Shown here in pieces: positions 1 through 64,000 of a stretch of DNA of 64,000 bases; position 1 is the stretch's first letter; each line of letters starts with the position of its first letter. Made by a program: the position numbers and the translations under genes. The DNA lies in assembly GCA_004431415.1 (NCBI GenBank), contig QPMI01000395.1, positions 682,001 to 746,000 of the forward strand. The letters are read 5' to 3'. The notes under the pieces were generated by a model. The model saw nothing but the letters and a program-made list of their open reading frames with translations. It had not been told where the DNA came from and ran no database searches. This DNA is from Cyanophora paradoxa CCMP329. Lineage: Eukaryota; Plantae; Glaucophyta.

Positions 1-1241
1 CGCCCAGCCTTGTGGAAGCGCACGTCGGCGAGCTATGGACGGATTCCCGCATCGTCCCAATCCTGGACGCCCTGCAGCCGGCAGCCGACCGTCTTGAAGC
101 TTTCAGCCTGAACATGTTCTCGGAGCGGCCGCGGATCGGCCTCTCCAACGGCAACGAGGCGACACGGGCAGCGCTCGAGCGCCTCCGCTTCCCGCGCCTG
201 CAGTCCTTCTCCAGCAGCTTCGGAAATTCCGAGGTCTTGTCTCCGTGGGCCGTTGGAGCCATATTCCCCGGGCTCCGCCGGGTCGAGCTGGCGGTGATGT
301 TCAACCTCGTCGACGAGTACCTCGGCGCCTTCGCGGGATGCGCCGCCCTCGAGAATCTTTCCCTCCGGGAGTCTGTAGACCGCGGGCCGGCGAACGACAA
401 CCCCGTCGGCGGCTACGGCCTCAGGCGCCTCGCCGGCGGTCCCGCCGGCTCCAGCCTTCGCTCGCTCCGCCTGCAGAACCCGTGCGCTGTACCCCCCTTC
501 CGCCCCCCCCCCCTCAAAGCTGACCGTGGCCGTGGCCGCCCCCTCCTCCTCCTTGGCAGGCCCAGCGAGAAGTACCAGCCGGTCCGCCTCGCCGCGGAGG
601 CCGTGCGCGCCCTCCCGCTCTTCCCGAACCTCCGGCGCCTGTCCGGCCCCCTCGAGATCGGGTGCGCACTGTACCCCCCCTCCCTCTCCCCCCCCCACCC
701 TCTGAGCGAACGCAGGCGCACGGTACCCCGCGACGCGATCGCCGCCCTGGCGACGATGCCCTCCCTCGAGCGGGCGGAGCTGGTCTTCCGCGTCGGCTCC
801 GTGGGCGCCGTGGGAGCCGACCAGCTCCTCGGCCTCGCCGCCCTCGTCCGCTCCTCGCCCTCCCTCCGCTCCCTCCCCCTCCTCGTCGGTACCCCTGCTT
901 GACCGCCCCCTCCGATTCGCAACGCCAGCTGACCCGTGACCCCGCGCGCCGCGGCGCCAGAGTGCGACGCGGAGACGCAGATCCCGGCCCTTCAGGAGCT
1001 GGCCGACGCCGCCCGCGGCGCCCCCGCGCTCCGGGTCGCCGCGCAGCTCACCTTCCGCGCCAAGCCGACCCCGAGGGCCGCCGGCGACCCCCTGGGCCGC
1101 CGTCTCCGCCAGCTCCGCGCCTCCCTCCCGCCCGGCCTCGAGCTCCAGCTGGAGCCGCCGGCGCCGCCGGCCCTCTCGGATTGCGGGCACTACCTCTATT
1201 ATGACCAGCCCGCGAAGAGGAAGCGGGACGCGGATCAGTAG
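1..1241 (+). CDS. C-terminal part of an intron-containing RNI-like leucine-rich-repeat protein (probable F-box/LRR family); 5' end outside the window
   Basis: LRR-like segments FPRLQSFS, FPGLRRVEL, CAALENLSL, GLRRLAGGPAGSSLRSLRL, ALPLFPNLRRLSG, MPSLERAEL. Short GT..AG introns at about 482-559 and 662-715. Basic C-terminus PAKRKRDADQ*. Shares motifs with the F-box gene at 45.3-47.3 kb (LEALASGPAARSLK, AMRALPRLAALKQLDG). Confidence 0.65.
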
Positions 1242-1568
1242 GGAGTCCGTACTGGACTAGTACTGGTCTCCGCGCAGCTTCTCATGCTCCCAACTGTTGC
1301 TTTCTTCTGGGAGCATGTTCGGCTGTAATTCCCCTGCGCTGTAGTAGCGGCTGTACATGTTACAGTGTGCACGTGGCGATCATATGCGCATGCATTTGCG
1401 CATTCATTGCATTTTGCTGTACCCCATCCAAACTGTACCCCCCGTCAAATGACCCGGCGTCAGACCCGCCGGTCCCGGCGCCGGACCGGACCTCCAAATT
1501 AAACTCCGGGATCCGCATCTAATCCGCTGCAGCAGCAGCATCAGCAGCAGCAGAAGCCAGCGGCAGCA

Positions 1569-3152
1569 ATGCGTGCAGCAACGACGACGCAGCATGCGCG
1601 GCTGTTGCAGACCTACGCGGTTCGCGCTCCCCCTGCGCCCGCGCACGGTCTCAACATGCGCTGGCGTCCTCCCAGGGCGGGGTTCTCGCCTCCCGGAAAC
1701 GCGCCCTCGCCCTCATCGGGCGCTTCGAGCACCTCAGCATCTTCGCGGACCGGCGCCTCGTCTACATCTTCAGGCAGGGAGGCAACGTAGTGTGCATTCT
1801 TCCGCGGGCTCTCGCCTCCGAGCCGCGAGCGCACGTCTTCTTCCTGGAGCACGTCGACGCCGCCCAGGTTCCTCAGCTGGAGCTTCTGCATCTTCTCAAC
1901 GATGACATCGTCGGCTACGGTCGGCTTCCTGGATCCGACCAGAGTGCCCTCCGGGGAGACGGCCGGCCCCAGCCTGGCAGCCGGGTGGTCGTCGTCAAAG
2001 TTCCTCACGGCTTCCCGACGAACAAGCTCATGTACGTCGTCTTCACCGACGCTGCCGGTTTCGTCGGGGGCTACCTTGCGCGGGCCATGACCAAGATGAA
2101 CGGTTCGCATGCATTCGTTTGGTTCATGTGCACTCTGCCGTAGATCTGACGAGCCGTGACTGATCGCGGCCGCTTGCGCGCGCAGAGGCACATTTCGTCC
2201 CGATTGGGCCGGCAGCGGAGGCGCTCGTCGCGGCCTCCGTCGCAACACCGCTTCCTCCGTTCCTGGTGGCGCTCGTCGACGTTGCCGTGGCGGCGGCGCT
2301 AGCCCCTCTCGCCGGCGAGGACCCGGACAGCATCGACCTTGAGGAGATCCTCAGCTCCCCGATGGTCTGCACGCGCGTCCCTTCTGCCTTCCTCCCTGTC
2401 GCTCCCCTGAGCGCCGGCCCGGCACGCAGGAGCCCTCCGACGCCACCACGACGCCGGTCCGCGCTAAGCCCCCTCGTCGCCTCCTCGCCTCCTCTGCCGT
2501 TGACCCGCCGGGCCCCGCAGGCCTCGGCCACCTCGGCCTCTGACTCGGACTCCGACATCGCGCCGCCCCAGGTTCCTCTCTTGTTGCTCGTTCTGTTTTC
2601 GGCGCAGTTAATCCGTTCTTTTTTTCGGCGCAGGAGGATTCGGTTATGAACGGCGGCTCTGATCTCTCACCGCTCTCCGACGACGAGCTTCTGGTCGGCG
2701 CCAGTACCCCTCTTTCCTGCCCTGATCTGATCCTGTCCACTCCCCTGCAGGACGAGAACTCCCGCCTGGAGGAGGTCATCGGCGTCGGCGAGGTCCCCGT
2801 GCAGGACGATGCGGCGTGGGATTTGTTCAATCACGTCACCGGCCTTCCGGCGCACCTCCTCGGCGACGTCGACGCGAACTGGGCCGCCTCTGCCCTTTGC
2901 AACGTTCGCCTGCCCGCTTCCTTTCCTTTTCCGTCCTTCCCGGGCAACCGAAGGCGCAGGACGCGGAGGAGGGCGCCCCCACCGGCGCCGCGGCCGCCCC
3001 GCCCAGCCTTGGCGAGGACAATGACATGGCGACCCAAGTGTAATCACCTGTCCGGCAACAATTCCTGGCCGCTTTCGGCCTGTGTTGCTTTCCGGTTCGG
3101 TGTAGACATAGGGTCGCTAACGATTTGTCCTGTCCATGAGCTACATGGCTAG
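1569..3152 (+). CDS. Gene (possibly decaying) encoding unknown domain X, copy 1
   Basis: The exon at ~1677-2102 (IFRQGGNVVCILPRALASEP...LLNDDIVGYGRLPGS...PQPGSRVVVVKVPHGFPTNKLMYVVFTDAAG) aligns clearly with ORF 36283-36759(-), including flanking intron positions. An in-frame TGA appears near 2161. Downstream exons and the 3' end are uncertain. Confidence 0.5.
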
Positions 3153-4933
3153 CTCCGGATCCTTTTCTCCTTGGAGCAAGTTGTGAGTTATGGAGCGTCC
3201 TCTTCAGCCGTGTCACAGACTCACATTGTGCCTTTCTAGCCCCGTACGTCTTGTACTTGCGCATATCACAGCCTAGTGTACACAAGAGACCACGATTGCT
3301 CACTGCTCATCGTAGCACGATCGAGATCCCGCGGCCGCGGCGCCGTTTGCTCACTGCAGCTGCTCACTGCCATTGGCAGGCGGCCGCGGCCGCGGGGCCG
3401 GGGGGTGCCGCGCGCTACTCTAGATCTAAAACTTGTCTTTCAAATTCGAGCCTGGTCCTCCGAGGCTCGGTGTGCACGTACCCCCGGGGCACCCCATTCC
3501 GAAGTTCGAATTCCGTCTCGCGCCGCGTGGACGCTGCTTGGACGAGACCCCCGGAGGCCGCCGTGGCCGCACGACCTCGGATTTGAAGAGGGCCTCCGCC
3601 CCGCCGGCCCGCCCCAGCAGGCGGCCGGCTGCAAGAAGTCCTCCGCCGCCCCCAGCTGCAGCGCGCCTCCCGCCTGCGGAGCGTCCGCTGAGGGGGCAGG
3701 GCGCGGGCGGGTGGCTGCGGCTGCACAGGGGCTCCGGCCCAAGCGTCGGTCCCCGTCGAACCGCGAACGGCGCTGCGTCGGCTCCGCGGTACCAGTAGCT
3801 TCAGGTGGCGAGAGCGTCGGGCACGCAGCGTCGTCGGCCCGGCGGCCTGCGATGGCAGAGGGGATCTTTAGGTCGCTCAATAGCGCAGCCGCGGGGCCAG
3901 GCAACGAGAGAGCGGGCCGGCGCCAGGCCTAGGCCTTGTGCACGCTGCGCATGCACGGCCGGCGCCAGCGCCGGCGCCTGCCGGAGGCGCGCCGCGCGCG
4001 CGCGCATAGCGCGCGCGGTTGCCTCTCTCGGCGCCGACGACGGGCCGCGGTCGCGTCGGCCGTGCCCCAACTCTTACGGGCGGATGATCGCGGTGCTCAA
4101 CGGGGGGCCCGGGACGGGGGAGCTGCGAAGCAGCGAAGGCCGCGAAGCCACGAGAGAGAGCAAGCTTCGAGAGAGAGCAGCTGCAAGCATTATTTAAAGC
4201 GTGACTTGGCAGCTGCTGGACCAGGCAGCTGTCATGCTGTCATGCAGACTCATGCTGCTGGAAGGGGTACGTTATCATCAAGTGGCCTTTCCTCGCGGTA
4301 TTGCGGGCCACTCCGGATCCCTTTAAGCTCTGTGTTTCAGCTCTGTCCCTGCTGGTGAAGCTCTTTTACTCCACTCACCTCTGTCGCCGGCCCCCTAATC
4401 TACAACCAGCCGTCAAGTGACCAACTGACCTTCCGGGAATGGGAGAGTCTTGCGGAATCGTGCGCTCGCGGTCTCTCGCACGGAATACGAACGCCTAAGG
4501 CGCCTGCCGCTTTGCAGGTTGCCAGCGCGGCGCCGGCGCCCGCGGCCGCTCCGGCGGTCAACGAGGTTGCCGATGCGGCGCCGGCGCCCGCTTCGGCGGT
4601 CAACGATGATTATGAGGGCGATGATCATGAGGGCGCCGATCATGATACAATTGAGGTCGCGGATATGTTCATCGGCGACCTTGATCATGACAATGAGGAC
4701 CTCGCAACTGGGCTCCCGCTCGGCCTCTGAGGTTAGCCGCGGCCCGCGATTGCGCTGATGGATTACAGGCGATTGGATGTCTGACGTCTTGAGTAGGATG
4801 GCACAGCTTACGAACTTCCGAAGTTCATCGGTTCCCTTACTCTCCATGCTCCAGCCGCTGGGCACGCGATGCAGATTTGGGACCGGCTGTCTTTCTTCAG
4901 ACGTCGACTCGCCGCGGCGCCGCGGCGCCCCTT

Positions 4934-4988
4934 CTAGCTAGCTAGCTATCGTAGCTATAGCTAGCTAGCTATCGTAGCTATAGTCTAG
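4934..4988. repeat. Palindromic (TAGC/CTAG)n low-complexity repeat
   Basis: ctagctagctagctatcgtagctatagctagctagctatcgtagctatagtctag. Confidence 0.8.
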
Positions 4989-5236
4989 TTGTTCACATAG
5001 ATCGACAGCGGTATCGTGCTTCTTATTTCCGCTGTGTATATATACGCACAAGAGTCGTAAGTACAGCGACGTAGAGGGGAGCAGGAACGCAAAAGACGCT
5101 AACGACCGCTAACATTCTGTTCTAAATGCAGAAAAGGGCACATTCTAGTCTTAAACGAGAGCCAGAAGGAGTCGACGAAAGCAGCCTGGCAGACGAAGCT
5201 CAATCTCCAATAGCTGCCGAACTTCTGAACAGCCGA

Positions 5237-8200
5237 TCAGCCGCCGAAGGCCCCGTTGATGCGGAGGCGCTCGAGGGTGAGCTGCGACCCGACGTCCTCG
5301 AGGGCCCCACCCTCCGCAAGGCGCTGGACGGCGCGCGTCTGAGCCAGCGCCGCCCCGTGAGGGAAGCAGGAGGGGCGGGGGCAAAGGAAGAGTAAGAAAC
5401 CGCACCTCGTCGTCAGCGGCGGGGGCGGTCGGCTCGCTGGTCGGCGGCGCCGGGGTGGAGGCGGCCCCGCTGGTGGGGGCGGCGTCGAGGGCAGTGTCGA
5501 GGGTCGCGCGGGCGGCGGCGAGCTCCTCGAGCACGCGGCGGGCCTCCGCCTCGTCCGCCCGCGCCGCCGCGAGGGCCGCCTGCGCCGCCGCCGCCCGCTC
5601 CGCCGCCGACTTGTTGAGGGCGTCGAGCGCGGGGCGCGCCGCCTCCGCCAGCGCCCGCTGCGCCGCCTTGACGACCGCCGGGGACGAGACCGCCGCCGCG
5701 GCCGCCCGCGCGAAGGCGGCGGCCGCCGCGTCGGCGGGGCGGCCGGCCCGAAGCCGGCGGCGGCGAGGGCGGCGCGGTCGACGGAGTAGGCGACGCGCTG
5801 CTTCTCGGCTGCAACAGTTTCGACGACTGGCACCTCCTTGACCTGCGCCGCCCGGGGTCGGAAGCGGTCTCACTGGCGGAGGAAGGGCTGGCTTTGGGGC
5901 CGGGGCTAAGGGCATTGGGTGGGGTGGGTGGGGTGGGTGGGGGGGGGGGGGTGGGGGGGGGGTGGGGGGGGGGTGGGTGGGGGTGGGGGGGGGGGGTGGG
6001 GGACGGGTGGGATCAAGAGCAGCGCCGCGCACCTTCGTCACCGTCCGCTGCTTCACCACCGGCTCCACGCACGGCTCCTGCGGCTGGGGATCAGAAGCGG
6101 CCCGGGCCGGAAGGGGTACAGGGCGGTTCGGGTTCGGCTCGGGGTTCAACTGTTCAGGCGTGGAAAGCGCACCAGCGTGTGCTCGTTGACGTGGCGACGG
6201 CCGACAATTATTCCGAGCAGGCCTGGCACTTCGACTTGTCGAGTTTTTATCTCGTAGAGGCCGCCTTCCGTCGCGTTCCGCCTTCCTGCCACCAGCATAA
6301 CACCCAGCACTGACCACGGCCAGAACGCGTGCTCGTCGTCGTCTCTCCACGTGCGCACGGGCACGTCCTCCATGTACTCCTCTGGCACTGCGAACGCGAG
6401 GGCTCGCCGCGGGCGGAGAAGACACGGCAGGGGCGAGCGCGCACCCTGCTTCTTCACGACACGGGTGCGCGGCTCGTGCTCGACGTACGACTCCTGCACC
6501 TCCACCTCGACCGGCCGGAGCACGGTCTTCTTCTCGGTGACCGTCTCCTTCCACTCGCGCTTCGCCGGCGGTGGGACCGCGCCCCACTGCACCGCCGGGG
6601 ACGCCCCCGCCACCGCCTCCAGCGCCGCGAGGACGGGTCCGGCGCCCAAAGCGGCGAGGGCGGGAGCCGGCACGCCGACAGCGGCGGCGGCGGCGGCGAG
6701 GCGGCCGCGAAGGCGCTCCGCGGACGGTCCGGCGAGCGCCTCCGCCGCCTTCGCGCCGGCCACGCCGGGAACGAGCCGCAGCTCGGCGGCGAGGTACCGC
6801 TCGACCGCCGTGCGCAGCTCTGCCGCCCGCGCCGCCGCCTCCGCCTCCGTTCCCTCCCCACCGCATCCCCCATCCGCCTCCAGAGCAGCGGCGTCGAAGC
6901 GGGCGACGGCCTCAGGCCAGTCGAGTCTATTCCGTGCCGCCGCCCGCGCCGCCGCGTCGCCGCTCGCCAGCGCCGCGCCCGCCGCCAGGACGGCTTGGAC
7001 GCGGTGCGACAGGGCCGCTTCGAAGGGCCCCGCCGCGAGCAGCTCCGGCAGCTCCAGCCCCGCACTCACCGCTGCGCCCCGGCCAGTCAGACGCGCCGGG
7101 GCCGCCGCCAGCGGCGCGGGGGAGGCCGCACCGCGCGAGAAGCTCTCGGCGCACGCGAGCGCTTCCGCAGCAGCGTCCACAGCTCCGGCGCCCTCCTCAG
7201 CGGCAGCCACAGCTCCCGCCAGCTCCGCCTCGGCGCGAACTCCTTGCGGACCTGCGCGGAGTTCGGGTGCGGCTCGGGGTTCAACTGTTCAGGCGTGGAA
7301 AGCGCACCAGCGTGTGCTCGTTGACGTGGCGACGGCCGACAATTATTCCGAGCAGGCCTGGCACTTCGAATTGTCGAGTTTTTATCTCGTAGAGGCCGCC
7401 TTCCGTCGCGTTCCGCCTTCCTGCCACCAGCATAACACCCAGCACTGACCACGGCCAGAACGCGTGCTCGTCGTCGTCTCTCCACGTGCGCACGGGCACG
7501 TCCTCCATGTACTCCTCTGGCACTGCGAACGCGAGGGCTCGCCGCGGGCGGAGAAGACACGGCAGGGGCGAGCGCGCACCCTGCTTCTTCACGACACGGG
7601 TGCGCGGCTCGTGCTCGACGTACGACTCCTGCACCTCCACCTCGACCGGCCGGAGCACGGTCTTCTTCTCGGTGACCGTCTCCTTCCACTCGCGCTTCGC
7701 CGGCGGTGGGACCGCGCCCCACTGCACCGCCGGGGACGCCCCCGCCACCGCCTCCAGCGCCGCGAGGACGGGTCCGGCGCCCAAAGCGGCGAGGGCGGGA
7801 GCCGGCACGCCGACAGCGGCGGCGGCGGCGGCGAGGCGGCCGCGAAGGCGCTCCGCGGACGGTCCGGCGAGCGCCTCCGCCGCCTTCGCGCCGGCCACGC
7901 CGGGAACGAGCCGCAGCTCGGCGGCGAGGTACCGCTCGACCGCCGTGCGCAGCTCTGCCGCCCGCGCCGCCGCCTCCGCCTCCGTTCCCTCCCCACCGCA
8001 TCCCCATCCGCCTCCAGAGCAGCGGCGTCGAAGCGGGCGACGGCCTCAGGCCAGTCGAGTCTATTCCGTGCCGCCGCCCGCGCCGCCGCGTCGCCGCTCG
8101 CCAGCGCCGCGCCCGCCGCCAGGACGGCTTGGACGCGGTGCGACAGGGCCGCTTCGAAGGGCCCCGCCGCGAGCAGCTCCGGCAGCTCCAGCCCCGCACT

Positions 8201-9840
8201 CACCGCTGCGCCCCGGCCAGTCAGACGCGCCGGGGCCGCCGCCAGCGGCGCGGGGGAGGCCGCACCGCGCGAGAAGCTCTCGGCGCACGCGAGCGCTTCC
8301 GCAGCAGCGTCCACAGCTCCGGCGCCCTCCTCAGCGGCAGCCACAGCTCCCGCCAGCTCCGCCTCGGCGCACTGCGCTTCAATCAGAGTGCGTGACGAAA
8401 CTGGGCGGGGCGGGAGGAAAGCGGGTGTGTGCCTCGGCAATGGCCGCGAGGCCGGCGCGGATCTCGTCGGCGGCGGAGGCCGCGAGCTGCCGCCTCGTGT
8501 CGACGTAGAGGGCGCGGAGCCACTCCTCCACCGCCGCCAGTCCGCTCTGCGCTGTCTGAGCGACGGCGGGGGGCAGAGGGCGCAGCGCCGCACCTTCTCG
8601 AGGCCGGCCCGGGCCTTGGCGTGGATCAAATCTTCCGCCTTCTTCAGCCAGTTCTCGCCAAAGAGCTCGACCTTCTCGGCATCCGTGGCGCGGCCGAGCA
8701 AGTAGAGGCGAGCCCGCAGCGCCCCCCGCGCGCTGAACGGCAGGATGCACTCCGGCGAGATCTCCACCTGCACAGGTGTCAGGCGCGAAGCGTTCGAAAA
8801 CGAGCTCGCGCACCCCGGCCTTGCGAAGCTGCGCGCTCACCCACGCCGGCGCGTCGGCGGGCTTCACGCTGCGCTGGTCGTCGGAGCTGTACGCGTCCAC
8901 CTGCGGCGCTCTGCAGTGAGAGATCTGCGGCGGGCTGGGAGGCGCTACGAGGAGGGGTGGACCTTGTTGAGGAGGACCAAGACGCGGGGCCAGGCCTCCC
9001 CGGGGCGGGTCTCGAAAAGGTGCGGGCGCTGCTGCATTAACTGCACGAGCGCCGCCGTCCCCTCCGCCTCGTTCATCTTCGTGTACTCCATCATGACGAT
9101 CACGTAGTTCGCGATGCGGAGGATGCTGTCCGACGCGGCGCTGAGGTGCTCGGCCCCGAACTCGCCCTTGCCCGCCACGTCGAAGAACGAGAAGCGCGCT
9201 TCGTTTGCCGGCAGAGTCTTGAGTAGCTCCAGCGGGGCCTCGACCGTCAAGCGCCCTGCGCGCGGGATCGAAAGATCGCTCGAGGATGGAGCGCGCAGCG
9301 CTGACCGTCGAAGCGAGCCAGGGTGTCGGGATTTGCGCGGGCCTCGTCGTTGATCGCCTCGAGCCGCGCGCGTATGGCCTCTGGTCCCTCCACCAGCTCC
9401 TCGGGCTGGCCACCCGATCCAGCGATGCGGAGAAGCGGAGTTGTGCGGGCCGGTGCATGCAGGACCTCGACCGGCACCGCCGTCTCAGGCTGCACGGCGC
9501 TGCGGAACACAATGAGATGAAATCCAAGTGGCGTTTAATCGATAGGTGCGCACGCGGGCTGCAGGCGATGGCCAAGGAAGGCGTTGAGGGACGTGGACTT
9601 GCCGGCCTTGAAGCGGCCCATGACGGCCACAACGAAGCGCGACTCATCTAGAGAGCGCTTCGTGCTATTGAACATTGGGATGCGCTCGTTGGCGGCCTCC
9701 GCGAGGGCCGATGCGAGCTGGGCGGCGTCTGGAGTGCGCCGGCGACCCGCACGCCCGGCTGCCTGCGCTGCGGACGTGGCTGCATTGATCGCAGCGACGA
9801 CCGAAGCGACGATCGCAGCGACGACCCCGTGAAGCTGCAT
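5237..9840 (-). CDS. Bacterial-dynamin-like GTPase, type A, copy A1 (multi-exon, with an internal 1.1-kb duplication)
   Basis: G1 FVVAVMGRFKAGKST, G2 region QPETAVPV, G3 FFDVAG, EYTKMNEAE, G4 LLNK|VD. BDLP-type PFSARGALRAR and SGLAAVEEWLRALY motifs, Ala-rich helical trunk, charged hairpin insert. Last exon ..LERLRINGAFGG*. Start codon approximate. Confidence 0.8.
6135..8370. repeat. Near-identical tandem duplication inside A1 (6135-7236 vs 7270-8370, period 1135 bp)
   Basis: Direct comparison found only about 2 differences (one substitution, one C-run indel). It covers the trunk and tip exons. Confidence 0.9.
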
Positions 9841-10158
9841 TCGAGGACGAATTCGCCGGACAAGGCTGGAGCAGCGGGAATGCTAGCGCAACTGAGACAG
9901 GCGCGATCGAGCTGCATCTTCTGGAGGTCTCTTGACCGCTTTGAATTCAACTGACCTGGTCGAGAGACGCACAGTCAAGCAACGGTTGGGGTACCTGTTA
10001 AGATCAAATCACAGGTCAAGCGACCCAAGTCACTCGTCGAAGCGCAGGCGAGATGGAGCGGTACTCGCAGAGAGGCCGAGACCTCACTCGCTTTCGGTCA
10101 GCCACCCAGCGAAGCCAGCCAGGCCGCGCTCGTCACCGCAAGCGACGCAGCGATATAG
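9841..10158. promoter_or_regulatory. Bidirectional promoter region between A1 and B1
   Basis: ~320 bp between divergent starts. Contains GGGGTACCTGTTAAGATCAAATCACAGGTCAAGCGACC (9988-10025), conserved in all three pairs. Confidence 0.6.
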
Positions 10159-13100
10159 ATGGCCGTCTTCAGCACCCTCATCCCTCCCGCAACGAAGCTG
10201 CGAGCGGCTTCAGCGCGGCTTCAGCAAGCGGCGATGTCGCGCACGTTCGCGGTTCAAAGCGAAGGCGCCTCCCAGCTCAGCGAGAGCTATGCCGCGCTCG
10301 GGACCTGCGCGAAGCACACGGAGGAAGTCCTGAGCGATCTCCTGAAGACTCTCGGTCCGCTTCTTTTCACTCGCAGTTGGCCACGCGATGGCGCTGACCT
10401 TCCGCATGTCTGCCAGAGGAGGCGCTGTTCAAGGTCGTCTTCGTGGGCCGCATCAAGACGGGAAAGAGCACGATCATCAACTACTTCATCGGGCGCCGCC
10501 TGCAGCCGTCGTGCGCCCTCGTTTCGTTCGTCGCCTTTCAGCGGACCTGATCTCGCCCTGGCAGGTCCGTTGAGCCGCAGACGGCGTTTCCCGTGGCGTT
10601 CGTGCACGCTGCGGTGCTACGTCTGCTGGCACTGGACGGGGCGCCATCCTCCGCCACCTTCGAACAGGTCCAGCAGCTGCTCCGCTCGGCGAACGCGGAC
10701 GCCCGCGGCGGGAACGCGCGCGCCGCGTACGCGGAGAGGCGCGTGACGGTGGAGGTCCCGCTGGAGGCGATGCGGGGCCTGCCCGACCTCGGCGGCCGCC
10801 TCGCGCTCATCGACGCGGCCGGCTTCGGCGAGAGCGGCGCCCAGCTGCTGGCGCGGGCGTCGGAGTGGGCGCTGGAGCGGGCGAACTTCGTGATCCACGT
10901 GGCGGACTACACGAAGATGAACGAGGCGGAGGACATCGCCATCCTTCAGGAGCTCCTCCGCAAGCGCCCGTGCCTCTTCCGCCGCGGCGCCGTCCTCGTT
11001 CTCCTGAACAAGGTCCGCGCCGCGCTCTAGAGCCGCCCAAAGTCGAGTTGAACACTCTGCCCCCGCGCAGGCGGACGAGCACAAGACGGACGAGCGGAGC
11101 GTGACGCCCGAGGCCGCGCCGGAGTGGTACCGCGCCCGGCTGCGGGAGGCCGGGGTGCGCTCCTTTGCCGAGGCCGCTAGCTCCGTTCGCCGACGGGCTC
11201 GCGGCAGGTGGAGCTGCCTGCGGGGAGCGTGATCGCCGTGCGGGGGCTGGACGGCCTACGCGCCCGGCTCTACCTGCAGGGCGCGGCCAGCGACGAGGAG
11301 AAGGCCGAGCTCTTCAAGGCAAGGTGGGGCAGAGGATGGCGCGAGAAGACCGACGAACAGCTTCTGGCCGAGGCGCGGGCCGTCCTCGAGCGGGTGCTCC
11401 GATCCGCCCGCCGGCGCCGCCCGTCTCTGACGATGCGCAGAGCGGGATGCCGGCGGCGGAGGGGCGGGTGCGGGCGCTGTACGAGCAGCACGGGCCGCAG
11501 CTGGCGGCCGCGGCAACCGAGGAGCTCCGCGACCGCTTCGCCGCCCTCCAGACCGTGCGCCGTCCGCGCCCACTGCCGCCTCCGCACCGGCAGCGCCCGA
11601 CGCTTTGCGGGCACAGGCGGCCGGGCAGACCGCCGCGGCGCTCGAGAGCGCTAAGGGCGAAGCTGACAGGCGCTTCGCGGCATCAGAGGAGATCCTCCGG
11701 GAGGCAGCCGGCGCGGAGGACGGTGAGCAAAGCAGCCTCTGGCCAAGCGCGGCATCTTCGCTAACCGCCGCGCGCAGCTGCGAAAAGCGGCGCGCGGGTG
11801 CTGGACCTCGAGGCGGCTCCGCTCTTGGCCGCGCTCTGGCGGGAGGAGGGCCCGGCGCTGGCCCGGCTCGAGGCGGCGGCGGCGGCCGCGCTGGCGGTGC
11901 TCTCGGGCTCGGAGGCGGCGCGGGCGGCGGCGCGGCGGGCCCTCGCCGACCCCGCTCTGGTCGCCCGCCTCGACGCGGCGGCCGCCGAGGCGGACGGGCT
12001 CTGCGGGGGCGAGGCGGAGACGCGCGAGGCGGCGGAGCGGCGGCGGGAGGCGCTCTGGGCGGCGGGGCGCGCGTACCTGGCCGCCGAGCTGGAGGCGGCG
12101 GCGGGCCGCGTGGCCGCCGGCCTCGAGGCCCGCCTCGCCGCCCGCTCCGCCGCCCTCGCCGGGCCGCTCGCGGCGCTCGCCGGGCGCGTCGGCGCCCCCG
12201 CGCCCGCGCTCGCCGCCGCCCTCGCGGAGCTCACGGCGGCCGGGTCGGCGTACCGCGCGGCGGCGCGGGCGGGGGCGGAGGCGGCGGGGCGGCTGCTGCC
12301 GGCGGCGGCGCCGGGCGGCGGCATCGTGGAGCGGGTGTGGGAGGAGGCGCGGGCGGTGGAGGACGTGCGGATGGTGCCGCGCGAGTACGAGACGACGGAG
12401 ACGGTCGTCGAGGCGGTGGAGCGCACCCGCACCGTCGAGAAGATCGGCGCGCCCCGCCGCTCGTCGGAATCCTCCCAGGTTTTGCGGCGCTGACGCCTGG
12501 CGCGCAGATCCCTTTGCTGCCAAGAAGATGGTCACCCGCACACGATACGTTCCCGTTCGCTCGAGCGGGGGCGGCGGCGGCGTTGGTGGCGCTGTCGGCG
12601 CTGTCGGCGCGGCTGGCGTCGCTGGAGCTGTCGGGGCGGCGGCCGCTGCCTTAACGAATCCTGTGACTGGCATCGTCGTGGGCGTCGCGAGCCTCGGCAA
12701 GCTCGTGGCTGGTGAACGGGAGAAGGGCTACGATCTCCGCGCGGTGGAGTACCAGGAGGAGGTCGACTGCGTCGAGTACCGGCCCGTCCAGAAGGAGGCG
12801 AGCGTACCCCGTTCCGTCTCCTCCCCCCGCGCCTTCTAAATCTTCCCCAGGAGAAGTACGTCGAGCACGTGCCGAAGGAGAAGACCGTGACAAAGGCGCG
12901 GCCCTGTACCCCTCCCCGGCGCGCGTACCCCTCTCACGGGTACGGCAGGTGCGGGAGGAGCCGGAGCGCTACGAGCGGGTCGTGCACGAGCGCAAGGCGG
13001 CCTACAGCGTTGACCGCGCCGGCCTCGCGCGCGCCGCCGAGGCCCTCGCGGCCTCCGCCCGCTCCGCTGCCCTCCGCGCCCTCGAGGAGGCCGCCGCCGC

Positions 13101-13290
13101 GCCCGCCGTCGTCCGCGCGGCGCACGCGGCGGCGGCGGCGGCGGCGGCGCCGGGGCTCGGGGCCCTCGCGGCGGCGGCGCGGGCGCGGGCGGAGGCGGAC
13201 GGGGCGGCGAGCGGCGCGGCGGCGCGGGACGCGGCGGCTCTGGAGGCGGCCCGCGCGGAGCTCGCTGCCGTCGCCGCCGCCGCCTTTTAA
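10159..13290 (+). CDS. Bacterial-dynamin-like GTPase, type B, copy B1 (multi-exon)
   Basis: G1 FKVVFVGRIKTGKST, G2 region VEPQTAFPV, G3 LIDAAG, DYTKMNEAE, G4 LLNK|AD, SGMPAAEGRVRALY. Helical trunk. Hairpin insert with Gly/Ala-rich hydrophobic tip GGAVGAVGAAGVAGAVGAAAAALTNPVTGIVVGVASLGKLVAG. Stop TAA 13288-13290 followed by an AT-rich 3' region. Confidence 0.8.
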
Positions 13291-13925
13291 GGTGGCAGTC
13301 TATGCAGCTGTCTCCGGTTCAGTCACCGCCTCTGCCGCTCTTGAAGGTGGCAGTTTAGAGGCACGTAATGTACAGGACAAGCGTTTTCATTTTAATAAGA
13401 TTTTGTGCGAAGGATGTGTGTTTCAACTGAGATGTACCGTAGTGGTCATGTTGTTTTCAACTGGGATTTGATGCGACTCCCGCGACGTCGACCCCGATCG
13501 GACCCGCGGCGCCGCGGCGCGCGAGTGAATTCGAAACAATTGCAAGTGCTTGATCGCCTTCGAATTCCGTCCGCGCGCTAGCCGGCGCCCATTCAGTGAT
13601 TTAATTTCACCGTGAGACTCTGAGAAGCTACAAGACTCGACTCTGAGACAAGAAAAACTTGAAAGGCAGGACAAGCTTAAGCTTCAATTTGGAGACATGC
13701 GCATGCGCAAGGGAAAGGGGAGCTCGAGGCTGATGGTAAGGCCCCCAGGCCCCCCCGCCCTACGAGTCCGGTCCGTGTCCGTGTCCTTGTTTTCATGATC
13801 AATAATATCGATTCCCAGCTGCAAATCTACAACCAGCTGCTAAACAGAAGGCGGCTCGAATGCTAATCTATTACCAGCTGCTAAACAGATGGCGGCTCTA
13901 CTTCTAAAGGGGCCAACCGCGCGCC

Positions 13926-16900
13926 CTACGAATCCGTGTCTGCGGCGCCGAGGGCCGCTCGGGCGGCTTCGAGCTCCTCGAGCACGCGGCGGGCCTCCGC
14001 CTCGTCCGCCCGCGCCGCAGCGAGGGCCGCCCGCGCCCCCGCCGCCCGCTCCTTTGCCGCCTTGTTGAGGGCCTCCAGCGCAGGGCGCGCCGCCTCCGCC
14101 AGCGCCCGCTGCGCAGCCTTGACGACCGCCGGGGACGAGACAGCCGCGGCGGCCGCCCGCACGACGGCCGCGGCCGCCTCGTCGGCGGGGCGGCCGGCCC
14201 CGAAGCCGGCGGCGGCGAGGGCGGCGCGGTCGACGGAGTAGGCGACGCGCTGCTTCTCGACGGGCACGTCCTTCACCGTCGGCAACTCCTTCACCTGCCG
14301 AAGAGGCGGGCGTCGAGGGCGATTCCGCTGGATGGAATGGTGTGCCGCGCACCTTCGTTACCGTTCGCTGCTTCTGAACCGGCTCCACGTACGGCTCCTG
14401 CGGCCGGGAATCGAACTTAAGTTGGGGGGGCGGGGAGGATGCGAGCCGGGGTACAGGGCGCACTGTGAACTCCTTTTCGACGTTCCGCACGCGCGTCTCC
14501 TTGCGGATCTCCGTCTGCGCGGGGGGTCGGGCGGGCCTCTCCGCTGCACTGCGAGGGGACACACCTCAGTGTATGGGACGTGGACAGTGTACTTGTCAAT
14601 CTGAATGCCGAGGAACCGCTTCTTGCGCGTCTCCGCTCGGAGCTTCGTAACCTGCACCGGCACATCCACTTCATACTGCTCCGGCTCTGCGCGCGCAGGG
14701 CTCGCAAAGACGCGTTAGACAGGGGCAGGGACCAGCGCGCACCCAGCTTCTTCACGACGCGGGTGCGCGGCTCGTTCTCGACGTACGACTCCTGCTCCTC
14801 ATACGTGGTAGGCTCGAGCACGGTCCTCTGCTCGGTGACTGTCTCTGTCCACTCGCGCTTCGCCGGCGGCGGGACCTCGCCCAACTGCACCGGCGGCGGC
14901 GACCCCGCCGCCGCCTCCAGCGCCGCAAGGACGAGGCCGAGGCCCAGAGCGGAAAGAGCGGGTGCCGGCACGCCGATGGCGGCGGCGTCGTCGGCGAAGC
15001 GCCCGTGAAGGCGCTCCGCGGCCGGCCCGGCCAACGCCTCGGCCACCTTGGTGCCGGCCACGCCGGGGACGAGCCGCAGCTCGGCGGCGAGGTACCGCTC
15101 GACCGCTGCCCTCAGCACCGCCGCCCGCGCCGCCGCCTCCGCCTCCGTCCCTTCCCCGCCGCATCCCCCGTCCGCCTCGAGGGCCGCGGCGTCGAAGCGG
15201 GCGACGGCCTCGGGCCAGTCGAGTCTATTCCGTGCCGCCGCCCGCGCCGCCGCGTCGCCGCTCGCCAGCGCCGCGCCCGCCGCCAGGACGGCTTCCACGC
15301 GATGTGACAGGGCCGCTTCGAAGGGCCCCGCCTCGAGCAGCTCCGGCAGCTCCAGCCCCGCGCTCACGTCTGCGCACCGCCGGTCACGCGCCGTCACCGC
15401 TACCGGCAGGTACGGGGGGAACGCCGTAGCGCGGGGGAGGCCGCACCGCGCTCGAGGCTCTCGGCGCACGCGAGCGCCGCCGCCGCCGCCTCGTCGGCCG
15501 CCGCGCCCTCCGCAGCTGCCTCCGAGGCTCCCGCAAGCTCCGCCTCGGCGGGCTGCGCATCGATCAGCGTGCGCGACGACGCCCACGTGGGGAACGGGGC
15601 ACCCTCGAGATGGCCGCGAGGCCGGCGCGGATCTCGTCGGCGGCGGAGGCCGCGAGCTGCCGTCTCGTGTCGACATAGAGGGCGCGCAGGCGCTCCTCCA
15701 CCGCCGCCAGTCCGCTCTGCGCCGAGTCAGCGGCAAAGAGCGGAGGATGACAGGGGGCTCGCACTTCGTTAAGAACAGCCACCGCCTCAGCCTGCAGGGC
15801 CTCGTCGGTCTGGGTCCGCCAGTCCTCGCCAAATGCATCTTTGAAGAGCTCGGCCTTCTCGGCGTCCGCGGCGCGGCCGAGCTTGTTCAGCCGCGCCCGC
15901 AGCGCCCCCCGCGCGCTTAAGGGCAGGATGCACTCCGGCGGGATTTCCACCTGTGCAACCCTCAGAGACAAATGCGCCTTGGATAGAGACGGCGCATGCG
16001 CACCCCGGCGTGGCACAGCTGGGCGCTCACCCACGCCGGCGCGTCGGCGGGCGTCACGCTGCGCTGTTCGTCGGAGCTGTACGCGTCCACCTGCGGCGCT
16101 CGGTGTTGAGAGAGCTGCAGCGGGCTGGCAGGCGAGGCACGACGGACCTTGTTGAGGAGGACCAGGACGCGGGGCCAGGCCTCGCCGGGGCGGGTCTCGA
16201 AGAGGTGCGGGCGCTGCTGCTTCAGCTGCGCGAGCGCCGCCGTCCCCTCCGCCTCGTTCATCTTCGTGTACTCCATCACGACGATCACGTAGTTCGCGAT
16301 GCGGAGGATGCGGTCCGACGCAGCGCTCAGGTACTCGGCCCCGAACTCGCCCTTGCCCGCCACGTCGAAGAACGAGAAGCGCGTCTCGTTCGCCGGCAGA
16401 CCCTCGAGAAGCTCCAGCGGGGCCTCGACCATCAGGCGCCCTGCGCGCGGGATCGCAAGATCGCTCGAGGATGGAGAGCACAGGGCGGACCGTCGTAGAG
16501 AACGAGGGTGTCGGGATTTGCGCGGGCCGCGTCGTTGATCGCCTCGAGACGCGCGCGGATAGCTTCTGGCCCCTCCACCAGCTCCTCGGGTTGGTCGCTC
16601 GCTCCCGCGATGCGGAGAAGCGGCGTTGTGCGGCCCGGCGCATGGAAGACCTCGACCGGCACCGCCGTCTCAGGCTGCACAGCGCTGCGGGGGGGAATGA
16701 GATAATGTGAGCATGCCGTCTGATCGGAAAGAGAGCTCGTACGCGGGCTGTAGGCGATAACCGAGGAAGGCGTTGATGGTCGTGGACTTGCCGGCCTTGA
16801 AGCGGCCCACGACGGCTACAACGAAGCGCGACTCATCTAGAGAGCGCTTGGTGCTATTGAAGACCAGAACATATTCGCTGGCGGCCTCCGCGAGGGCCGA

Positions 16901-17038
16901 TGCGAGCTGGGCGGCGTCGGGCGTGCGCCGGCGACCCGCACGCCCGGCTGCCTGCGCTGCGGACGTGGATGCATTGATCGCAGCGACGACCGCCTGGCAG
17001 ACGCGGAGGGGGAATTCGAACACCCCGTGAAGCTGCAT
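13926..17038 (-). CDS. Bacterial-dynamin-like GTPase, type A, copy A2
   Basis: FVVAVVGRFKAGKST, FFDVAG, LLNK|VD, PLSARGALRAR. Tip ETRKKRFLGIQIDKYTVHVPYTE. Ends ..AADTDS*. An alternative start lies at 17099. Confidence 0.8.
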
Positions 17039-17359
17039 TCGAGGACGAATTCGCTGGAGCAGAACGCTGGAGCAGCGGGAAGGCTAGCGCGACTGACATA
17101 GGCGCGATCGGGCTACATCTTCTGGAGGTCTCTTGACCGCTTTGAATTCAACTGACCTGGTCGAGAGACGCACAGTCAAGCAACGGTTGGGGTACCTGTT
17201 AAGATCAAATCACAGGTCAAGCGACCCAAGTCACTCGTCGAAGCGCAGGCGAGATGGAGCGGTACTCGCAGAGAGGCCGAGACCTCACTCGCTTTCGGTC
17301 AGCCACCCAGCGAAGCCAGCCAGGCCGCGCTCGTCACCGCAAGCGACGCAGCGATATAG
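17039..17359. promoter_or_regulatory. Bidirectional promoter region between A2 and B2
   Basis: Largely identical to the A1/B1 spacer (offset 7201 bp). Conserved motif at ~17189-17226. Confidence 0.6.
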
Positions 17360-20300
17360 ATGGCCGTCTTCAGCACCCTCATCCCTCCCGCAACGAAGCT
17401 GCGAGCGGCTTCAGCGCGGCTTCAGCAAGCGGCGATGTCGCGCACGTTCGCGGTTCAAAGCGAAGGCGCCTCCCAGCTCAGCGAGAGCTATGCCGCGCTC
17501 GGGACCTGCGCGAAGCACACGGAGGAAGTCCTGAGCGATCTCCTGAAGACTCTCGGTCCGCTTCTTTTCACTCGCAGTTGGCCACGCGATGGCGCTGACC
17601 TTCCGCATGTCTGCCAGAGGAGGCGCTGTTCAAGGTTGTCTTCGTGGGCCGCATGAAGACGGGAAAGAGCACGATCATCAACTACTTCATCGGGCGCCGC
17701 CTGCAGCCGTCGTGCGCCCTCGTTTCGTTTGCCGGCTTTCCACGGACCTGATCTCGCCCTGGCAGGTCCGTTGAGCCGCAGACGGCGTTTCCCGTGGCGT
17801 TCGTGCACGCTGCGGTGCTCCGTCTGCTGGGGCTGGACGGGGCGCCATCTTCCGTCTCCTTCGATCAGGTCCAGCAGCTGCTCCGCTCGGCGAACGCGGC
17901 CGCCCGCGGCGGGAACGCGCGCGCCGCGTATGCGGAGAGGCGCGTGACGGTGGAGGTCCCGCTGGAGGCGATGCGGGGCCTGCCCGACCTCGGCGGCCGC
18001 CTCGCGCTCATCGACGCGGCCGGCTTCGGCGAGAGCGGCGCCCATCTGCTGGCGCGGGCGTCGGAGTGGGCGCTGGAGCGGGCAAACTTCGTGATCCACG
18101 TGGCGGACTACACGAAGATGAACGAGGCGGAGGACATCGCCATCCTGCAGGAGCTCCTCCGCAAGCGCCCGTGCCTCTTCCGCCGCGGCGCCGTCCTCGT
18201 CCTCCTAAACAAGGCCCGTGCCGCGTTGTAGGGCTGCAGACAGCGTCGCTAACGGATCGGTCCCCGCGCAGGCGGACGAGCACAAGACGGACGAGCGGAG
18301 CGTGACGCCGGAGGCCGCGCCGGAGTGGTACCGCGCCCGGCTGCGGGAGGCCGGGGTGCGCTCCTTGTTCGGGGGCCGCTAGCTCTGTCCGCCGACGGGT
18401 TCGCGGCAGGTGGAGCTGGCGGCAGGGAGCGTGATCGCCGTGCGGGGGCTGGACGGACTACGCGCGCGGCTCTACCTGCAGGGCGCGGCCAGCGACGAGG
18501 AGAAGGCCGAGCTCTTCAAGGACGCCTTCGGCCGGGGCTGGCAGGGACAGACGGAAGAGAACCTGCTGGTCGAGGCTCAGGCCGTCCTCGAGAAGGTGCT
18601 CCGATCCGCCCGCCCGCCAGCGCCGCCCGTCTCTGACGCGGCGAAGAGCGGGATGCCGGCGGCGGAGGGGCGGGTGCGGGCGCTGTACGAGCAGCACGGG
18701 CCGCAGCTGGCGGCCGCGGCGACAGAGGAGCTCCGCGACCGACTCGCCGCCCTCCAGATCGTGCGCGCCCGCGCCCACTGCCGCCTCCGCGCCTGCTGCG
18801 CCTGACGCTTTGCGGGCACAGGCGGCCGGGCAGACTGCCGCGGCGCTCGAGAGCGCTAAGGGCGAAGCCGACAGGCGCTTCGCGGCATCAGAGGAGATCC
18901 TCCGGGAGGCAGCAGGCGCGGAGGACGGTGAGCAAAGCAGCCTCTGGCCAAGCGCGGCATCTTCGCTAACCGCCGCGCGCAGCTGCGAAAAGCGGCGCGC
19001 GGGTGCTGGACCTCGAGGCGGCGGCGCTGCTGGCCGCGCTCTGGCGCGAGGAGGGCCCGGCGCTGGCCCGGGTCGAGGCGGCGGCGGCGGCCACGCTGGC
19101 GGTGCTCTCGGGCTCGGAGGCGGCGCGGGCGGCGGCGCGGCGGGCCCTCGCCGACCCCGCTCTGGTCGCCCGCCTCGACGCGGCGGCCGCCGAGGCGGAC
19201 GGGCTCTGCGGGGGCGAGGCGGAGACGCGCGAGGCGGCGGAGCGGCGGCGGGAGGCGCTCTGGGCGGCGGGGCGCGCGTACCTGGCCGCCGAGCTGGAGG
19301 CGGCGGCGGGCCGCGTGGCCGCTGGCCTTGAAGCGCGCCTCGCCGCCCGCTCCGCCGCCCTCGTCGGGTCGCTCGCGGCGCTCGCCGGGCGTGTCGGCGC
19401 CCCCGCGCCCGCGCTCGCCGCCGCCCTCGCGGAGCTCACGGCGGCCGGGTCGGCGTACCGCGCGGCGGCGCGGGCGGGGGCGGAGGCGGCGGGGCGGCTG
19501 CTGCCGGCGGCGGCGCCGGGCGGCGGCATCGTGGAGCGGGCGTGGGAGGAGGCGCGGGGGGTGGAGGACGTGCGGATGGTGCCGCGCGAGTACGAGACGA
19601 CGGAGACGGTCGTCGAGGCGGTGGAGCGCACCCGCACCGTCGAGAAGATCGGTGCGCCCCGCCGGCTGCACGCGGCCGCGCGGCGTTGACGCCCGGCCCG
19701 CAGAGCCCTTCGCGGCGACGAAGATGGTTACCCGCACGCGGCAGGTGCCTGTCCCCGTCGGCGGCGGCGGCGGCGGCGGCGGCGACGGGGACGGCGCTGC
19801 GGGCGCGGCTGCCGCGCTGGGGAATGCGGCGGCCACAGCAGCGGATCCTGTGGTCGGCGGCGTCCTGGCGGGCGCAGGCGCGATCGTCGGCCTCCTGGGA
19901 GGCGGGCGGCGCCAGCAGGGGTACGAGCTTCGCACCGAGGAGTACCAGGAGGAGGTCGAGTCCGTCGAGTATCGGCCTGTCCAGAAAGAGGCGAGCGTAC
20001 CCCCTTCCATCTCCTCCCCCCTGCGCCTTCTGAACCTCCCCCAGGAGAAGTACGTCGAGCGCGTGCCGAAGCAGAAGACCGTGAAAAAGGCGCGGCCCCG
20101 CACCCCTCCCCAGCGCGCGTACCCCTCTCACGGGTACGGCAGGTGCGGGAGGAGCCGGAGCGCTACGAGCGGGTCGTGCACGACCGCAAGGCGGCCTACA
20201 GTGTCGACCGCGCCGGCCTCGCGCGCGCCGCCGAGGCCCTCGCGGCCTCCGCCCGCTCCGCCGCCCTCCGCGCCCTCGAGGAGGCCGCCGCCGCGCCCGC

Positions 20301-20517
20301 CGTCGTCCGCGCGGCGCATGCGGCGGCGGCGGCGGCGGCGGCGCCGGGGCTGGAAGCCCTCGCGGCGGCGGCGCGGGCGCGGGCGGAGGCGGACGGGGCG
20401 GCGAGCGGCGCGGCGGCGCGGGACGCGGCGGCTCTGGAGGCGGCCCGCGCGGAGCTCGCCGCCGCCGCCGGCGCCCTCGAGGGCGCCGCCGGCCGCCCCG
20501 CCGCCGCCGCCCTCTAA
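17360..20517 (+). CDS. Bacterial-dynamin-like GTPase, type B, copy B2
   Basis: VGRMKTGKST, LIDAAG, LLNK|AD. Tip GGGGDGDGAAGAAAALGNAAATAADPVVGGVLAGAGAIVGLLGGGRR. Stop TAA at 20515-20517. Confidence 0.8.
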
Positions 20518-20809
20518 AGCGAAAGGTGCAATTATAAAGCACAGCCTGATGATCATCAATTTTTGAAATTGCGCAACACTCATCAAACGCGATCGATATC
20601 ATGACATCTACACTGACAGTATACGATCTATGATCATCAAAATTATGCAATTGCTCCAAAAGCTTAGAAAAGCGCGACAGCCTAGACTAGTCGTACATAG
20701 CTGTGGAAAATGAACTGTACACATTGAATTTCTATACATAATGCGAACAAAACTGTAACTGCAACTGCGTGAAACCGGAGAGAAGAGAGAGTCGCGTAAC
20801 TGCGACTCT

Positions 20810-23589
20810 TCAAATGAACAGAAGAGAGTCGCCCTGCAGCAGGACGCCCCGCGTTGCCAAGGCGGTTACGAGGAGGGGGCACTCCCCGTCCTCCCAAAAT
20901 AGCCACGTCTCTTCTGACCCCAGAACCTCGTCCTCGAGGAGTCTCCGGGCCGCGAAGTCCGTCCGCGGCCTTAACTGCCGCAGCTGCGCCGCCGCCCGCT
21001 CCGCGAGGGCCTCCAGAGCCTCCGCAAACACCGCCCCGCGCGCCGTGTCGCTCAGGAGGTCGAAGAACCCGCGCCAGAGCCCGTCGGGGTTCGCGGCCGT
21101 CGAGACGGCGCTGATGCTTCGCTGTGCGCGGGAGCCCGCGCTGCTGGCCGATGCGCGGGCGAGGGCGTCGGCGACCCCGCGGACGCCTTGGTCGGCCGAG
21201 ACGATGAGGAAGCGGGTGCGGGCCGGCAGCAGCGCGTGCAGCACCGCGGCCCGCACATGCACATCCGGCTCGAACCCCGTCGCAGCCGGAGAGCGCCGCG
21301 GCACTCGCAGGAGCACCACGTCGGGGCGCTCCTCGCCCCGCGCGAGCCGCTGGAACTGCTCCTGCGAGCGCGTCAGCATCCTAGCGGGGCAGCAGGGCGA
21401 GTCGAGTCGGGGCGGCGAACCTCGTTCGGGGGGTCCTCGTGGTAGAAGACCAGTACCCGGGCGAAGAAGAGGAACGACGGGGCCTCGAGGAGAGATGTGA
21501 TCGCATTCTGGTCGTTCTCGTGGTCGATGAAGACGACGAGCTCGAGCGCTGGCGGAGGGAATCAGTCAGAACCGAGCCAAGCGAAGCGGAGCGGCAGCCG
21601 GCGCACTGTCTTGATTGCGCACACGCAGGTCGCGAAGCGCAGCCTGCAGCATCACTGGCTGCCCCGCTGCCACCGAAGCCGAAGCGAGATCGCCGTCCGA
21701 CAGCGATGGCGACGCGGCACCCTCGCGCTCCTCCCGCCGCAGCCTGCGGGGGGAATGAGTATGGCCGGCCGGCGCGGAAACGGAGAGCGAACGGCCGCAC
21801 GCGTCGCTGTAAGCATCAAAAACTGAGGAGCCCTGGAGCACGACGCCGCGGCGGGCGATCCCTGCCACCAGGAACGGCCAATCTGCGTCCTTCCAGAAGA
21901 GCAGCGCCTCCTCGGGCCGCAGCACATCGTCCCACAGGAAGTTGGAAGCCGCGAACTCCGTCCGCGGCCGGAACTGTCGAAGCTGCGCCGCCGCCCGCTC
22001 CGCGAGGGCCTCCAGCGCCTCCGCCCGCACAGCAGCGCGCGCCGTGTCGCTTAGGAGCTCAAAGGCCGTGCGCCAGAGCCCGTCGGGGTCCGTCGAGGCG
22101 CAGCGGACGTCCCGCTGCGGGCGGAGGCCCGCGCTGCTGGACGAGGCGCGGCCGAGGGCGTCGGCGATCTCGCGGACGCCTTGGTCGGCCGAGACGATGA
22201 GGAAGCGGGTGCTTGCCGGCAGCTGCTCGTGCAGCCTCGCCGCCCGCACGGCCAGCTCGAAGTCCGCCCCGTTTTTGCGCCGGGGCGCCCGCACAGGCAC
22301 GACATCCGGGCGCTCCTCTCCCCGCGCGAGCCGCTGGAACCGCTCCTGTGCGTGTATCGGCAACACAGCGGGGCGGCAGGGCGAGGTGGGGTGGCTGACC
22401 TCGTTCGGGGGGTCCTCGTGGTAGAAGACCAGTGCCCGGGCGAAGTGAAGAAACGAGGGCGCCTCGAGGAGGGCCGCGGAAGCGTCCTGGGCGTTCTCGT
22501 GGTCGATGAAGATGAGGAGCTCGAGCGCTGAGGGGCGGAGTCGGGCGCGGCCGAGATCAACGAAGCGGAGCGGCGGCGGCCGGCGCACCGTCTTTGTTGC
22601 TCACACGGAGATCGCGAAGCGCAGCCGACAGCTGTACTGGCGACTGCACACTCCGTTCCTGCAGCACCACTGGTCAGCGGCCACCGGTGCGGCGGGGCGA
22701 GGTGGGGCGGGGCTGCGAACCTCGTTTGGTGGATCCTGCAGCACCACTGGACGCTCCCCGCTGAATTCCTCGGGCTTCGCTGGCAGGTTCCTTCTCAGCG
22801 CCGGAGACGCGGCGTCCTCCGGCCTCAGCCTGCGCCGAGGCGGTCATCGTTGGCTTTCGGTGAAAGGGAAGGCGGGCGGAGTCGCACGCACGTCTCGCTG
22901 GACGACGGTGGAGGGGACGCGGACTTGACGGGCGTCCATGTGCGCTCCCCGCCAGGAGGCGGGGACGCGGGGCGCCACAGCCTACGTGAGCACAGGAGGC
23001 GAGATGGATTGGGCCCGTCGGACGGCGGGGAAGTGGACACGGGCGACTCAGAGGACCCCTCCTGGGAAGTGCGTGAGGGCGCAGAGACGACACTTCGTGC
23101 GCGTGCACTCACATTGCGGCCCTTCGGAGTCGGCCTTCGGATCGGCGTCCCCGGGGGAGTAGCGCTGAGGTTGGAAGGTGGCGCCGTGGCCCTTGAAGGC
23201 GTCGCCGGGACACTTGAAGGCGTCGTCCACGTCGAAGACGATGCAGTGCTGGTTCTGCTCAAAGGCGATGCACCGACCAGCGAGGGACACCTTGACGAGT
23301 CTCGGTCGTCCTTGTCGTCTATGGCCAGCAGCAGCCCGCCCCTGCGCCCAGGGCAGCCTGTGTTAGCGCCCCAAGAAGGAGGGCGCGGCGGGTGGTGGCA
23401 ATCGTCGCACGTTTCGAAGATTGGAGAAGCCGAAGACGACTCTGGCGCGGGCTCTGCGAGGCGAGCTTCAGCGACGCGGTGCTGCGAGCGACGGCGTAGG
23501 TGAATGCGCACCGATGGTCTGCGCCGACGCCATCTGCGCGTCTTCGGTCGACCGCAACTTTTCAGAAGGATCGGAGCTCCACAGGACAT
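20810..23589 (-). CDS. Protein with an unknown N-terminus and two tandem PIN/NYN-like nuclease modules, each followed by a small helical (wHTH-like) domain
   Basis: Module at ~21820-22530: IFIDHEN...RKNGADFELAVRAARLHEQLPASTRFLIVSADQGVREIADAL...RPRTEFAASNFL...RGVVLQG. This has the PIN/NYN acidic pattern (hhhDxEN, xADF, hhSxDxG). The second module at ~20810-21550 is in frame after one intron. The 5' exons are uncertain. Confidence 0.7.
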
Positions 23590-24602
23590 CGAACTGTCGG
23601 GACAGCTTGCGCGGCTGCGCTCCCCGCACGGAACTCACCCGACTGCCCAGAAGTTTTCGTCGGGAGCACGCACCCTCAAGCTTGTCCCATACATGGTCAG
23701 TTTACTACACAAGTCGCCTTAAGCTTGCGGTCCCCAGGACGCCCCCCGTACGGCTTCGCAAGGTATTTTACTTCGGCCCAGGACGCTTTCAAGGACGTGA
23801 CAATCAGCATGGCTCACCCCGTGTGCTTGGTTTCCGTCGATTTCGACGTCCCTGGGCGTGTGCGCCGTGCCGCGCTTGCGCTTACGCCGACAAGTCGGAC
23901 AAGTCTCCGACAAGACAGGCCTGGGGTACGACAGACAACTGGCGAACAGGTTCATCAGAAGCCTAGGCCTAGGCCTGGCGCCGCGCCGCGGCGGCCGGCG
24001 CCCAGATCTAGAATCGGCCTAGCTTGGCTTGCGCATGCATGCCAGTTGGTTACTAGTACTACTAGGGTAATTAGGCTAACGTTAACGTTGCAATTGGCAT
24101 GCGCGCGCAGGCGCAGCGCCGCCAACTTACAAGTTGGCCATTTTGCAAGCTTTAAGCCTTGAAGGTGCAAGGTGCTCGGCCCGGCGGAGCTCGAGGCGCG
24201 CGGAGCATGATCATGATCTAGATCCGCGAAACAGAACGGACTGCTTACTCGAACTTGAATCATTTGAATAGAATAGAATAGAATCACAACCTACGGGGCC
24301 CGGGGGGATCGCGGCCGCTCGCCCCACCGTAGTCTCTCTAAAAAGGGAACTTCGGAAAATACGTCTTGAAAAATCTGCAGCTGTATGATATCGATAGGGT
24401 CATAACTTAGTGACTCAAAATCGAAAACAGAAGAGAATATCGCGCATTTAATTTGATGATCAGGATCCGGCTCCGATCAGCGCTTCCGAGCACTGGCCTA
24501 GATCAGAGCACTCAATACCGAAAAGATAAGCTCCGAAAAAGATCAGGGCTGCCGAGCACCGTGGCACTGGCCTGGATTAAAGCACGGGCCGAGCGCGTCG
24601 CT

Positions 24603-27600
24603 CTAGATGCTGGAAAAAGCAGGGTCCGGATCCGCGACGCCGCCGTTCCTTGCGACGCCGTCGGTCTTCCCCGCCGTGTTCTCGCTGCTGCCGCTCCCGC
24701 TGCACCACCTCCTCCACGCCCAGTAGGCAGCGAGGCCGATGAGGGCGAGGACGAGGATGCCGACAACGACCGCGACAGGGATGACCCACGCCGGGACGGA
24801 GTTGGAGGAGGCGGGCGCGAGCGGGAGCGAGCCAGTGGAAGGGGGGAGGGAGACCTCCACCCAGGCGCAGGAGGGGGCGCGCAGGGAGCGGCGGCGGCCC
24901 AAGCAGCCAGCGGGGATGAGGCGGATGGACGTGACCGTGAAGCCGCGGGCGGCGAAGGCCGCGGCGCTGGACTCGGCGAAGCGAGAGCCGTTGAGGGAGA
25001 TGTACTCCGAGATCTGGCCGAGGCTCTTGCCCTCTGCAGGAGCGGAGCGTCAGAGCCGAGAGAGGGCTGGACGAATGCGGGCGCGTACCCGTGCTCTCCT
25101 CGATAGCGACGGTGATCGCGAGTGCGGCGGACTGCAGGAGGGCGCGGGCGGCCGGGGGGGTACGGCGCGGCACGGCCTCCACGGCGGAAACCGAGAGGCG
25201 GGAGCGCTCGACGGGGGGCGGCGGGTCGCTGAGGGCCGCCGCGAGGGCGTTCACGAAGGGCTCCTGTGGGTAGATGTTTTAGATATTAGATCGACACAGC
25301 GCGGGGTACGATGCACCCGCTGCGCTTCGAAGGCGGAGGGGGATGGATCGCTGCTCCCGGGTAGGCGCTCCACAGTAACGTTCAGAAACAACTCGAGGCC
25401 GGCTGCGGGGGAGAGGGGAGGGAGGGGGATAAGAGTCAGGGTCTGGGGGAGGATGGGGGGTACAGGGGTGCGGCGGACCCGCTGGCGTCGGGCTGGGGGT
25501 TTCGCTGGGGCTGGGGCTGGACTCAGCTGCAGAAAACGTGAGGAGAGGATTGGGAGGGGGGGGGGGGGGGGGAAGGGAGGAAGGCAGGGAGGGGAGAGGG
25601 GGGGGAAGGGGGGGGGGAGCGGACCCACTGGGGTCGGGGTAGGGGTAGGGATCTCGGTTTCGCTGGGGCTGGGGCTTGGGGTAGAGCTGGGGCTTGGGCT
25701 TGGGCTTGGGCTCGGCTCGAGCTGGCACCGGCCGGGCAGGACGGGTAGCGTAAAGTTGCCGACGAGGACCACAGAGTAGGGCGAGGTGTCGCGATTGACT
25801 TCGGTGGCGTTCACGGAGACGGTCACAGGCCCGCGCGTCGTCGCTGGGAGATCTGTACGCTCGACAACGTTGACTTTTTCTTTGCTCTGGGGTACGACAT
25901 CAGGGGGTCTGCTCTGAAGCTGAGGGGAGGAAAAGCAGGGAACGAACCGTTAAGCCGTTGGGGTACACGAGAATGCCCTCTCTGTGGACCTGCGGGGGAA
26001 GACGGTGAGGTCAGATGGTGAGGGCAGATGATGGGCGAGGCGCAGCGCGGTCGCTCGCCTGTACAAGGAGGTCCAAATCGTTGACGAGGTTCACCTGGCT
26101 GTTCGGGGCCGCGGGCGGGTCGATGTACACGAGGACGGCGCGGAAGGCGCCCGCCGCGTCCACGCAGAACGCGAAGGTCTCGCCCGCCGCGGCGGCCGTC
26201 CCGCTGTGGACCCACAGGCTGCGCCGCGGTCGGCCGGGGCGGCGAGCACGCCGGCGCGGGGGCGGAAAGGGGCGCACCTGAACGGCGAGTCCTCGAAATA
26301 GAGGGCGTCGGTGGCGACGGGGCGGCCCCAGCCCTGCACGCTGCGCCCGCCGGAGTCAGTCAGCGAAGAAGGGCGAGCCGCGCGAGCTGACTCGTTGGGG
26401 CGCTCAGTCTGGAGCTCCCGTTGCTCGCCCTCGATCCCGTCGACGACGCCGTCGAGCATGCGGGCGGACGCGTGCAGCACGGCCCGCACCAGCGCGCCCG
26501 ACGGCTCGAAACCGTCCCCGGGGGTCCTGACCCCGGAGGGGTAGAACCTGCGTCGAGGCGCTCAGGGCGGGCGCGGGGGAGGTGGGAGGGGGGGAGGAGA
26601 CGAAGGACGGGGGCGAGAGCGGGGGGGGGGGGGTGAGGGGGGATGGAGGCCGGGAGAGGGGGGGAGGGGGAGGGGGTGGGGGGCGGGGGGGCGCACCCTT
26701 CAACGAAGTACTGACGGACCAGCACCGCTAGGCCAGCGAGCTGCGCAAGCGATCACATTCCGAAGGGGAAGGAAGGTGGAGGGGAGTGGGGAGGGGGGGT
26801 GGGGGGGGGGTAGTCGGGTCACACCGCGGGGGCGGCGAAGGAAGTGCCCTCCTCGGCGGTGAGGGCGGCCTCAGGCGTGCACTGATTCGTCCTGCGGCCG
26901 CTCGGTGGCGCGGGCGGAGGGAGGGAGGGAGCGGGCGCCAGTGAGAGAACGCACGACCAGTTACCGTCGCTCCGCGCCGAAACGATGGAGAAGCCGGGCG
27001 CCTGCGAGGCTTTAGGCGCTGCGGGGACAGGCGCGATGGCCGGCCGGACGGACCAACAAGTCGGGCTTGATGCGTCCGTCGCGTGTAGAGCCTCGGGACG
27101 ACTTATCTGCAGACATGAAGCAAGTCGACGTGGGAATGTATGTCGAGTTCGGGCGGCGCGCACAGTAAACGTTGGCCTCGTTCAGGGTCATCTCGTCGAC
27201 AACGCCGCAGCACTTTGCTGAGAAACGAGTCGTGAGCGGTAGCGGGCGAAGGGCGGGCACAGGCGGCGGGCGGGCGGCACACCGAGCATGTCGGCACGAA
27301 GCGCATGGCCGGCGATGGAGCACGAGACGTTCCGGCACTCTTCTGCGCAAGGCGCTGGTGAGCGGAGAGAGCGAAGGCGAGCGGGGCGAGCAGGCCGTAC
27401 CCAGGTCGGCGGCGAAGCGGCCGGCGGAGCGCCAGGACTCCAGCGAGTTGTGCGAGGCCCCGACGGCGACGCAGTTCTTGCAGGTCGCCGGCTGCGCTCG
27501 AGCTGTGGGCGGCCGAGGCTCGCGCGGCAGCGCGGCGGCGACAGAGGCCTCCGCACCTCGACGAGGGTCCCCTCTTCGGCTTCGAGGCCGTAGTTGCCCA

Positions 27601-29651
27601 CCGCGACGAAGACCAGGAAGTCCTGCGGCCGGTCGGTCGGCCCGGGCCCGGGCGCCGGCACCGGCAAACCGCAGGGAGCGCACGGGGTGCTCGAGGGCGA
27701 ACTCGTCTATGTCGCGGGCTCTCGGCGAGTACCGGTCGCACATTTCGGAGTCGTAGAAACCCTCCTTGTAGGGGTTGCAGCCCCACTGCGGGCCAGAGGC
27801 GTCGGGCGCCGGGACCGGACCGCGCGGACCGCGCGGCAGCGGCGCACCGAAAGCACGACGACGCGCGCCCCCGCCTACCGTCGACGTCAGGACTGCGCGG
27901 CGCGTCGCGGCGCGGCGACAACCGGGCGCGCACCTCGTACACCGGCGAGAGGGTGCCGTTCTTGAGCTCGCCGGCGCCTTCCATCATCACGTACTCGCCC
28001 GTCCCGCTCGGAGCGAGTAGGCCGTGGAACACGATGGCTGCCTCGGGGGCCACCCCGTCGTACCGGCCGACCTGCCGCCGCGGAAACGTAAGCGTTCGAG
28101 ACGAGACGGGGCGCGGCGCGGGCGGGTGCACCGCGGCGCGCTGCGTGGCGTTCGGCCAGTCGGAGGGGACGCGCCCCGCGACCGTCGCGGCCACGAGCGT
28201 GCCGTGGCTCCAGCGGGGGTCCTCGAGGGCAACCGCACCGGGCGCCAGCTGGTACTCCTTTACCTGCGCGGCGCTCAGGTCGGAGGGCGCAGAATGGAAC
28301 GAGACGAAAGGCTGGCCTTGCGGCGGGGCCCCGGCGGAGCGGTGCGGTTGGCGCCGGCGCGCAGGGCGGCGGCGAGGGCGGAGGCCGTGTCGTTGCCGTC
28401 CTCGAGGAAGGCGCAGTGGTCAAAGTCCAGCACGTCATCCACGACCTGAGGGGTGCGCGTGAGGGGCGCAGACAGGATCCAGTGGCTCGCGCACCCCGAC
28501 GACCTGGCCTTGCCCGCGTAGGCCCCTCGACCACAGCGCGTTGCTCGCCGGCTCGCCGTCGCCGACGCCTGCGCCGCGTCAAAGGGCAGGGGCGGCGCGC
28601 AGCAGCGGCACTGGATCGAACCGGAAGCGAGGAGAGTCGCGGCGTGCGCGTTCTGAGGACGCACGGGTCGCTGCACCTCGATCCAGACAATCAGCGGCTG
28701 CGGAAGAGAGTGTTAGACGGTGCAGTCACAGATCGCAGAGGCCGGGCGCGGCGCACCTCCTCAGCAAGCCGGGCAGCGAGGCGGGCGGCCGGGGCACCGC
28801 CGGGGTAGACGCGCAGCCCCTCGAGCAGGGGCGAGACGGCGACCCCGGCCCCCAGCTGCGGATCCTCCCTGAGAGAGGCCTCCAGGCGTGCTGCCGCGGG
28901 CCGGAACGTCAGGGGACGGCGAAAGCTGAGGAGGCGGAGAAGAGCGGACCCGCGTACGAAGGCAAGTCCGGGACGCCGAGCGTGTGGGCCAGGAGCGGGC
29001 CCCGGGCGGCGGCGGCGCCAAGCGCCACCCGGTCCTCCGGTTGAAGCACGTCCACCCACGTCACGCCCGGCGCGGTCCTGCCCGGGAGCGTGAGCGGGGC
29101 GGGGCGGGGCGGGGCGGGGCGGGGCGGGGCGGGGCGGGGCGTGGCGTGAACGCACAGCAGACGCTCAGCCTGCTCCAGGGTGCACGCAACGAGGTAGCCG
29201 CCGTTCGGCACGTAGTCCCCGAGGCGAACGCCCGCCGCCGCCTCGATGGCGGCTCGCGCCTGGGGAGTCGGGCTTCTGACGTGAACCTGCAGGCGGCGGC
29301 TCGGACTGGTCTCGCGCGGCAGCGAACGCACAGCGCACCAGATACACGAGCAGCTGATCCGCGACCAGCTGAGCGCTCATGGAACCTTGGCGCTTGGACC
29401 TGTCACTAGCCAGCCGCGCGCGAAGGCGGGCGTGGTGCTCGAGGGGCGGCCGTCGCCCCGCATCGATTCTGCGCCCGTTTGCGAGGCAGATCTGCGAGCG
29501 CGTAATTGAGCTCGCTTGCGTTCGCGCAGGGACTTCGGAGCTCCACCTCGTTGGGCTCATGGCACGCCCCGCGGTGCCGGTGATGGGCTATGGCACACGT
29601 CGAGCATAAAAAGAGAGCGATGAGAGCGACCCGGGGGACGGACGAGGGCAT
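24603..29651 (-). CDS. Type I membrane-anchored subtilisin-like serine protease (S8, KP-43/TagC-like subfamily), multi-exon
   Basis: Signal peptide MPSSVPRVALIALFLCSTCAIA. Catalytic Asp in GLRGQGQVVG|VVDDVLDFDHCAF, His in SHGTLVAATVAG, Ser in EGTSFAAP. Also PATCKNCVAVGAS, SSRGSTRDGRIKPDL, PSGALVRAVL, QGWGRP, LVNDLDLLV, an SP/TP linker and TM helix WVIPVAVVVGILVLALIGLAAYWAW. Confidence 0.9.
29094..29140. repeat. (GGGGC)n microsatellite in a subtilase intron
   Basis: About 9 tandem GGGGC units. Confidence 0.85.
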
Positions 29652-29732
29652 GACATCGAGCGGCGCGCTGGACGACGGGTGCTTTACCTGTACCCGGCAA
29701 GTGTTCGGCTGAGAATTGGCTCAGAATCGCCT

Positions 29733-30660
29733 GCGCGTATCCGGCCGCCTCGGCGGCCTCGCCCGGGCGCTCGCTCCGCCGGCCTTGCCGGGCCGCTCGC
29801 GGCGCTCGCCGCGCATCGGCGCCCCCGCGCCCGCGCGCCCTAGGCCTCGCTGCCGCCGTCTCGAGCTCTAGATCTAGATCTGATATCGATCATGAGCTCG
29901 CAGCGGCCGGGGCGGCGTACCGCGCGGCGGCGCGGCGTACCGCGCGGCGGGGGCGAAGGCGGCGGGGCGGCTGTTTCCGGTGGCGGCGCCGGGCGGCGGC
30001 CGCGGCATCGTGGAGCGGGTCTGGGAGGAGGCGCGGGCGGTGGAGGACGTGCGAGTGGTCCCGCGCGAGTTCGAGACGACGGAGACCGTCCTCGAGGCGG
30101 AGCTCGAGGAGCGCACCCGCACCGTCGAGAAGCTCGGTGCGCCCCGGCCCGCCGGCTGAACGCGGGCGCCGGCGCGCTGTGCTGACGCGTGGCGCGCAGA
30201 GCCCTTCGCGGCGACAAAGATGGTCACCCGCACGCGATACGTTCCCGGCCAAGAAGACAGAGCCCGTCCCGGCCCGTCCCGGCCCTCTCACGGGGTTACG
30301 GCAGGTGCGGGAGGAGCCGGAGCGCTACGAGCGGGTCGTGCACGACCGCAAGGCGGCCTACAGCGCCGACCGCGCCGGCCTCGCGCGCGCCGGCGCCGCC
30401 GAGGCCCTCGCGGCCTCCGCCCGCTCCGCCGCCGTCCGCGCCCTCGAGGAGGCCGCCGCCGCCGGGCCGCGCCCGCTGTCACAGTGTCGTCCGCGCGGCG
30501 CACGCGGCGGCGGCGGCGGCGGCGGCGCCGGGGCTGGCCGGGGGCCCTCGCGGCGGCGCGGGCGCGGGTGGCCGGGCCATGGAGGCGGATCCGGACCGTC
30601 GGACGTCGACGGGGCGGCGGGCAGCGCGGGACGCGGACGTGGCTCCTCCGGCGCGTCCCC
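29733..30660 (+). pseudogene. Truncated, degenerate type-B dynamin-like fragment (3' half only, tip exon deleted)
   Basis: Aligns with B1 ~12070-13240 (VERVWEEARAVEDVRVVPREFETTET, VREEPERYERVVHDRKAAYS). No GTPase exons, the tip is missing, and there are many small insertions. Confidence 0.85.
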
Positions 30661-31090
30661 GTGCGTGAATCTGTCTTCTATTGATATCGATGCTTGAAAA
30701 AGAAATTTTATAATTTGTATATAATTGTATTTGTTTTCAATCTGCGGGTTGTAAAGCAAAGAAAGGAGTGCAGGTTTTCCATCTTAAAAACTGCTCACAT
30801 GCACGGACACGGCGCCCTAGTATCTGGCGCCGTCGACAGCCTAACTACCTGAATCCCATCTCTATCTCTGTCTACCTACCTAGATCTCCTATCTCTATTA
30901 TCTACATATCTAGCGATAGTGTAGATCTCCTACCGGGGAAGGCGAAGGCTCCTACCTATCTATCTCCTCTTCTATTTGAAGCGTACCAGAAGATAGGGAA
31001 AAAGTTAGAAAGGGAAGAAGGGAAAGGGAAGGGAAGTCGACCAGAAGTCAACTAATTATAAGCGGAAGGGAAGCCGCGCCTGGCAAGCTT

Positions 31091-34000
31091 CTAGTTCGAG
31101 GGCAAGCTGTCGAGGGCCGCTCGGGCGGCTGCGAGCTCCTCGAGCACGCGGCGGGCCTCCGCCTCGTCCGCCCGCGCCGCAGCGAGAACCGCCTGCGCCG
31201 CCGCCGCCCGCTCCGCCGTCGCCTTGCTGAGGGCCTCGAGCGCGGGGCGCGCGGCCTCCGCCAGCGCCCGCTGCGCCGCCTTCACGACCGCCGGGGACGA
31301 GACAGCCGCGGCGGCCGCCCGCACGACGGCGGCGGCCGCCTCGTCGGCGGGGCGGTCGGCGCCGAAGCCAGAGCTGACGAGGGCGGGGCGGTCGACGGAG
31401 TAGGCGACGCGCTGCTTCTCGACGGGCACATTCTCGAGAGTGGGAACCATCTCGACCTGCCGCGATTCTCGGGGTTGGCGGGTGCAGCGAGCCCAACAGC
31501 TTCACATTGTGCCACACCTTCGGCACCATCCGCTGCTTCTGCACGGGCTCCACGTACGACTCCTGCGGCCGGGGGATCGAAATCGGGGGGGGGGGGGGGG
31601 GGGGGGGGCATGCGAGACGGGGTACGGGGCGCACGGAGCATGCCTCCTTGACAGGAAGCACGCGCACCTCCTTCCGAATTTCCGTCTGCGTGCAGGCCGG
31701 CGTCAGGCGGGGCTCTCTGTTACGCGGTGGAGGGCGGCACCTCGGTGTAGGGCACGTGGACCGTGTACTTGTCGATCTGAATGCCGAGGAACCGCCTTTT
31801 ACGCGTCTCGGGCTTCACTCTCTGGACTTGGACCGGCGCGTCCACCTCGTGCAACTTCGTCACTGCGCGGGGCTCGCGGCGGGCGGCGAGCGATCGCGTC
31901 GTGGGCGCAACGCGCACCTTCCTTCTCCACGGTGCGGGTGCGCACCTCGTGCTCGATGTACGATTCCACCTCCTCCACAATGGTCGGGCGGAGCACCTCC
32001 CTGTGCTCGACCTTCACGTCCGTCCACTGCCGCTTGGCGGGCTCCGGGGCCTCGCCCCACTGCAGTGGCGGCAGCTCCCCCGCCGCCGCCTCCAGCGCCT
32101 CGAGGACGGGACCGGCGTCCAGAGCGGCAAGGGCGGGGGCCGGCTCGCCGACCGTGGCGGCGGCGGCGGCGAGGCGGCGGTGAAGGCCCTCAGCGGCGGG
32201 CCCGGCGAGCGCCTCCGCCACCTTGGAGCCCGCCACGTCGGGGACGAGTCGCCCCAGTTCATCTGTGAAGTAACGCTCGACCGCCGCCCACAGCTCCACC
32301 GCACGCGCCGCCGCCTCTGCCTCCGTCCCTTCGCCGCAGCAGGCTTCATCCGCTTCGAGAACTGCGTCTTCGAAGCGGGCGATGGCCCCGGGCCAGTCGA
32401 GTCTCTTGCGTGCCGCCGCCCGCGCCGCCGCGCTGCCGCTCACCAGCGCCGCAGTGGCGGCGAGAACGACGGCCGCGCGATGTGACAGGGCTGCTTCGAA
32501 GGGCCCCGCCTCGAGCAGCTCCGGTAGCTCCAGACCCGCGATCACCTCTGCGCCCCCGCAGGTCAGACGATCAGCCACCACCGCTGCCGCCGCCGCAGGA
32601 AGGCCGCACCGCGCGAGAGGCCGTCGACGCTAGCCAGGGCCGCCGTCGCCTCTTTAGCTGTCGTCGCGCCCTCCTCGACTGCCTTGGTCGCCCCCGTCAG
32701 CTCCGCCTCGGCAAGCTGCGCTCCGCTCAGCGAGCGGCGCGCCTCGCGAGGGGAGCGGCGGCGTGCCTTGGAGATGGCCGCGAGACCGGCGCGGATCTCG
32801 CCAGCGGCGGAGGCCGCGAGCTGCCGCCTCGTGTCGACGTAGAGGGCGCGCAGCCGCTCCTCCACCGCCGCCAGTCCGCTCTGCGCCGTCTGAGCGACAG
32901 CGGCAGAGAGCGGAGGATGACAGGGGCTCGCACTTCTTTAAGAACAGCCACCGCCTCGGCCTGCAGGGTCTCGACGGTCTGAGTTTTCCAACTCCGGCCG
33001 AAGGCCTCCCTGAACAGCTCGGCCTTCTCGGCGTCCGTGGCGCGGCCGAGCAGGTGGAGCCGTGCTCGAAGCGCTGCAAGAGCGCTGAACGGCAGGACGC
33101 ACGTTGGCGGTATCATCACCTGCGCAAACATCAGAGACGAACGCGCTTCGGGTAGAAACCGCGCATGCGCACCCCGGCCTTGCCAAGCTCCGCGCTCACC
33201 CACGCCGGCGCGTCGGCGGGCTTCACGCTGCGCTGTTCGTCGGGGTTATATGCATCCACCTGCGGCGCTCTGCAGTCAGCGAGGTGCGGCGGGCTGGGAG
33301 GCGAGACACGGCGGACCTTGTTGAGGAGGACCAGAACGCGGGGCGAGTCTCCGGGGCGGGTCTCGAAGAGGTGCGGGCGCTGCTGCTTCAGCTGCGCGAG
33401 CGCCGCCGTCCCCTCCGCCTCGTTCATCTTCGTGTACTCCATCACGACGATCACGTAGTTCGCGATGCGGAGGATGCGGTCCGACGCGGCGCTCAGGTGC
33501 TCGGCCCCGAACTCGCCCTTGCCCGCCGCGTCAAAGAACGAGAAGCGCGTCTCGCTCGACGGCAGGTCCGTGAGTAGCTCCAGCGGGGCCTCGACCGTCA
33601 AGCGCCCTGCGCGCCGAATCGGAAGATCGCTCGAGGGCGGAGTGCAGGGCGCTGACCGTCGAAGAGGGCGAGCGTGTCGTGATTGGCGCGGGCCTCGTCG
33701 TTGATCGCCTCGAGGCGCGCGCGAATACTCTCTGCCCCCTCCACCAGCTCCCCGAGCTGATCACCCGCTCCCGCGATGCGCAGCAACGGTGTCGTGCGGC
33801 CGGGAGTATGAACAACCTCAACGGGCACCGCCGTCTCTGGCTGCGTGGCGCTGCGAGGGGGAATAAGATATTATACGTTGTGTTCGATCGAAAAGAACGC
33901 GCGCACGCGGGCTGCAGGCGTTGACCGAGGAAGGCGTTGAGGGTCGTGGACTTGCCGGCCTTGAAACGACCCATGACGCCCACAACGAATTGCGACTCGT

Positions 34001-35150
34001 CTAGGGACCGCTTGGTCTTATCGAGCACCCGGATGAATTCGTTGGCTGCATCCGCGAGGGCCGAGGCTAGCTGGTCGGCGTCGGGCGTGCGCCGACGGGT
34101 CTCACGGCCGGCTGCCTGCGCTGCGGACGTGGCTGCTTTGATGGTGACTCCGGCCGCCTGGCTGACGTGCCCGATCGCAGAAGTCGCTTGAATAGAAGTG
34201 GGCGCCGACGAGCGCAACCGAAGGCTGGAGTCTTCATGAGCTGGGCTGGGGCTGACACTTGATTTCGATTTCGAGTCGACGTATGCAACGGAGGCTCCTT
34301 GAAGCACGACGCCACGGCCGGCGATGGAGGTCCTGAGCGTCTGCCACTCGGAATCCGCACCAAAGAGCAGCTGCTCCTCGGGCCGCAGCACAGCGTCCCA
34401 GAGGAACTTTCGAGCCGCAAACTCCGTCCGCGGTCGGAACTGCCGCAGCTGCACCGCCGCCCGATCCGCGAGCGCATCCAGCGCCTCCGCGCGCACCGCG
34501 CCGCGCGCCGTTTCGCTCAGAAGCTCGAAGGCCGTGCGCCAGAGACCGTCGGGGTCCGTCGAGGCGCAATGGACCTTCCGCTGCAGTCGGGAGCTCGCGC
34601 TGCTGAGCGAGGCGCGGCAGAGAGCGTCGGCGATCTCGCGGACGCCTTGGTCGGCCGAGACGATGAGGAAGCAGATGCTGGCGGGAAGCAACGCGTGAAG
34701 CGACGCCGCCCGCACTGCCAGCTCGAAGTCCGCCGCGTTTCGGAAGCGTTTCGGGGCCCGCAAGGGTACCACGTCGGGGCGCTCCTCGCCCCGCGCGAGC
34801 CGCTGGAAGCGCTCCTGCACGAGGGTCAGTGGCGATCGATGTGGCTGGGCGAGGCCTAGGTGGGGCGGGGCTGCGGACCTCGTTTGGTGGATCCTCGTGG
34901 TAGAAGACGAGTATCCGGGCGTAAAACAAGAGCGAGGGGGCCTTGAGGAGGGCCGCAATCGCCCGCTGGTCGTTCTCGTGGTCGATGAAGATGACGAGCT
35001 CGAGCTTGAGTACTGGATGGACGGAGTAAGACGCGGCTGAGCCCAAGGGAGCACTACAGCGGCGGGCGCACCGTCCTCCTTGCCGACCCGTAGGTCCCCA
35101 AGCGCAGCCTGCAGGTTCACTGGCTCCGCCGAGGACAGAGCGAGATCCCG
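31091..35150 (-). CDS. PIN/NYN-like nuclease fused in frame to a type-A dynamin-like GTPase (A3)
   Basis: ORF 33531-35315 runs without a stop from the PIN module (RNAADFELAVRAASLHALLPASICFLIVSADQG) through a Ser-rich linker into FVVGVMGRFKAGKST. No Met lies between the PIN module and the A-type N-terminal helix. Then FFDAAG, LLNK|VD, tip ETRKRRFLGIQIDKY, and stop at 31091. Confidence 0.75.
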
Positions 35151-37320
35151 TGCGGGCGACGGCGACGCAGGGCCCTTTGTCGGCAACCTGCAAGAATGAC
35201 CTTTCGCATCGCTTGAGCGGAGACGGAAGGTGGGACGGGGCTTACACGTCGTGTTCGGGTGGGGAAGATGATGCGGGCTTCGCCAGCGACGCGGAGGGCG
35301 CTTCCTGCAAAACACGTGAGCACATAAAAGTCATGAGGGTCCACTTCAGCTCACTTCTTGGGGCTTCGGAGCAGGCCTGCGGATCATCGAAAGAAGGAAG
35401 TCAGATAAATGAGCGATTCGGGACGAAAAGCTTCAAGTTGCGCACTTTTCTGCCTGTCCAGCTCTCAGAGGAACGACAGACCGCTTTTCTCTTTCGTAGA
35501 AGGACAGAGTCAGCGAACCAAAGTTCACATCGGGCAGCTTTCTGGATTTTGAGAAGTAAGCGATGGCCACAACATGAGGTGCGGCGTGAAGCGCGGACCC
35601 CTCGGCCGGTCTGGCGACCACCAGATCGACGGCGATGGGCACGGTCAGGCTGCCGGCGAAGGCGAGTGGGAGAACCCGCTTCTGATCCTTCAACCAGCTC
35701 TCCAGCGCTTCCTTGCCGCAGAGAGGACACAGGTCAAGGCCCGGCCGGAGAGACTTGTGCCCCCCGCCCTGCGGCGTCCGCTCGTACTGCGGCACCCGCT
35801 GCGTCACCAGCGCCAGCTCCAGCCTGCTCGAGCGCTCGAGTGTTTCCAGCTCGCTGCGCGGTAGTCAGATTGTCTGCGGCCGCCGGAAGTTATCCGAGCG
35901 ACTCACCCCAACGTAGCGACGCGGTTGAGGCGGAAAACACTGTACTTCCAATCGGGGAGCCGGAATCTGCCGTCCGCTTCGCGCACGACGGGAACAGCAC
36001 TCGGCCCCACATCCGTGTCCTCCCGCCGCAGCACCTCCAGCACTTCGAGAGGCTTCTGCATCTCATCTGATGCCTCTTGCGGGTGCGCCGCAGTGGCCGT
36101 GAGCTCTGCGCGCCGAGCATTAGCTACGTGAGGCTGAAATTAATCCACCCTGCCCACCAGCAGGCTCTGCACCGCGGAATGACTCCGCGGGCTTTACACT
36201 TGTCATATCGAAGGAGGCCTGAGGAAGCGGGAGAAGGTGCTGGACAGCTTGCAGTGCCTCTGGGATCTCCAGTAGTGCGTAGTCACGGTCTGTGAAACCG
36301 GCGCAGATCAGAAAAGAAATAAACGAGCACTGAAGACCGCGACGCGTGCGGACCCGTAGGCGCAGTCACCACCACGACGTTGAAGCTGCCAACCTCGCCA
36401 TCGCTGTCGGTGAAGACAGCGCGTGCGAGCTTGTTGATCGGGAAGGAGAAGGGCGCGTGAAGGACGGCAACGCGTTGCCCGGGTTGGGGCGGCTGATCCA
36501 GGAGGACGCTGCTGGCGCTGCCGGGAAATAATCCGTATCGGATGATGTTGTCGTCTTTCAGGCTCCTGAGCTGCAGCTCCGCGATGTTCGCAGTGCCGTC
36601 GACGTCTACACGAAGCGCAGGCGACGACGCGAAAGGTCTGGGCAGCACCAACGCCACGTTGGCGTGGCGCTTGATCACCGCAGCCTCCAGGCCTCTCTCG
36701 ATACGCCGGCTAACGGAAAAAGCGCAGGATCCGGGGCCCCGCGGGTTCTTCGAGGCCACGGCAAGACCCTTCGGTACCCGGTCCGCCGTGCGTCAGCGCT
36801 ATGAAGCTCATGGTGAGCGCCGTCGCGCTGTGAGCACCTGAAGCCTCGAAAGGACCTGCAGCAGCGCGCCAGCCGATCGTCGCTCCATCACTGGCACACG
36901 CTCCTCAAGATCGGGCTCCTCCCGGTTCTGCCGCAGCTCCGCCATAAGAATTGCACAAGGGGGAGAAGTTATGCCACCGCTTACCGCCATTCTCAGCAAG
37001 CGCTTCAGAGTCGTTTCCTGCCACGAGAAAGGTCAGGAGCTTGGAGGAGGGGGCCGCGGCGCGGAGCTGGGAGAAGAGCGGGCACGCACGTCAGGGGAGA
37101 GCGGAGAGCAATCCTCCAGCCCACCTGGCGGGTTCCAAGACTCGCGTACGACCCCGGTACGGCTTGCGCCTGCAGCTCGCGCTTCTGGAATCTTCGCTCC
37201 AGGGCTCTGCGCATCGCTGCAGCATGAGCGCTCGTGCGCAAGTAGCACGTGTGCATGCGGGCGCTCACATTTCTGCTCGCCGGCATCACGTCAGCCGAGG
37301 CTTGAACTCGCCCGCAGTGT
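35151..37320 (-). CDS. Exons encoding unknown domain X (copy 2) and further unknown sequence, probably the upstream part of the PIN-A3 gene
   Basis: ORF 36283-36759 is homologous to the 1677-2102 exon. Protein-like exons DRDYALLEIPEAL.., ELTATAAH..RLPDWKYSVFRLNRVATLG and ELETLERSS..DLCPLCGKE..VNFGSLTLSFYE join with consistent intron phases. Confidence 0.55.
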
Positions 37321-40300
37321 AGGATGCCGGAGGCGGCGGAGCGGCCGGCGGCGCCCTCGAGGGCGGCGGCGGCCGCGGCGAGCTCCGCGCGGGCCGCCTC
37401 CAGAGCCGCCGCGTCCCGCGCCGCCGCCCCGCTCGCCGCCCCGTCCGCCTCCGCCCGCGCCCGCGCCGCCGCCGCGAGGGCCTCCAGCCCGGTGCCGCCG
37501 CCGCCGCCGCCGCCGCATGCGCCGCGCGGACGACGGCGGGCGCGGCGGCGGCCTCCTCGAGGGCGCGGAGGGCGGCGGAGCGGGCGGAGGCCGCGAGGGC
37601 CTCGGCGGCGCGCGCGAGGCCGGCGCGGTCGACACTGTAGGCCGCCTTGCGGTCGTGCACGACCCGCTCGTAGCGCTCCGGCTCCTCCCGAACCTGCGGT
37701 ATCCCCATGAGAGGGGTACGCGCGCTGGGGTCCTGAGGAGGGGTGCGGGGCCGCACCTTTTTCACGGTCTTCTCCTTCGGCACGCGCTCGACGTACTTCT
37801 CCTGGGAGAGGTTCAGAAGGCGCATGGGGGGAGGAGATGGAAGGGGGTACGCTCGCCTCCTTCTGGACGGGCTGGTACTCGACGGACTCGACCTCCTCCT
37901 GGGACTCCTCCACGTGGAACTCGTATCCCTGCTCTCCGTCGAGAAGGAAAGCTTTTTCAATCTGGAGGCCGACGATCGCCGATTCCGCCCCGCCAGCGCG
38001 CACGTCGCGCCCAGCCGCGCCTCCATCTCCGCGGCCAGGCACCTGCTGCATGCGGGGAACCATCTTCTTCGCAGCAAAGGGCTCTGCGCGCCACGCGTCA
38101 GCGCCGCGCGCCCGCGAGCAGCCGGCGGGGCGCACCGATCTTCTCGACGATGCGGGTGCGCTCCACCGCCTCGAGGACGGTCTCCGTCGTCTCGTACTCG
38201 CGCGGCACCATCCGCACGTCCTCCACCGCCCGCGCCTCCTCCCACGCCCACTCCACGATGTCGCCGCCCGGCGCCGCCGCCGGCAGCAGCCGCCCCGCCG
38301 CCTCCGCCCCCGCCCGCGCCGCCGCGCGGTACGCCGCCCGGCCGCCGTGAGCTCCGCGGGGCGGCGGCGAGCGCGGGCGCGGGGGCGCCGACGCGCCCGG
38401 CGAGCGCCGCGAGCGGCCCGACGAGGGTGGCGGAGCGAGCGGCGAGGCGCGCCTCGAGGCCGGCGGCCACGCGGCCCGCCGCCGCCTCCAGCTCGGCGGC
38501 CAGGTACGCGCGCCCCGCCGCCCAGAGCGCCTCCCGCCGCCGCTCCGCCGCCTCGCGCGTCTCCGCCTCGCCCCCGCAGAGCCCGTCCGCCTCGGCAGCC
38601 GCCGCGTCGAGGCGGGCGACCAGAGCGGGTCGCCGAGGGCCCGCCGCGCCGCCGCCCGCTCCGCCTCCGAGCCCGAGAGCAGCGCCAGCGCGGCCGCCGC
38701 CGCCGCCTCGAGCCGGGCCAGCGCCGGGCCCTCCTCCCGCCAGAGCGCGGCCAAGAGCGGAGCTGCCTCGAGGTCCAGCACCCGCGCGCCGCTTTTCGCA
38801 GCTGCGCGCGGCGGTTAGCGAAGGTGCCGCGCTTGGCCAGAGGCTGCTTTGCTCACCGTCCTCCGCGCCGGCTGCCTCCCGAAGGATCTCCTCCGATGCC
38901 GCAAAACGGCGGTCGGCTTCGCCCTTGGCGCTCTCGAGCGCCGCAGCGGCCTGCCCGGCCGCCTGCGCACGCAAAGCATCAGGCGCTGCCGGCGTGGAGG
39001 CGGCAGTGGGCGCGGGCGGCGCACGGTCTGGAGGGCGGCGAGTCGGTCGCGGAGCTCCTCGGTCGCCGCGGCCGCCAGCTGCGGCCCGTGCTGCTCGTAC
39101 AGCGCCCGCACCCGCCCCTCCGCCGCCGGCATCCCGCTCTGCGCCGCGTCAGAGTCGGCCGGCGCCGCCGGGCGGATCGGAGCACCCGCTCGAGGACGGC
39201 CCGTGCCTGGGCCAGCAGCGCCTCGTCTGTCTGTCCTCGCCAATCCTCACCGAAGGCGTCCTTAAATAGCTCGGCCTTCTCCTCGTCGCTGGCCGCGCCC
39301 TGCAGGTAGAGCCGGGCGCGGAGGCCGTCCAGCCCCCGCACGGCGATCACGCTCCCCGCCGCCAGCTCCACCTGCCGCGAGCCCGTCGGCGGACAGATCT
39401 GACAGCCCCCGAACAAGGAGCGCACCCCGGCCTCCCGCAGCCGGGCGCGGTACCACTCCGGCGCGGCCTCGGGCGTCACGCTCCGCTCGTCCGCCTTGTG
39501 CTCGTCCGCCTGCGCGGAAACCGAGCTGTCAGCGCCGCTGTCTGCAGCGCTAAAACGCAGCACGGACCTTGTTCAGGAGGACGAGGACGGCGCCGCGGCG
39601 GAAGAGGCACGGGCGCTTGCGGAGGAGCTCCTGCAGGATGGCGATGTCCTCCGCCTCGTTCATCTTCGTGTAGTCCGCCACGTGGATCACGAAGTTCGCC
39701 CGCTCCAGCGCCCACTCCGACGCCCGCGCCAGGACATGGGCGCCGCTCTCGCCGATGCCGGCCGCGTCGATGAGCGCGAGGCGGCCGCCGTGGTCGGGCA
39801 GGCCCCGCATCGCCTCCAGCGGGACCTCCACCGTCACGCGCTTCTCCGCGTACGCGGCGCGCGCGTTCCCGCCGCGGGCGGCCGCGTTCGCCGAGCGGAG
39901 CAGCTGCTGGACCTGTTCGAGGGTGACGGAGGATGGTGCCCCGTCCAGCGCCAGCAGACGTAGCATTTCAGCGTGCACGAACGCCACGGGGAACGCCGTC
40001 TGCGGCTCAACGGACCTGCCAGGGCGAGATCAGGTCCGTCGAAAGCTGGTGAACGAAACGAGGGCTCACGACGGCTGCAGGCGGCGCCCGACGAAGTAGT
40101 TGATGATCGTGCTCTTTCCCGTCTTGATGCGGCCCACGAAGACGACCTTGAACAACGCTTCCTCTGGCAGGCAAGCGCAAGGTCAGCGGCATCGCGTGGC
40201 AAACTGCGAGTAAAAGAAGCGGACCAAGAGTCTTCAGGAGGTCGCTCAACACTTCCTCCGTGTGCTTCGCGCGGGTCCCGAGCGCAGCATAGCTCTCGCC

Positions 40301-40420
40301 GAGCTGGGAGGCGCCTTCGCATTGAACCGCGAACGTGCGCGACATCGCCGCTTGCTGCAGCAGCGCTGAAGCCGCCTGCAGCTTCGTTGCGGGAGGGATG
40401 AGGGTGCTGTAAGCGGTCAT
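37321..40420 (-). CDS. Bacterial-dynamin-like GTPase, type B, copy B3 (several 1-bp frameshifts; no stop at the position where B1 and B2 stop)
   Basis: MTAYSTLIPPATKL.., VGRIKTGKST, LIDAAG, LLNK|AD. Tip GRGDGGAAGRDVRAGGAESAIVGLQIEKAFLLDG. Frameshifts lie in G/C runs at about 38630, 38350 and 37490. Confidence 0.7.
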
Positions 40421-40960
40421 CGCTGCGCCGCTGGCAGACGAAACGCCTTAAGCTGCGATGCGAGGCGATTAGAAGGTCACGGTGCGACGTGAAGTGATTG
40501 ATGGTCAGAATACCTCGGCCGGCGCTCCCTTCCAGCACGTTCCAAGCTCTCCTGCTTCGATCGCAAGAGCTCCCGCTGACGTGATATATCTCTTTTGGTG
40601 CCGATGATCTCCGGCATACGTAATATCCGCGGCGGGGATGCGCCGTGCGACAGCCCTAGCCCTGGGACTGCGTACCGGTACCAGCAACGCAATTCGATCT
40701 CCATGCCAGGCGACCTAGGGGGGTACCCGTTAATGTTTGGTCGAGCGGCTTAGGTCGCTTGACCTGTGAATTGATCTGCACGGGTACCCCCGACGACCTG
40801 TCGCCGCAGTGTCGCGACGACTCTCGACCAGGTCACTTGAGGCGTTCGAGAGACCTCGGATTCTTCAGGCTCGGAAGATGCAGCCCGATCGCGCCCATCC
40901 CAGTTGCGCTGGCATTCCCGTTGCTCCAGCCTTCCCTCCAGCGAATTCCAGCGGTTTCGA
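40421..40960. promoter_or_regulatory. Bidirectional promoter region between B3 and A4
   Basis: Reverse-complement copy of the conserved motif at 40753-40790 (GGTCGCTTGACCTGTGAATTGATCTGCACGGGTACCCC), plus a second inverted GGGGTACCCGT at ~40720. Confidence 0.55.
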
Positions 40961-43900
40961 ATGGCTCTGGCTCCCATCGGGCGTGCGGCCGGAGATGCCA
41001 TCACTGCAGCCACGTCCGCAGCGCAGGCGGCCGGGCGTGCGGGTCGTCGGCGCACACCAGACGCAGCCCAGCTCGCATCGGCCCTAGCGGAGGCCGCCAA
41101 CGAGCGCATCCCGGTGTTCAATAGCACCATGCGCTCTCTAGATGAGTCGCGCTTCGTTGTGGCCGTCATGGGCCGCTTCAAGGCCGGCAAGTCCACGACT
41201 CTCAACGCCTCCCTCGGCCAACGCCTGCAGCCCGCGTGCGCGCTTTCTTTCCGATCGAATACAACGTTCATAACATCTTATTCCGCATCGCAGCGCCGTG
41301 CAGCCAGAGACGGCAGTGCCGGTTGAGGTCGTCCATGCGCCGGGCCGCGCAACGCCGCTTCTCCGCATCGCGGCAGCGGGTGGGCAGCCCGAGGAGCTGG
41401 TGGAGGGACCAGAGGCCATCCGCACGCGTCTCGAGGCGATCAACGACAAGGCCCGCGCCAATCACGCCACGCTCGCTCTCTACGACGGTCCACCCTGTGC
41501 GCTCCGCGCTCGAGCGATCTTCCGATCCGGCGCGCAGGGCGCTTGACGGTCGAGGCCCCGCTGGAGCTACTCAATAACCTGCCGGCGAACGAAGCGCGTT
41601 TCTCGTTCTTCGACGTGGCTGGCAAGGGCGAGTTCGGAGCAGGGCACCTGAGCGACGCATCGGACCGCATCCTCCGCATCGCGAACTTCGTGATCGTCGT
41701 GATGGAGTACACGAAGATGAACGAGGCGGAGGGGACGGCGGCGCTCGCGCAGCTGAAGCAGCAGCGCCCGCACCTCTTCGAGGCCCGCCCTGGGGAGGCC
41801 TGGCCCCGCGTCCTAGTCCTCCTCAACAAGGTCCGCCGTGCCTCGGCTCCCAGCCCGCCGCAGCTCTCTCAATACCGAGCGCCGCAGGTGGACGCGTACA
41901 GCTCTGACGACGAGCGCAGCGTCACGCCCGCCGACGCGCCGGCGTGGGTGAGCGCCCAGCTGCGGAAGGCCGGGGTGCGCATGCGCCGTCTCTATCCGAA
42001 GCGCATTCGTCTCTGACGGTTGCGCAGGTGGAAATCCCGCTGGAGTGCATCCTGCCCTTAAGCGCGCGGGGGGCGCTGCGGGCGCGGCTGAACAAGCTCG
42101 GCCGCGCCGCGGACGCCGAGAAGGCCGAGCTCTTCAAAGATGCATTTGGCGAGGACTGGCGGACCCAGACCGACGAGGCCCTGCAGGCTGAGGCGGTGGC
42201 TGTTCTTAACGAAGTGCGAGCCCCCTGTCATCCTCCGCTCTTTGCCGCTGACTCGGCGCAGAGCGGACTGGCGGCGGTGGAGGAGCGCCTTCGCGCCCTC
42301 TACGTCGACACGAAGCGGCAGCTCGCGGCCTCCGCCGCCGACGAGATCCACGCTGGCCTCGCTGCCATCTCCGAGGCGCGACCCCGCTCCTTTCGGGCGT
42401 TGCGGCGCGGTCTGAGCAGAACACAGCGCGCCGAGGCGGAGCTTGCGGGGGCCTCGGAGGCGGTGCGAGCGGGCACGGCGGCCGACGAGTCCGCGGCGGC
42501 AGCGCTCGCGTGCGTTGAGAGCTTCTCGCGTGGTGCGGCCTCCCCGCGCCGTCGGCGGCGCCCGCTGAGCCTCTGACCGGCGGGCGCGCAGCGGCGAGCG
42601 CGGGGCTGGAGCTGCCGGAGCTGCTCGAGGCGGGCCCCTTCGCAGCGGCCCTGTCGCACCGCGTCCAAGCCGTCCTGGCGGCGGGCGCGGCGCTGGCGAG
42701 CGGCGACGCGGCGGCGCGGGCGGCGGCGCGGAAGAGGCTCGACTGGCCCGCCGCCGTCGCCCGCTTCGACGCCGCTGCTCTGGAGGCGGACAAAGAGGCC
42801 GGCGGGGAAGGGACAGAGGCAGAGGCGGCGGCGCGGGCGGCGTTGCTGCGCGCGGCGATCGAGCGGTACCTCGCCGCCGAGCTACGGCTCGTTCCCGGCG
42901 TGGCCGGCTCCAAGGTGGCGGAGGCGCTCGCCGGACCGTCCGCGGAGCGCCTTCGCGGCCGCCTCGCCGCCGCCGCCGCCGCCATCGGCGTGCCGGCCCC
43001 GCCCTCGCCGCTCCGGGCGCCGGACCCGTCCTCGCGGTGCTTGAGGCGGCGGCGGGGTCGCCCCCGGCGGTGCAGTGGGGCGGGGCCCCGCCGCCGGCAA
43101 AGCGCGAGTGGAAGGAGACGGTCACCGAGAAGAAGACCGTGCTCGAGCCCACCCAGTATGAGGAGCAGGAGTGGTACGTCGAGAACGAGAAGCGCACCCG
43201 CGTCGTGAAGAAGCAGGGTGCGCCCTGCGCCCGAGGCTCGCAAACCACTTTCGCCGCCGACGCCAGCTCCCCGCAGTGCCGGAGGAGTACATGAAAGACG
43301 TCGTGGTGCCGGTCACGAAGTACCGGGCCGAGACGCGCAAGGATAAAATTTTCGGCATCCAAGTGAACAAGTACACGGTCCACATCCCCTACACAGAGGT
43401 TCTCAGTCCCGCTTTCCTCCCCCCCCCCCCCCCCCCTCCCCGCACCCTCCCCCCCCCTCCCACCCCCTCCCCCCCCTCCCCCCCCCCCCCCCCCGACATG
43501 CGCCGCAGAATGAGACCCGCAAGGAGAAGAGCGTGCGGTACGTCGAGAAGGAGTTTACAGTGCGCCCTGTACCCCTTCTGGTCCGGACCGCTTTTGATCG
43601 CCGTTCGCAGGAGCCGTACGTGGAAGCAGTGCAGAAGCAGCGGACGGTGACAAAGGTTCGCAGCGCTGTTCTCGCCGACAAGACCGCTTCTGACCTCCGG
43701 GCCGGGCCGCTGCAGGTGAAGGATGTGCCGACGGTGAAGGACGTGCCCGTCGAGAAGCAGCGCGTCGCCTACTCCGTCGACCGCGCCGCCCTCGCCGCCG
43801 CCGGCTTCGGGCCGGCCGCCCCGCCAACGCGGCCGCCGCCGTCGTCGTGCGGGCGGCCGCGGCGGCTGTCTCGTCCCCGGCAGTCGTGAAGGCGGCGCAG

Positions 43901-54800: not shown

Positions 54801-55708
54801 GATGCGAGCCGCATTCCGGGATCTTCGCGCGTGCACGGTTCCACTCCTCCTCTTCGGAAGACGACGTCCCCGTCGCTTCCGGCGGTGCCCGCGGGGCGCC
54901 ACCGTGGGAGGGGCCAGGCGCGGGGCCCGGAGGGGCGGCTCGCAGCGGCGCCTTGCCCTTGTCCTTGCCGCGCGCGGCGGAGGACTCGGCTACGGAGGGC
55001 GCGGGCGCTTCCGTTGTCCGGACAGAGCAGCCAGGGCCTTCCAGCGGTGCTGGCGCCGGTGCAGGCGGGCGAGCGGCCCCGCTCGGCGAGGGCGCCGGCG
55101 GCTCAGCTGCCTCGGCAGCGAGATTTATTTGATTCCCGGAGGGATTGGTGGGGACTGCGTTAGCCCCTGGCGTGCAGCGCGAGCCGCGTGGGCGCGGCGG
55201 CGTGCGGCGCGTTCAGCGCGGCGGGCGGGCCTGGTGCGCTCGCGCTCCTCTGGCGAGGTCCAGCCAAGGTACCCGTCCTCGCGCTCGCGCTCAGAGTCGG
55301 TGTCCGAGGACACGGGCTCGTCACAAAGCGCGAGGCCCTCCATTGTGACAATGGGGACGTCTTCGCCCTCACCGCCGTCGTCGCGCAGCATGCGGACGAA
55401 CAAGGGAGGCGCGCTCGGCGCAGGCTCCTGCTCGGTGGCTACAGTCGCTTCGGACTGCCGGGCGGCGGGTGCCGCGAAAATAGGCCCTGGAGCAGGGTGC
55501 TGGGGCGGCGTGGTGCCCTCAGCTGCCGTGTAAGCCGCAGCCGTTCGATTGGCTCGGCGGCGCATCGCGCGGAAGCCTTGCCCTCGCTTAGGGTAGAAGG
55601 CTCGCAGCGTGCGAATGAAAGAGTCGGCGACGGTGCGCGCCGACGCGTCGTCGGGCGGCGGGTCGAACCCAAAGTCGCCGGGCGGCAGGTTATTAGCCTC
55701 CGCCACCG

Positions 55709-56500
55709 CTACAATGGCCCGGCGGGAAGCAGGACGGGCTCATTGGCGGGATTTACTAGTCGCACGTGCAGGCTGCCGCCCTCGGCAGGCCGGCGGTGCA
55801 ACTGGTGGGGCGCGAGTACCCCGAGCGCTGACAGGGAGTCAGGCGCCGGCCCGACGGCGAGCGTCGGGGCCTGGTCCGCTGGCGGCGCAGGGCCGTCCAA
55901 CACGCAGCGGACCATCCACTCGCGGGCGTCCTTTAGGACGACGGGGCGGAGCACCCGGACAAGGAGAGGCCCCTTTGATTGTCCGGGCACAGAAAAGGGA
56001 TCACGTGGGGGCGGAAGTGCGCGTCGCGCGCGTGCAGGCACCAGCCCGAGCTGGTGGTGTCAATCCGCCCCTCGATCCTCATGATCGTGCCGATGCCCAG
56101 GAGCATGTCGGCGTTCGGGCCAAGCGAGCCGTCAGGGACGACGTACACCGCTCGCGAGACGTACACGTCGCCGAAGCGCAGCACGACATGAGCAATCTCA
56201 GCCGTGATCGTGGCGTGGTGAAGGAAGGCCCGGAGGACCTTCACACCCGTGTAGCGCGTGCCGGGCGGCATGTGCTTTTTCTCGCCAACGTCTCCCATTG
56301 CGCCAGTGTCAAAAATGAATTTGACGCGCGTGCTCTCGCCGAGCGTGCCGTCGGCATGCAAGGCATAGACGAAGCCCGGGCACTGCAGGAGCAGGCGCCG
56401 GAAATCGTGCGGGAGACCGTTGATCCCGTCGATAACCTTCGCGATCGGGACCGGGGCGTTCAGGCGGCCGTCGGGCGCGCCATCCGGGGACTCCGGGACT
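55709..56500 (-). CDS. pol: Retropepsin-like aspartic protease and downstream Gypsy spacer domain
   Basis: KFIFDTGAMGDV (Asp at 56308-56310), ADMLLGIG, then VRLVNPANEPVLLPAG after a frameshift. Confidence 0.75.
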
Positions 56501-59500
56501 GCGAGGTCCGTGGGGCGGTCGGGGCCGTAGCCCACGAGTTCGTCAGGCTCAGGAGCCTGGAAGTGCAGCGCGGCGCGCTGCTTGCTGGAGCGGGCGTGGA
56601 GCCCCTCGGAGCGGCTCGTCGGAGCGGCGGAGGACTTGCGATCCGCTCCGTCGACGACTGGCGTCGGCTCGCTGCTGGCAGCGGCGGAGGCCAAGGCGCG
56701 CTCGGCGATGGCCCGCGGCTGCAGTGCAGCGCGCGTCGCGAAGTCATCCTCATCGTCACCATCGCCGTAGATACGGAGAATGGCGCGGTGGGCGGGGCGG
56801 CAGCGGCCCTCGGCTTTGGCCTCCTGGGCGAGGCCAATGAGGCGCAGCAGTTCAGCTTCAATGCGGTCGAACTGCTCCATGCCCGGGTAATTTGCGGCCC
56901 ACACCGTCGCAGCGGCGTTCCGTGCCGCCCAAGAGGCGCCGCTCGGCAAGGTGGTGCCGGTGAGATCATGGCCCGCGGCCGTGGCAATCTCATCGAGCAT
57001 TTCAGACAAGACGGCCGGCTGGGCATTGCGCTCGAGCAGGAGCCGCAGCCGCGCGCGCCAGTTCTTGGCGGCCTGGTAGTGGGCACTGCCCACATTCTCG
57101 TCCGTGGCCGGCGGGGCCTGGCCGGAGCTCGAGCTGGCCGCGGGACCCGCAGGCGGGTACATGAGGCCGTGCGGCCAGTAATAGCCGTGCGGGCCGGCGA
57201 TTTGCGGCAAGAGTGGGGGCGGCGGCAACCCCCAGCCGGGTACGCGCGGCGGGGCGGGCCCATCGACGCCGGGTACGGGTACGGGAACGGCGCGGGGGCC
57301 AATTCCGCGGTGGACTGGGCAGCAACGCGGGCGCGCTTGCTGCGGCGCTCAGCCTCGGCGAGGAGGCGCTGGCGCGTGTCCTCGGCCGGGTCCGGCTCGA
57401 ACTCAAGGCCATGCTGGCGGGCATAGGCAGTGAATTCGGCGTCGTCCATGTCGGCCAGGTCGAGGGACTCAGGTCCCGTAGACGAGGCGCTGGGCACGGT
57501 GCCGCGAACGGTCACGCGACTGCCCTGCAGGATACGCGGCCGCTCGCGGCGCTGGCCGGTGGCGCCGGCGGCTGCGTGCGCGTCGGGGCAGGCGAGCTCG
57601 ACGACTCCTGCCGGGGCGACTCGGTGCGCTCGCGGGAAGCGGCGGCCTCGCGGCTCTGGCGGCGCCCGCGGCGGTCGCGGGAGCGCTCGCGCTTTGGCTC
57701 GCTCTTCTTCCTCGAGGGCGAGGGCGTGGCCGAGCGCTTGGGGCAGGGCTGGGCTCGCGGGAGCCAGAGCCCGTGGTGCCCGAGGCAGAGGACGATGCCG
57801 CAGGCTTCGCCGGGGCGGCCGCTGCCACGGCGTGGTCGGCCTGCTGCTGGGCGCGCAAGCTCGGGGCAGATCCTCTGCCGTGTACCCGTTCCAGTTCTGG
57901 AGCAGCTCGGCGCGCAGCCGGTAGTGGAACGGCGTGATTGCCGCCACCGTGTCGCCGAGGTCGCTGGCCTCGGGGGCGCAGGGAACGGCGCCGCGCCTTG
58001 CTGGGCGACAGTGTCCAGGGCAGGGGCGGGATAGAGGTCGGAGACCATAATCCGCTTCGCCTTCACGCCCGTGAAGATGGGCCAGAGGACGTCATTGATC
58101 TTCTGAACCCAGTTCAGGAGAGCCGAGGCGATGGGCTCCTGGCCCGCGAGCGTCGCGCCAGCAACGAGGTGCCTGGCGGCCCACGTATCGCGCTCGACGT
58201 GGCAGTACGGGCGCATGCCGTGCGCCGCTACCCGAGCGGGCAGGATGCGCTCAAGGCGGCGGACGGAGAGGAGGGGCTCGTCCTCCTGCTCGTACTTGGC
58301 GAGAACAGCGCGCAGCTGCTTCGTCGCCGGCAGGCCCCAGATCTGCAGCAGGGCGTCCGAGAGGCGCTTGCTGGCGTCTGCCGCGTTGTCCAGCCAGGAC
58401 GTATGCGTGGCGTTGGGGCGCGGCAGGTCTGGCATCGAGAGCCAGAACGCCGTTGTCAGCGGGAGCTGAGAGGCGATGACGAGAGCTGCGGTCTCGTCAA
58501 TCGACTCGCCGAGCTGGCCGCTCTTGAGGTGCTGCAGGACGGCGTAAAGCTCGTCGCCGTCAGCGGAACGTGCATGGGCCCCAGCTGCTGCCTCGGCCGC
58601 GGAACGAGTGGCCGGGTCGGCGCGGTAGCAGGTGGACCACATGAACTCGTATATGGCCGTCGGCCCCACAATGTGCATTTGGGGGTTGAATCCCTTGGTC
58701 GGCGCGGGCCGGGGCTGGTCGGGCAGCTCGTGCCCCAGCACCCAGGCAGCCATGCTGTTCACATACCCCGCAAGCAGGGATGCGACGAACTCCCGGGGCG
58801 GCAACGGGGACCACGTGGGTCCGTGCTTCTGCACGCCCGGGCAGACAACCGGGTACTTCCGGTGCCCGCGGTCCTTCGGATCGACGAGCGGGCGGGGCCG
58901 CTCGAATCCGAGCACGAACACGCGCCGAGGGAGGCGGTCGTACTGGCGACGCGCCTCGGAGGGCGGGGCGTGCTGCATGGCCACGTGGGCAGGACCAAGC
59001 GAGCAGCGCGTGGCATTCGTGCCGACGGATCGCCCATGACATCGACGTTGTTCACGTCGAGCTCAGTGCTCACGTGCTTCTCGCCCGTCTGGATCGGGGT
59101 GCCTGGCAGGAGGCCGCGGACCCGGGCATCGGGCTGGGCGACGCCACGGATGCCGAAGCCCCTGCCGAAGCGGGGCTCGTGGAACACGACCAAGCGCTGC
59201 CCACGCTTGGCGCGGTTGACCCCGATGGGCGCCTCGAACGTGTGCGGGCGAGCGAGGTACGCAAACGCCTGGCGGCACGTGTGGTGCAGGGCGGTGTTCA
59301 GCACCGAGTAGGCGCGCGTGATCGGCCCATCGAGGCGGTTTGCGGGAGTGGGCTCCGACGCGACCCACTGCATGATGGACTCGTCGAGCCCCATCATCGC
59401 CGCGACGTAGGGCAAGCCCTGAACGTCGGTGCCTTGCATGGACGTCGGTGCCGGTGGCACGGGCGGGCCATACAACATTACCGCGGCGGGGATGCCGCGG

Positions 59501-62500
59501 TTATGGCCCTCGACGTTTGCGATGAGCGTGGAGGCAAGGCAGTGCATGGCTGCATCAGCGTCGAGCGCGTTCGGGTGGAAACGCGTGACGACTGGGGCAG
59601 TCGCATTCACGCAGGGCGCGTCGGGCGGCCCGTTCTCGCCGAGGGTGAGCGGCACGAGCCGCGGAATAGCAGCCCACGGGTACTGCTCGGCCGTCGGATT
59701 GCGGGCCGGGCTACCGCCGAGCGGGTCGGGCAGCAGCACGCAGTACTTGTCGCAGTACCGGACGCGCTCGGGCGTGCCGTCGTACCACGTGCGGGCCCCA
59801 GCAGCAGGTGCCGCCGGCGTGGCCGTAGCAGTGGAGACCCCGGACGGTCCGGCGACAGGCGCAGCTGAGGAGCTGGCCATGGGCACGTCGCCCTCAGCGT
59901 CGCGATCGGCTTCGCTACGGCGGGCCTCGCCTTCCCAGTTGTCGAGCCACTGCACAAAGGGAAGGGAGCGAATTGGGGCGTTGCCGCCAATTCGGGCCTC
60001 GTGGATCTCGCCCAGCAGCCAATTAGCGCCTTCGACGACGGTGTCGTAGCAGCGGTAACTGGTGGCCAGCCACGAATCCGAGTCGTCCTTTGCGGCCTCG
60101 CGCTGGACGACCTCGGGAATTTCGAGGTTTGCCGGGTACGCCGGGGCGAGCGTACGGACGAGCTCCTCGCACCCGGGTGCGAGGCGTTAACCATGTCATA
60201 GAAATAGCTAACGTCGTCCGGCAGCTTCTGCTGCTCGCGCGGGACGAAGGGCGTGATGCCCGGTCCGGTGCGACCGCTGTCTAGGCAGGACAGCATCCAG
60301 CGCGCATGGCTGGGGACTGGGGCGACAACCTCAGAGAGGGTCGGGCCCGTGTTGGCGGAAGAGCGCCAGCGTCCCTCGACATAGTACGGGGGCAGGTGCG
60401 ACACATGCAGCTCAAAGCGATCTATGAAGAACGCGTCCCAGTGAAGGGCATTCCACTGCGTGGTGTCGGCCGGCAGGTCCGGCAGCGGCACGAGCAAGCC
60501 GGCGCTGGAGGCGGCGAGCTCGAAGGAAGCGACAGCGCGCTTCAGCATGCGAATGTTCGCCGGGTGGCGGTTCGGCATGACGATTTCCAGCCGCTCCCAC
60601 TGGGGGCGGTCGGGGTTCTCATGAAACCAGGCGAAGCGGCGCCAGGGCGGCTGGGCCGCTTCAGCTTCGAGCCAGGAGGCGAGCTCCGGGTCGGGAGCGA
60701 TGTGCAGCGTGACCGGGTTTTGAGCCGGCTGCAGGCCGCTGTTGGCGAGCCACATGTGCTCGACCTGAGTCGGCCAACGGCTAGAGGGGCTGGGGCAGCC
60801 GATGAGCTCGAAGAGGTGGGCGTCAATGCCCGCACGGACAAAGAGCGCGTGCCGCATCCTCTCGCGCGTGTCGTCGTCGACGCCAGCGCTCTCATCGGAC
60901 TCCATGGGGTCAGGAGAGGGCGTGCCGGGGCCCTCTTCCGCTTCCCCTTCGCCCTCGGCCTCGGCATTTGCCGGCTTGGCGGGGGCGGGCCGGCGGCTGG
61001 TGCCGCGGGTGCGAGCGGGCTTGGCGGCAGAGGTCGTTTCGTCGACCTTGCCCTTGCCGCGGCCACGGCGGCCGGCGGCGGCCTCACGCTCGGCGACCTC
61101 GCGAGCCATGCGGTCGCTGGTCTGGAGGTCGTCATCGAACTCATCCCAGACCGGACGGTGCGAGCGCTTGGCCGTGAAGCGGCGGCGTACCTCGCCCAGC
61201 ATCAAGCGCACGCGGTCGCGCGGCTTTTCGAGCAGAGCAACGGCGCGGACGCCGGACTGCGAGATGCAGTAGCAAACCCAGGTGAAAATGCTACGGTGCA
61301 TTTCACCCCAGCGGTTCGCGGCAGAGAACTCGCCGTGGAGGGCGTTCACGAGCCATGAGTACTCGCTCGAGTCACGGACGCCGCCAGGGAGCGGGCCACG
61401 GCCCTCACGGGGGACAGTGCGGGATGCCAGCAGCTCAATGACATCGTAGTCACAGCACCGCCCGCGGCGAGTGATCGGGTAGGAGCGATCGTAGAACGCT
61501 TCAACACTCGGTCCAAGCATGAGGGGGTCGGCATTCGGGAATTCCCGGAACCGGAGCCCTTCGCCGGGGCCGACGGGGCTGTCTACCACGACCGTGGGGC
61601 GGCGTGATAGGTCCCCAGGCCCATGAGCCAGTCGGAGAACAGCAAGCTGCTGAACTCCGTGGGGCGGCGCAGGTCGAGGATCCTGGCCAGGCGGCGCACG
61701 GCGACGCGGGGGAGCAACTTGATGGCCCGGAACCCCTCAAGGTCTGAGCCGTGCTGCACCAGCTCGGACAGGTTCACGAGCGGCGGCTCCCCGGCCATGC
61801 AGCGAGCGCGGCGGCTGTTTTGCATGGCGATAACGCGCTCGGGGACGGTGCCCTTGGCGCGCGTGTCGAAGCACGTGGCTCCGGCAACCTCAGTCAGCCG
61901 CTCCGTGTATGTTTGGAACAGCGACAGTGGCGGGGCCACGTCCTTAGGGCTAATCCACGCGAAAAGGCTGCCCTTCTCGAATCCGAGTGCGCCCGGCAGC
62001 ACCGTAAGGGTCCGGAAACGGATTATGGCAAGCACAAGCTGCACGCAGTAAGCGTGGAAGTCGGAATCCTCGTCGAGGAGTTCGCGAGCCGCAGCGAGCG
62101 CTGTGCGCATGGCGTGGTAGCCCGTCACGGTACGGGAGACGTTCCCGTCGGGCGTAATGTCGAACCGCGGGTCGCCGTTTGGTTCGACCTGCAGGTGCTG
62201 GATCCCCGGCCATTTCAGGCCCGGCTGAGCGAGCAGGTACGCCGACGAAATGAGCAGGGATAGCAGCGGTAAACGCTCGCTGTCCGGCAGTGCGCTCGAG
62301 TCTGAGGCGAGGCCCCAGACGTTCGAGGCGGGCGCGTGCCGCTCCCACGACAATAGCATGTCGTCCCAAGCTTTCAGCGAGGCGACGTCGAGCTCATTGG
62401 GGTCGTCGGGCCAAAGATCCTCAGGATCAGGGGCCGAGCCAATACCCGAGCACTTGGTGACGGGGTGGCTGAGTTGGGCACCGCGGATTGCGAGCATCGC

Positions 62501-63500
62501 AATGCTCGAATCGGGGCCCTCCTGGAGGCGGTAATCGAGCTTGGCGATCGTCGCCGCAGCCTCGATCACGCAGGCGAGGGAGTGAGCCTCGGTGCGGTGA
62601 GCCAGGCGACCCAGCAGCAGGCGCTCGGGGCGCCGCAGGCCGCAGGCCCCAGGAACCGGTCAAGGGCTATGCCTTTCGGGCCCTCCTGGGCGAGTTCGCG
62701 AACGAGCAGCGTCTGCTTCGCGTCGTCGAGGCCGTTCGTGAAGAGCAGCCCAATGGCGCGCTCTAGGTCACGGGGCTTGGCCGTCAAGTGGGCGTACCAC
62801 TTTGTGAGCGGCATGAGCACCGGGCTCACGTAGCGGGGCAAGTAGGGCCCGCCCTCGCGCTCGCCCTCTTTCTCCACGTCCGTGGCAGGCACGTGGTCAT
62901 ACGGCATGTAATCCAGTGCCCACGACTTCGTGGAGCACCGGGGTGGTGCCTGGGGCACGTCGCGGTCCGGAGAACCGAACGGCCCGAAATAGGCGGGCTT
63001 CGAGGTGTCGCTGGCGTAGGGCGCGGAGCCCTGGCCAGGGTCGGAGCTCGGGGCGGACTCGGAGTCCGTGTCGAGCCGCTCGGCGTCGCTCTCCCCAAGC
63101 TCGGACTCCCCGGAGCCGTCCTCGCTGGCCGGGTTGGCGCAGCGGAGGTCCCGCTCGAACGCAGCCTCGCGAGTGGCATCGTCGAGGGCGCCAGCCGAGA
63201 TGTCCGCCGCAGCGGCATCGAAGGCGGCCTGGTCGCGCGCCTTGGCGGCCATGGCGAGGGCGTCGGACGGCTGGCGGACCGCTGCAACGGCCGCAGCCTC
63301 GTCCGAGTCGGAATCCGTGCCCACGGGCATCACATGTACAGACAGCGACCGAATGGACGGGCCGCCCGGAGGGGCGCCGGCGTTCGGGTTGCCGCCTGCA
63401 GACGAGGAGCTGGCGCCACGCGCGCTCTCGTGCAGGGCGGCCTGCTGCTGCATCACTTGCAGGTGCTGGAAGAATGCAGCCATGGCGGCCGAGTTCGGCG
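56500..63500 (-). CDS. Chain of long overlapping ORFs of unknown function inside the retrotransposon
   Basis: Same-strand ORFs 62566-63957, 61583-62569, 59607-61589, 58759-59955, 57512-58984, 56460-57947 and 55933-57228 abut or overlap. They contain W/Y/F/C-rich, globular-looking segments. Confidence 0.55.
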
Positions 63501-64000
63501 AGTCAGAGCGGGGCTCGTTCTCGGCGCGAACTTGGTTGAACCGGGGCCGCTGCCCGCGGTTCATGTCCTGGCCGTAGCCCCGGCCGCGTCCGCCGCGGCC
63601 CTGTGACTCAGCGTCCGGGCAGTCCCGGCGGATGTGGTCCAGAGACCCGCAGGTCCAGCAGCCCGGCTCACGGTCGTCCTGGGCGCTCTTCTCCTTGCCC
63701 TTCCCCAGCGGGCGCTGGTTCGGGCCGGAGGCAGGGGCGCGGGTGGCGCCGCCCCGGCTGTAGCCGCCGCCGCGGTCCCGGCCGAAGCCGCCGCGGTCGT
63801 TGCGGTAGCCGCCGCGGGCGTACGGCTCCTGGCGGTGCCCGCCGCGGTGCGAGAACCCGCCGCGGGTCGGGCCGGGCTCGCTGCGCTCATCGGCGGCATC
63901 CTCCTCGCGCGCCGGCCGATCGCGGCGCCGCGCGCGCTTATCCGCAATCCCTTTCACCCACTCGGAGTATGGGATATTGGGGAAGGGGGCCGTGCCCCAC
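63500..64000 (-). CDS. gag: Gag C-terminus with CCHC zinc knuckle and RGG-rich region (N-terminus outside the window)
   Basis: CWTCGSLDHIRRDC (63619-63660), flanked by RGGF/RGGY repeats. Confidence 0.85.

Follow-up and report, generated by a model that had tools for sequence, protein, structure and literature searches.

Our analysis of a 64,000-nucleotide stretch of the Cyanophora paradoxa CCMP329 genome (contig QPMI01000395.1, positions 682,001 to 746,000; "the window" below) shows three copies of one gene type, B1, B2 and B3, and a pseudogene fragment of the same type (Table 1). The B1 model is the same as database protein P0002 (Cyanophora paradoxa, 832 amino acids) except for one splice donor and the choice of start, P0002 beginning at the second Met of our model; P0012, the protein of B2, is 88% identical to P0002. 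B3 is annotated as the front part of P0001, a 2424-amino acid fusion prediction. Its four 1-nt deletions, at the equivalents of B1 positions 11950, 12222, 12245 and 13152, which correspond to 38630, 38359, 38337 and 37491 in B3 itself, leave about 98 codons of the trunk in the wrong frame, and because of these deletions and a short, charged tip (below) its sequence suggests that B3 is probably decaying. The pseudogene fragment retains intron 8 and the beginning of exon 9 and then switches to sequence like that of exon 10 and intron 10, so an earlier proposal, made by a sequence-only reading of the window, that this copy has lost its tip is correct; the tip core, the returning arm and intron 9 are all absent from it in the alignment.

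Table 1. Features of the B-type genes in the window (positions are those of the window)
Feature	Position	Strand	Description
Promoter, exon 1 and intron 1	9931..10416	+	B1 and B2 100% identical over 486 nt
B1 gene	10159..13290	+	11 exons, 857-amino acid model; introns placed from spliced contigs; frame open after splicing
B1 intron 3, second patch differing from B2/B3	11013..11070	+	identity 0.64/0.66
B1 intron 8, upstream border of diverged block	12447..12507	+	joint 12445>12507 in RNA-like contigs
B1 exon 9	12508..12797	+	end of outgoing arm strand, tip, start of returning arm strand
B1 tip core	12561..12716	+	52 amino acids, 83% Gly/Ala/Val/Leu/Ile, 2 charged; central N-P-V-T-G turn
B2 gene	17360..~20566	+	exons carried over from B1 give an open frame; database protein P0012, 860 amino acids
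B2 exon 9	19704..19990	+	mapped coordinates; 287 nt, in frame
B2 tip core	19757..19909	+	51 amino acids, 4 charged; poly-Gly/Asp first half, D-P-V-V-G turn, hydrophobic second half
B-type pseudogene fragment without tip	29894..30568	+	blastn pieces and alignment
B3 copy	40420..37362	-	transcribed; four 1-nt deletions in coding exons
B3 tip core	38033..37938	-	33 amino acids, 9 charged residues, not hydrophobic

The products of the three genes are GTPases of the dynamin superfamily and belong to its BDLP/mitofusin/IniA class, with a GTPase head followed by a helical neck and trunk. P0002 and P0012 score 38.5 and 40.0 bits, respectively, against Pfam PF00350 (Dynamin_N; cut-off 27), the translated model contains the GTPase motifs G1 (G-R-I-K-T-G-K-S-T), G3 (D-A-A-G) and G4 (N-K-A-D), and Foldseek finds IniA, mitofusins 1 and 2, SynDLP, BDLP and the Campylobacter DLP pair at E values of 1e-10 to 1e-7 (with a probability of 1.00 for IniA, MFN1/2, SynDLP and BDLP). 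An AlphaFold2 model of B1 has helices at residues 262–556 and 742–831, strands at 567–625 and 682–740 and a tip loop at 626–681, with low confidence in this part (pLDDT 28–65 for arm and tip, and below 50 for the tip loop). The predicted strands lie where the outgoing trunk helices give way to the returning ones, the position at which the paddle of BDLP, which binds lipid through hydrophobic residues, is found (PMC2862293); the insertion at this position is hydrophobic and consists of the predicted beta arm and a Gly/Ala-rich loop. In this model the tip is borne on a long predicted beta-hairpin at the paddle position; it probably inserts into membranes.

BDLP of Nostoc punctiforme (PDB 2J68/2W6D) resembles the Cyanophora proteins in having a large GTPase, then a helical neck and trunk, with the membrane element, a putative one in Cyanophora, inserted between trunk helices; it is their best sequence match among solved structures (2J68; Foldseek E value 1e-8). 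It differs from them in sequence (about 15% identity) and in its compact helical paddle, where a beta-hairpin arm of about 59 + 59 residues with a Gly/Ala-rich loop of about 50 residues is predicted here, and the Cyanophora genes are eukaryotic and spliced. The top structural match is IniA of Mycobacterium smegmatis (PDB 6J72, E value 5e-10), which has the BDLP fold and acts on membranes (PMC6715688); unlike the genes described here it is a single bacterial gene with no paralog mosaic, and we did not find a beta arm or Gly/Ala-rich tip reported for it. The family is lineage-restricted: a search of 1.84 billion representative proteins gave only 11 matches at E ≤ 0.001. A bacterial relative, P0007, has a TIR domain. 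Tip types vary across the family, being Trp/Leu-rich in A1, basic in A2 and Gly/Ala-rich in the B genes, and at the corresponding place in the alignment P0006, a more distant Cyanophora relative, has a different hydrophobic tip flanked by runs of glycine.

Contigs from other runs confirm that the B1 tip exon exists and is expressed. One independent contig of genomic DNA, from a 2012 run, spans 12418–12948, including the whole tip block, with 0 differences. Spliced RNA-like contigs cover 12507–12798, again with 0 differences, and join it to the flanking exons, X1 record 7 and X6 record 28 agreeing with exon 9 throughout and being spliced at either end of it. B2-specific letters are also present in RNA-like contigs, as are B3-specific ones, and the 272-nt exon 9 plus 10 span of one contig fits B3 only. 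These contigs bear on the idea that near-identical paralogs were collapsed or cross-polished during assembly, giving falsely identical flanks and leaving the tip alone distinct. The contig is a long-read assembly of a repeat-rich and GC-rich genome, and the four 1-nt deletions of B3 could be consensus errors, but contigs of independent runs repeat the B1 tip block exactly and show B2- and B3-specific letters at scattered variant sites, and each listed contig difference matches B2 or B3. Such an artefact is thus largely refuted, and we consider it extremely improbable.

In a three-way alignment of B1, B2 and B3, read in 60-nt windows, most of the gene is 0.93–1.00 identical among the copies and there is a single deep valley, at B1 12435–12728, in which identity is 0.52–0.77 between B1 and B2 and 0.17–0.78 to B3. 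The sequence-only reading was therefore right that B1 and B2 are near-identical genes with sharply different tips, and the three tip peptides it quoted are all encoded in frame where it placed them in B1, B2 and B3. B1 and B2 are identical in the 228 nt upstream of the gene (1.00) and nearly so in exons 1–4 and 6–8 (0.96–1.00), as against 0.68 in exon 9 and 0.59, with 15 gap columns, in the tip core; the tip cores of B1 and B2 are only 0.30–0.35 identical to that of B3. In the region from the promoter through intron 1, B3 is the odd one out at every variable site. The diverged block is made up of intron 8 and exon 9. Its upstream edge is sharp and falls at the exon 8/intron 8 junction (B1 and B2 still agree at 1.00 over the final 60 nt of exon 8), and downstream of the tip the divergence fades gradually.

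Between B1 and B2, introns 1 and 7 are 1.00 identical and introns 2, 4, 5, 6, 9 and 10 are 0.84–0.94 identical. The B1 copy of intron 8 is only 0.61 identical to B2 and 0.64 to B3, and its ends are GC-AG, as opposed to GT-AG in B2 and B3. The diverged patch in intron 3 has kept its length and contains no repeat, and its adjoining exons are 0.97–0.99 identical. Part of exon 5 forms a smaller divergent patch (0.83 between B1 and B2); the break at the tip is thus the largest, though others exist between these near-identical paralogs. The expectation that the tip has diverged beyond the neighboring introns thus holds for the downstream intron 9 (0.89) but not for introns 8 (0.61) and 3 (0.64), which match the tip core (0.59). 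We also considered A-to-B conversion at the exon 5 patch, since the B3 peptide is A-like there, and rejected it; at the DNA level B3 and A2 agree at 74/108 positions, exactly as do B2 and A2 (74/108).

The tips themselves are microsatellite-like. That of B1 contains a 9-nt unit repeated 2.6 times at 100% identity and a 27-nt period at 12587–12650, and that of B2 contains a (CGG)12.7 array at 19759–19796. All of the tip indels are multiples of three; relative to B1, the B3 tip has lost 6, 45 and 18 nt in three in-frame deletions and gained 6 nt by an insertion. The maximum 19-residue Kyte-Doolittle hydropathy is 1.73 for the B1 tip, 1.84 for B2 and 0.96 for B3. The label "Gly-zipper" that had been given to these tips does not fit them, as G-x3-G pairs are not enriched over composition-preserving shuffles (5 vs. 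4.3 ± 1.5 in B1 and 9 vs. 7.0 ± 1.7 in B2). The B1 tip is instead enriched for G-x2-G (9 vs. 4.4 in shuffles), because of its 9-nt repeat. There is also a short resemblance between the B3 tip motif G-L-Q-I-E-K and G-I-Q-I-D-K of the A2/A3 tip, which have 16/17 specified bases in common in the same frame; this pattern was picked after viewing the sequences and is a lead only.

The nature of the substitutions in and around the tip does not point to selection for amino acid change. In the cleanly aligned parts of the exon 9 arms that flank the tip, B1 and B2 differ with pS of 0.64/0.40, an arm value that rests on few sites (13 differences in 26 synonymous sites), and pN of 0.10/0.09. In exons 1–8 pS is 0.075, so silent divergence in the arms is 5–8 fold higher. 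The resulting pN/pS is 0.15–0.23 in the arms and about 0.4–0.7 in the tip core, where the alignment is uncertain and the value rough; it is below 1 throughout, in a comparison that covers one strain, with B1 and B2 intact and B3 probably broken.

These values bear on the suggestion that the variable tip is the product of an arms race, in which it would meet a changing target (a pathogen surface or a specific membrane) that favors amino acid change. A known precedent is loop L4 of MxA/Mx1, which PMC12047444 describes as a rapidly evolving specificity determinant of MxA against viruses. Like the Cyanophora tip, L4 is a variable loop at the distal stalk end of a dynamin-superfamily GTPase; L4 determines which targets are engaged. 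The Cyanophora tip differs in its diverged silent and intron sites, its pN/pS below 1 and its hydrophobic low-complexity sequence. The tip does lie at the distal, membrane- or target-facing end of the molecule and is the most diverged part of the gene, tip types do differ widely among A1, A2 and B, and the TIR domain of P0007 and the annotation of a neighboring copy as a multi-domain fusion fit a defense flavor. On the other hand, the block has diverged at more than its amino acids, non-coding intron 8 being as diverged as the tip, the tip sequence is low-complexity and repeat-driven, composition and hydrophobicity are kept between the B1 and B2 tips, and the most deviant tip belongs to the frameshifted copy, B3. 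A signature of the Mx L4 type, an excess of amino acid over silent change at ordinary pS, was not found in the B1–B2 arms or tip core. Because silent and neighboring intron sites have diverged too, the arms-race idea is unsupported, and we regard diversifying selection as improbable; it is attractive but premature, since the striking contrast comes mostly from the homogenized flanks.

It is well known that tandem paralogs can evolve in concert, with some regions escaping conversion. Two kinds of evidence show concerted evolution by gene conversion in the B genes: the copies have conflicting relationships that are clustered along the gene, and non-coding sequence is homogenized as well. Site patterns form 146 adjacent-same pairs compared to 105 ± 8 in shuffles (0/10000 shuffles reach 146), and the clustering persists without the 5' block (2/10000 shuffles). 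B1 and B2 are also closer at silent sites of exons 1–8 (pS 0.075) than are A1 and A2 of the same tandem units (pS 0.21). Inside exon 9 there is no clean tree topology, as each of the three copies has private changes there. GC3 in exon 9 is 0.76/0.84/0.77, compared to 0.92–0.95 elsewhere (0.76 vs. 0.93 in B1; Fisher p = 7e-7 for B1 and 0.008 for B2), which is expected if GC-biased conversion is weaker there. The genes thus resemble other concertedly evolving paralogs: their tree patterns are mosaic, introns have stayed as alike as exons, GC3 is higher where the copies are homogenized, and there is one diverged island, although we found no paper on conversion-escaping regions of such paralogs in dynamin-like GTPases. 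When we searched with full-length sequences and with a profile for a possible donor of either tip, the sole matches were B1 and B2 themselves and more distant relatives; neither another B-type copy nor a similar tip turned up.

We favor, as a moderately probable explanation, that gene conversion homogenizes the head and trunk and that the tip exon escapes it, with turnover by slippage under compositional constraint only. The paddle position of BDLP would here be occupied by a long two-stranded beta arm and a Gly/Ala/Val-rich loop of about 50 residues, bracketed by glycine runs, which may enter the lipid bilayer in the manner of a paddle or fusion peptide. In that case it needs the right composition, length and central Pro turn but no fixed sequence. 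Repeated conversion would keep the promoter, head, trunk and most introns 97–100% alike, and intron 8 and exon 9, presumably never overwritten, would have diverged throughout, in silent sites, intron sites and amino acids, while slippage of the Gly/Ala codon repeats would produce the in-frame length changes. The sharp contrast at the tip would then be due mainly to homogenized flanks around a loosely constrained, slippage-prone segment and not to adaptive hypervariation. The 58 nt of diverged intron 3 between near-identical exons count against escape from conversion as the explanation.

Local hypermutability alone, with no special conversion history, would also give such a block: Gly/Ala codon microsatellites slip, and error-prone repair associated with the indels would raise substitutions for about 100 nt around. 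Both tips do hold tandem repeats, their many indels are in frame, the lower GC3 is what AT-biased new mutations would give, and the divergence declines gradually downstream. A1 and A2, which lie in the same tandem units, have a pS of 0.21 (and 60–96% DNA identity per 100 nt). The arm pS exceeds this baseline, so the age of the duplication alone is not a full explanation; as far as these comparisons go, the diverged block would either predate the tandem duplication or mutate faster. We nevertheless think hypermutability alone unlikely. The upstream boundary is sharp, intron 3 is equally diverged with no repeat or indel, the gene-wide mosaic of tree patterns requires recombination anyway, and the outgoing arm of the pseudogene fragment has B1-type letters, which suggests that the variants are old.

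Selection might also maintain distinct tips for contact with membranes or targets on a GTPase engine kept common by conversion, so that the tips would be interchangeable "warheads" on one motor and the tip exon an old, maintained specificity cassette. We give this rather little weight; a possible role in defense comes to mind because TIR and other effector-like domains occur as fusions in relatives. Should the tips turn out to differ in function, nature would have done a tip-swap experiment at this locus that could show how dynamin-like proteins choose membranes. The genes represent a dynamin-like family that is restricted to a lineage, whose putative membrane-contact element is a long predicted arm with a fusion-peptide-like Gly/Ala loop, and which evolves in concert except at the tip.

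Finally, the A and B genes are arranged head to head with a common promoter region. Campylobacter jejuni has two different bacterial-type dynamins, DLP1 and DLP2, which form a hetero-oligomer (PMC6162298; PDB 5OWV). By analogy the Cyanophora A and B proteins may be partners, but the tips and arms of the Campylobacter pair are unlike those described here.

Self-comparison of the window (G+C about 70%, introns short and spliced) picks out a unit of about 7 kb that is repeated. Each unit carries two large-GTPase genes in divergent orientation, the type B gene beginning about 300 nt from the type A gene on the other strand, and three type B copies plus one fragment are present. The database proteins identical to the gene models are from Cyanophora paradoxa (EukProt).

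Type B genes and gene fragment, in window coordinates
Feature	Position	Strand	Database protein
B1 gene	10159-13290	+	P0002
B2 gene	17360-~20566	+	P0012
B3 gene	40420-37362	-	front part of 2424-aa fusion prediction P0001
B-type fragment	29894-30568		

Splice joints in contigs of three RNA-like runs, together with one further intron, give B1 11 exons and an 857-aa open frame. Intron 8, which directly precedes the exon (exon 9) that encodes the Gly/Ala-rich tip, has GC-AG ends in B1, as against GT-AG in B2 and B3, and is removed by splicing. GC-AG in place of GT-AG is found in B1 introns 8, 9 and 10 (window 12447, 12798 and 12896), whose removal is visible in the spliced contigs, and in B2 introns 3 (18214), 9 and 10. 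The B1 tip exon (12507-12798) is matched with 0 differences by two RNA-like contigs that run into the exons on either side, and B1 12418-12948 is matched equally well by a genomic contig from an independent 2012 run; every "other letter" listed in the independent runs is a B2 or B3 allele, and a 272-nt span between exons 8 and 11 in one contig is compatible only with the short exon 9 of B3. The tip-exon contigs, the B2 and B3 alleles and the B3-sized span therefore show that all three copies are transcribed and are also represented in independent data. Relative to both other copies, B3 has 1-nt deletions at the equivalents of 11950, 12222, 12245 and 13152 (two of the four outside homopolymers), which shift the frame of about 98 codons in the trunk and of the C-terminal end; they may be genuine, with B3 then a transcribed, decaying copy, or may be consensus errors.

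A sequence-only reading had described near-identical type B genes with sharply different tips; the tip peptides it quoted for the three copies are exact, and in 60-nt windows B1/B2/B3 identity is indeed 0.93-1.00 nearly throughout, apart from a single deep valley at B1 12435-12728. Between B1 and B2, identity is 1.00 in the upstream 228 nt, 0.96-1.00 in exons 1-4 and 6-8, 0.84-1.00 in most introns, 0.68 in exon 9 and 0.59 in the tip core, with two smaller divergent islands, one at intron 3 (0.64) and one covering part of exon 5 (0.83). Non-coding intron 8 (0.61) is diverged to the same degree as the tip core, and the upstream edge of the divergent block (intron 8 plus exon 9) is sharp and coincides with the exon 8/intron 8 junction. 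Intron 3 of B1 (11013-11070, 58 nt) differs by 36% from that of B2 and B3 at the same length, between exons that are 97-99% identical, and is a small unconverted island. An exon patch after the GTPase domain (11319-11380 in B1, 18521-18582 in B2, 39199-39260 in B3; helices 278-311 of the model) encodes protein that differs among all three copies, and B2 and B3 there resemble A-type sequence; DNA identity gives no support to A-to-B conversion at this patch.

Exons 1-8 of B1 and B2 have a pS of 0.075 and a pN of 0.024. In two exon-9 pieces from the arm (the predicted beta strands either side of the tip), which are gap-free in alignment and not low-complexity, pS is 0.64 and 0.40 and pN 0.10 and 0.09; in the tip core, where alignment is uncertain, they are about 0.4-0.57 and 0.22-0.30. 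So pN/pS is below 1 and silent divergence is 5-8 times that elsewhere; with intron 8 equally diverged, the divergence of the block is not specific to amino acids. These values speak against the arms race on the tip that had been proposed, since its signature, an excess of amino-acid change at ordinary silent divergence as reported for MxA loop L4 (PMC12047444), is absent; in a weaker sense of the term, selection may keep the tips different.

Because the A genes that accompany B1 and B2 in their tandem units have diverged far more (pS 0.21, DNA identity 60-96% per 100 nt), the B genes owe their near-identity to secondary homogenisation. B1 equals B2 in the 5' 500 nt, where B3 is the odd one out at every variable site, and the rest of the gene has runs with B1, B2 or B3 as the odd copy; site-pattern clustering is 146, against 105 +/- 8 in shuffles (0/10000 reach 146), and the type B gene is a recombination mosaic. 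We propose that gene conversion would hold head and trunk alike, that the intron 8 plus exon 9 block would escape it, and that the block would also change by slippage, with constraint on its composition and not its sequence. The tips are repeat-driven: B1 has a perfect 9-nt unit (x2.6) and a 27-nt period, B2 has (CGG)12.7, and tip indels are multiples of three in every case. Arm pS is above even the A1-A2 average, so the block is either older than the tandem duplication or faster-mutating, and local hypermutability alone is a substantial rival account of its divergence. GC3 in exon 9 (0.76, 0.84 and 0.77) is significantly lower than elsewhere (0.92-0.95), as expected from either weaker GC-biased conversion or many recent AT-biased mutations.

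The tip cores of B1 (52 aa; Gly 31%, Ala 25%, Val/Leu/Ile 27%; two charged residues) and B2 (51 aa; Gly 39%, Ala 27%, Val/Leu/Ile 20%; four charged) reach maximum 19-residue Kyte-Doolittle hydropathies of 1.73 and 1.84. Both tips have a glycine run at the start, a central (N/D)-P-V-x-G turn, and Gly then basic residues at the end, and a Cyanophora relative (P0006, 29% identical) carries, in the same alignment columns, another hydrophobic segment flanked by glycine runs; thus the architecture (hinge, greasy stretch, Pro turn, greasy stretch, hinge) is kept but not the sequence. G-x3-G spacing is no more frequent than composition predicts, and we therefore do not call the tip a glycine zipper, the earlier label; the B1 tip is enriched for G-x2-G because of its 9-nt repeat. 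We take the B1/B2 tip to be closest in kind to Gly/Ala-rich fusion peptides. The B3 tip exon is in frame; about 60 nt are missing from it and an unusually A+T-rich stretch has been added, and its tip (33 aa with nine charged residues; hydropathy at most 0.96) is unlike the B1/B2 kind. Part of it (37953-37972, minus strand) agrees in frame with the A2 and A3 tips (14592-14611 and 31768-31787, both minus strand) at 16 of 17 specified bases, B3 encoding G-L-Q-I-E-K and A2/A3 G-I-Q-I-D-K; this motif, a pattern chosen after the sequences were seen, may reflect micro-conversion of B3 by an A-type tip.

Full-length B proteins pass the Pfam threshold for Dynamin_N, and among solved structures their sequences match only BDLP (E 7.5e-4) and Campylobacter DLP. 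The AlphaFold2 model (pLDDT 71.6 on average, mostly 75-95 in head and trunk) has a GTPase domain and long helical bundles. Two predicted strands, 567-625 and 682-740, each of about 59 residues, lie between helices 527-556 and 742-769 and are connected by loop 626-681, the tip (pLDDT 44-65 in the arm, 28-48 in the tip). Foldseek matches the model to IniA, mitofusin 1/2, SynDLP, BDLP and the Campylobacter DLP pair (E 1e-10 to 1e-7). The arm is inserted at a point that corresponds topologically to the paddle of BDLP, which binds lipid and enters the outer leaflet through its hydrophobic residues (PMC2862293); the putative paddle of the B proteins resembles it only in topology and hydrophobicity. 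The tip block would then be a dynamin-like paddle equivalent that evolves as an unconverted island among concertedly evolving paralogs.

Searches used single exons or database proteins as queries, and with the GTPase exon 1.84 billion representatives yielded only 11 proteins at E <= 0.001; the family is very restricted. Relatives whose source was looked up or named by word searches comprise seven from Cyanophora, one Myxococcaceae dynamin-family protein and four from metagenome or read assemblies, and a literature search found no paper on these Cyanophora proteins. A metagenome-derived relative of the GTPase head from outside the window (P0007, JGI/IMG) carries a TIR_2 domain at its C terminus (E 9e-23), suggesting a role in defence for some relatives.

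The fragment, correctly read as having lost its tip, keeps intron 8 and the initial portion of exon 9, followed by exon-10/intron-10-like sequence. It is itself a mosaic (window 30120-30330), with a B2/B3-like intron 8 and a B1-like end of the outgoing arm, and its tip deletion junction lies at two similar V-P-encoding motifs. In the A1 gene, a 1.1-kb tandem duplication (6126-7236 and 7261-8370, 99.7% identity) takes in part of the trunk and the entire A1 tip and is present twice in annotated P0004 (1126 aa); it reflects either a very recent event within the gene or an error of assembly. A2 and A4 are identical at 108/108 positions (15753-15860, minus strand, and 42118-42225, plus strand) at a distance of 26 kb and in opposite orientation, and A copies therefore exchange sequence too.

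Follow-up and report, generated by a model that had tools for sequence, protein, structure and literature searches.

The dynamin-like GTPase encoded by gene A2 of Cyanophora paradoxa contains a segment of 132 residues that is probably an antiparallel beta-hairpin, with about 60-65 residues in each arm, standing at the tip of the protein's trunk. This is argued for by the topology of its AlphaFold model, by the balanced arms of its paralogs and by cross-strand covariation in the wider family. As judged from sequence comparison, the segment is an elongated form of a short hairpin common to the CrfC/RdcA-related clade of dynamins, and not a new insertion. The favoured explanation, considered rather probable, is that this long two-stranded hairpin, lengthened from the short form of the clade, carries a membrane-contact element at the trunk tip.

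Structure and expression of gene A2

The window, i.e. the whole stretch of 64,000 nucleotides analysed, is eukaryotic DNA with a GC content of ~70% and introns of ~50-75 nt, and contains an array of dynamin-like genes of two types, labelled A1-A4 and B1-B4. The features of A2 are the following.

13926..17038, minus strand: gene A2, a bacterial-type dynamin-like GTPase of 829 aa in 12 exons (EukProt tig00020510_g9935.t1, here P0002), with Dynamin_N and CrfC profile matches and RNA contigs
16781..16807, minus strand: G1 motif (P-loop)
16346..16366, minus strand: G3 motif (DxxG)
16159-16148, minus strand: beginning of the G4 motif (NKxD), finished by the next exon
14616..14863, minus strand: N-terminal arm of the hairpin, aa 595-658, broken by the intron 14742-14687; AlphaFold strands 595-609 and 619-655
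14604..14615, minus strand: hydrophobic turn F659-L-G-I662, the exact midpoint of the insert, with a basic patch RKKR before it; a turn in both AlphaFold models
14238..14603, minus strand: C-terminal arm, aa 663-726, split over four exons; AlphaFold strands 667-703 and 713-727
14229..14240, minus strand: base anchor Y-S-V-D, corresponding to the Y/H-x-V/I-D that follows the short hairpin in bacterial, sponge and green-algal relatives
14687..14742, minus strand: intron in the N-terminal arm, skipped in three runs guessed to be RNA and retained in a DNA run
14515..14564, minus strand: intron directly after the tip exon, likewise skipped in three runs guessed to be RNA and retained in a DNA run

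The spliced model of A2 is identical in sequence to the EukProt protein, and the motifs G1, G3 and G4 are all intact. The peptide quoted for A2 in an earlier note on this DNA is encoded by five exons at 14863-14229 of the minus strand. The insert proper extends from A595 to Y726 (132 aa, 14863-14238, minus strand), the base anchor A595 having been placed by eye to within 4 residues, at a point where an AlphaFold strand also begins. Four GT..AG introns split it (14742-14687, 14564-14515, 14463-14398 and 14352-14295), and the two middle exons of the C-terminal arm (14514-14464 and 14397-14353) are short and of phase 0/0. Contigs from the RNA-type runs join the tip exon to the adjoining arm exons, and two of them extend by 153 letters, the sum of the following exons (51+45+57). 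Hence the insert is not spliced out, and both arms and the tip are present in the mature transcript.

These RNA joints and the identical annotated protein exclude an artefact of reading frame or intron placement behind the insert. An organelle transit peptide was excluded by eye, because the distance of G1 from the start is similar to that in bacterial relatives. Models joined during this work (B1, B2 and the second half of A1) entered in-script calculations only, the searches and folds having been run on exons or database proteins.

Evidence for a two-stranded hairpin

The residues V/E/K/R/T/P/Y make up 77% of the A2 insert and 32% of the preceding trunk, while Ala and Leu together account for 6% and 45% respectively, which confirms the composition originally described. 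The arms about the turn measure 65.5/65.5 residues in A2, A3 and A4 alike. The description of similar arms around a central hydrophobic turn is therefore accurate for these A copies, but the B copies have a tip of 34-50 aa with no tight turn.

A comparable symmetry is observed among relatives. The hydrophobic tip, taken as the most hydrophobic 5-mer, falls at 0.4-0.6 of the segment in 68% of 106 relatives, against 21% in shuffles (maximum 35% among 1000 shuffles). Arms defined by motif stand at 1:1 from 11.5/12.5 to 27.5/27.5 residues, those of Cyanophora measuring 59/56, 65.5/65.5 and 72/69, and arm lengths are correlated across 59 rows with Cys tips (r = 0.51, p = 4e-5). For this comparison the tip motif was fixed per clade, as automatic tip picking leads to misleading arm correlations; in a cyanobacterial subset the arms differ by a constant of about 7, for which the placing of the anchor is probably responsible. 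Counting from the base in 136 rows, charges on one arm tend to be answered by opposite charges on the other at registers 0, +2 and -2 (z = 3.2, 4.9 and 4.5, with relatedness among rows only partly removed), and no anticorrelation is seen at odd registers. Such a pattern is what residues directly or diagonally opposite each other on the same face of two antiparallel strands would give.

The AlphaFold model of P0002 shows the dynamin core with confidence (mean pLDDT 81.9), with values of 80-95 outside the insert. Every ordered residue of the insert is modelled as strand, 595-609 mirroring 713-727 and 619-655 mirroring 667-703 about G661, with irregular stretches at 610-618 and 704-712 that may be a kink. 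The check for disorder or helix suggested in the earlier note has thus returned strand, at pLDDT values that are only 36-67 within the insert, from an input alignment that put the short hairpins of relatives on the C-terminal arm only and was in this respect skewed against a hairpin outcome. The tip hairpin is also present in a single-sequence AlphaFold model of the A4 insert, at a pLDDT under 50. Applied to the arms of single Cyanophora sequences, tests by pair potential, dynamic programming and periodicity gave no significant result (z -0.4 to 2.0), and the register is therefore carried over from the family and from AlphaFold. A simple pairing score peaks at register +5 in the three A copies only, and the best ESM Atlas feature for the insert, at 0.81, has a chance-level score.

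An extended strand covers 3.3-3.4 Å per residue. The 65 residues of each arm would therefore reach at most 21-22 nm if straight, and less if coiled or kinked, so that the reach of about 20 nm first proposed is best read as an upper bound for a straight ribbon; the ~20 residues per arm of a typical relative would correspond to 6-7 nm. The antiparallel hairpin of ~60 residues per strand that was proposed alongside it agrees with the predicted topology, the balance of the arms and the covariation in the family.

Position on the dynamin fold and family membership

In the AlphaFold model the G domain is followed by helical neck and trunk bundles, in agreement with its matches to BDLP-like dynamins: IniA, BDLP, SynDLP, Cj-DLP and the mitofusin MFN1 are all recovered (Foldseek E 2.5e-10 to 1e-7, Z 18-23), and the first Atlas row is RdcA. 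The motifs G1-G4 of the Dynamin_N GTPase domain are intact, PF00350 being found on P0001-P0003 and P0005. In the model the chain leaves the trunk after its N-terminal helices, forms the hairpin with its hydrophobic tip and comes back into the C-terminal helices, and the trunk tip is the lipid-binding site in solved dynamin-like proteins (DLPs), including BDLP and Cj-DLP2 (PMC6104087). The hairpin is predicted to stand at the paddle position named in the earlier note, in a topological sense and not by residue alignment, because the family profile aligns to BDLP only up to residue 502.

The CrfC/RdcA profile (NCBIfam PRK09866) is the best family match for the relatives and for all Cyanophora copies but one. 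The two-armed tip segment, centred hydrophobic tip and Y/H-x-V/I-D anchor that served as the working definition of the wider CrfC/RdcA-related clade are all present. P0002 scores 46.6 bits against an equivalog cut-off of 1146, and the Cyanophora rows branch outside the enterobacterial RdcA subclade. The LeoA/LeoBC anti-phage dynamins (PADLOC) give no full-length match, LeoBC covering residues 14-91 only (E 2.8e-7). Mitofusins and Fzo have a transmembrane helical hairpin directly at the trunk tip, whereas the A copies have a 4-residue turn and the B copies bear an apolar segment on 60-residue arms.

Six Cyanophora inserts gave no IMCp or articulin repeat match in Pfam at E<=1, so that the likeness to articulins and alveolins drawn in the earlier note is one of composition. 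An origin from alveolin, articulin or YTV repeats has no profile support, YTV giving only a 10-residue match below the cut-off; self-similarity within the inserts has p values of 0.02-0.74 against shuffles. A viral library search returned generic giant-virus dynamins only. The A2 family is a BDLP-like dynamin in the wider CrfC/RdcA-related clade, and is neither an RdcA equivalog nor a mitofusin, a Leo system or an alveolin. No solved structure from this clade, nor any showing the hairpin, was found in the copy of the PDB searched.

The short form of the hairpin in relatives

An exhaustive search with the GTPase part identified 890 relatives, with representatives in cyanobacteria, enterobacteria, Saprospiraceae, firmicutes, the sponge Ephydatia and the green alga Micractinium. 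Nearly all have a shorter charged segment at the same place, rich in V/T/Y and with a hydrophobic middle, before the Y/H-x-V/I-D anchor. In a set of 106 proteins it is 23-63 aa long and in another set, of 86 ORFs, 21-69 aa, with a median of 44 in each, and that of E. coli RdcA has 42 aa with an amphipathic, Trp-containing tip. Lengths of 116-174 aa are found only in Cyanophora, the longest among ~190 relatives being 63-69 aa. Among targets between 0.55 and 1.75 times as long as the query, a word search with the insert had three Cyanophora proteins as its only matches. The suggestion that the insert is unique to Cyanophora is rejected for the element itself and upheld for its length. Similarly, the architecture is less foreign to dynamins than was first thought, since the clade has the same hairpin at about one third of the length, and the objection raised in the earlier note, that known DLP families might already have it, applies in part. 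No description of the hairpin, short or long, was found in the literature searched, most subscription journals lying outside its scope.

In a FastTree phylogeny rooted at the midpoint, the nine Cyanophora rows form a group of their own (support 99) beside a sponge-containing group (support 89), a placement that is uncertain. As the nine rows are one group and all have the long form, the elongation is taken to have happened once in the Cyanophora lineage.

The relatives vary in other respects. In many of the bacterial ones (P0012, P0018, P0053; L007-L031) the hairpin ends in a Gly-Trp/Leu/Phe-Cys or Cys-Cys tip, for which lipidation, metal binding or disulfide pairing are conceivable. Clostridium nigeriense (L026) has a Gly-zipper tip like the Cyanophora B tips on short arms, with a second dynamin-like ORF adjacent, and the bacterial relative P0026 is followed by a 282-aa gene. 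The loci L085:4551-20030 and L002:3097-11989 are intronless dynamin-like arrays in alternating orientation on gene-poor Mb contigs, a Death domain being encoded between the genes of one of them; Ephydatia muelleri falls in the same clade, and they are possibly an undescribed sponge expansion. Relatives fused to TIR, SAVED-CHAT and PNP domains (including P0017, P0022, P0028 and P0029), as well as the locus L086:291-5743, in which two dynamin genes are followed by a patatin gene, are candidate defence systems.

Variation among copies in the array

The insert is found in A2, A3, A4, B1, B2 and B4. The earlier statement that every intact A and B copy has it stands for these, but A1 has a different, longer tip and is rearranged, and the B3 fragment is tipless.

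31400..32038, minus strand: A3 hairpin insert, 132 aa, F-L-G-I tip
43097..43772, plus strand: A4 hairpin insert, 132 aa, I-F-G-I tip (protein P0001)
12323..13005, plus strand: B1 hairpin insert, 172 aa, arms 60/62, with a 50-aa Gly/Ala/Val tip at about 12564-12713 and three GC..AG introns
19528..20199, plus strand: B2 hairpin insert, 171 aa, arms 60/62, with a 49-aa Gly/Ala tip
37637..38259, minus strand: B4 hairpin insert, 151 aa, arms 57/60, with a 34-aa divergent tip
30007..30361, plus strand: B3 fragment, N-terminal arm fused to the end of the C-terminal arm, tip deleted
5786..6565, minus strand: A1 second-half hairpin insert, with a different long tip of two hydrophobic stretches and the 17-aa C-arm exon lost
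7250..7700 (start approximate), minus strand: A1 truncated first hairpin copy, stopping at the junction of an internal ~1.1 kb duplication (P0003)

The length first given, ~120-150 aa, fits the A copies but is too short for the B inserts, which have 151-172 aa and end in a Gly/Ala/Val-rich tip of 34-50 aa; in B1 the edges of RNA contigs coincide with the borders of the tip exon. Paralogs on other contigs have inserts of 116, 142 and 174 aa with tips centred or nearly so, such that Cyanophora inserts range overall from 116 to 174 aa and their arms from 56 to 72 residues. At three independent lengths (116, 132 and 142 aa) the tip lies within 2 residues of the centre. The most divergent 150-nt bin in the comparison of copies is that of the B tips, at 61-67% identity versus 79-82% in the neighbouring bins and 85-100% in the rest. 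The A tips are not uniformly hypervariable, A2 and A3 being 94% identical there.

Several copies show further irregularities. In A1 (window 5200-9900, minus strand) the ~1.1 kb internal duplication covers the trunk and part of the hairpin. Its tip, unlike that of other A copies, is a loop with an N-A-T sequon between the two hydrophobic stretches, possibly membrane-crossing, and the 17-aa exon has been removed cleanly from its second hairpin copy. Frameshifts in GC-rich runs are found in the trunks of A4 (about 42996, plus strand) and B4 (about 38600 and 38360, minus strand), where the annotated models P0001 and P0005 are distorted; they reflect either pseudogenisation or long-read error. GC donors occur in five of the six hairpin introns of B1 and B2 (12447-12948 and 19991-20142, plus strand), and all A2 introns have GT.

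Elsewhere on the minus strand of the window, repeated ORFs adjoin GTPase genes at 21400-22600 and 34200-35000, and an intron-rich gene at 24450-28700 has subtilase-like peptidase motifs and a Pro/Ser-rich stalk (by eye). Retrotransposon-like ORFs occupy 50600-64000, with a reverse transcriptase at 52598-54535, an integrase-like ORF at 51032-52129 and a protease-like one near 56000 (by eye). One of the repeated ORFs, the copy upstream of A3, accounts for a weak PIN_11 match (E 1.8e-4) seen in P0005, a fused model.

Proposed mechanism and alternatives

Under the favoured explanation, both arms would have lengthened together in Cyanophora to 56-72 residues, and the tip would be a swappable module at the far end of the arm, distant from the GTPase. 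The basic residues and Phe-Leu-Gly-Ile turn of the A tip would suit electrostatic, shallow binding to a membrane, and the apolar, Gly/Ala-rich hairpin of 34-50 aa at the B tip might insert more deeply, the tip of B4 being less hydrophobic. GTP-driven dimerisation of G domains, together with hetero-assembly of A and B as in bacterial DLP pairs, would then form a coat or tether. The stalk would set the distance from this coat to the bilayer, allowing the tips to bridge a gap or a crowded layer in front of the membrane, by analogy with GBP1, whose extended arm passes through O-antigen and matches it in length.

The same hairpin might instead end in a loop recognising proteins or glycans, the long arm acting as a sensor stalk, comparable to loop L4 of Mx or to partner binding by RdcA. 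The B tips are swapped and highly divergent while their arms stay 80-91% identical, RdcA acts through protein partners and the B4 tip is not very hydrophobic, all of which would suit such a loop. Nevertheless, this is considered unlikely: family-wide, the tip is the most interface-seeking stretch, whether aromatic, Gly/Cys or amphipathic, those of B1, B2 and P0007 are long apolar Gly/Ala segments, and lipid is bound by the trunk tip in BDLP and Cj-DLP2.

Quite unlikely is intermolecular pairing of the arms, of A with B or in strand-swapped dimers, on the model predicted for alveolin heterodimers; this would give filaments or a cortical mesh in place of a single-chain needle. The A and B arms are similar in length (65 and 60), their genes lie in A/B pairs, and a ribbon of only two strands leaves both its edges free; AlphaFold models of alveolin repeats show them joining partners in beta-ribbons (PMC12465100), and Cyanophora possesses alveoli (PMC6704402). 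Against this, the two arms of any one chain match in length, charges covary across the arms of individual sequences throughout the family, and no alveolin profile matches.

Equally doubtful is the view of the arms as a flexible, largely disordered tether that zips only near its base or tip or on binding, its length having drifted in a repeat-prone family. Low pLDDT, a high content of charge and proline, non-significant single-sequence pairing scores and the rearranged or frameshifted state of several copies are consistent with it, but such a tether need not keep its arms equal, as seen in the centred tips at 116, 132 and 142 aa, and richness in Val/Thr/Tyr/Ile favours strand. Insertion of the whole hairpin into the membrane and its oligomerisation to a beta-barrel pore, like those of pore-forming toxins or gasdermins, is highly improbable, for although pores of this kind insert by means of long beta-hairpins and the context is of a defence type, the arms are about one third charged and lack period-2 hydrophobic alternation, only the tip being apolar.

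Returning to the membrane-contacting hairpin, and taking its structure as given, defence against invaders has about an even chance of being the setting. This is the likeliest setting because the B tips are most divergent, the tandem array is churning and relatives are fused to TIR, SAVED-CHAT and PNP domains, and also because four paralogs of the sponge-containing group lie in alternating orientation on one gene-poor, eukaryote-like contig and P0005 has its weak PIN match. A housekeeping tether role, for example at the Cyanophora alveoli, is also conceivable. A bolder proposal, offered tentatively and thought somewhat improbable as a whole, is that the CrfC/RdcA-related branch, found in bacteria, sponges, green algae and glaucophytes, presents its membrane or target contact on a beta-hairpin, with hairpin length as a ruler and the tip as a swappable module. 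In Cyanophora this would have produced a needle of ~20 nm in expanding A/B pairs of immune GTPases, which would coat the membranes of invaders or break through them and some of which would adjoin PIN nucleases or be joined to them.

The element at the stalk tip, be it a PH domain, a paddle, transmembrane helices or loop L4, is the usual basis for classifying proteins of the dynamin family. A beta-hairpin stalk, if true, would be a further class of tip, and natural arm lengths of ~12 to 70 residues would offer a ready series for how reach sets tethering distance. Should the defence reading be true, one and the same family of innate-immunity GTPases would have expanded in glaucophytes and in sponges.

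Comparison with known systems

The closest known likeness is to E. coli RdcA (CrfC, YjdA), which aligns end to end to the relatives' profile (E 1e-99) and has a two-armed, hydrophobic-tipped segment at the same place with the same C-terminal anchor. By contrast, the Cyanophora insert is three times longer, its tip is a tight turn or Gly-rich where that of RdcA is amphipathic and Trp-rich, and its genes contain introns and stand in tandem A/B pairs. RdcA is reported to be soluble and to move to the membrane to bind DgcE (PMC6510439, PMC13463826), and a 2026 paper describes it as having no known membrane-binding domain. The model proposed here would predict a membrane- or partner-contact site in RdcA, a feature absent from present descriptions of the protein.

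Nostoc BDLP1, Campylobacter DLP1/DLP2, mycobacterial IniA, SynDLP and the mitofusins share the G domain, neck and trunk fold, and a lipid-binding element at the trunk tip is likewise predicted here. The heterotypic A/B gene pairs resemble Cj-DLP1/2. The tips of these proteins differ in being short paddles or helices directly on the trunk, and Cj-DLP attains a reach of 40-45 nm via a flexible tetramer, not a beta-stalk. The Mx proteins, which are immune dynamins, are compared in their workings only: loop L4 at their stalk tip is a variable element that determines specificity. L4 is a short, disordered loop, and Mx belongs to the classical dynamin branch, unlike the BDLP-like A2 family.

Human GBP1, a GTPase of the dynamin superfamily, has a long arm that carries its membrane anchor through the 10-13 nm O-antigen layer (PMC11746146). 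In GBP1 the arm is a farnesylated helix at the C-terminus, which swings outwards, whereas the Cyanophora arm is predicted to be an internal beta-hairpin with a peptide tip, and the likeness is again in how the two would work, with no homology in the arm. Alveolins, articulins and the YTV repeats of planctomycetes resemble the insert in being rich in V/E/K/R/T/P/Y and predicted to form beta-ribbons; they differ in that the Cyanophora arms appear to derive from the DLP's own tip hairpin.

What the first reader, a model, noticed from the sequence alone, without database searches (positions are those of the whole stretch)
33900..35010. PIN/NYN nuclease domain fused in frame to a dynamin-like GTPase
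Seen: an uninterrupted frame runs from the PIN module into the A-type N-terminal helix and P-loop, and A3 has no separate start or promoter motif. The PIN module keeps the three acidic motifs (FIDHEN, NAADF, VSADQG). From memory it resembles PIN7 / ZNF451-C-terminal PIN-like domains followed by an RPRT..RGVV helical tail. Known: PIN domains are RNases used as toxins and immune effectors. Inference: a sensor/scaffold GTPase coupled to an RNase effector, which supports the defence hypothesis.
Basis: partly seen in the sequence, partly recalled or inferred. Interest (0 to 1): 0.88.

Follow-up and report, generated by a model that had tools for sequence, protein, structure and literature searches.

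The report
Nuclease-like domain fused to algal dynamin
In the alga Cyanophora paradoxa, a transcribed and spliced gene joins a small nuclease-like (NYN/PIN-type) domain directly to a bacterial-type dynamin GTPase, a combination I found in no other protein or paper searched; whether the domain cuts RNA, and for what purpose, is untested.

Summary
The window is Cyanophora paradoxa nuclear DNA and the gene is on the minus strand.

- **Layout:** one 908-base exon (34814-33907) carries the NAADF and VSADQG motifs, a conserved helical tail, a Ser-rich linker of about 35 residues, and the A-type N-terminal helix with the GKST P-loop. FIDHEN is in a separate exon (35012-34879), joined in frame by a 64-base GT-AG intron.
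- **Transcription:** spliced contigs from runs of three studies, labelled only as probable RNA, cover both junctions. An unspliced run lacks the joints.
- **No separate start:** A3 has lost the ATG that A1, A2 and A4 use.
- **Selection:** both halves are under purifying selection (dN/dS 0.2-0.3).
- **Domain identity:** Pfam places the domain in PIN_11, the NYN group. The match passes threshold in the 74%-identical neighbour gene and falls just below it in A3. The fold model is weak but compatible.
- **Extent:** the RNA runs upstream through an unknown "domain X" and probably into the dynamin gene B3. That fits the public 2424-residue model tig00020510_g9940.
- **Distribution:** the module occurs in three Cyanophora genes only.

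RNase activity and a defence role remain inference. The scan also noted this same stretch in an overlapping window (s1-543460), on the same DNA.

The parts
35073..35186 (-). Leader exon of the PIN cassette (ends ...QAALGDLRVGKED). The same leader precedes both PIN modules of the neighbouring PIN-PIN gene.
   Evidence: Exon map of public model P0001. RNA joint 35012/35072 seen in three runs; its block length of 114 implies the next intron is also spliced. Paralog matches at 21790-21608 and 22643-22590.
34879..35012 (-). PIN exon 1: strands beta1 and beta2 of the NYN-like core, with FIDHEN (34989-34972) and YHEDPPNE.
   Evidence: Translation. Run X8 contig 23 joins this exon to the upstream exon and carries 15 bases of exon 2 as a loose end. 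Motifs are conserved in all four modules.
34815..34878 (-). Intron 1, 64 bases, GT..AG. It shifts the frame so that FIDHEN and NAADF become one reading frame.
   Evidence: Splice sites. P0001 reads ...DPPNE|ERFQ.... The X8 loose end at 34878 equals the start of exon 2.
34644..34814 (-). PIN C-terminal half in exon 2: NAADF (34739-34725) and VSADQG (34661-34644).
   Evidence: Pfam PIN_11 PF18479, residues 30-72 of exon 2 against profile positions 68-110 of 118, E 1.7e-5, 25.4 bits against a 26.6 cut-off. The paralog scores 39.5 bits.
34281..34643 (-). Conserved helical tail of the module (RPRT...RGVVLQG).
   Evidence: Conserved in A3, both modules of P0002, and P0004. Predicted helical with pLDDT 70-84 in the P0002 model.
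34179..34280 (-). Ser-rich linker of about 35 residues with no paralog match. Probably former non-coding sequence between a PIN cassette and A3.
   Evidence: No tblastn match for exon 2 residues 197-212. Upstream of the A-type start the alignment to A1/A2/A4 breaks down.
33907..34178 (-). A-type N-terminal helix and G1 P-loop (GRFKAGKST, 33971-33945), at the end of exon 2.
   Evidence: 73-80% identity to A1, A2 and A4. Pfam Dynamin_N start. The A1/A2/A4 ATG is not conserved in A3.
33851..33906 (-). Intron 2, 56 bases, GT..AG.
   Evidence: Joint 33850/33907 in runs X1 and X5, absent from the unspliced run X13.
33657..33850 (-). Exon 3 of the GTPase domain (G2 region).
   Evidence: RNA contig 1/15. 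80-81% identity to A1/A2/A4, dN/dS 0.19-0.33.
33607..33656 (-). Intron 3, 50 bases, GT..AG.
   Evidence: Joint 33605/33656 in X1 and X5.
31091..33606 (-). Rest of A3: the G3 motif DAAG, the G4 motif NK|VD restored by splicing, then stalk, arm and stop codon.
   Evidence: Exon map. Joints 33257/33315 and 33116/33170. Pfam Dynamin_N and NCBIfam CrfC/DynA hits.
35245..37206 (-). Upstream exons on the same RNA contig: Pro/Ser-rich spacer, a 22-base micro-exon (35354-35375), and domain X (about 35598-36768), which has no family match.
   Evidence: X5 contig 16 (1733 bases) with joints 35012/35072, 35303/35354 and 35375/35445, and blocks reaching 36767. No Pfam hit. X has a paralog at 1766-2074 on the plus strand.
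37269..40420 (-). B3, a B-type dynamin-like GTPase. It has lost the stop codon that ends B1 and B2 and is probably spliced onto domain X.
   Evidence: C-terminal ends compared. P0001 model. The length of X1 contig 3 (346+352) and the bin depths fit the spliced model exons up to 37380; this is inferred, because those pieces were not displayed.

Best explanation
This is a real, expressed chimeric gene of Cyanophora paradoxa.

Shown:
- A lineage-specific cassette was placed in front of the bacterial-type dynamin-like GTPase A3. The cassette has a leader, a NYN-type PIN-like core and a helical tail.
- A3 has lost its own ATG and its shared head-to-head promoter region.
- PIN and GTPase can therefore only be made as one polypeptide, joined by a Ser-rich linker.
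- The mRNA continues upstream through an unknown domain X.

Probable: the mRNA also includes the B-type GTPase B3. That would give a two-headed dynamin with X and the nuclease-like domain between the heads.

Inferred mechanism: the dynamin part binds a membrane and assembles under GTP control. This concentrates or orients the NYN domain, which then cleaves RNA near that membrane. The layout is an NTPase switch plus nuclease effector, as in biological-conflict systems, so defence against viruses or other invaders is the most likely role.
For: Organism and model:
- EukProt EP00741 Cyanophora paradoxa, tig00020510_g9940.
- GC content and short introns match Price et al. 2019 (PMC6704402).

Fusion:
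- Single exon 34814-33907.
- Its two ends match different paralog families in the same frame.
- The ancestral ATG is lost, and exon 2 has one Met only, one residue before the first P-loop glycine.

RNA:
- Minus-strand GT-AG joints appear in runs from three studies and are absent from the unspliced run.
- Contig 33458-34653 crosses the tail, linker and P-loop.
- A 1733-base contig crosses PIN exon 1 into domain X.

Constraint:
- dN/dS is 0.30 for PIN and 0.19-0.33 for the GTPase, at dS 0.4-0.6.

PIN identity:
- PIN_11 E 1.7e-5 for A3 and 7.2e-10 for the paralog.
- The Asp of FIDHEN, NAADF and SADQG fall at the end of beta1, the start of a helix and just after beta3 in the model, which are the usual PIN active-site positions.
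- The MARF1 NYN domain is among the best fold matches (Z 7.3).

GTPase:
- G1, G3 and G4 motifs are present (G2 region not checked motif by motif). Dynamin_N, CrfC/DynA and LeoBC hits.

Context:
- NTPase-nuclease fusions and dynamins are recurrent in immunity (bioRxiv 10.64898/2026.10.19.760177 and 10.1101/2022.05.11.491447; PMC8844932).
Against: - No biochemical or expression-response data exist.
- The second Asp of the NYN S-x-D-x-D motif is missing (SADQG).
- A3's own PIN_11 score (22-25 bits) is just under Pfam's cut-off, and only the C-terminal half of the profile aligns.
- The fold model is low-confidence (mean pLDDT 43), and the NYN match is tied with many generic alpha/beta folds.
- PDB sequence searches were blank.
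- Matelska et al. (2017) list no tested nuclease activity for the family and record ZNF451's PIN-like domain as binding p300 (PMC5499597).
- All runs laid are contigs, labelled only as probable RNA. Contigs cannot show transcript starts, so a minor internal start is not excluded.
- The link to B3 rests on length and depth arithmetic.
- The fusion was found in one species only, so its conservation cannot be judged.
Confidence: 0.5

Rival explanations
1. The PIN-like domain is catalytically inert. It serves as an adaptor that binds protein or RNA, or drives oligomerisation, and recruits partners to the dynamin assembly, without cleavage.
For: One of the four canonical NYN acidic positions is missing. 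The second module of the neighbouring PIN-PIN gene has also lost the NAADF Asp and is still kept in frame. ZNF451's PIN_11 domain is reported to bind p300, and Matelska et al. list the family's function as unknown (PMC5499597).
Against: The three remaining Asp and the Glu of HEN are invariant in A3, module 1 of P0002 and P0004. Matelska et al. count 3-4 active-site residues as the norm for PIN_11 and call it a potential active nuclease.
Confidence: 0.25
2. The fusion has a housekeeping role. The protein would couple local RNA processing or decay to membrane remodelling, for example at the cyanelle envelope or the endomembranes, and would not act in defence.
For: Bacterial dynamin-like proteins act in membrane repair and fusion (PMC8844932). 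Cyanophora lacks DRP5B, and its outer-envelope division mechanism is unknown (PMC6704402). NYN proteins such as LabA or YacP are linked to RNA metabolism.
Against: The module is confined to one species among 1.84 billion representative proteins and two contig collections. The locus is a multi-copy, mosaic and partly decayed family, which is unusual for core housekeeping genes.
Confidence: 0.17
3. The fusion is a non-functional by-product: a read-through or chimeric transcript of tandem genes in a decaying duplicate. The public model would then be over-merged by the gene predictor.
For: Price et al. warn that Cyanophora gene models need curation and that genes lie end to end. A pseudogene fragment lies nearby at 29971-30370. 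The B3 link is only inferred.
Against: The PIN-A3 junction lies inside a single exon, so no prediction step is involved. The frame stays open, dN/dS is 0.2-0.3 at dS about 0.45, all RNA-supported introns keep the frame, and A3 has no alternative start.
Confidence: 0.08

Closest known systems
PIN_11 (PF18479), the C-terminal PIN-like domain of metazoan ZNF451; NYN group of the PIN-like superfamily
   Same: Best Pfam match. Minimal NYN-type core with Asp at the end of beta1, at a helix start and after beta3. No helical insert.
   Different: Described as restricted to Eumetazoa and fused to zinc fingers. Here it is in a glaucophyte, with its own helical tail, no conserved Cys/His loop, only the C-terminal half of the profile aligned, and a dynamin-like GTPase attached.
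NYN RNases such as MARF1 (PDB 5yaa) and YacP/Rae1 (PDB 5mq8)
   Same: D-x-E-N motif on beta1 and an alpha/beta sandwich. Both appear among the fold matches (Z 7.3 and 6.5).
   Different: No significant sequence match. The second Asp of S-x-D-x-D is absent. No recognised OST-HTH/LOTUS or RRM partner domains.
Two-headed bacterial dynamin DynA of Bacillus subtilis, and paired BDLPs (LeoA/LeoBC 'Eleos', CrfC)
   Same: Bacterial-type dynamin GTPases working as A/B pairs. If the 2424-residue model is right, two heads sit in one chain as in DynA. DynA and the Leo-like pair protect against phages.
   Different: Eukaryotic nuclear genes with many spliceosomal introns. Only weak profile hits (LeoBC 34 bits, DynA 33 bits). 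Neither DynA nor the Leo-like pair is described with a nuclease domain in the papers read here.
NTPase-plus-effector fusions of conflict systems (for example ParA-PIN, STAND or GIMAP with nuclease effectors) and NYN_YacP-TetM GTPase fusions
   Same: The same logic: an NTP-driven switch or scaffold covalently tied to a PIN-type RNase.
   Different: The NTPase here is a membrane-remodelling dynamin-like protein. The nuclease sits N-terminal to it, or between two heads. I found no description of a PIN/NYN-dynamin fusion.

Membership tests
PIN_11 / NYN group of PIN-like domains | Match to Pfam PF18479 at or above the gathering score (26.6 bits) | tested here: inconclusive
   A3 exon 2 scores 25.4 bits and P0001 scores 22.1 bits, both just below. 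The 74%-identical paralog P0002 scores 39.5 bits (E 7.2e-10), above. P0004 scores 24.8 bits. Only profile positions about 61-111 of 118 align.
PIN_11 / NYN group of PIN-like domains | Four conserved acidic active-site residues | tested here: inconclusive
   The Asp of FIDHEN, NAADF and SADQG and the Glu of HEN are present in A3. The second Asp of S-x-D-x-D is absent (SADQG). Matelska et al. list 3-4 residues for PIN_11.
PIN_11 / NYN group of PIN-like domains | PIN-like alpha/beta/alpha fold with a parallel sheet | tested here: inconclusive
   The AlphaFold2 model of P0002 has mean pLDDT 43 (core 55-68). Its strand-helix order fits the fold. MARF1 NYN gives Z 7.3 at rank 9 but is tied with generic Rossmann-like folds.
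PIN_11 / NYN group of PIN-like domains | Eumetazoan ZNF451 context: C2H2 zinc fingers and a conserved Cys/His loop | tested here: not met
   The protein is from a glaucophyte, has no zinc-finger hits, and its Cys/His positions are not conserved between modules. It is a NYN-group relative, not a ZNF451 orthologue.
Dynamin superfamily (bacterial dynamin-like type) | G1 P-loop, G3 DxxG and G4 NKxD motifs, and a Dynamin_N match | tested here: met
   GRFKAGKST, DAAG, and NK|VD after the RNA-supported splice. Dynamin_N scores 77.5 bits in P0001 (two stretches) and 35.9 bits in A-type P0003. CrfC E 8.9e-24.
Dynamin superfamily (bacterial dynamin-like type) | Helical stalk with a membrane-binding paddle; GTP-dependent assembly | not tested
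   I did not model the stalk and arm. An earlier scan note (s1-573989) describes them. Assembly needs biochemistry.
Eleos (LeoA/LeoBC) anti-phage system | Operon of LeoA plus LeoBC dynamin-like genes in a prokaryotic defence island | tested here: not met
   Only a weak LeoBC hit (E 4.5e-9 on B3, 2.6e-4 on A1), no LeoA model hit, and a eukaryotic intron-rich locus.
DynA-type two-headed dynamin | Two dynamin GTPase modules in one polypeptide | tested here: inconclusive
   Public model P0001 has both heads. B3 lost the stop codon of B1/B2. RNA contig lengths and bin depths fit splicing from B3's last exon into X, but those pieces were not displayed.

The most novel reading that the evidence does not exclude
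B3-X-PIN-A3 would be one protein of about 2400 residues: a two-headed dynamin with an RNase embedded between the heads. It would act as a cell-autonomous immune effector of a eukaryote. GTP-driven assembly on a viral or damaged membrane would switch on local RNA cleavage, so one chain combines Mx/DynA-like membrane sensing with RNase-L-like killing.
Probability: 0.15. Interest if true: 0.85.

Novelty: new variant of a known kind. Interest (0 to 1): 0.6.

Why it matters
Dynamin-family GTPases defend animals (Mx) and bacteria (DynA, the Leo-like pair), but how they stop invaders is unclear, and those discussed in the papers read here carry no enzymatic effector. A natural, expressed fusion of a dynamin-like GTPase to a nuclease-type domain offers a testable model: the GTPase would be the membrane-bound switch and the nuclease the effector. 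It would also extend the PIN_11/NYN lineage, so far described only from animals, to a glaucophyte. The locus is also a clean example of gene fusion by loss of a start codon and capture of a duplicated cassette.

Tried and rejected
Searches that found nothing:
- Sequence searches of the PIN module against PDB chains, with a single protein and with a three-row profile. The only hit was a chance match to PipY at E 0.075.
- Word-based homologue searches with P0002 (two regions) and with A-type P0005. They returned only Cyanophora paralogs.
- Scans of viral and metagenome contigs with the module alignment. No relatives.
- Exact look-up of P0004's locus. Not on record.
- ESM Atlas. The machine was busy on five tries.
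- Pfam on PIN exon 1 alone and on the domain X exons. No hits. An earlier call (5) used the wrong frame for exon 1.

Structure:
- Foldseek on the low-confidence model gave only long, meaningless alignments (TM about 0.13).
- I left the second structure job unused. No whole PIN module can be referenced without joining exons, and the alignment could not be made deeper.

Ideas rejected:
- That P0004's N-terminus is a degenerate dynamin-like GTPase, which would make a second GTPase-PIN pairing. hhalign probability was 0.05%.
- That the helical tail is an OST-HTH/LOTUS domain. There was no Pfam hit and the model is all-helical.

Method note:
- I sent no self-joined exon sequence to any search tool.
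- Spliced proteins were searched only as the public models P0001 and P0002, which the tools returned.
- Exons were joined only inside a local script, for the dN/dS calculation.
Full report
**What the DNA is.** The window has 69.5% GC, and the gene is broken by many 50-70-base GT-AG introns. The exhaustive protein search returned a public model whose residues 1393-1694 are the stretch in question. That model, P0001, is EukProt EP00741 Cyanophora paradoxa tig00020510_g9940.t1, 2424 residues. Price et al. 2019 report 67.6% GC, a mean of 9.2 short introns per gene, densely packed end-to-end genes, and a warning that models need curation (PMC6704402). Earlier scan notes had already named Cyanophora; I confirmed it independently.

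**Anatomy on the minus strand.**
- PIN exon 1 (35012-34879) encodes the first two strands, with FIDHEN and YHEDPPNE.
- A 64-base intron (34878-34815) follows.
- Exon 2 (34814-33907, 302 codons) encodes, in one frame:
  - NAADF and VSADQG;
  - a conserved helical tail (RPRT...RGVVLQG);
  - a Ser-rich linker of about 35 residues;
  - the A-type N-terminal helix and the P-loop GRFKAGKST.
- Introns of 56 and 50 bases follow.
- The G4 motif NKVD is only formed by a further splice.

**Is it more than chance?** Long open frames are common here: 59 stop-free runs of at least 300 codons, covering 20% of all codon positions. Frame continuity alone proves little. The decisive results are these:
- **Two homologies in one frame.** Exon 2 residues 1-196 match the two modules of the neighbouring PIN-PIN gene (74% and 64%). 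Residues 213-302 match A1, A2 and A4 (73-80%) in the same frame.
- **No own start.** A1, A2 and A4 start with an ATG just before this homology. A3 has non-ATG sequence there, and upstream of it A3 is unrelated to the shared A/B head-to-head intergenic region.
- **No usable Met.** The only Met in exon 2 is one residue before the first glycine of the P-loop.
- **Purifying selection.** dN/dS is 0.30 between A3's PIN module and module 1 (dS 0.44), and 0.19-0.33 for GTPase exon 3 against A1/A2/A4 (dS 0.39-0.60). Both halves have been constrained since an old duplication.

**RNA evidence.** All four runs laid are Logan contigs, and their library type is not on record. X1, X5 and X8 come from three studies and are labelled "RNA?"; I treat them as RNA because their contigs are spliced. 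X13 has no type on record; I treat it as DNA because it holds about 98% of the stretch and its contigs show none of the joints.
- X1, X5 and X8 carry joints with CT..AC ends, which are GT..AG on the minus strand.
- The joints lie at 33116/33170, 33257/33315, 33605/33656, 33850/33907, 35012/35072, 35303/35354 and 35375/35445. Each matches an intron of P0001.
- One 1090-base contig, found in both X1 and X5, runs 33458-33605 / 33656-33850 / 33907-34653. It carries the GTPase exons, P-loop, linker, tail and part of VSADQG on one molecule.
- X8 contig 23 joins 15 bases of exon 2 to PIN exon 1 and the upstream exon. That confirms intron 1.
- X5 contig 16 (1733 bases) carries the three upstream joints and blocks up to 36767, so PIN exon 1 is linked to domain X.
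- Contigs break at 34643-34653 and near 34780-34797 in X13 as well. These stretches are nearly identical among the PIN paralogs, so the breaks are assembly artefacts. The 126 bases between them lie within exon 2 and have depth in both X1 and X5.
- Contigs cannot show transcript ends, so a minor internal start is not excluded. No break was seen between PIN and GTPase.

**How far the gene extends.**
- B1 and B2 end with a stop soon after ...EAARAELAA.... B3 has lost that stop.
- X1 contig 3 is 698 bases. Of these, 346 lie on 36422-36767. The remaining 352 equal exactly the model exons 36838-36927, 36985-37017, 37090-37206 and 37269-37380. The position 37380 is a reported loose-end point.
- Bin depths at 36801-37000 (3.68 in X1, 5.69 in X5) match the spliced prediction (3.64 and 5.6), not an unspliced one.
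- This suggests that B3's last exon is spliced onto X, as in the 2424-residue model. It is inferred, because those pieces were not displayed. A start inside B3's last exon, with translation from the Met of ...LRMANREE..., remains possible.

**What the module is.**
- Pfam gives PIN_11 (PF18479): E 1.7e-5 on exon 2, 1.8e-4 on P0001, 2.7e-5 on P0004, and 7.2e-10 (39.5 bits, above the 26.6 cut-off) on P0002. PIN7 is a weak second hit.
- Matelska et al. 2017 define PIN_11 as the ZNF451 C-terminal domain. They describe it as a minimised NYN variant found only in Eumetazoa, related to bacterial PIN_7, with 3-4 active-site residues and no tested function (PMC5499597).
- Only the C-terminal half of the profile aligns here.
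- The AlphaFold2 model of P0002 is poor (mean pLDDT 43; core 55-68; tail 70-84). Its strand-helix order places the three Asp at the end of beta1, at a helix start and just after beta3. From general knowledge of PIN folds, these are the canonical active-site positions.
- An exhaustive structural search gave the MARF1 NYN domain at Z 7.3 (rank 9) and Rae1/YacP at Z 6.5. Both are tied with many generic alpha/beta folds.
- The fold is therefore compatible with PIN/NYN but not proven.
- The second Asp of the usual S-x-D-x-D is absent.

**Distribution and origin.**
- Among 1.84 billion representative proteins, only three carry the module, and all are from Cyanophora:
  - this gene;
  - the tandem PIN-PIN gene g9937, at window 20813-23600 on the minus strand;
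  - tig00021036_g17298, which is PIN plus a right-handed beta-helix.
- Viral and metagenome contig scans found none.
- The cassette unit (leader QAAL.DLRV..D, core, tail) is the same in all local copies, with the intron at the same place.
- The simplest history is duplication of a cassette in front of A3, followed by loss of A3's start and conversion of the spacer into a coding linker.

**Function.**
- The GTPase part keeps its G1, G3 and G4 motifs and matches Dynamin_N, CrfC, DynA and, weakly, LeoBC.
- Bacterial dynamin-like proteins remodel membranes. DynA and a Leo-like pair protect bacteria from phages (PMC8844932; bioRxiv 10.1101/2022.05.11.491447).
- NTPase-PIN fusions are a recurrent theme in conflict systems (bioRxiv 10.64898/2026.10.19.760177).
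- I found no paper describing a PIN/NYN-dynamin fusion.
- My best reading is a membrane-assembling GTPase scaffold that positions a NYN nuclease, most likely in a conflict or defence role.
- The fusion itself I hold at about 0.9. The nuclease-effector mechanism I hold at about 0.4-0.5.
- Rivals are an inert adaptor domain, a housekeeping role in membrane-linked RNA metabolism, and a non-functional read-through product.

**Verdict.** This is a new variant of a known kind (NTPase plus nuclease effector; paired or two-headed bacterial-type dynamin). It is confined so far to one species, and the biochemistry is untested.

Noticed in passing
window 20813-23600 (-): Stand-alone gene (P0002, tig00020510_g9937) with two complete PIN cassettes in tandem, plus a remnant of a third (...VLQDPPNEE...) upstream. 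The second module has lost the NAADF Asp (AATGF) but stays in frame.
   Followed up: partly
window 37005-37450 (-): B3 has lost the stop codon that ends B1 (about 13290) and B2 (about 20515). It reads on into new sequence, and RNA contig arithmetic suggests it is spliced to domain X.
   Followed up: partly
window 35598-36768 (-) and 1766-2074 (+): Domain X, about 330 residues between B3 and the PIN cassette, has no Pfam, NCBIfam or PADLOC match. It has a 43%-identical paralog at the start of the window.
   Followed up: partly
window 35354-35375 (-): A 22-base micro-exon flanked by 50- and 69-base introns, supported by spliced contigs in three runs.
   Followed up: yes
window 31091-31100 (-) versus 5240-5353 (-) and 44224-44325 (+): A3 ends at ...DSLPSN and lacks the C-terminal tail of about 35-60 residues (...QRLAEGGALEDV...RINGAFDG) that A1 and A4 carry.
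   Followed up: partly
P0003 (tig00020510_g9933, A-type): The public model contains a near-exact internal duplication of over 300 residues (stalk plus arm). It could be a real tandem duplication or an assembly or model artefact.
   Followed up: no
P0004 (tig00021036_g17298, another contig): The third PIN-module protein combines the module with a C-terminal right-handed beta-helix (Beta_helix/NosD, E 6e-21) and a long unassigned N-terminal region. No dynamin similarity was detected.
   Followed up: partly
window 29971-30370 (+): A fragment resembling the B-type C-terminal region (56-60% identity) sits just downstream of A3. It looks like a decayed B copy.
   Followed up: no
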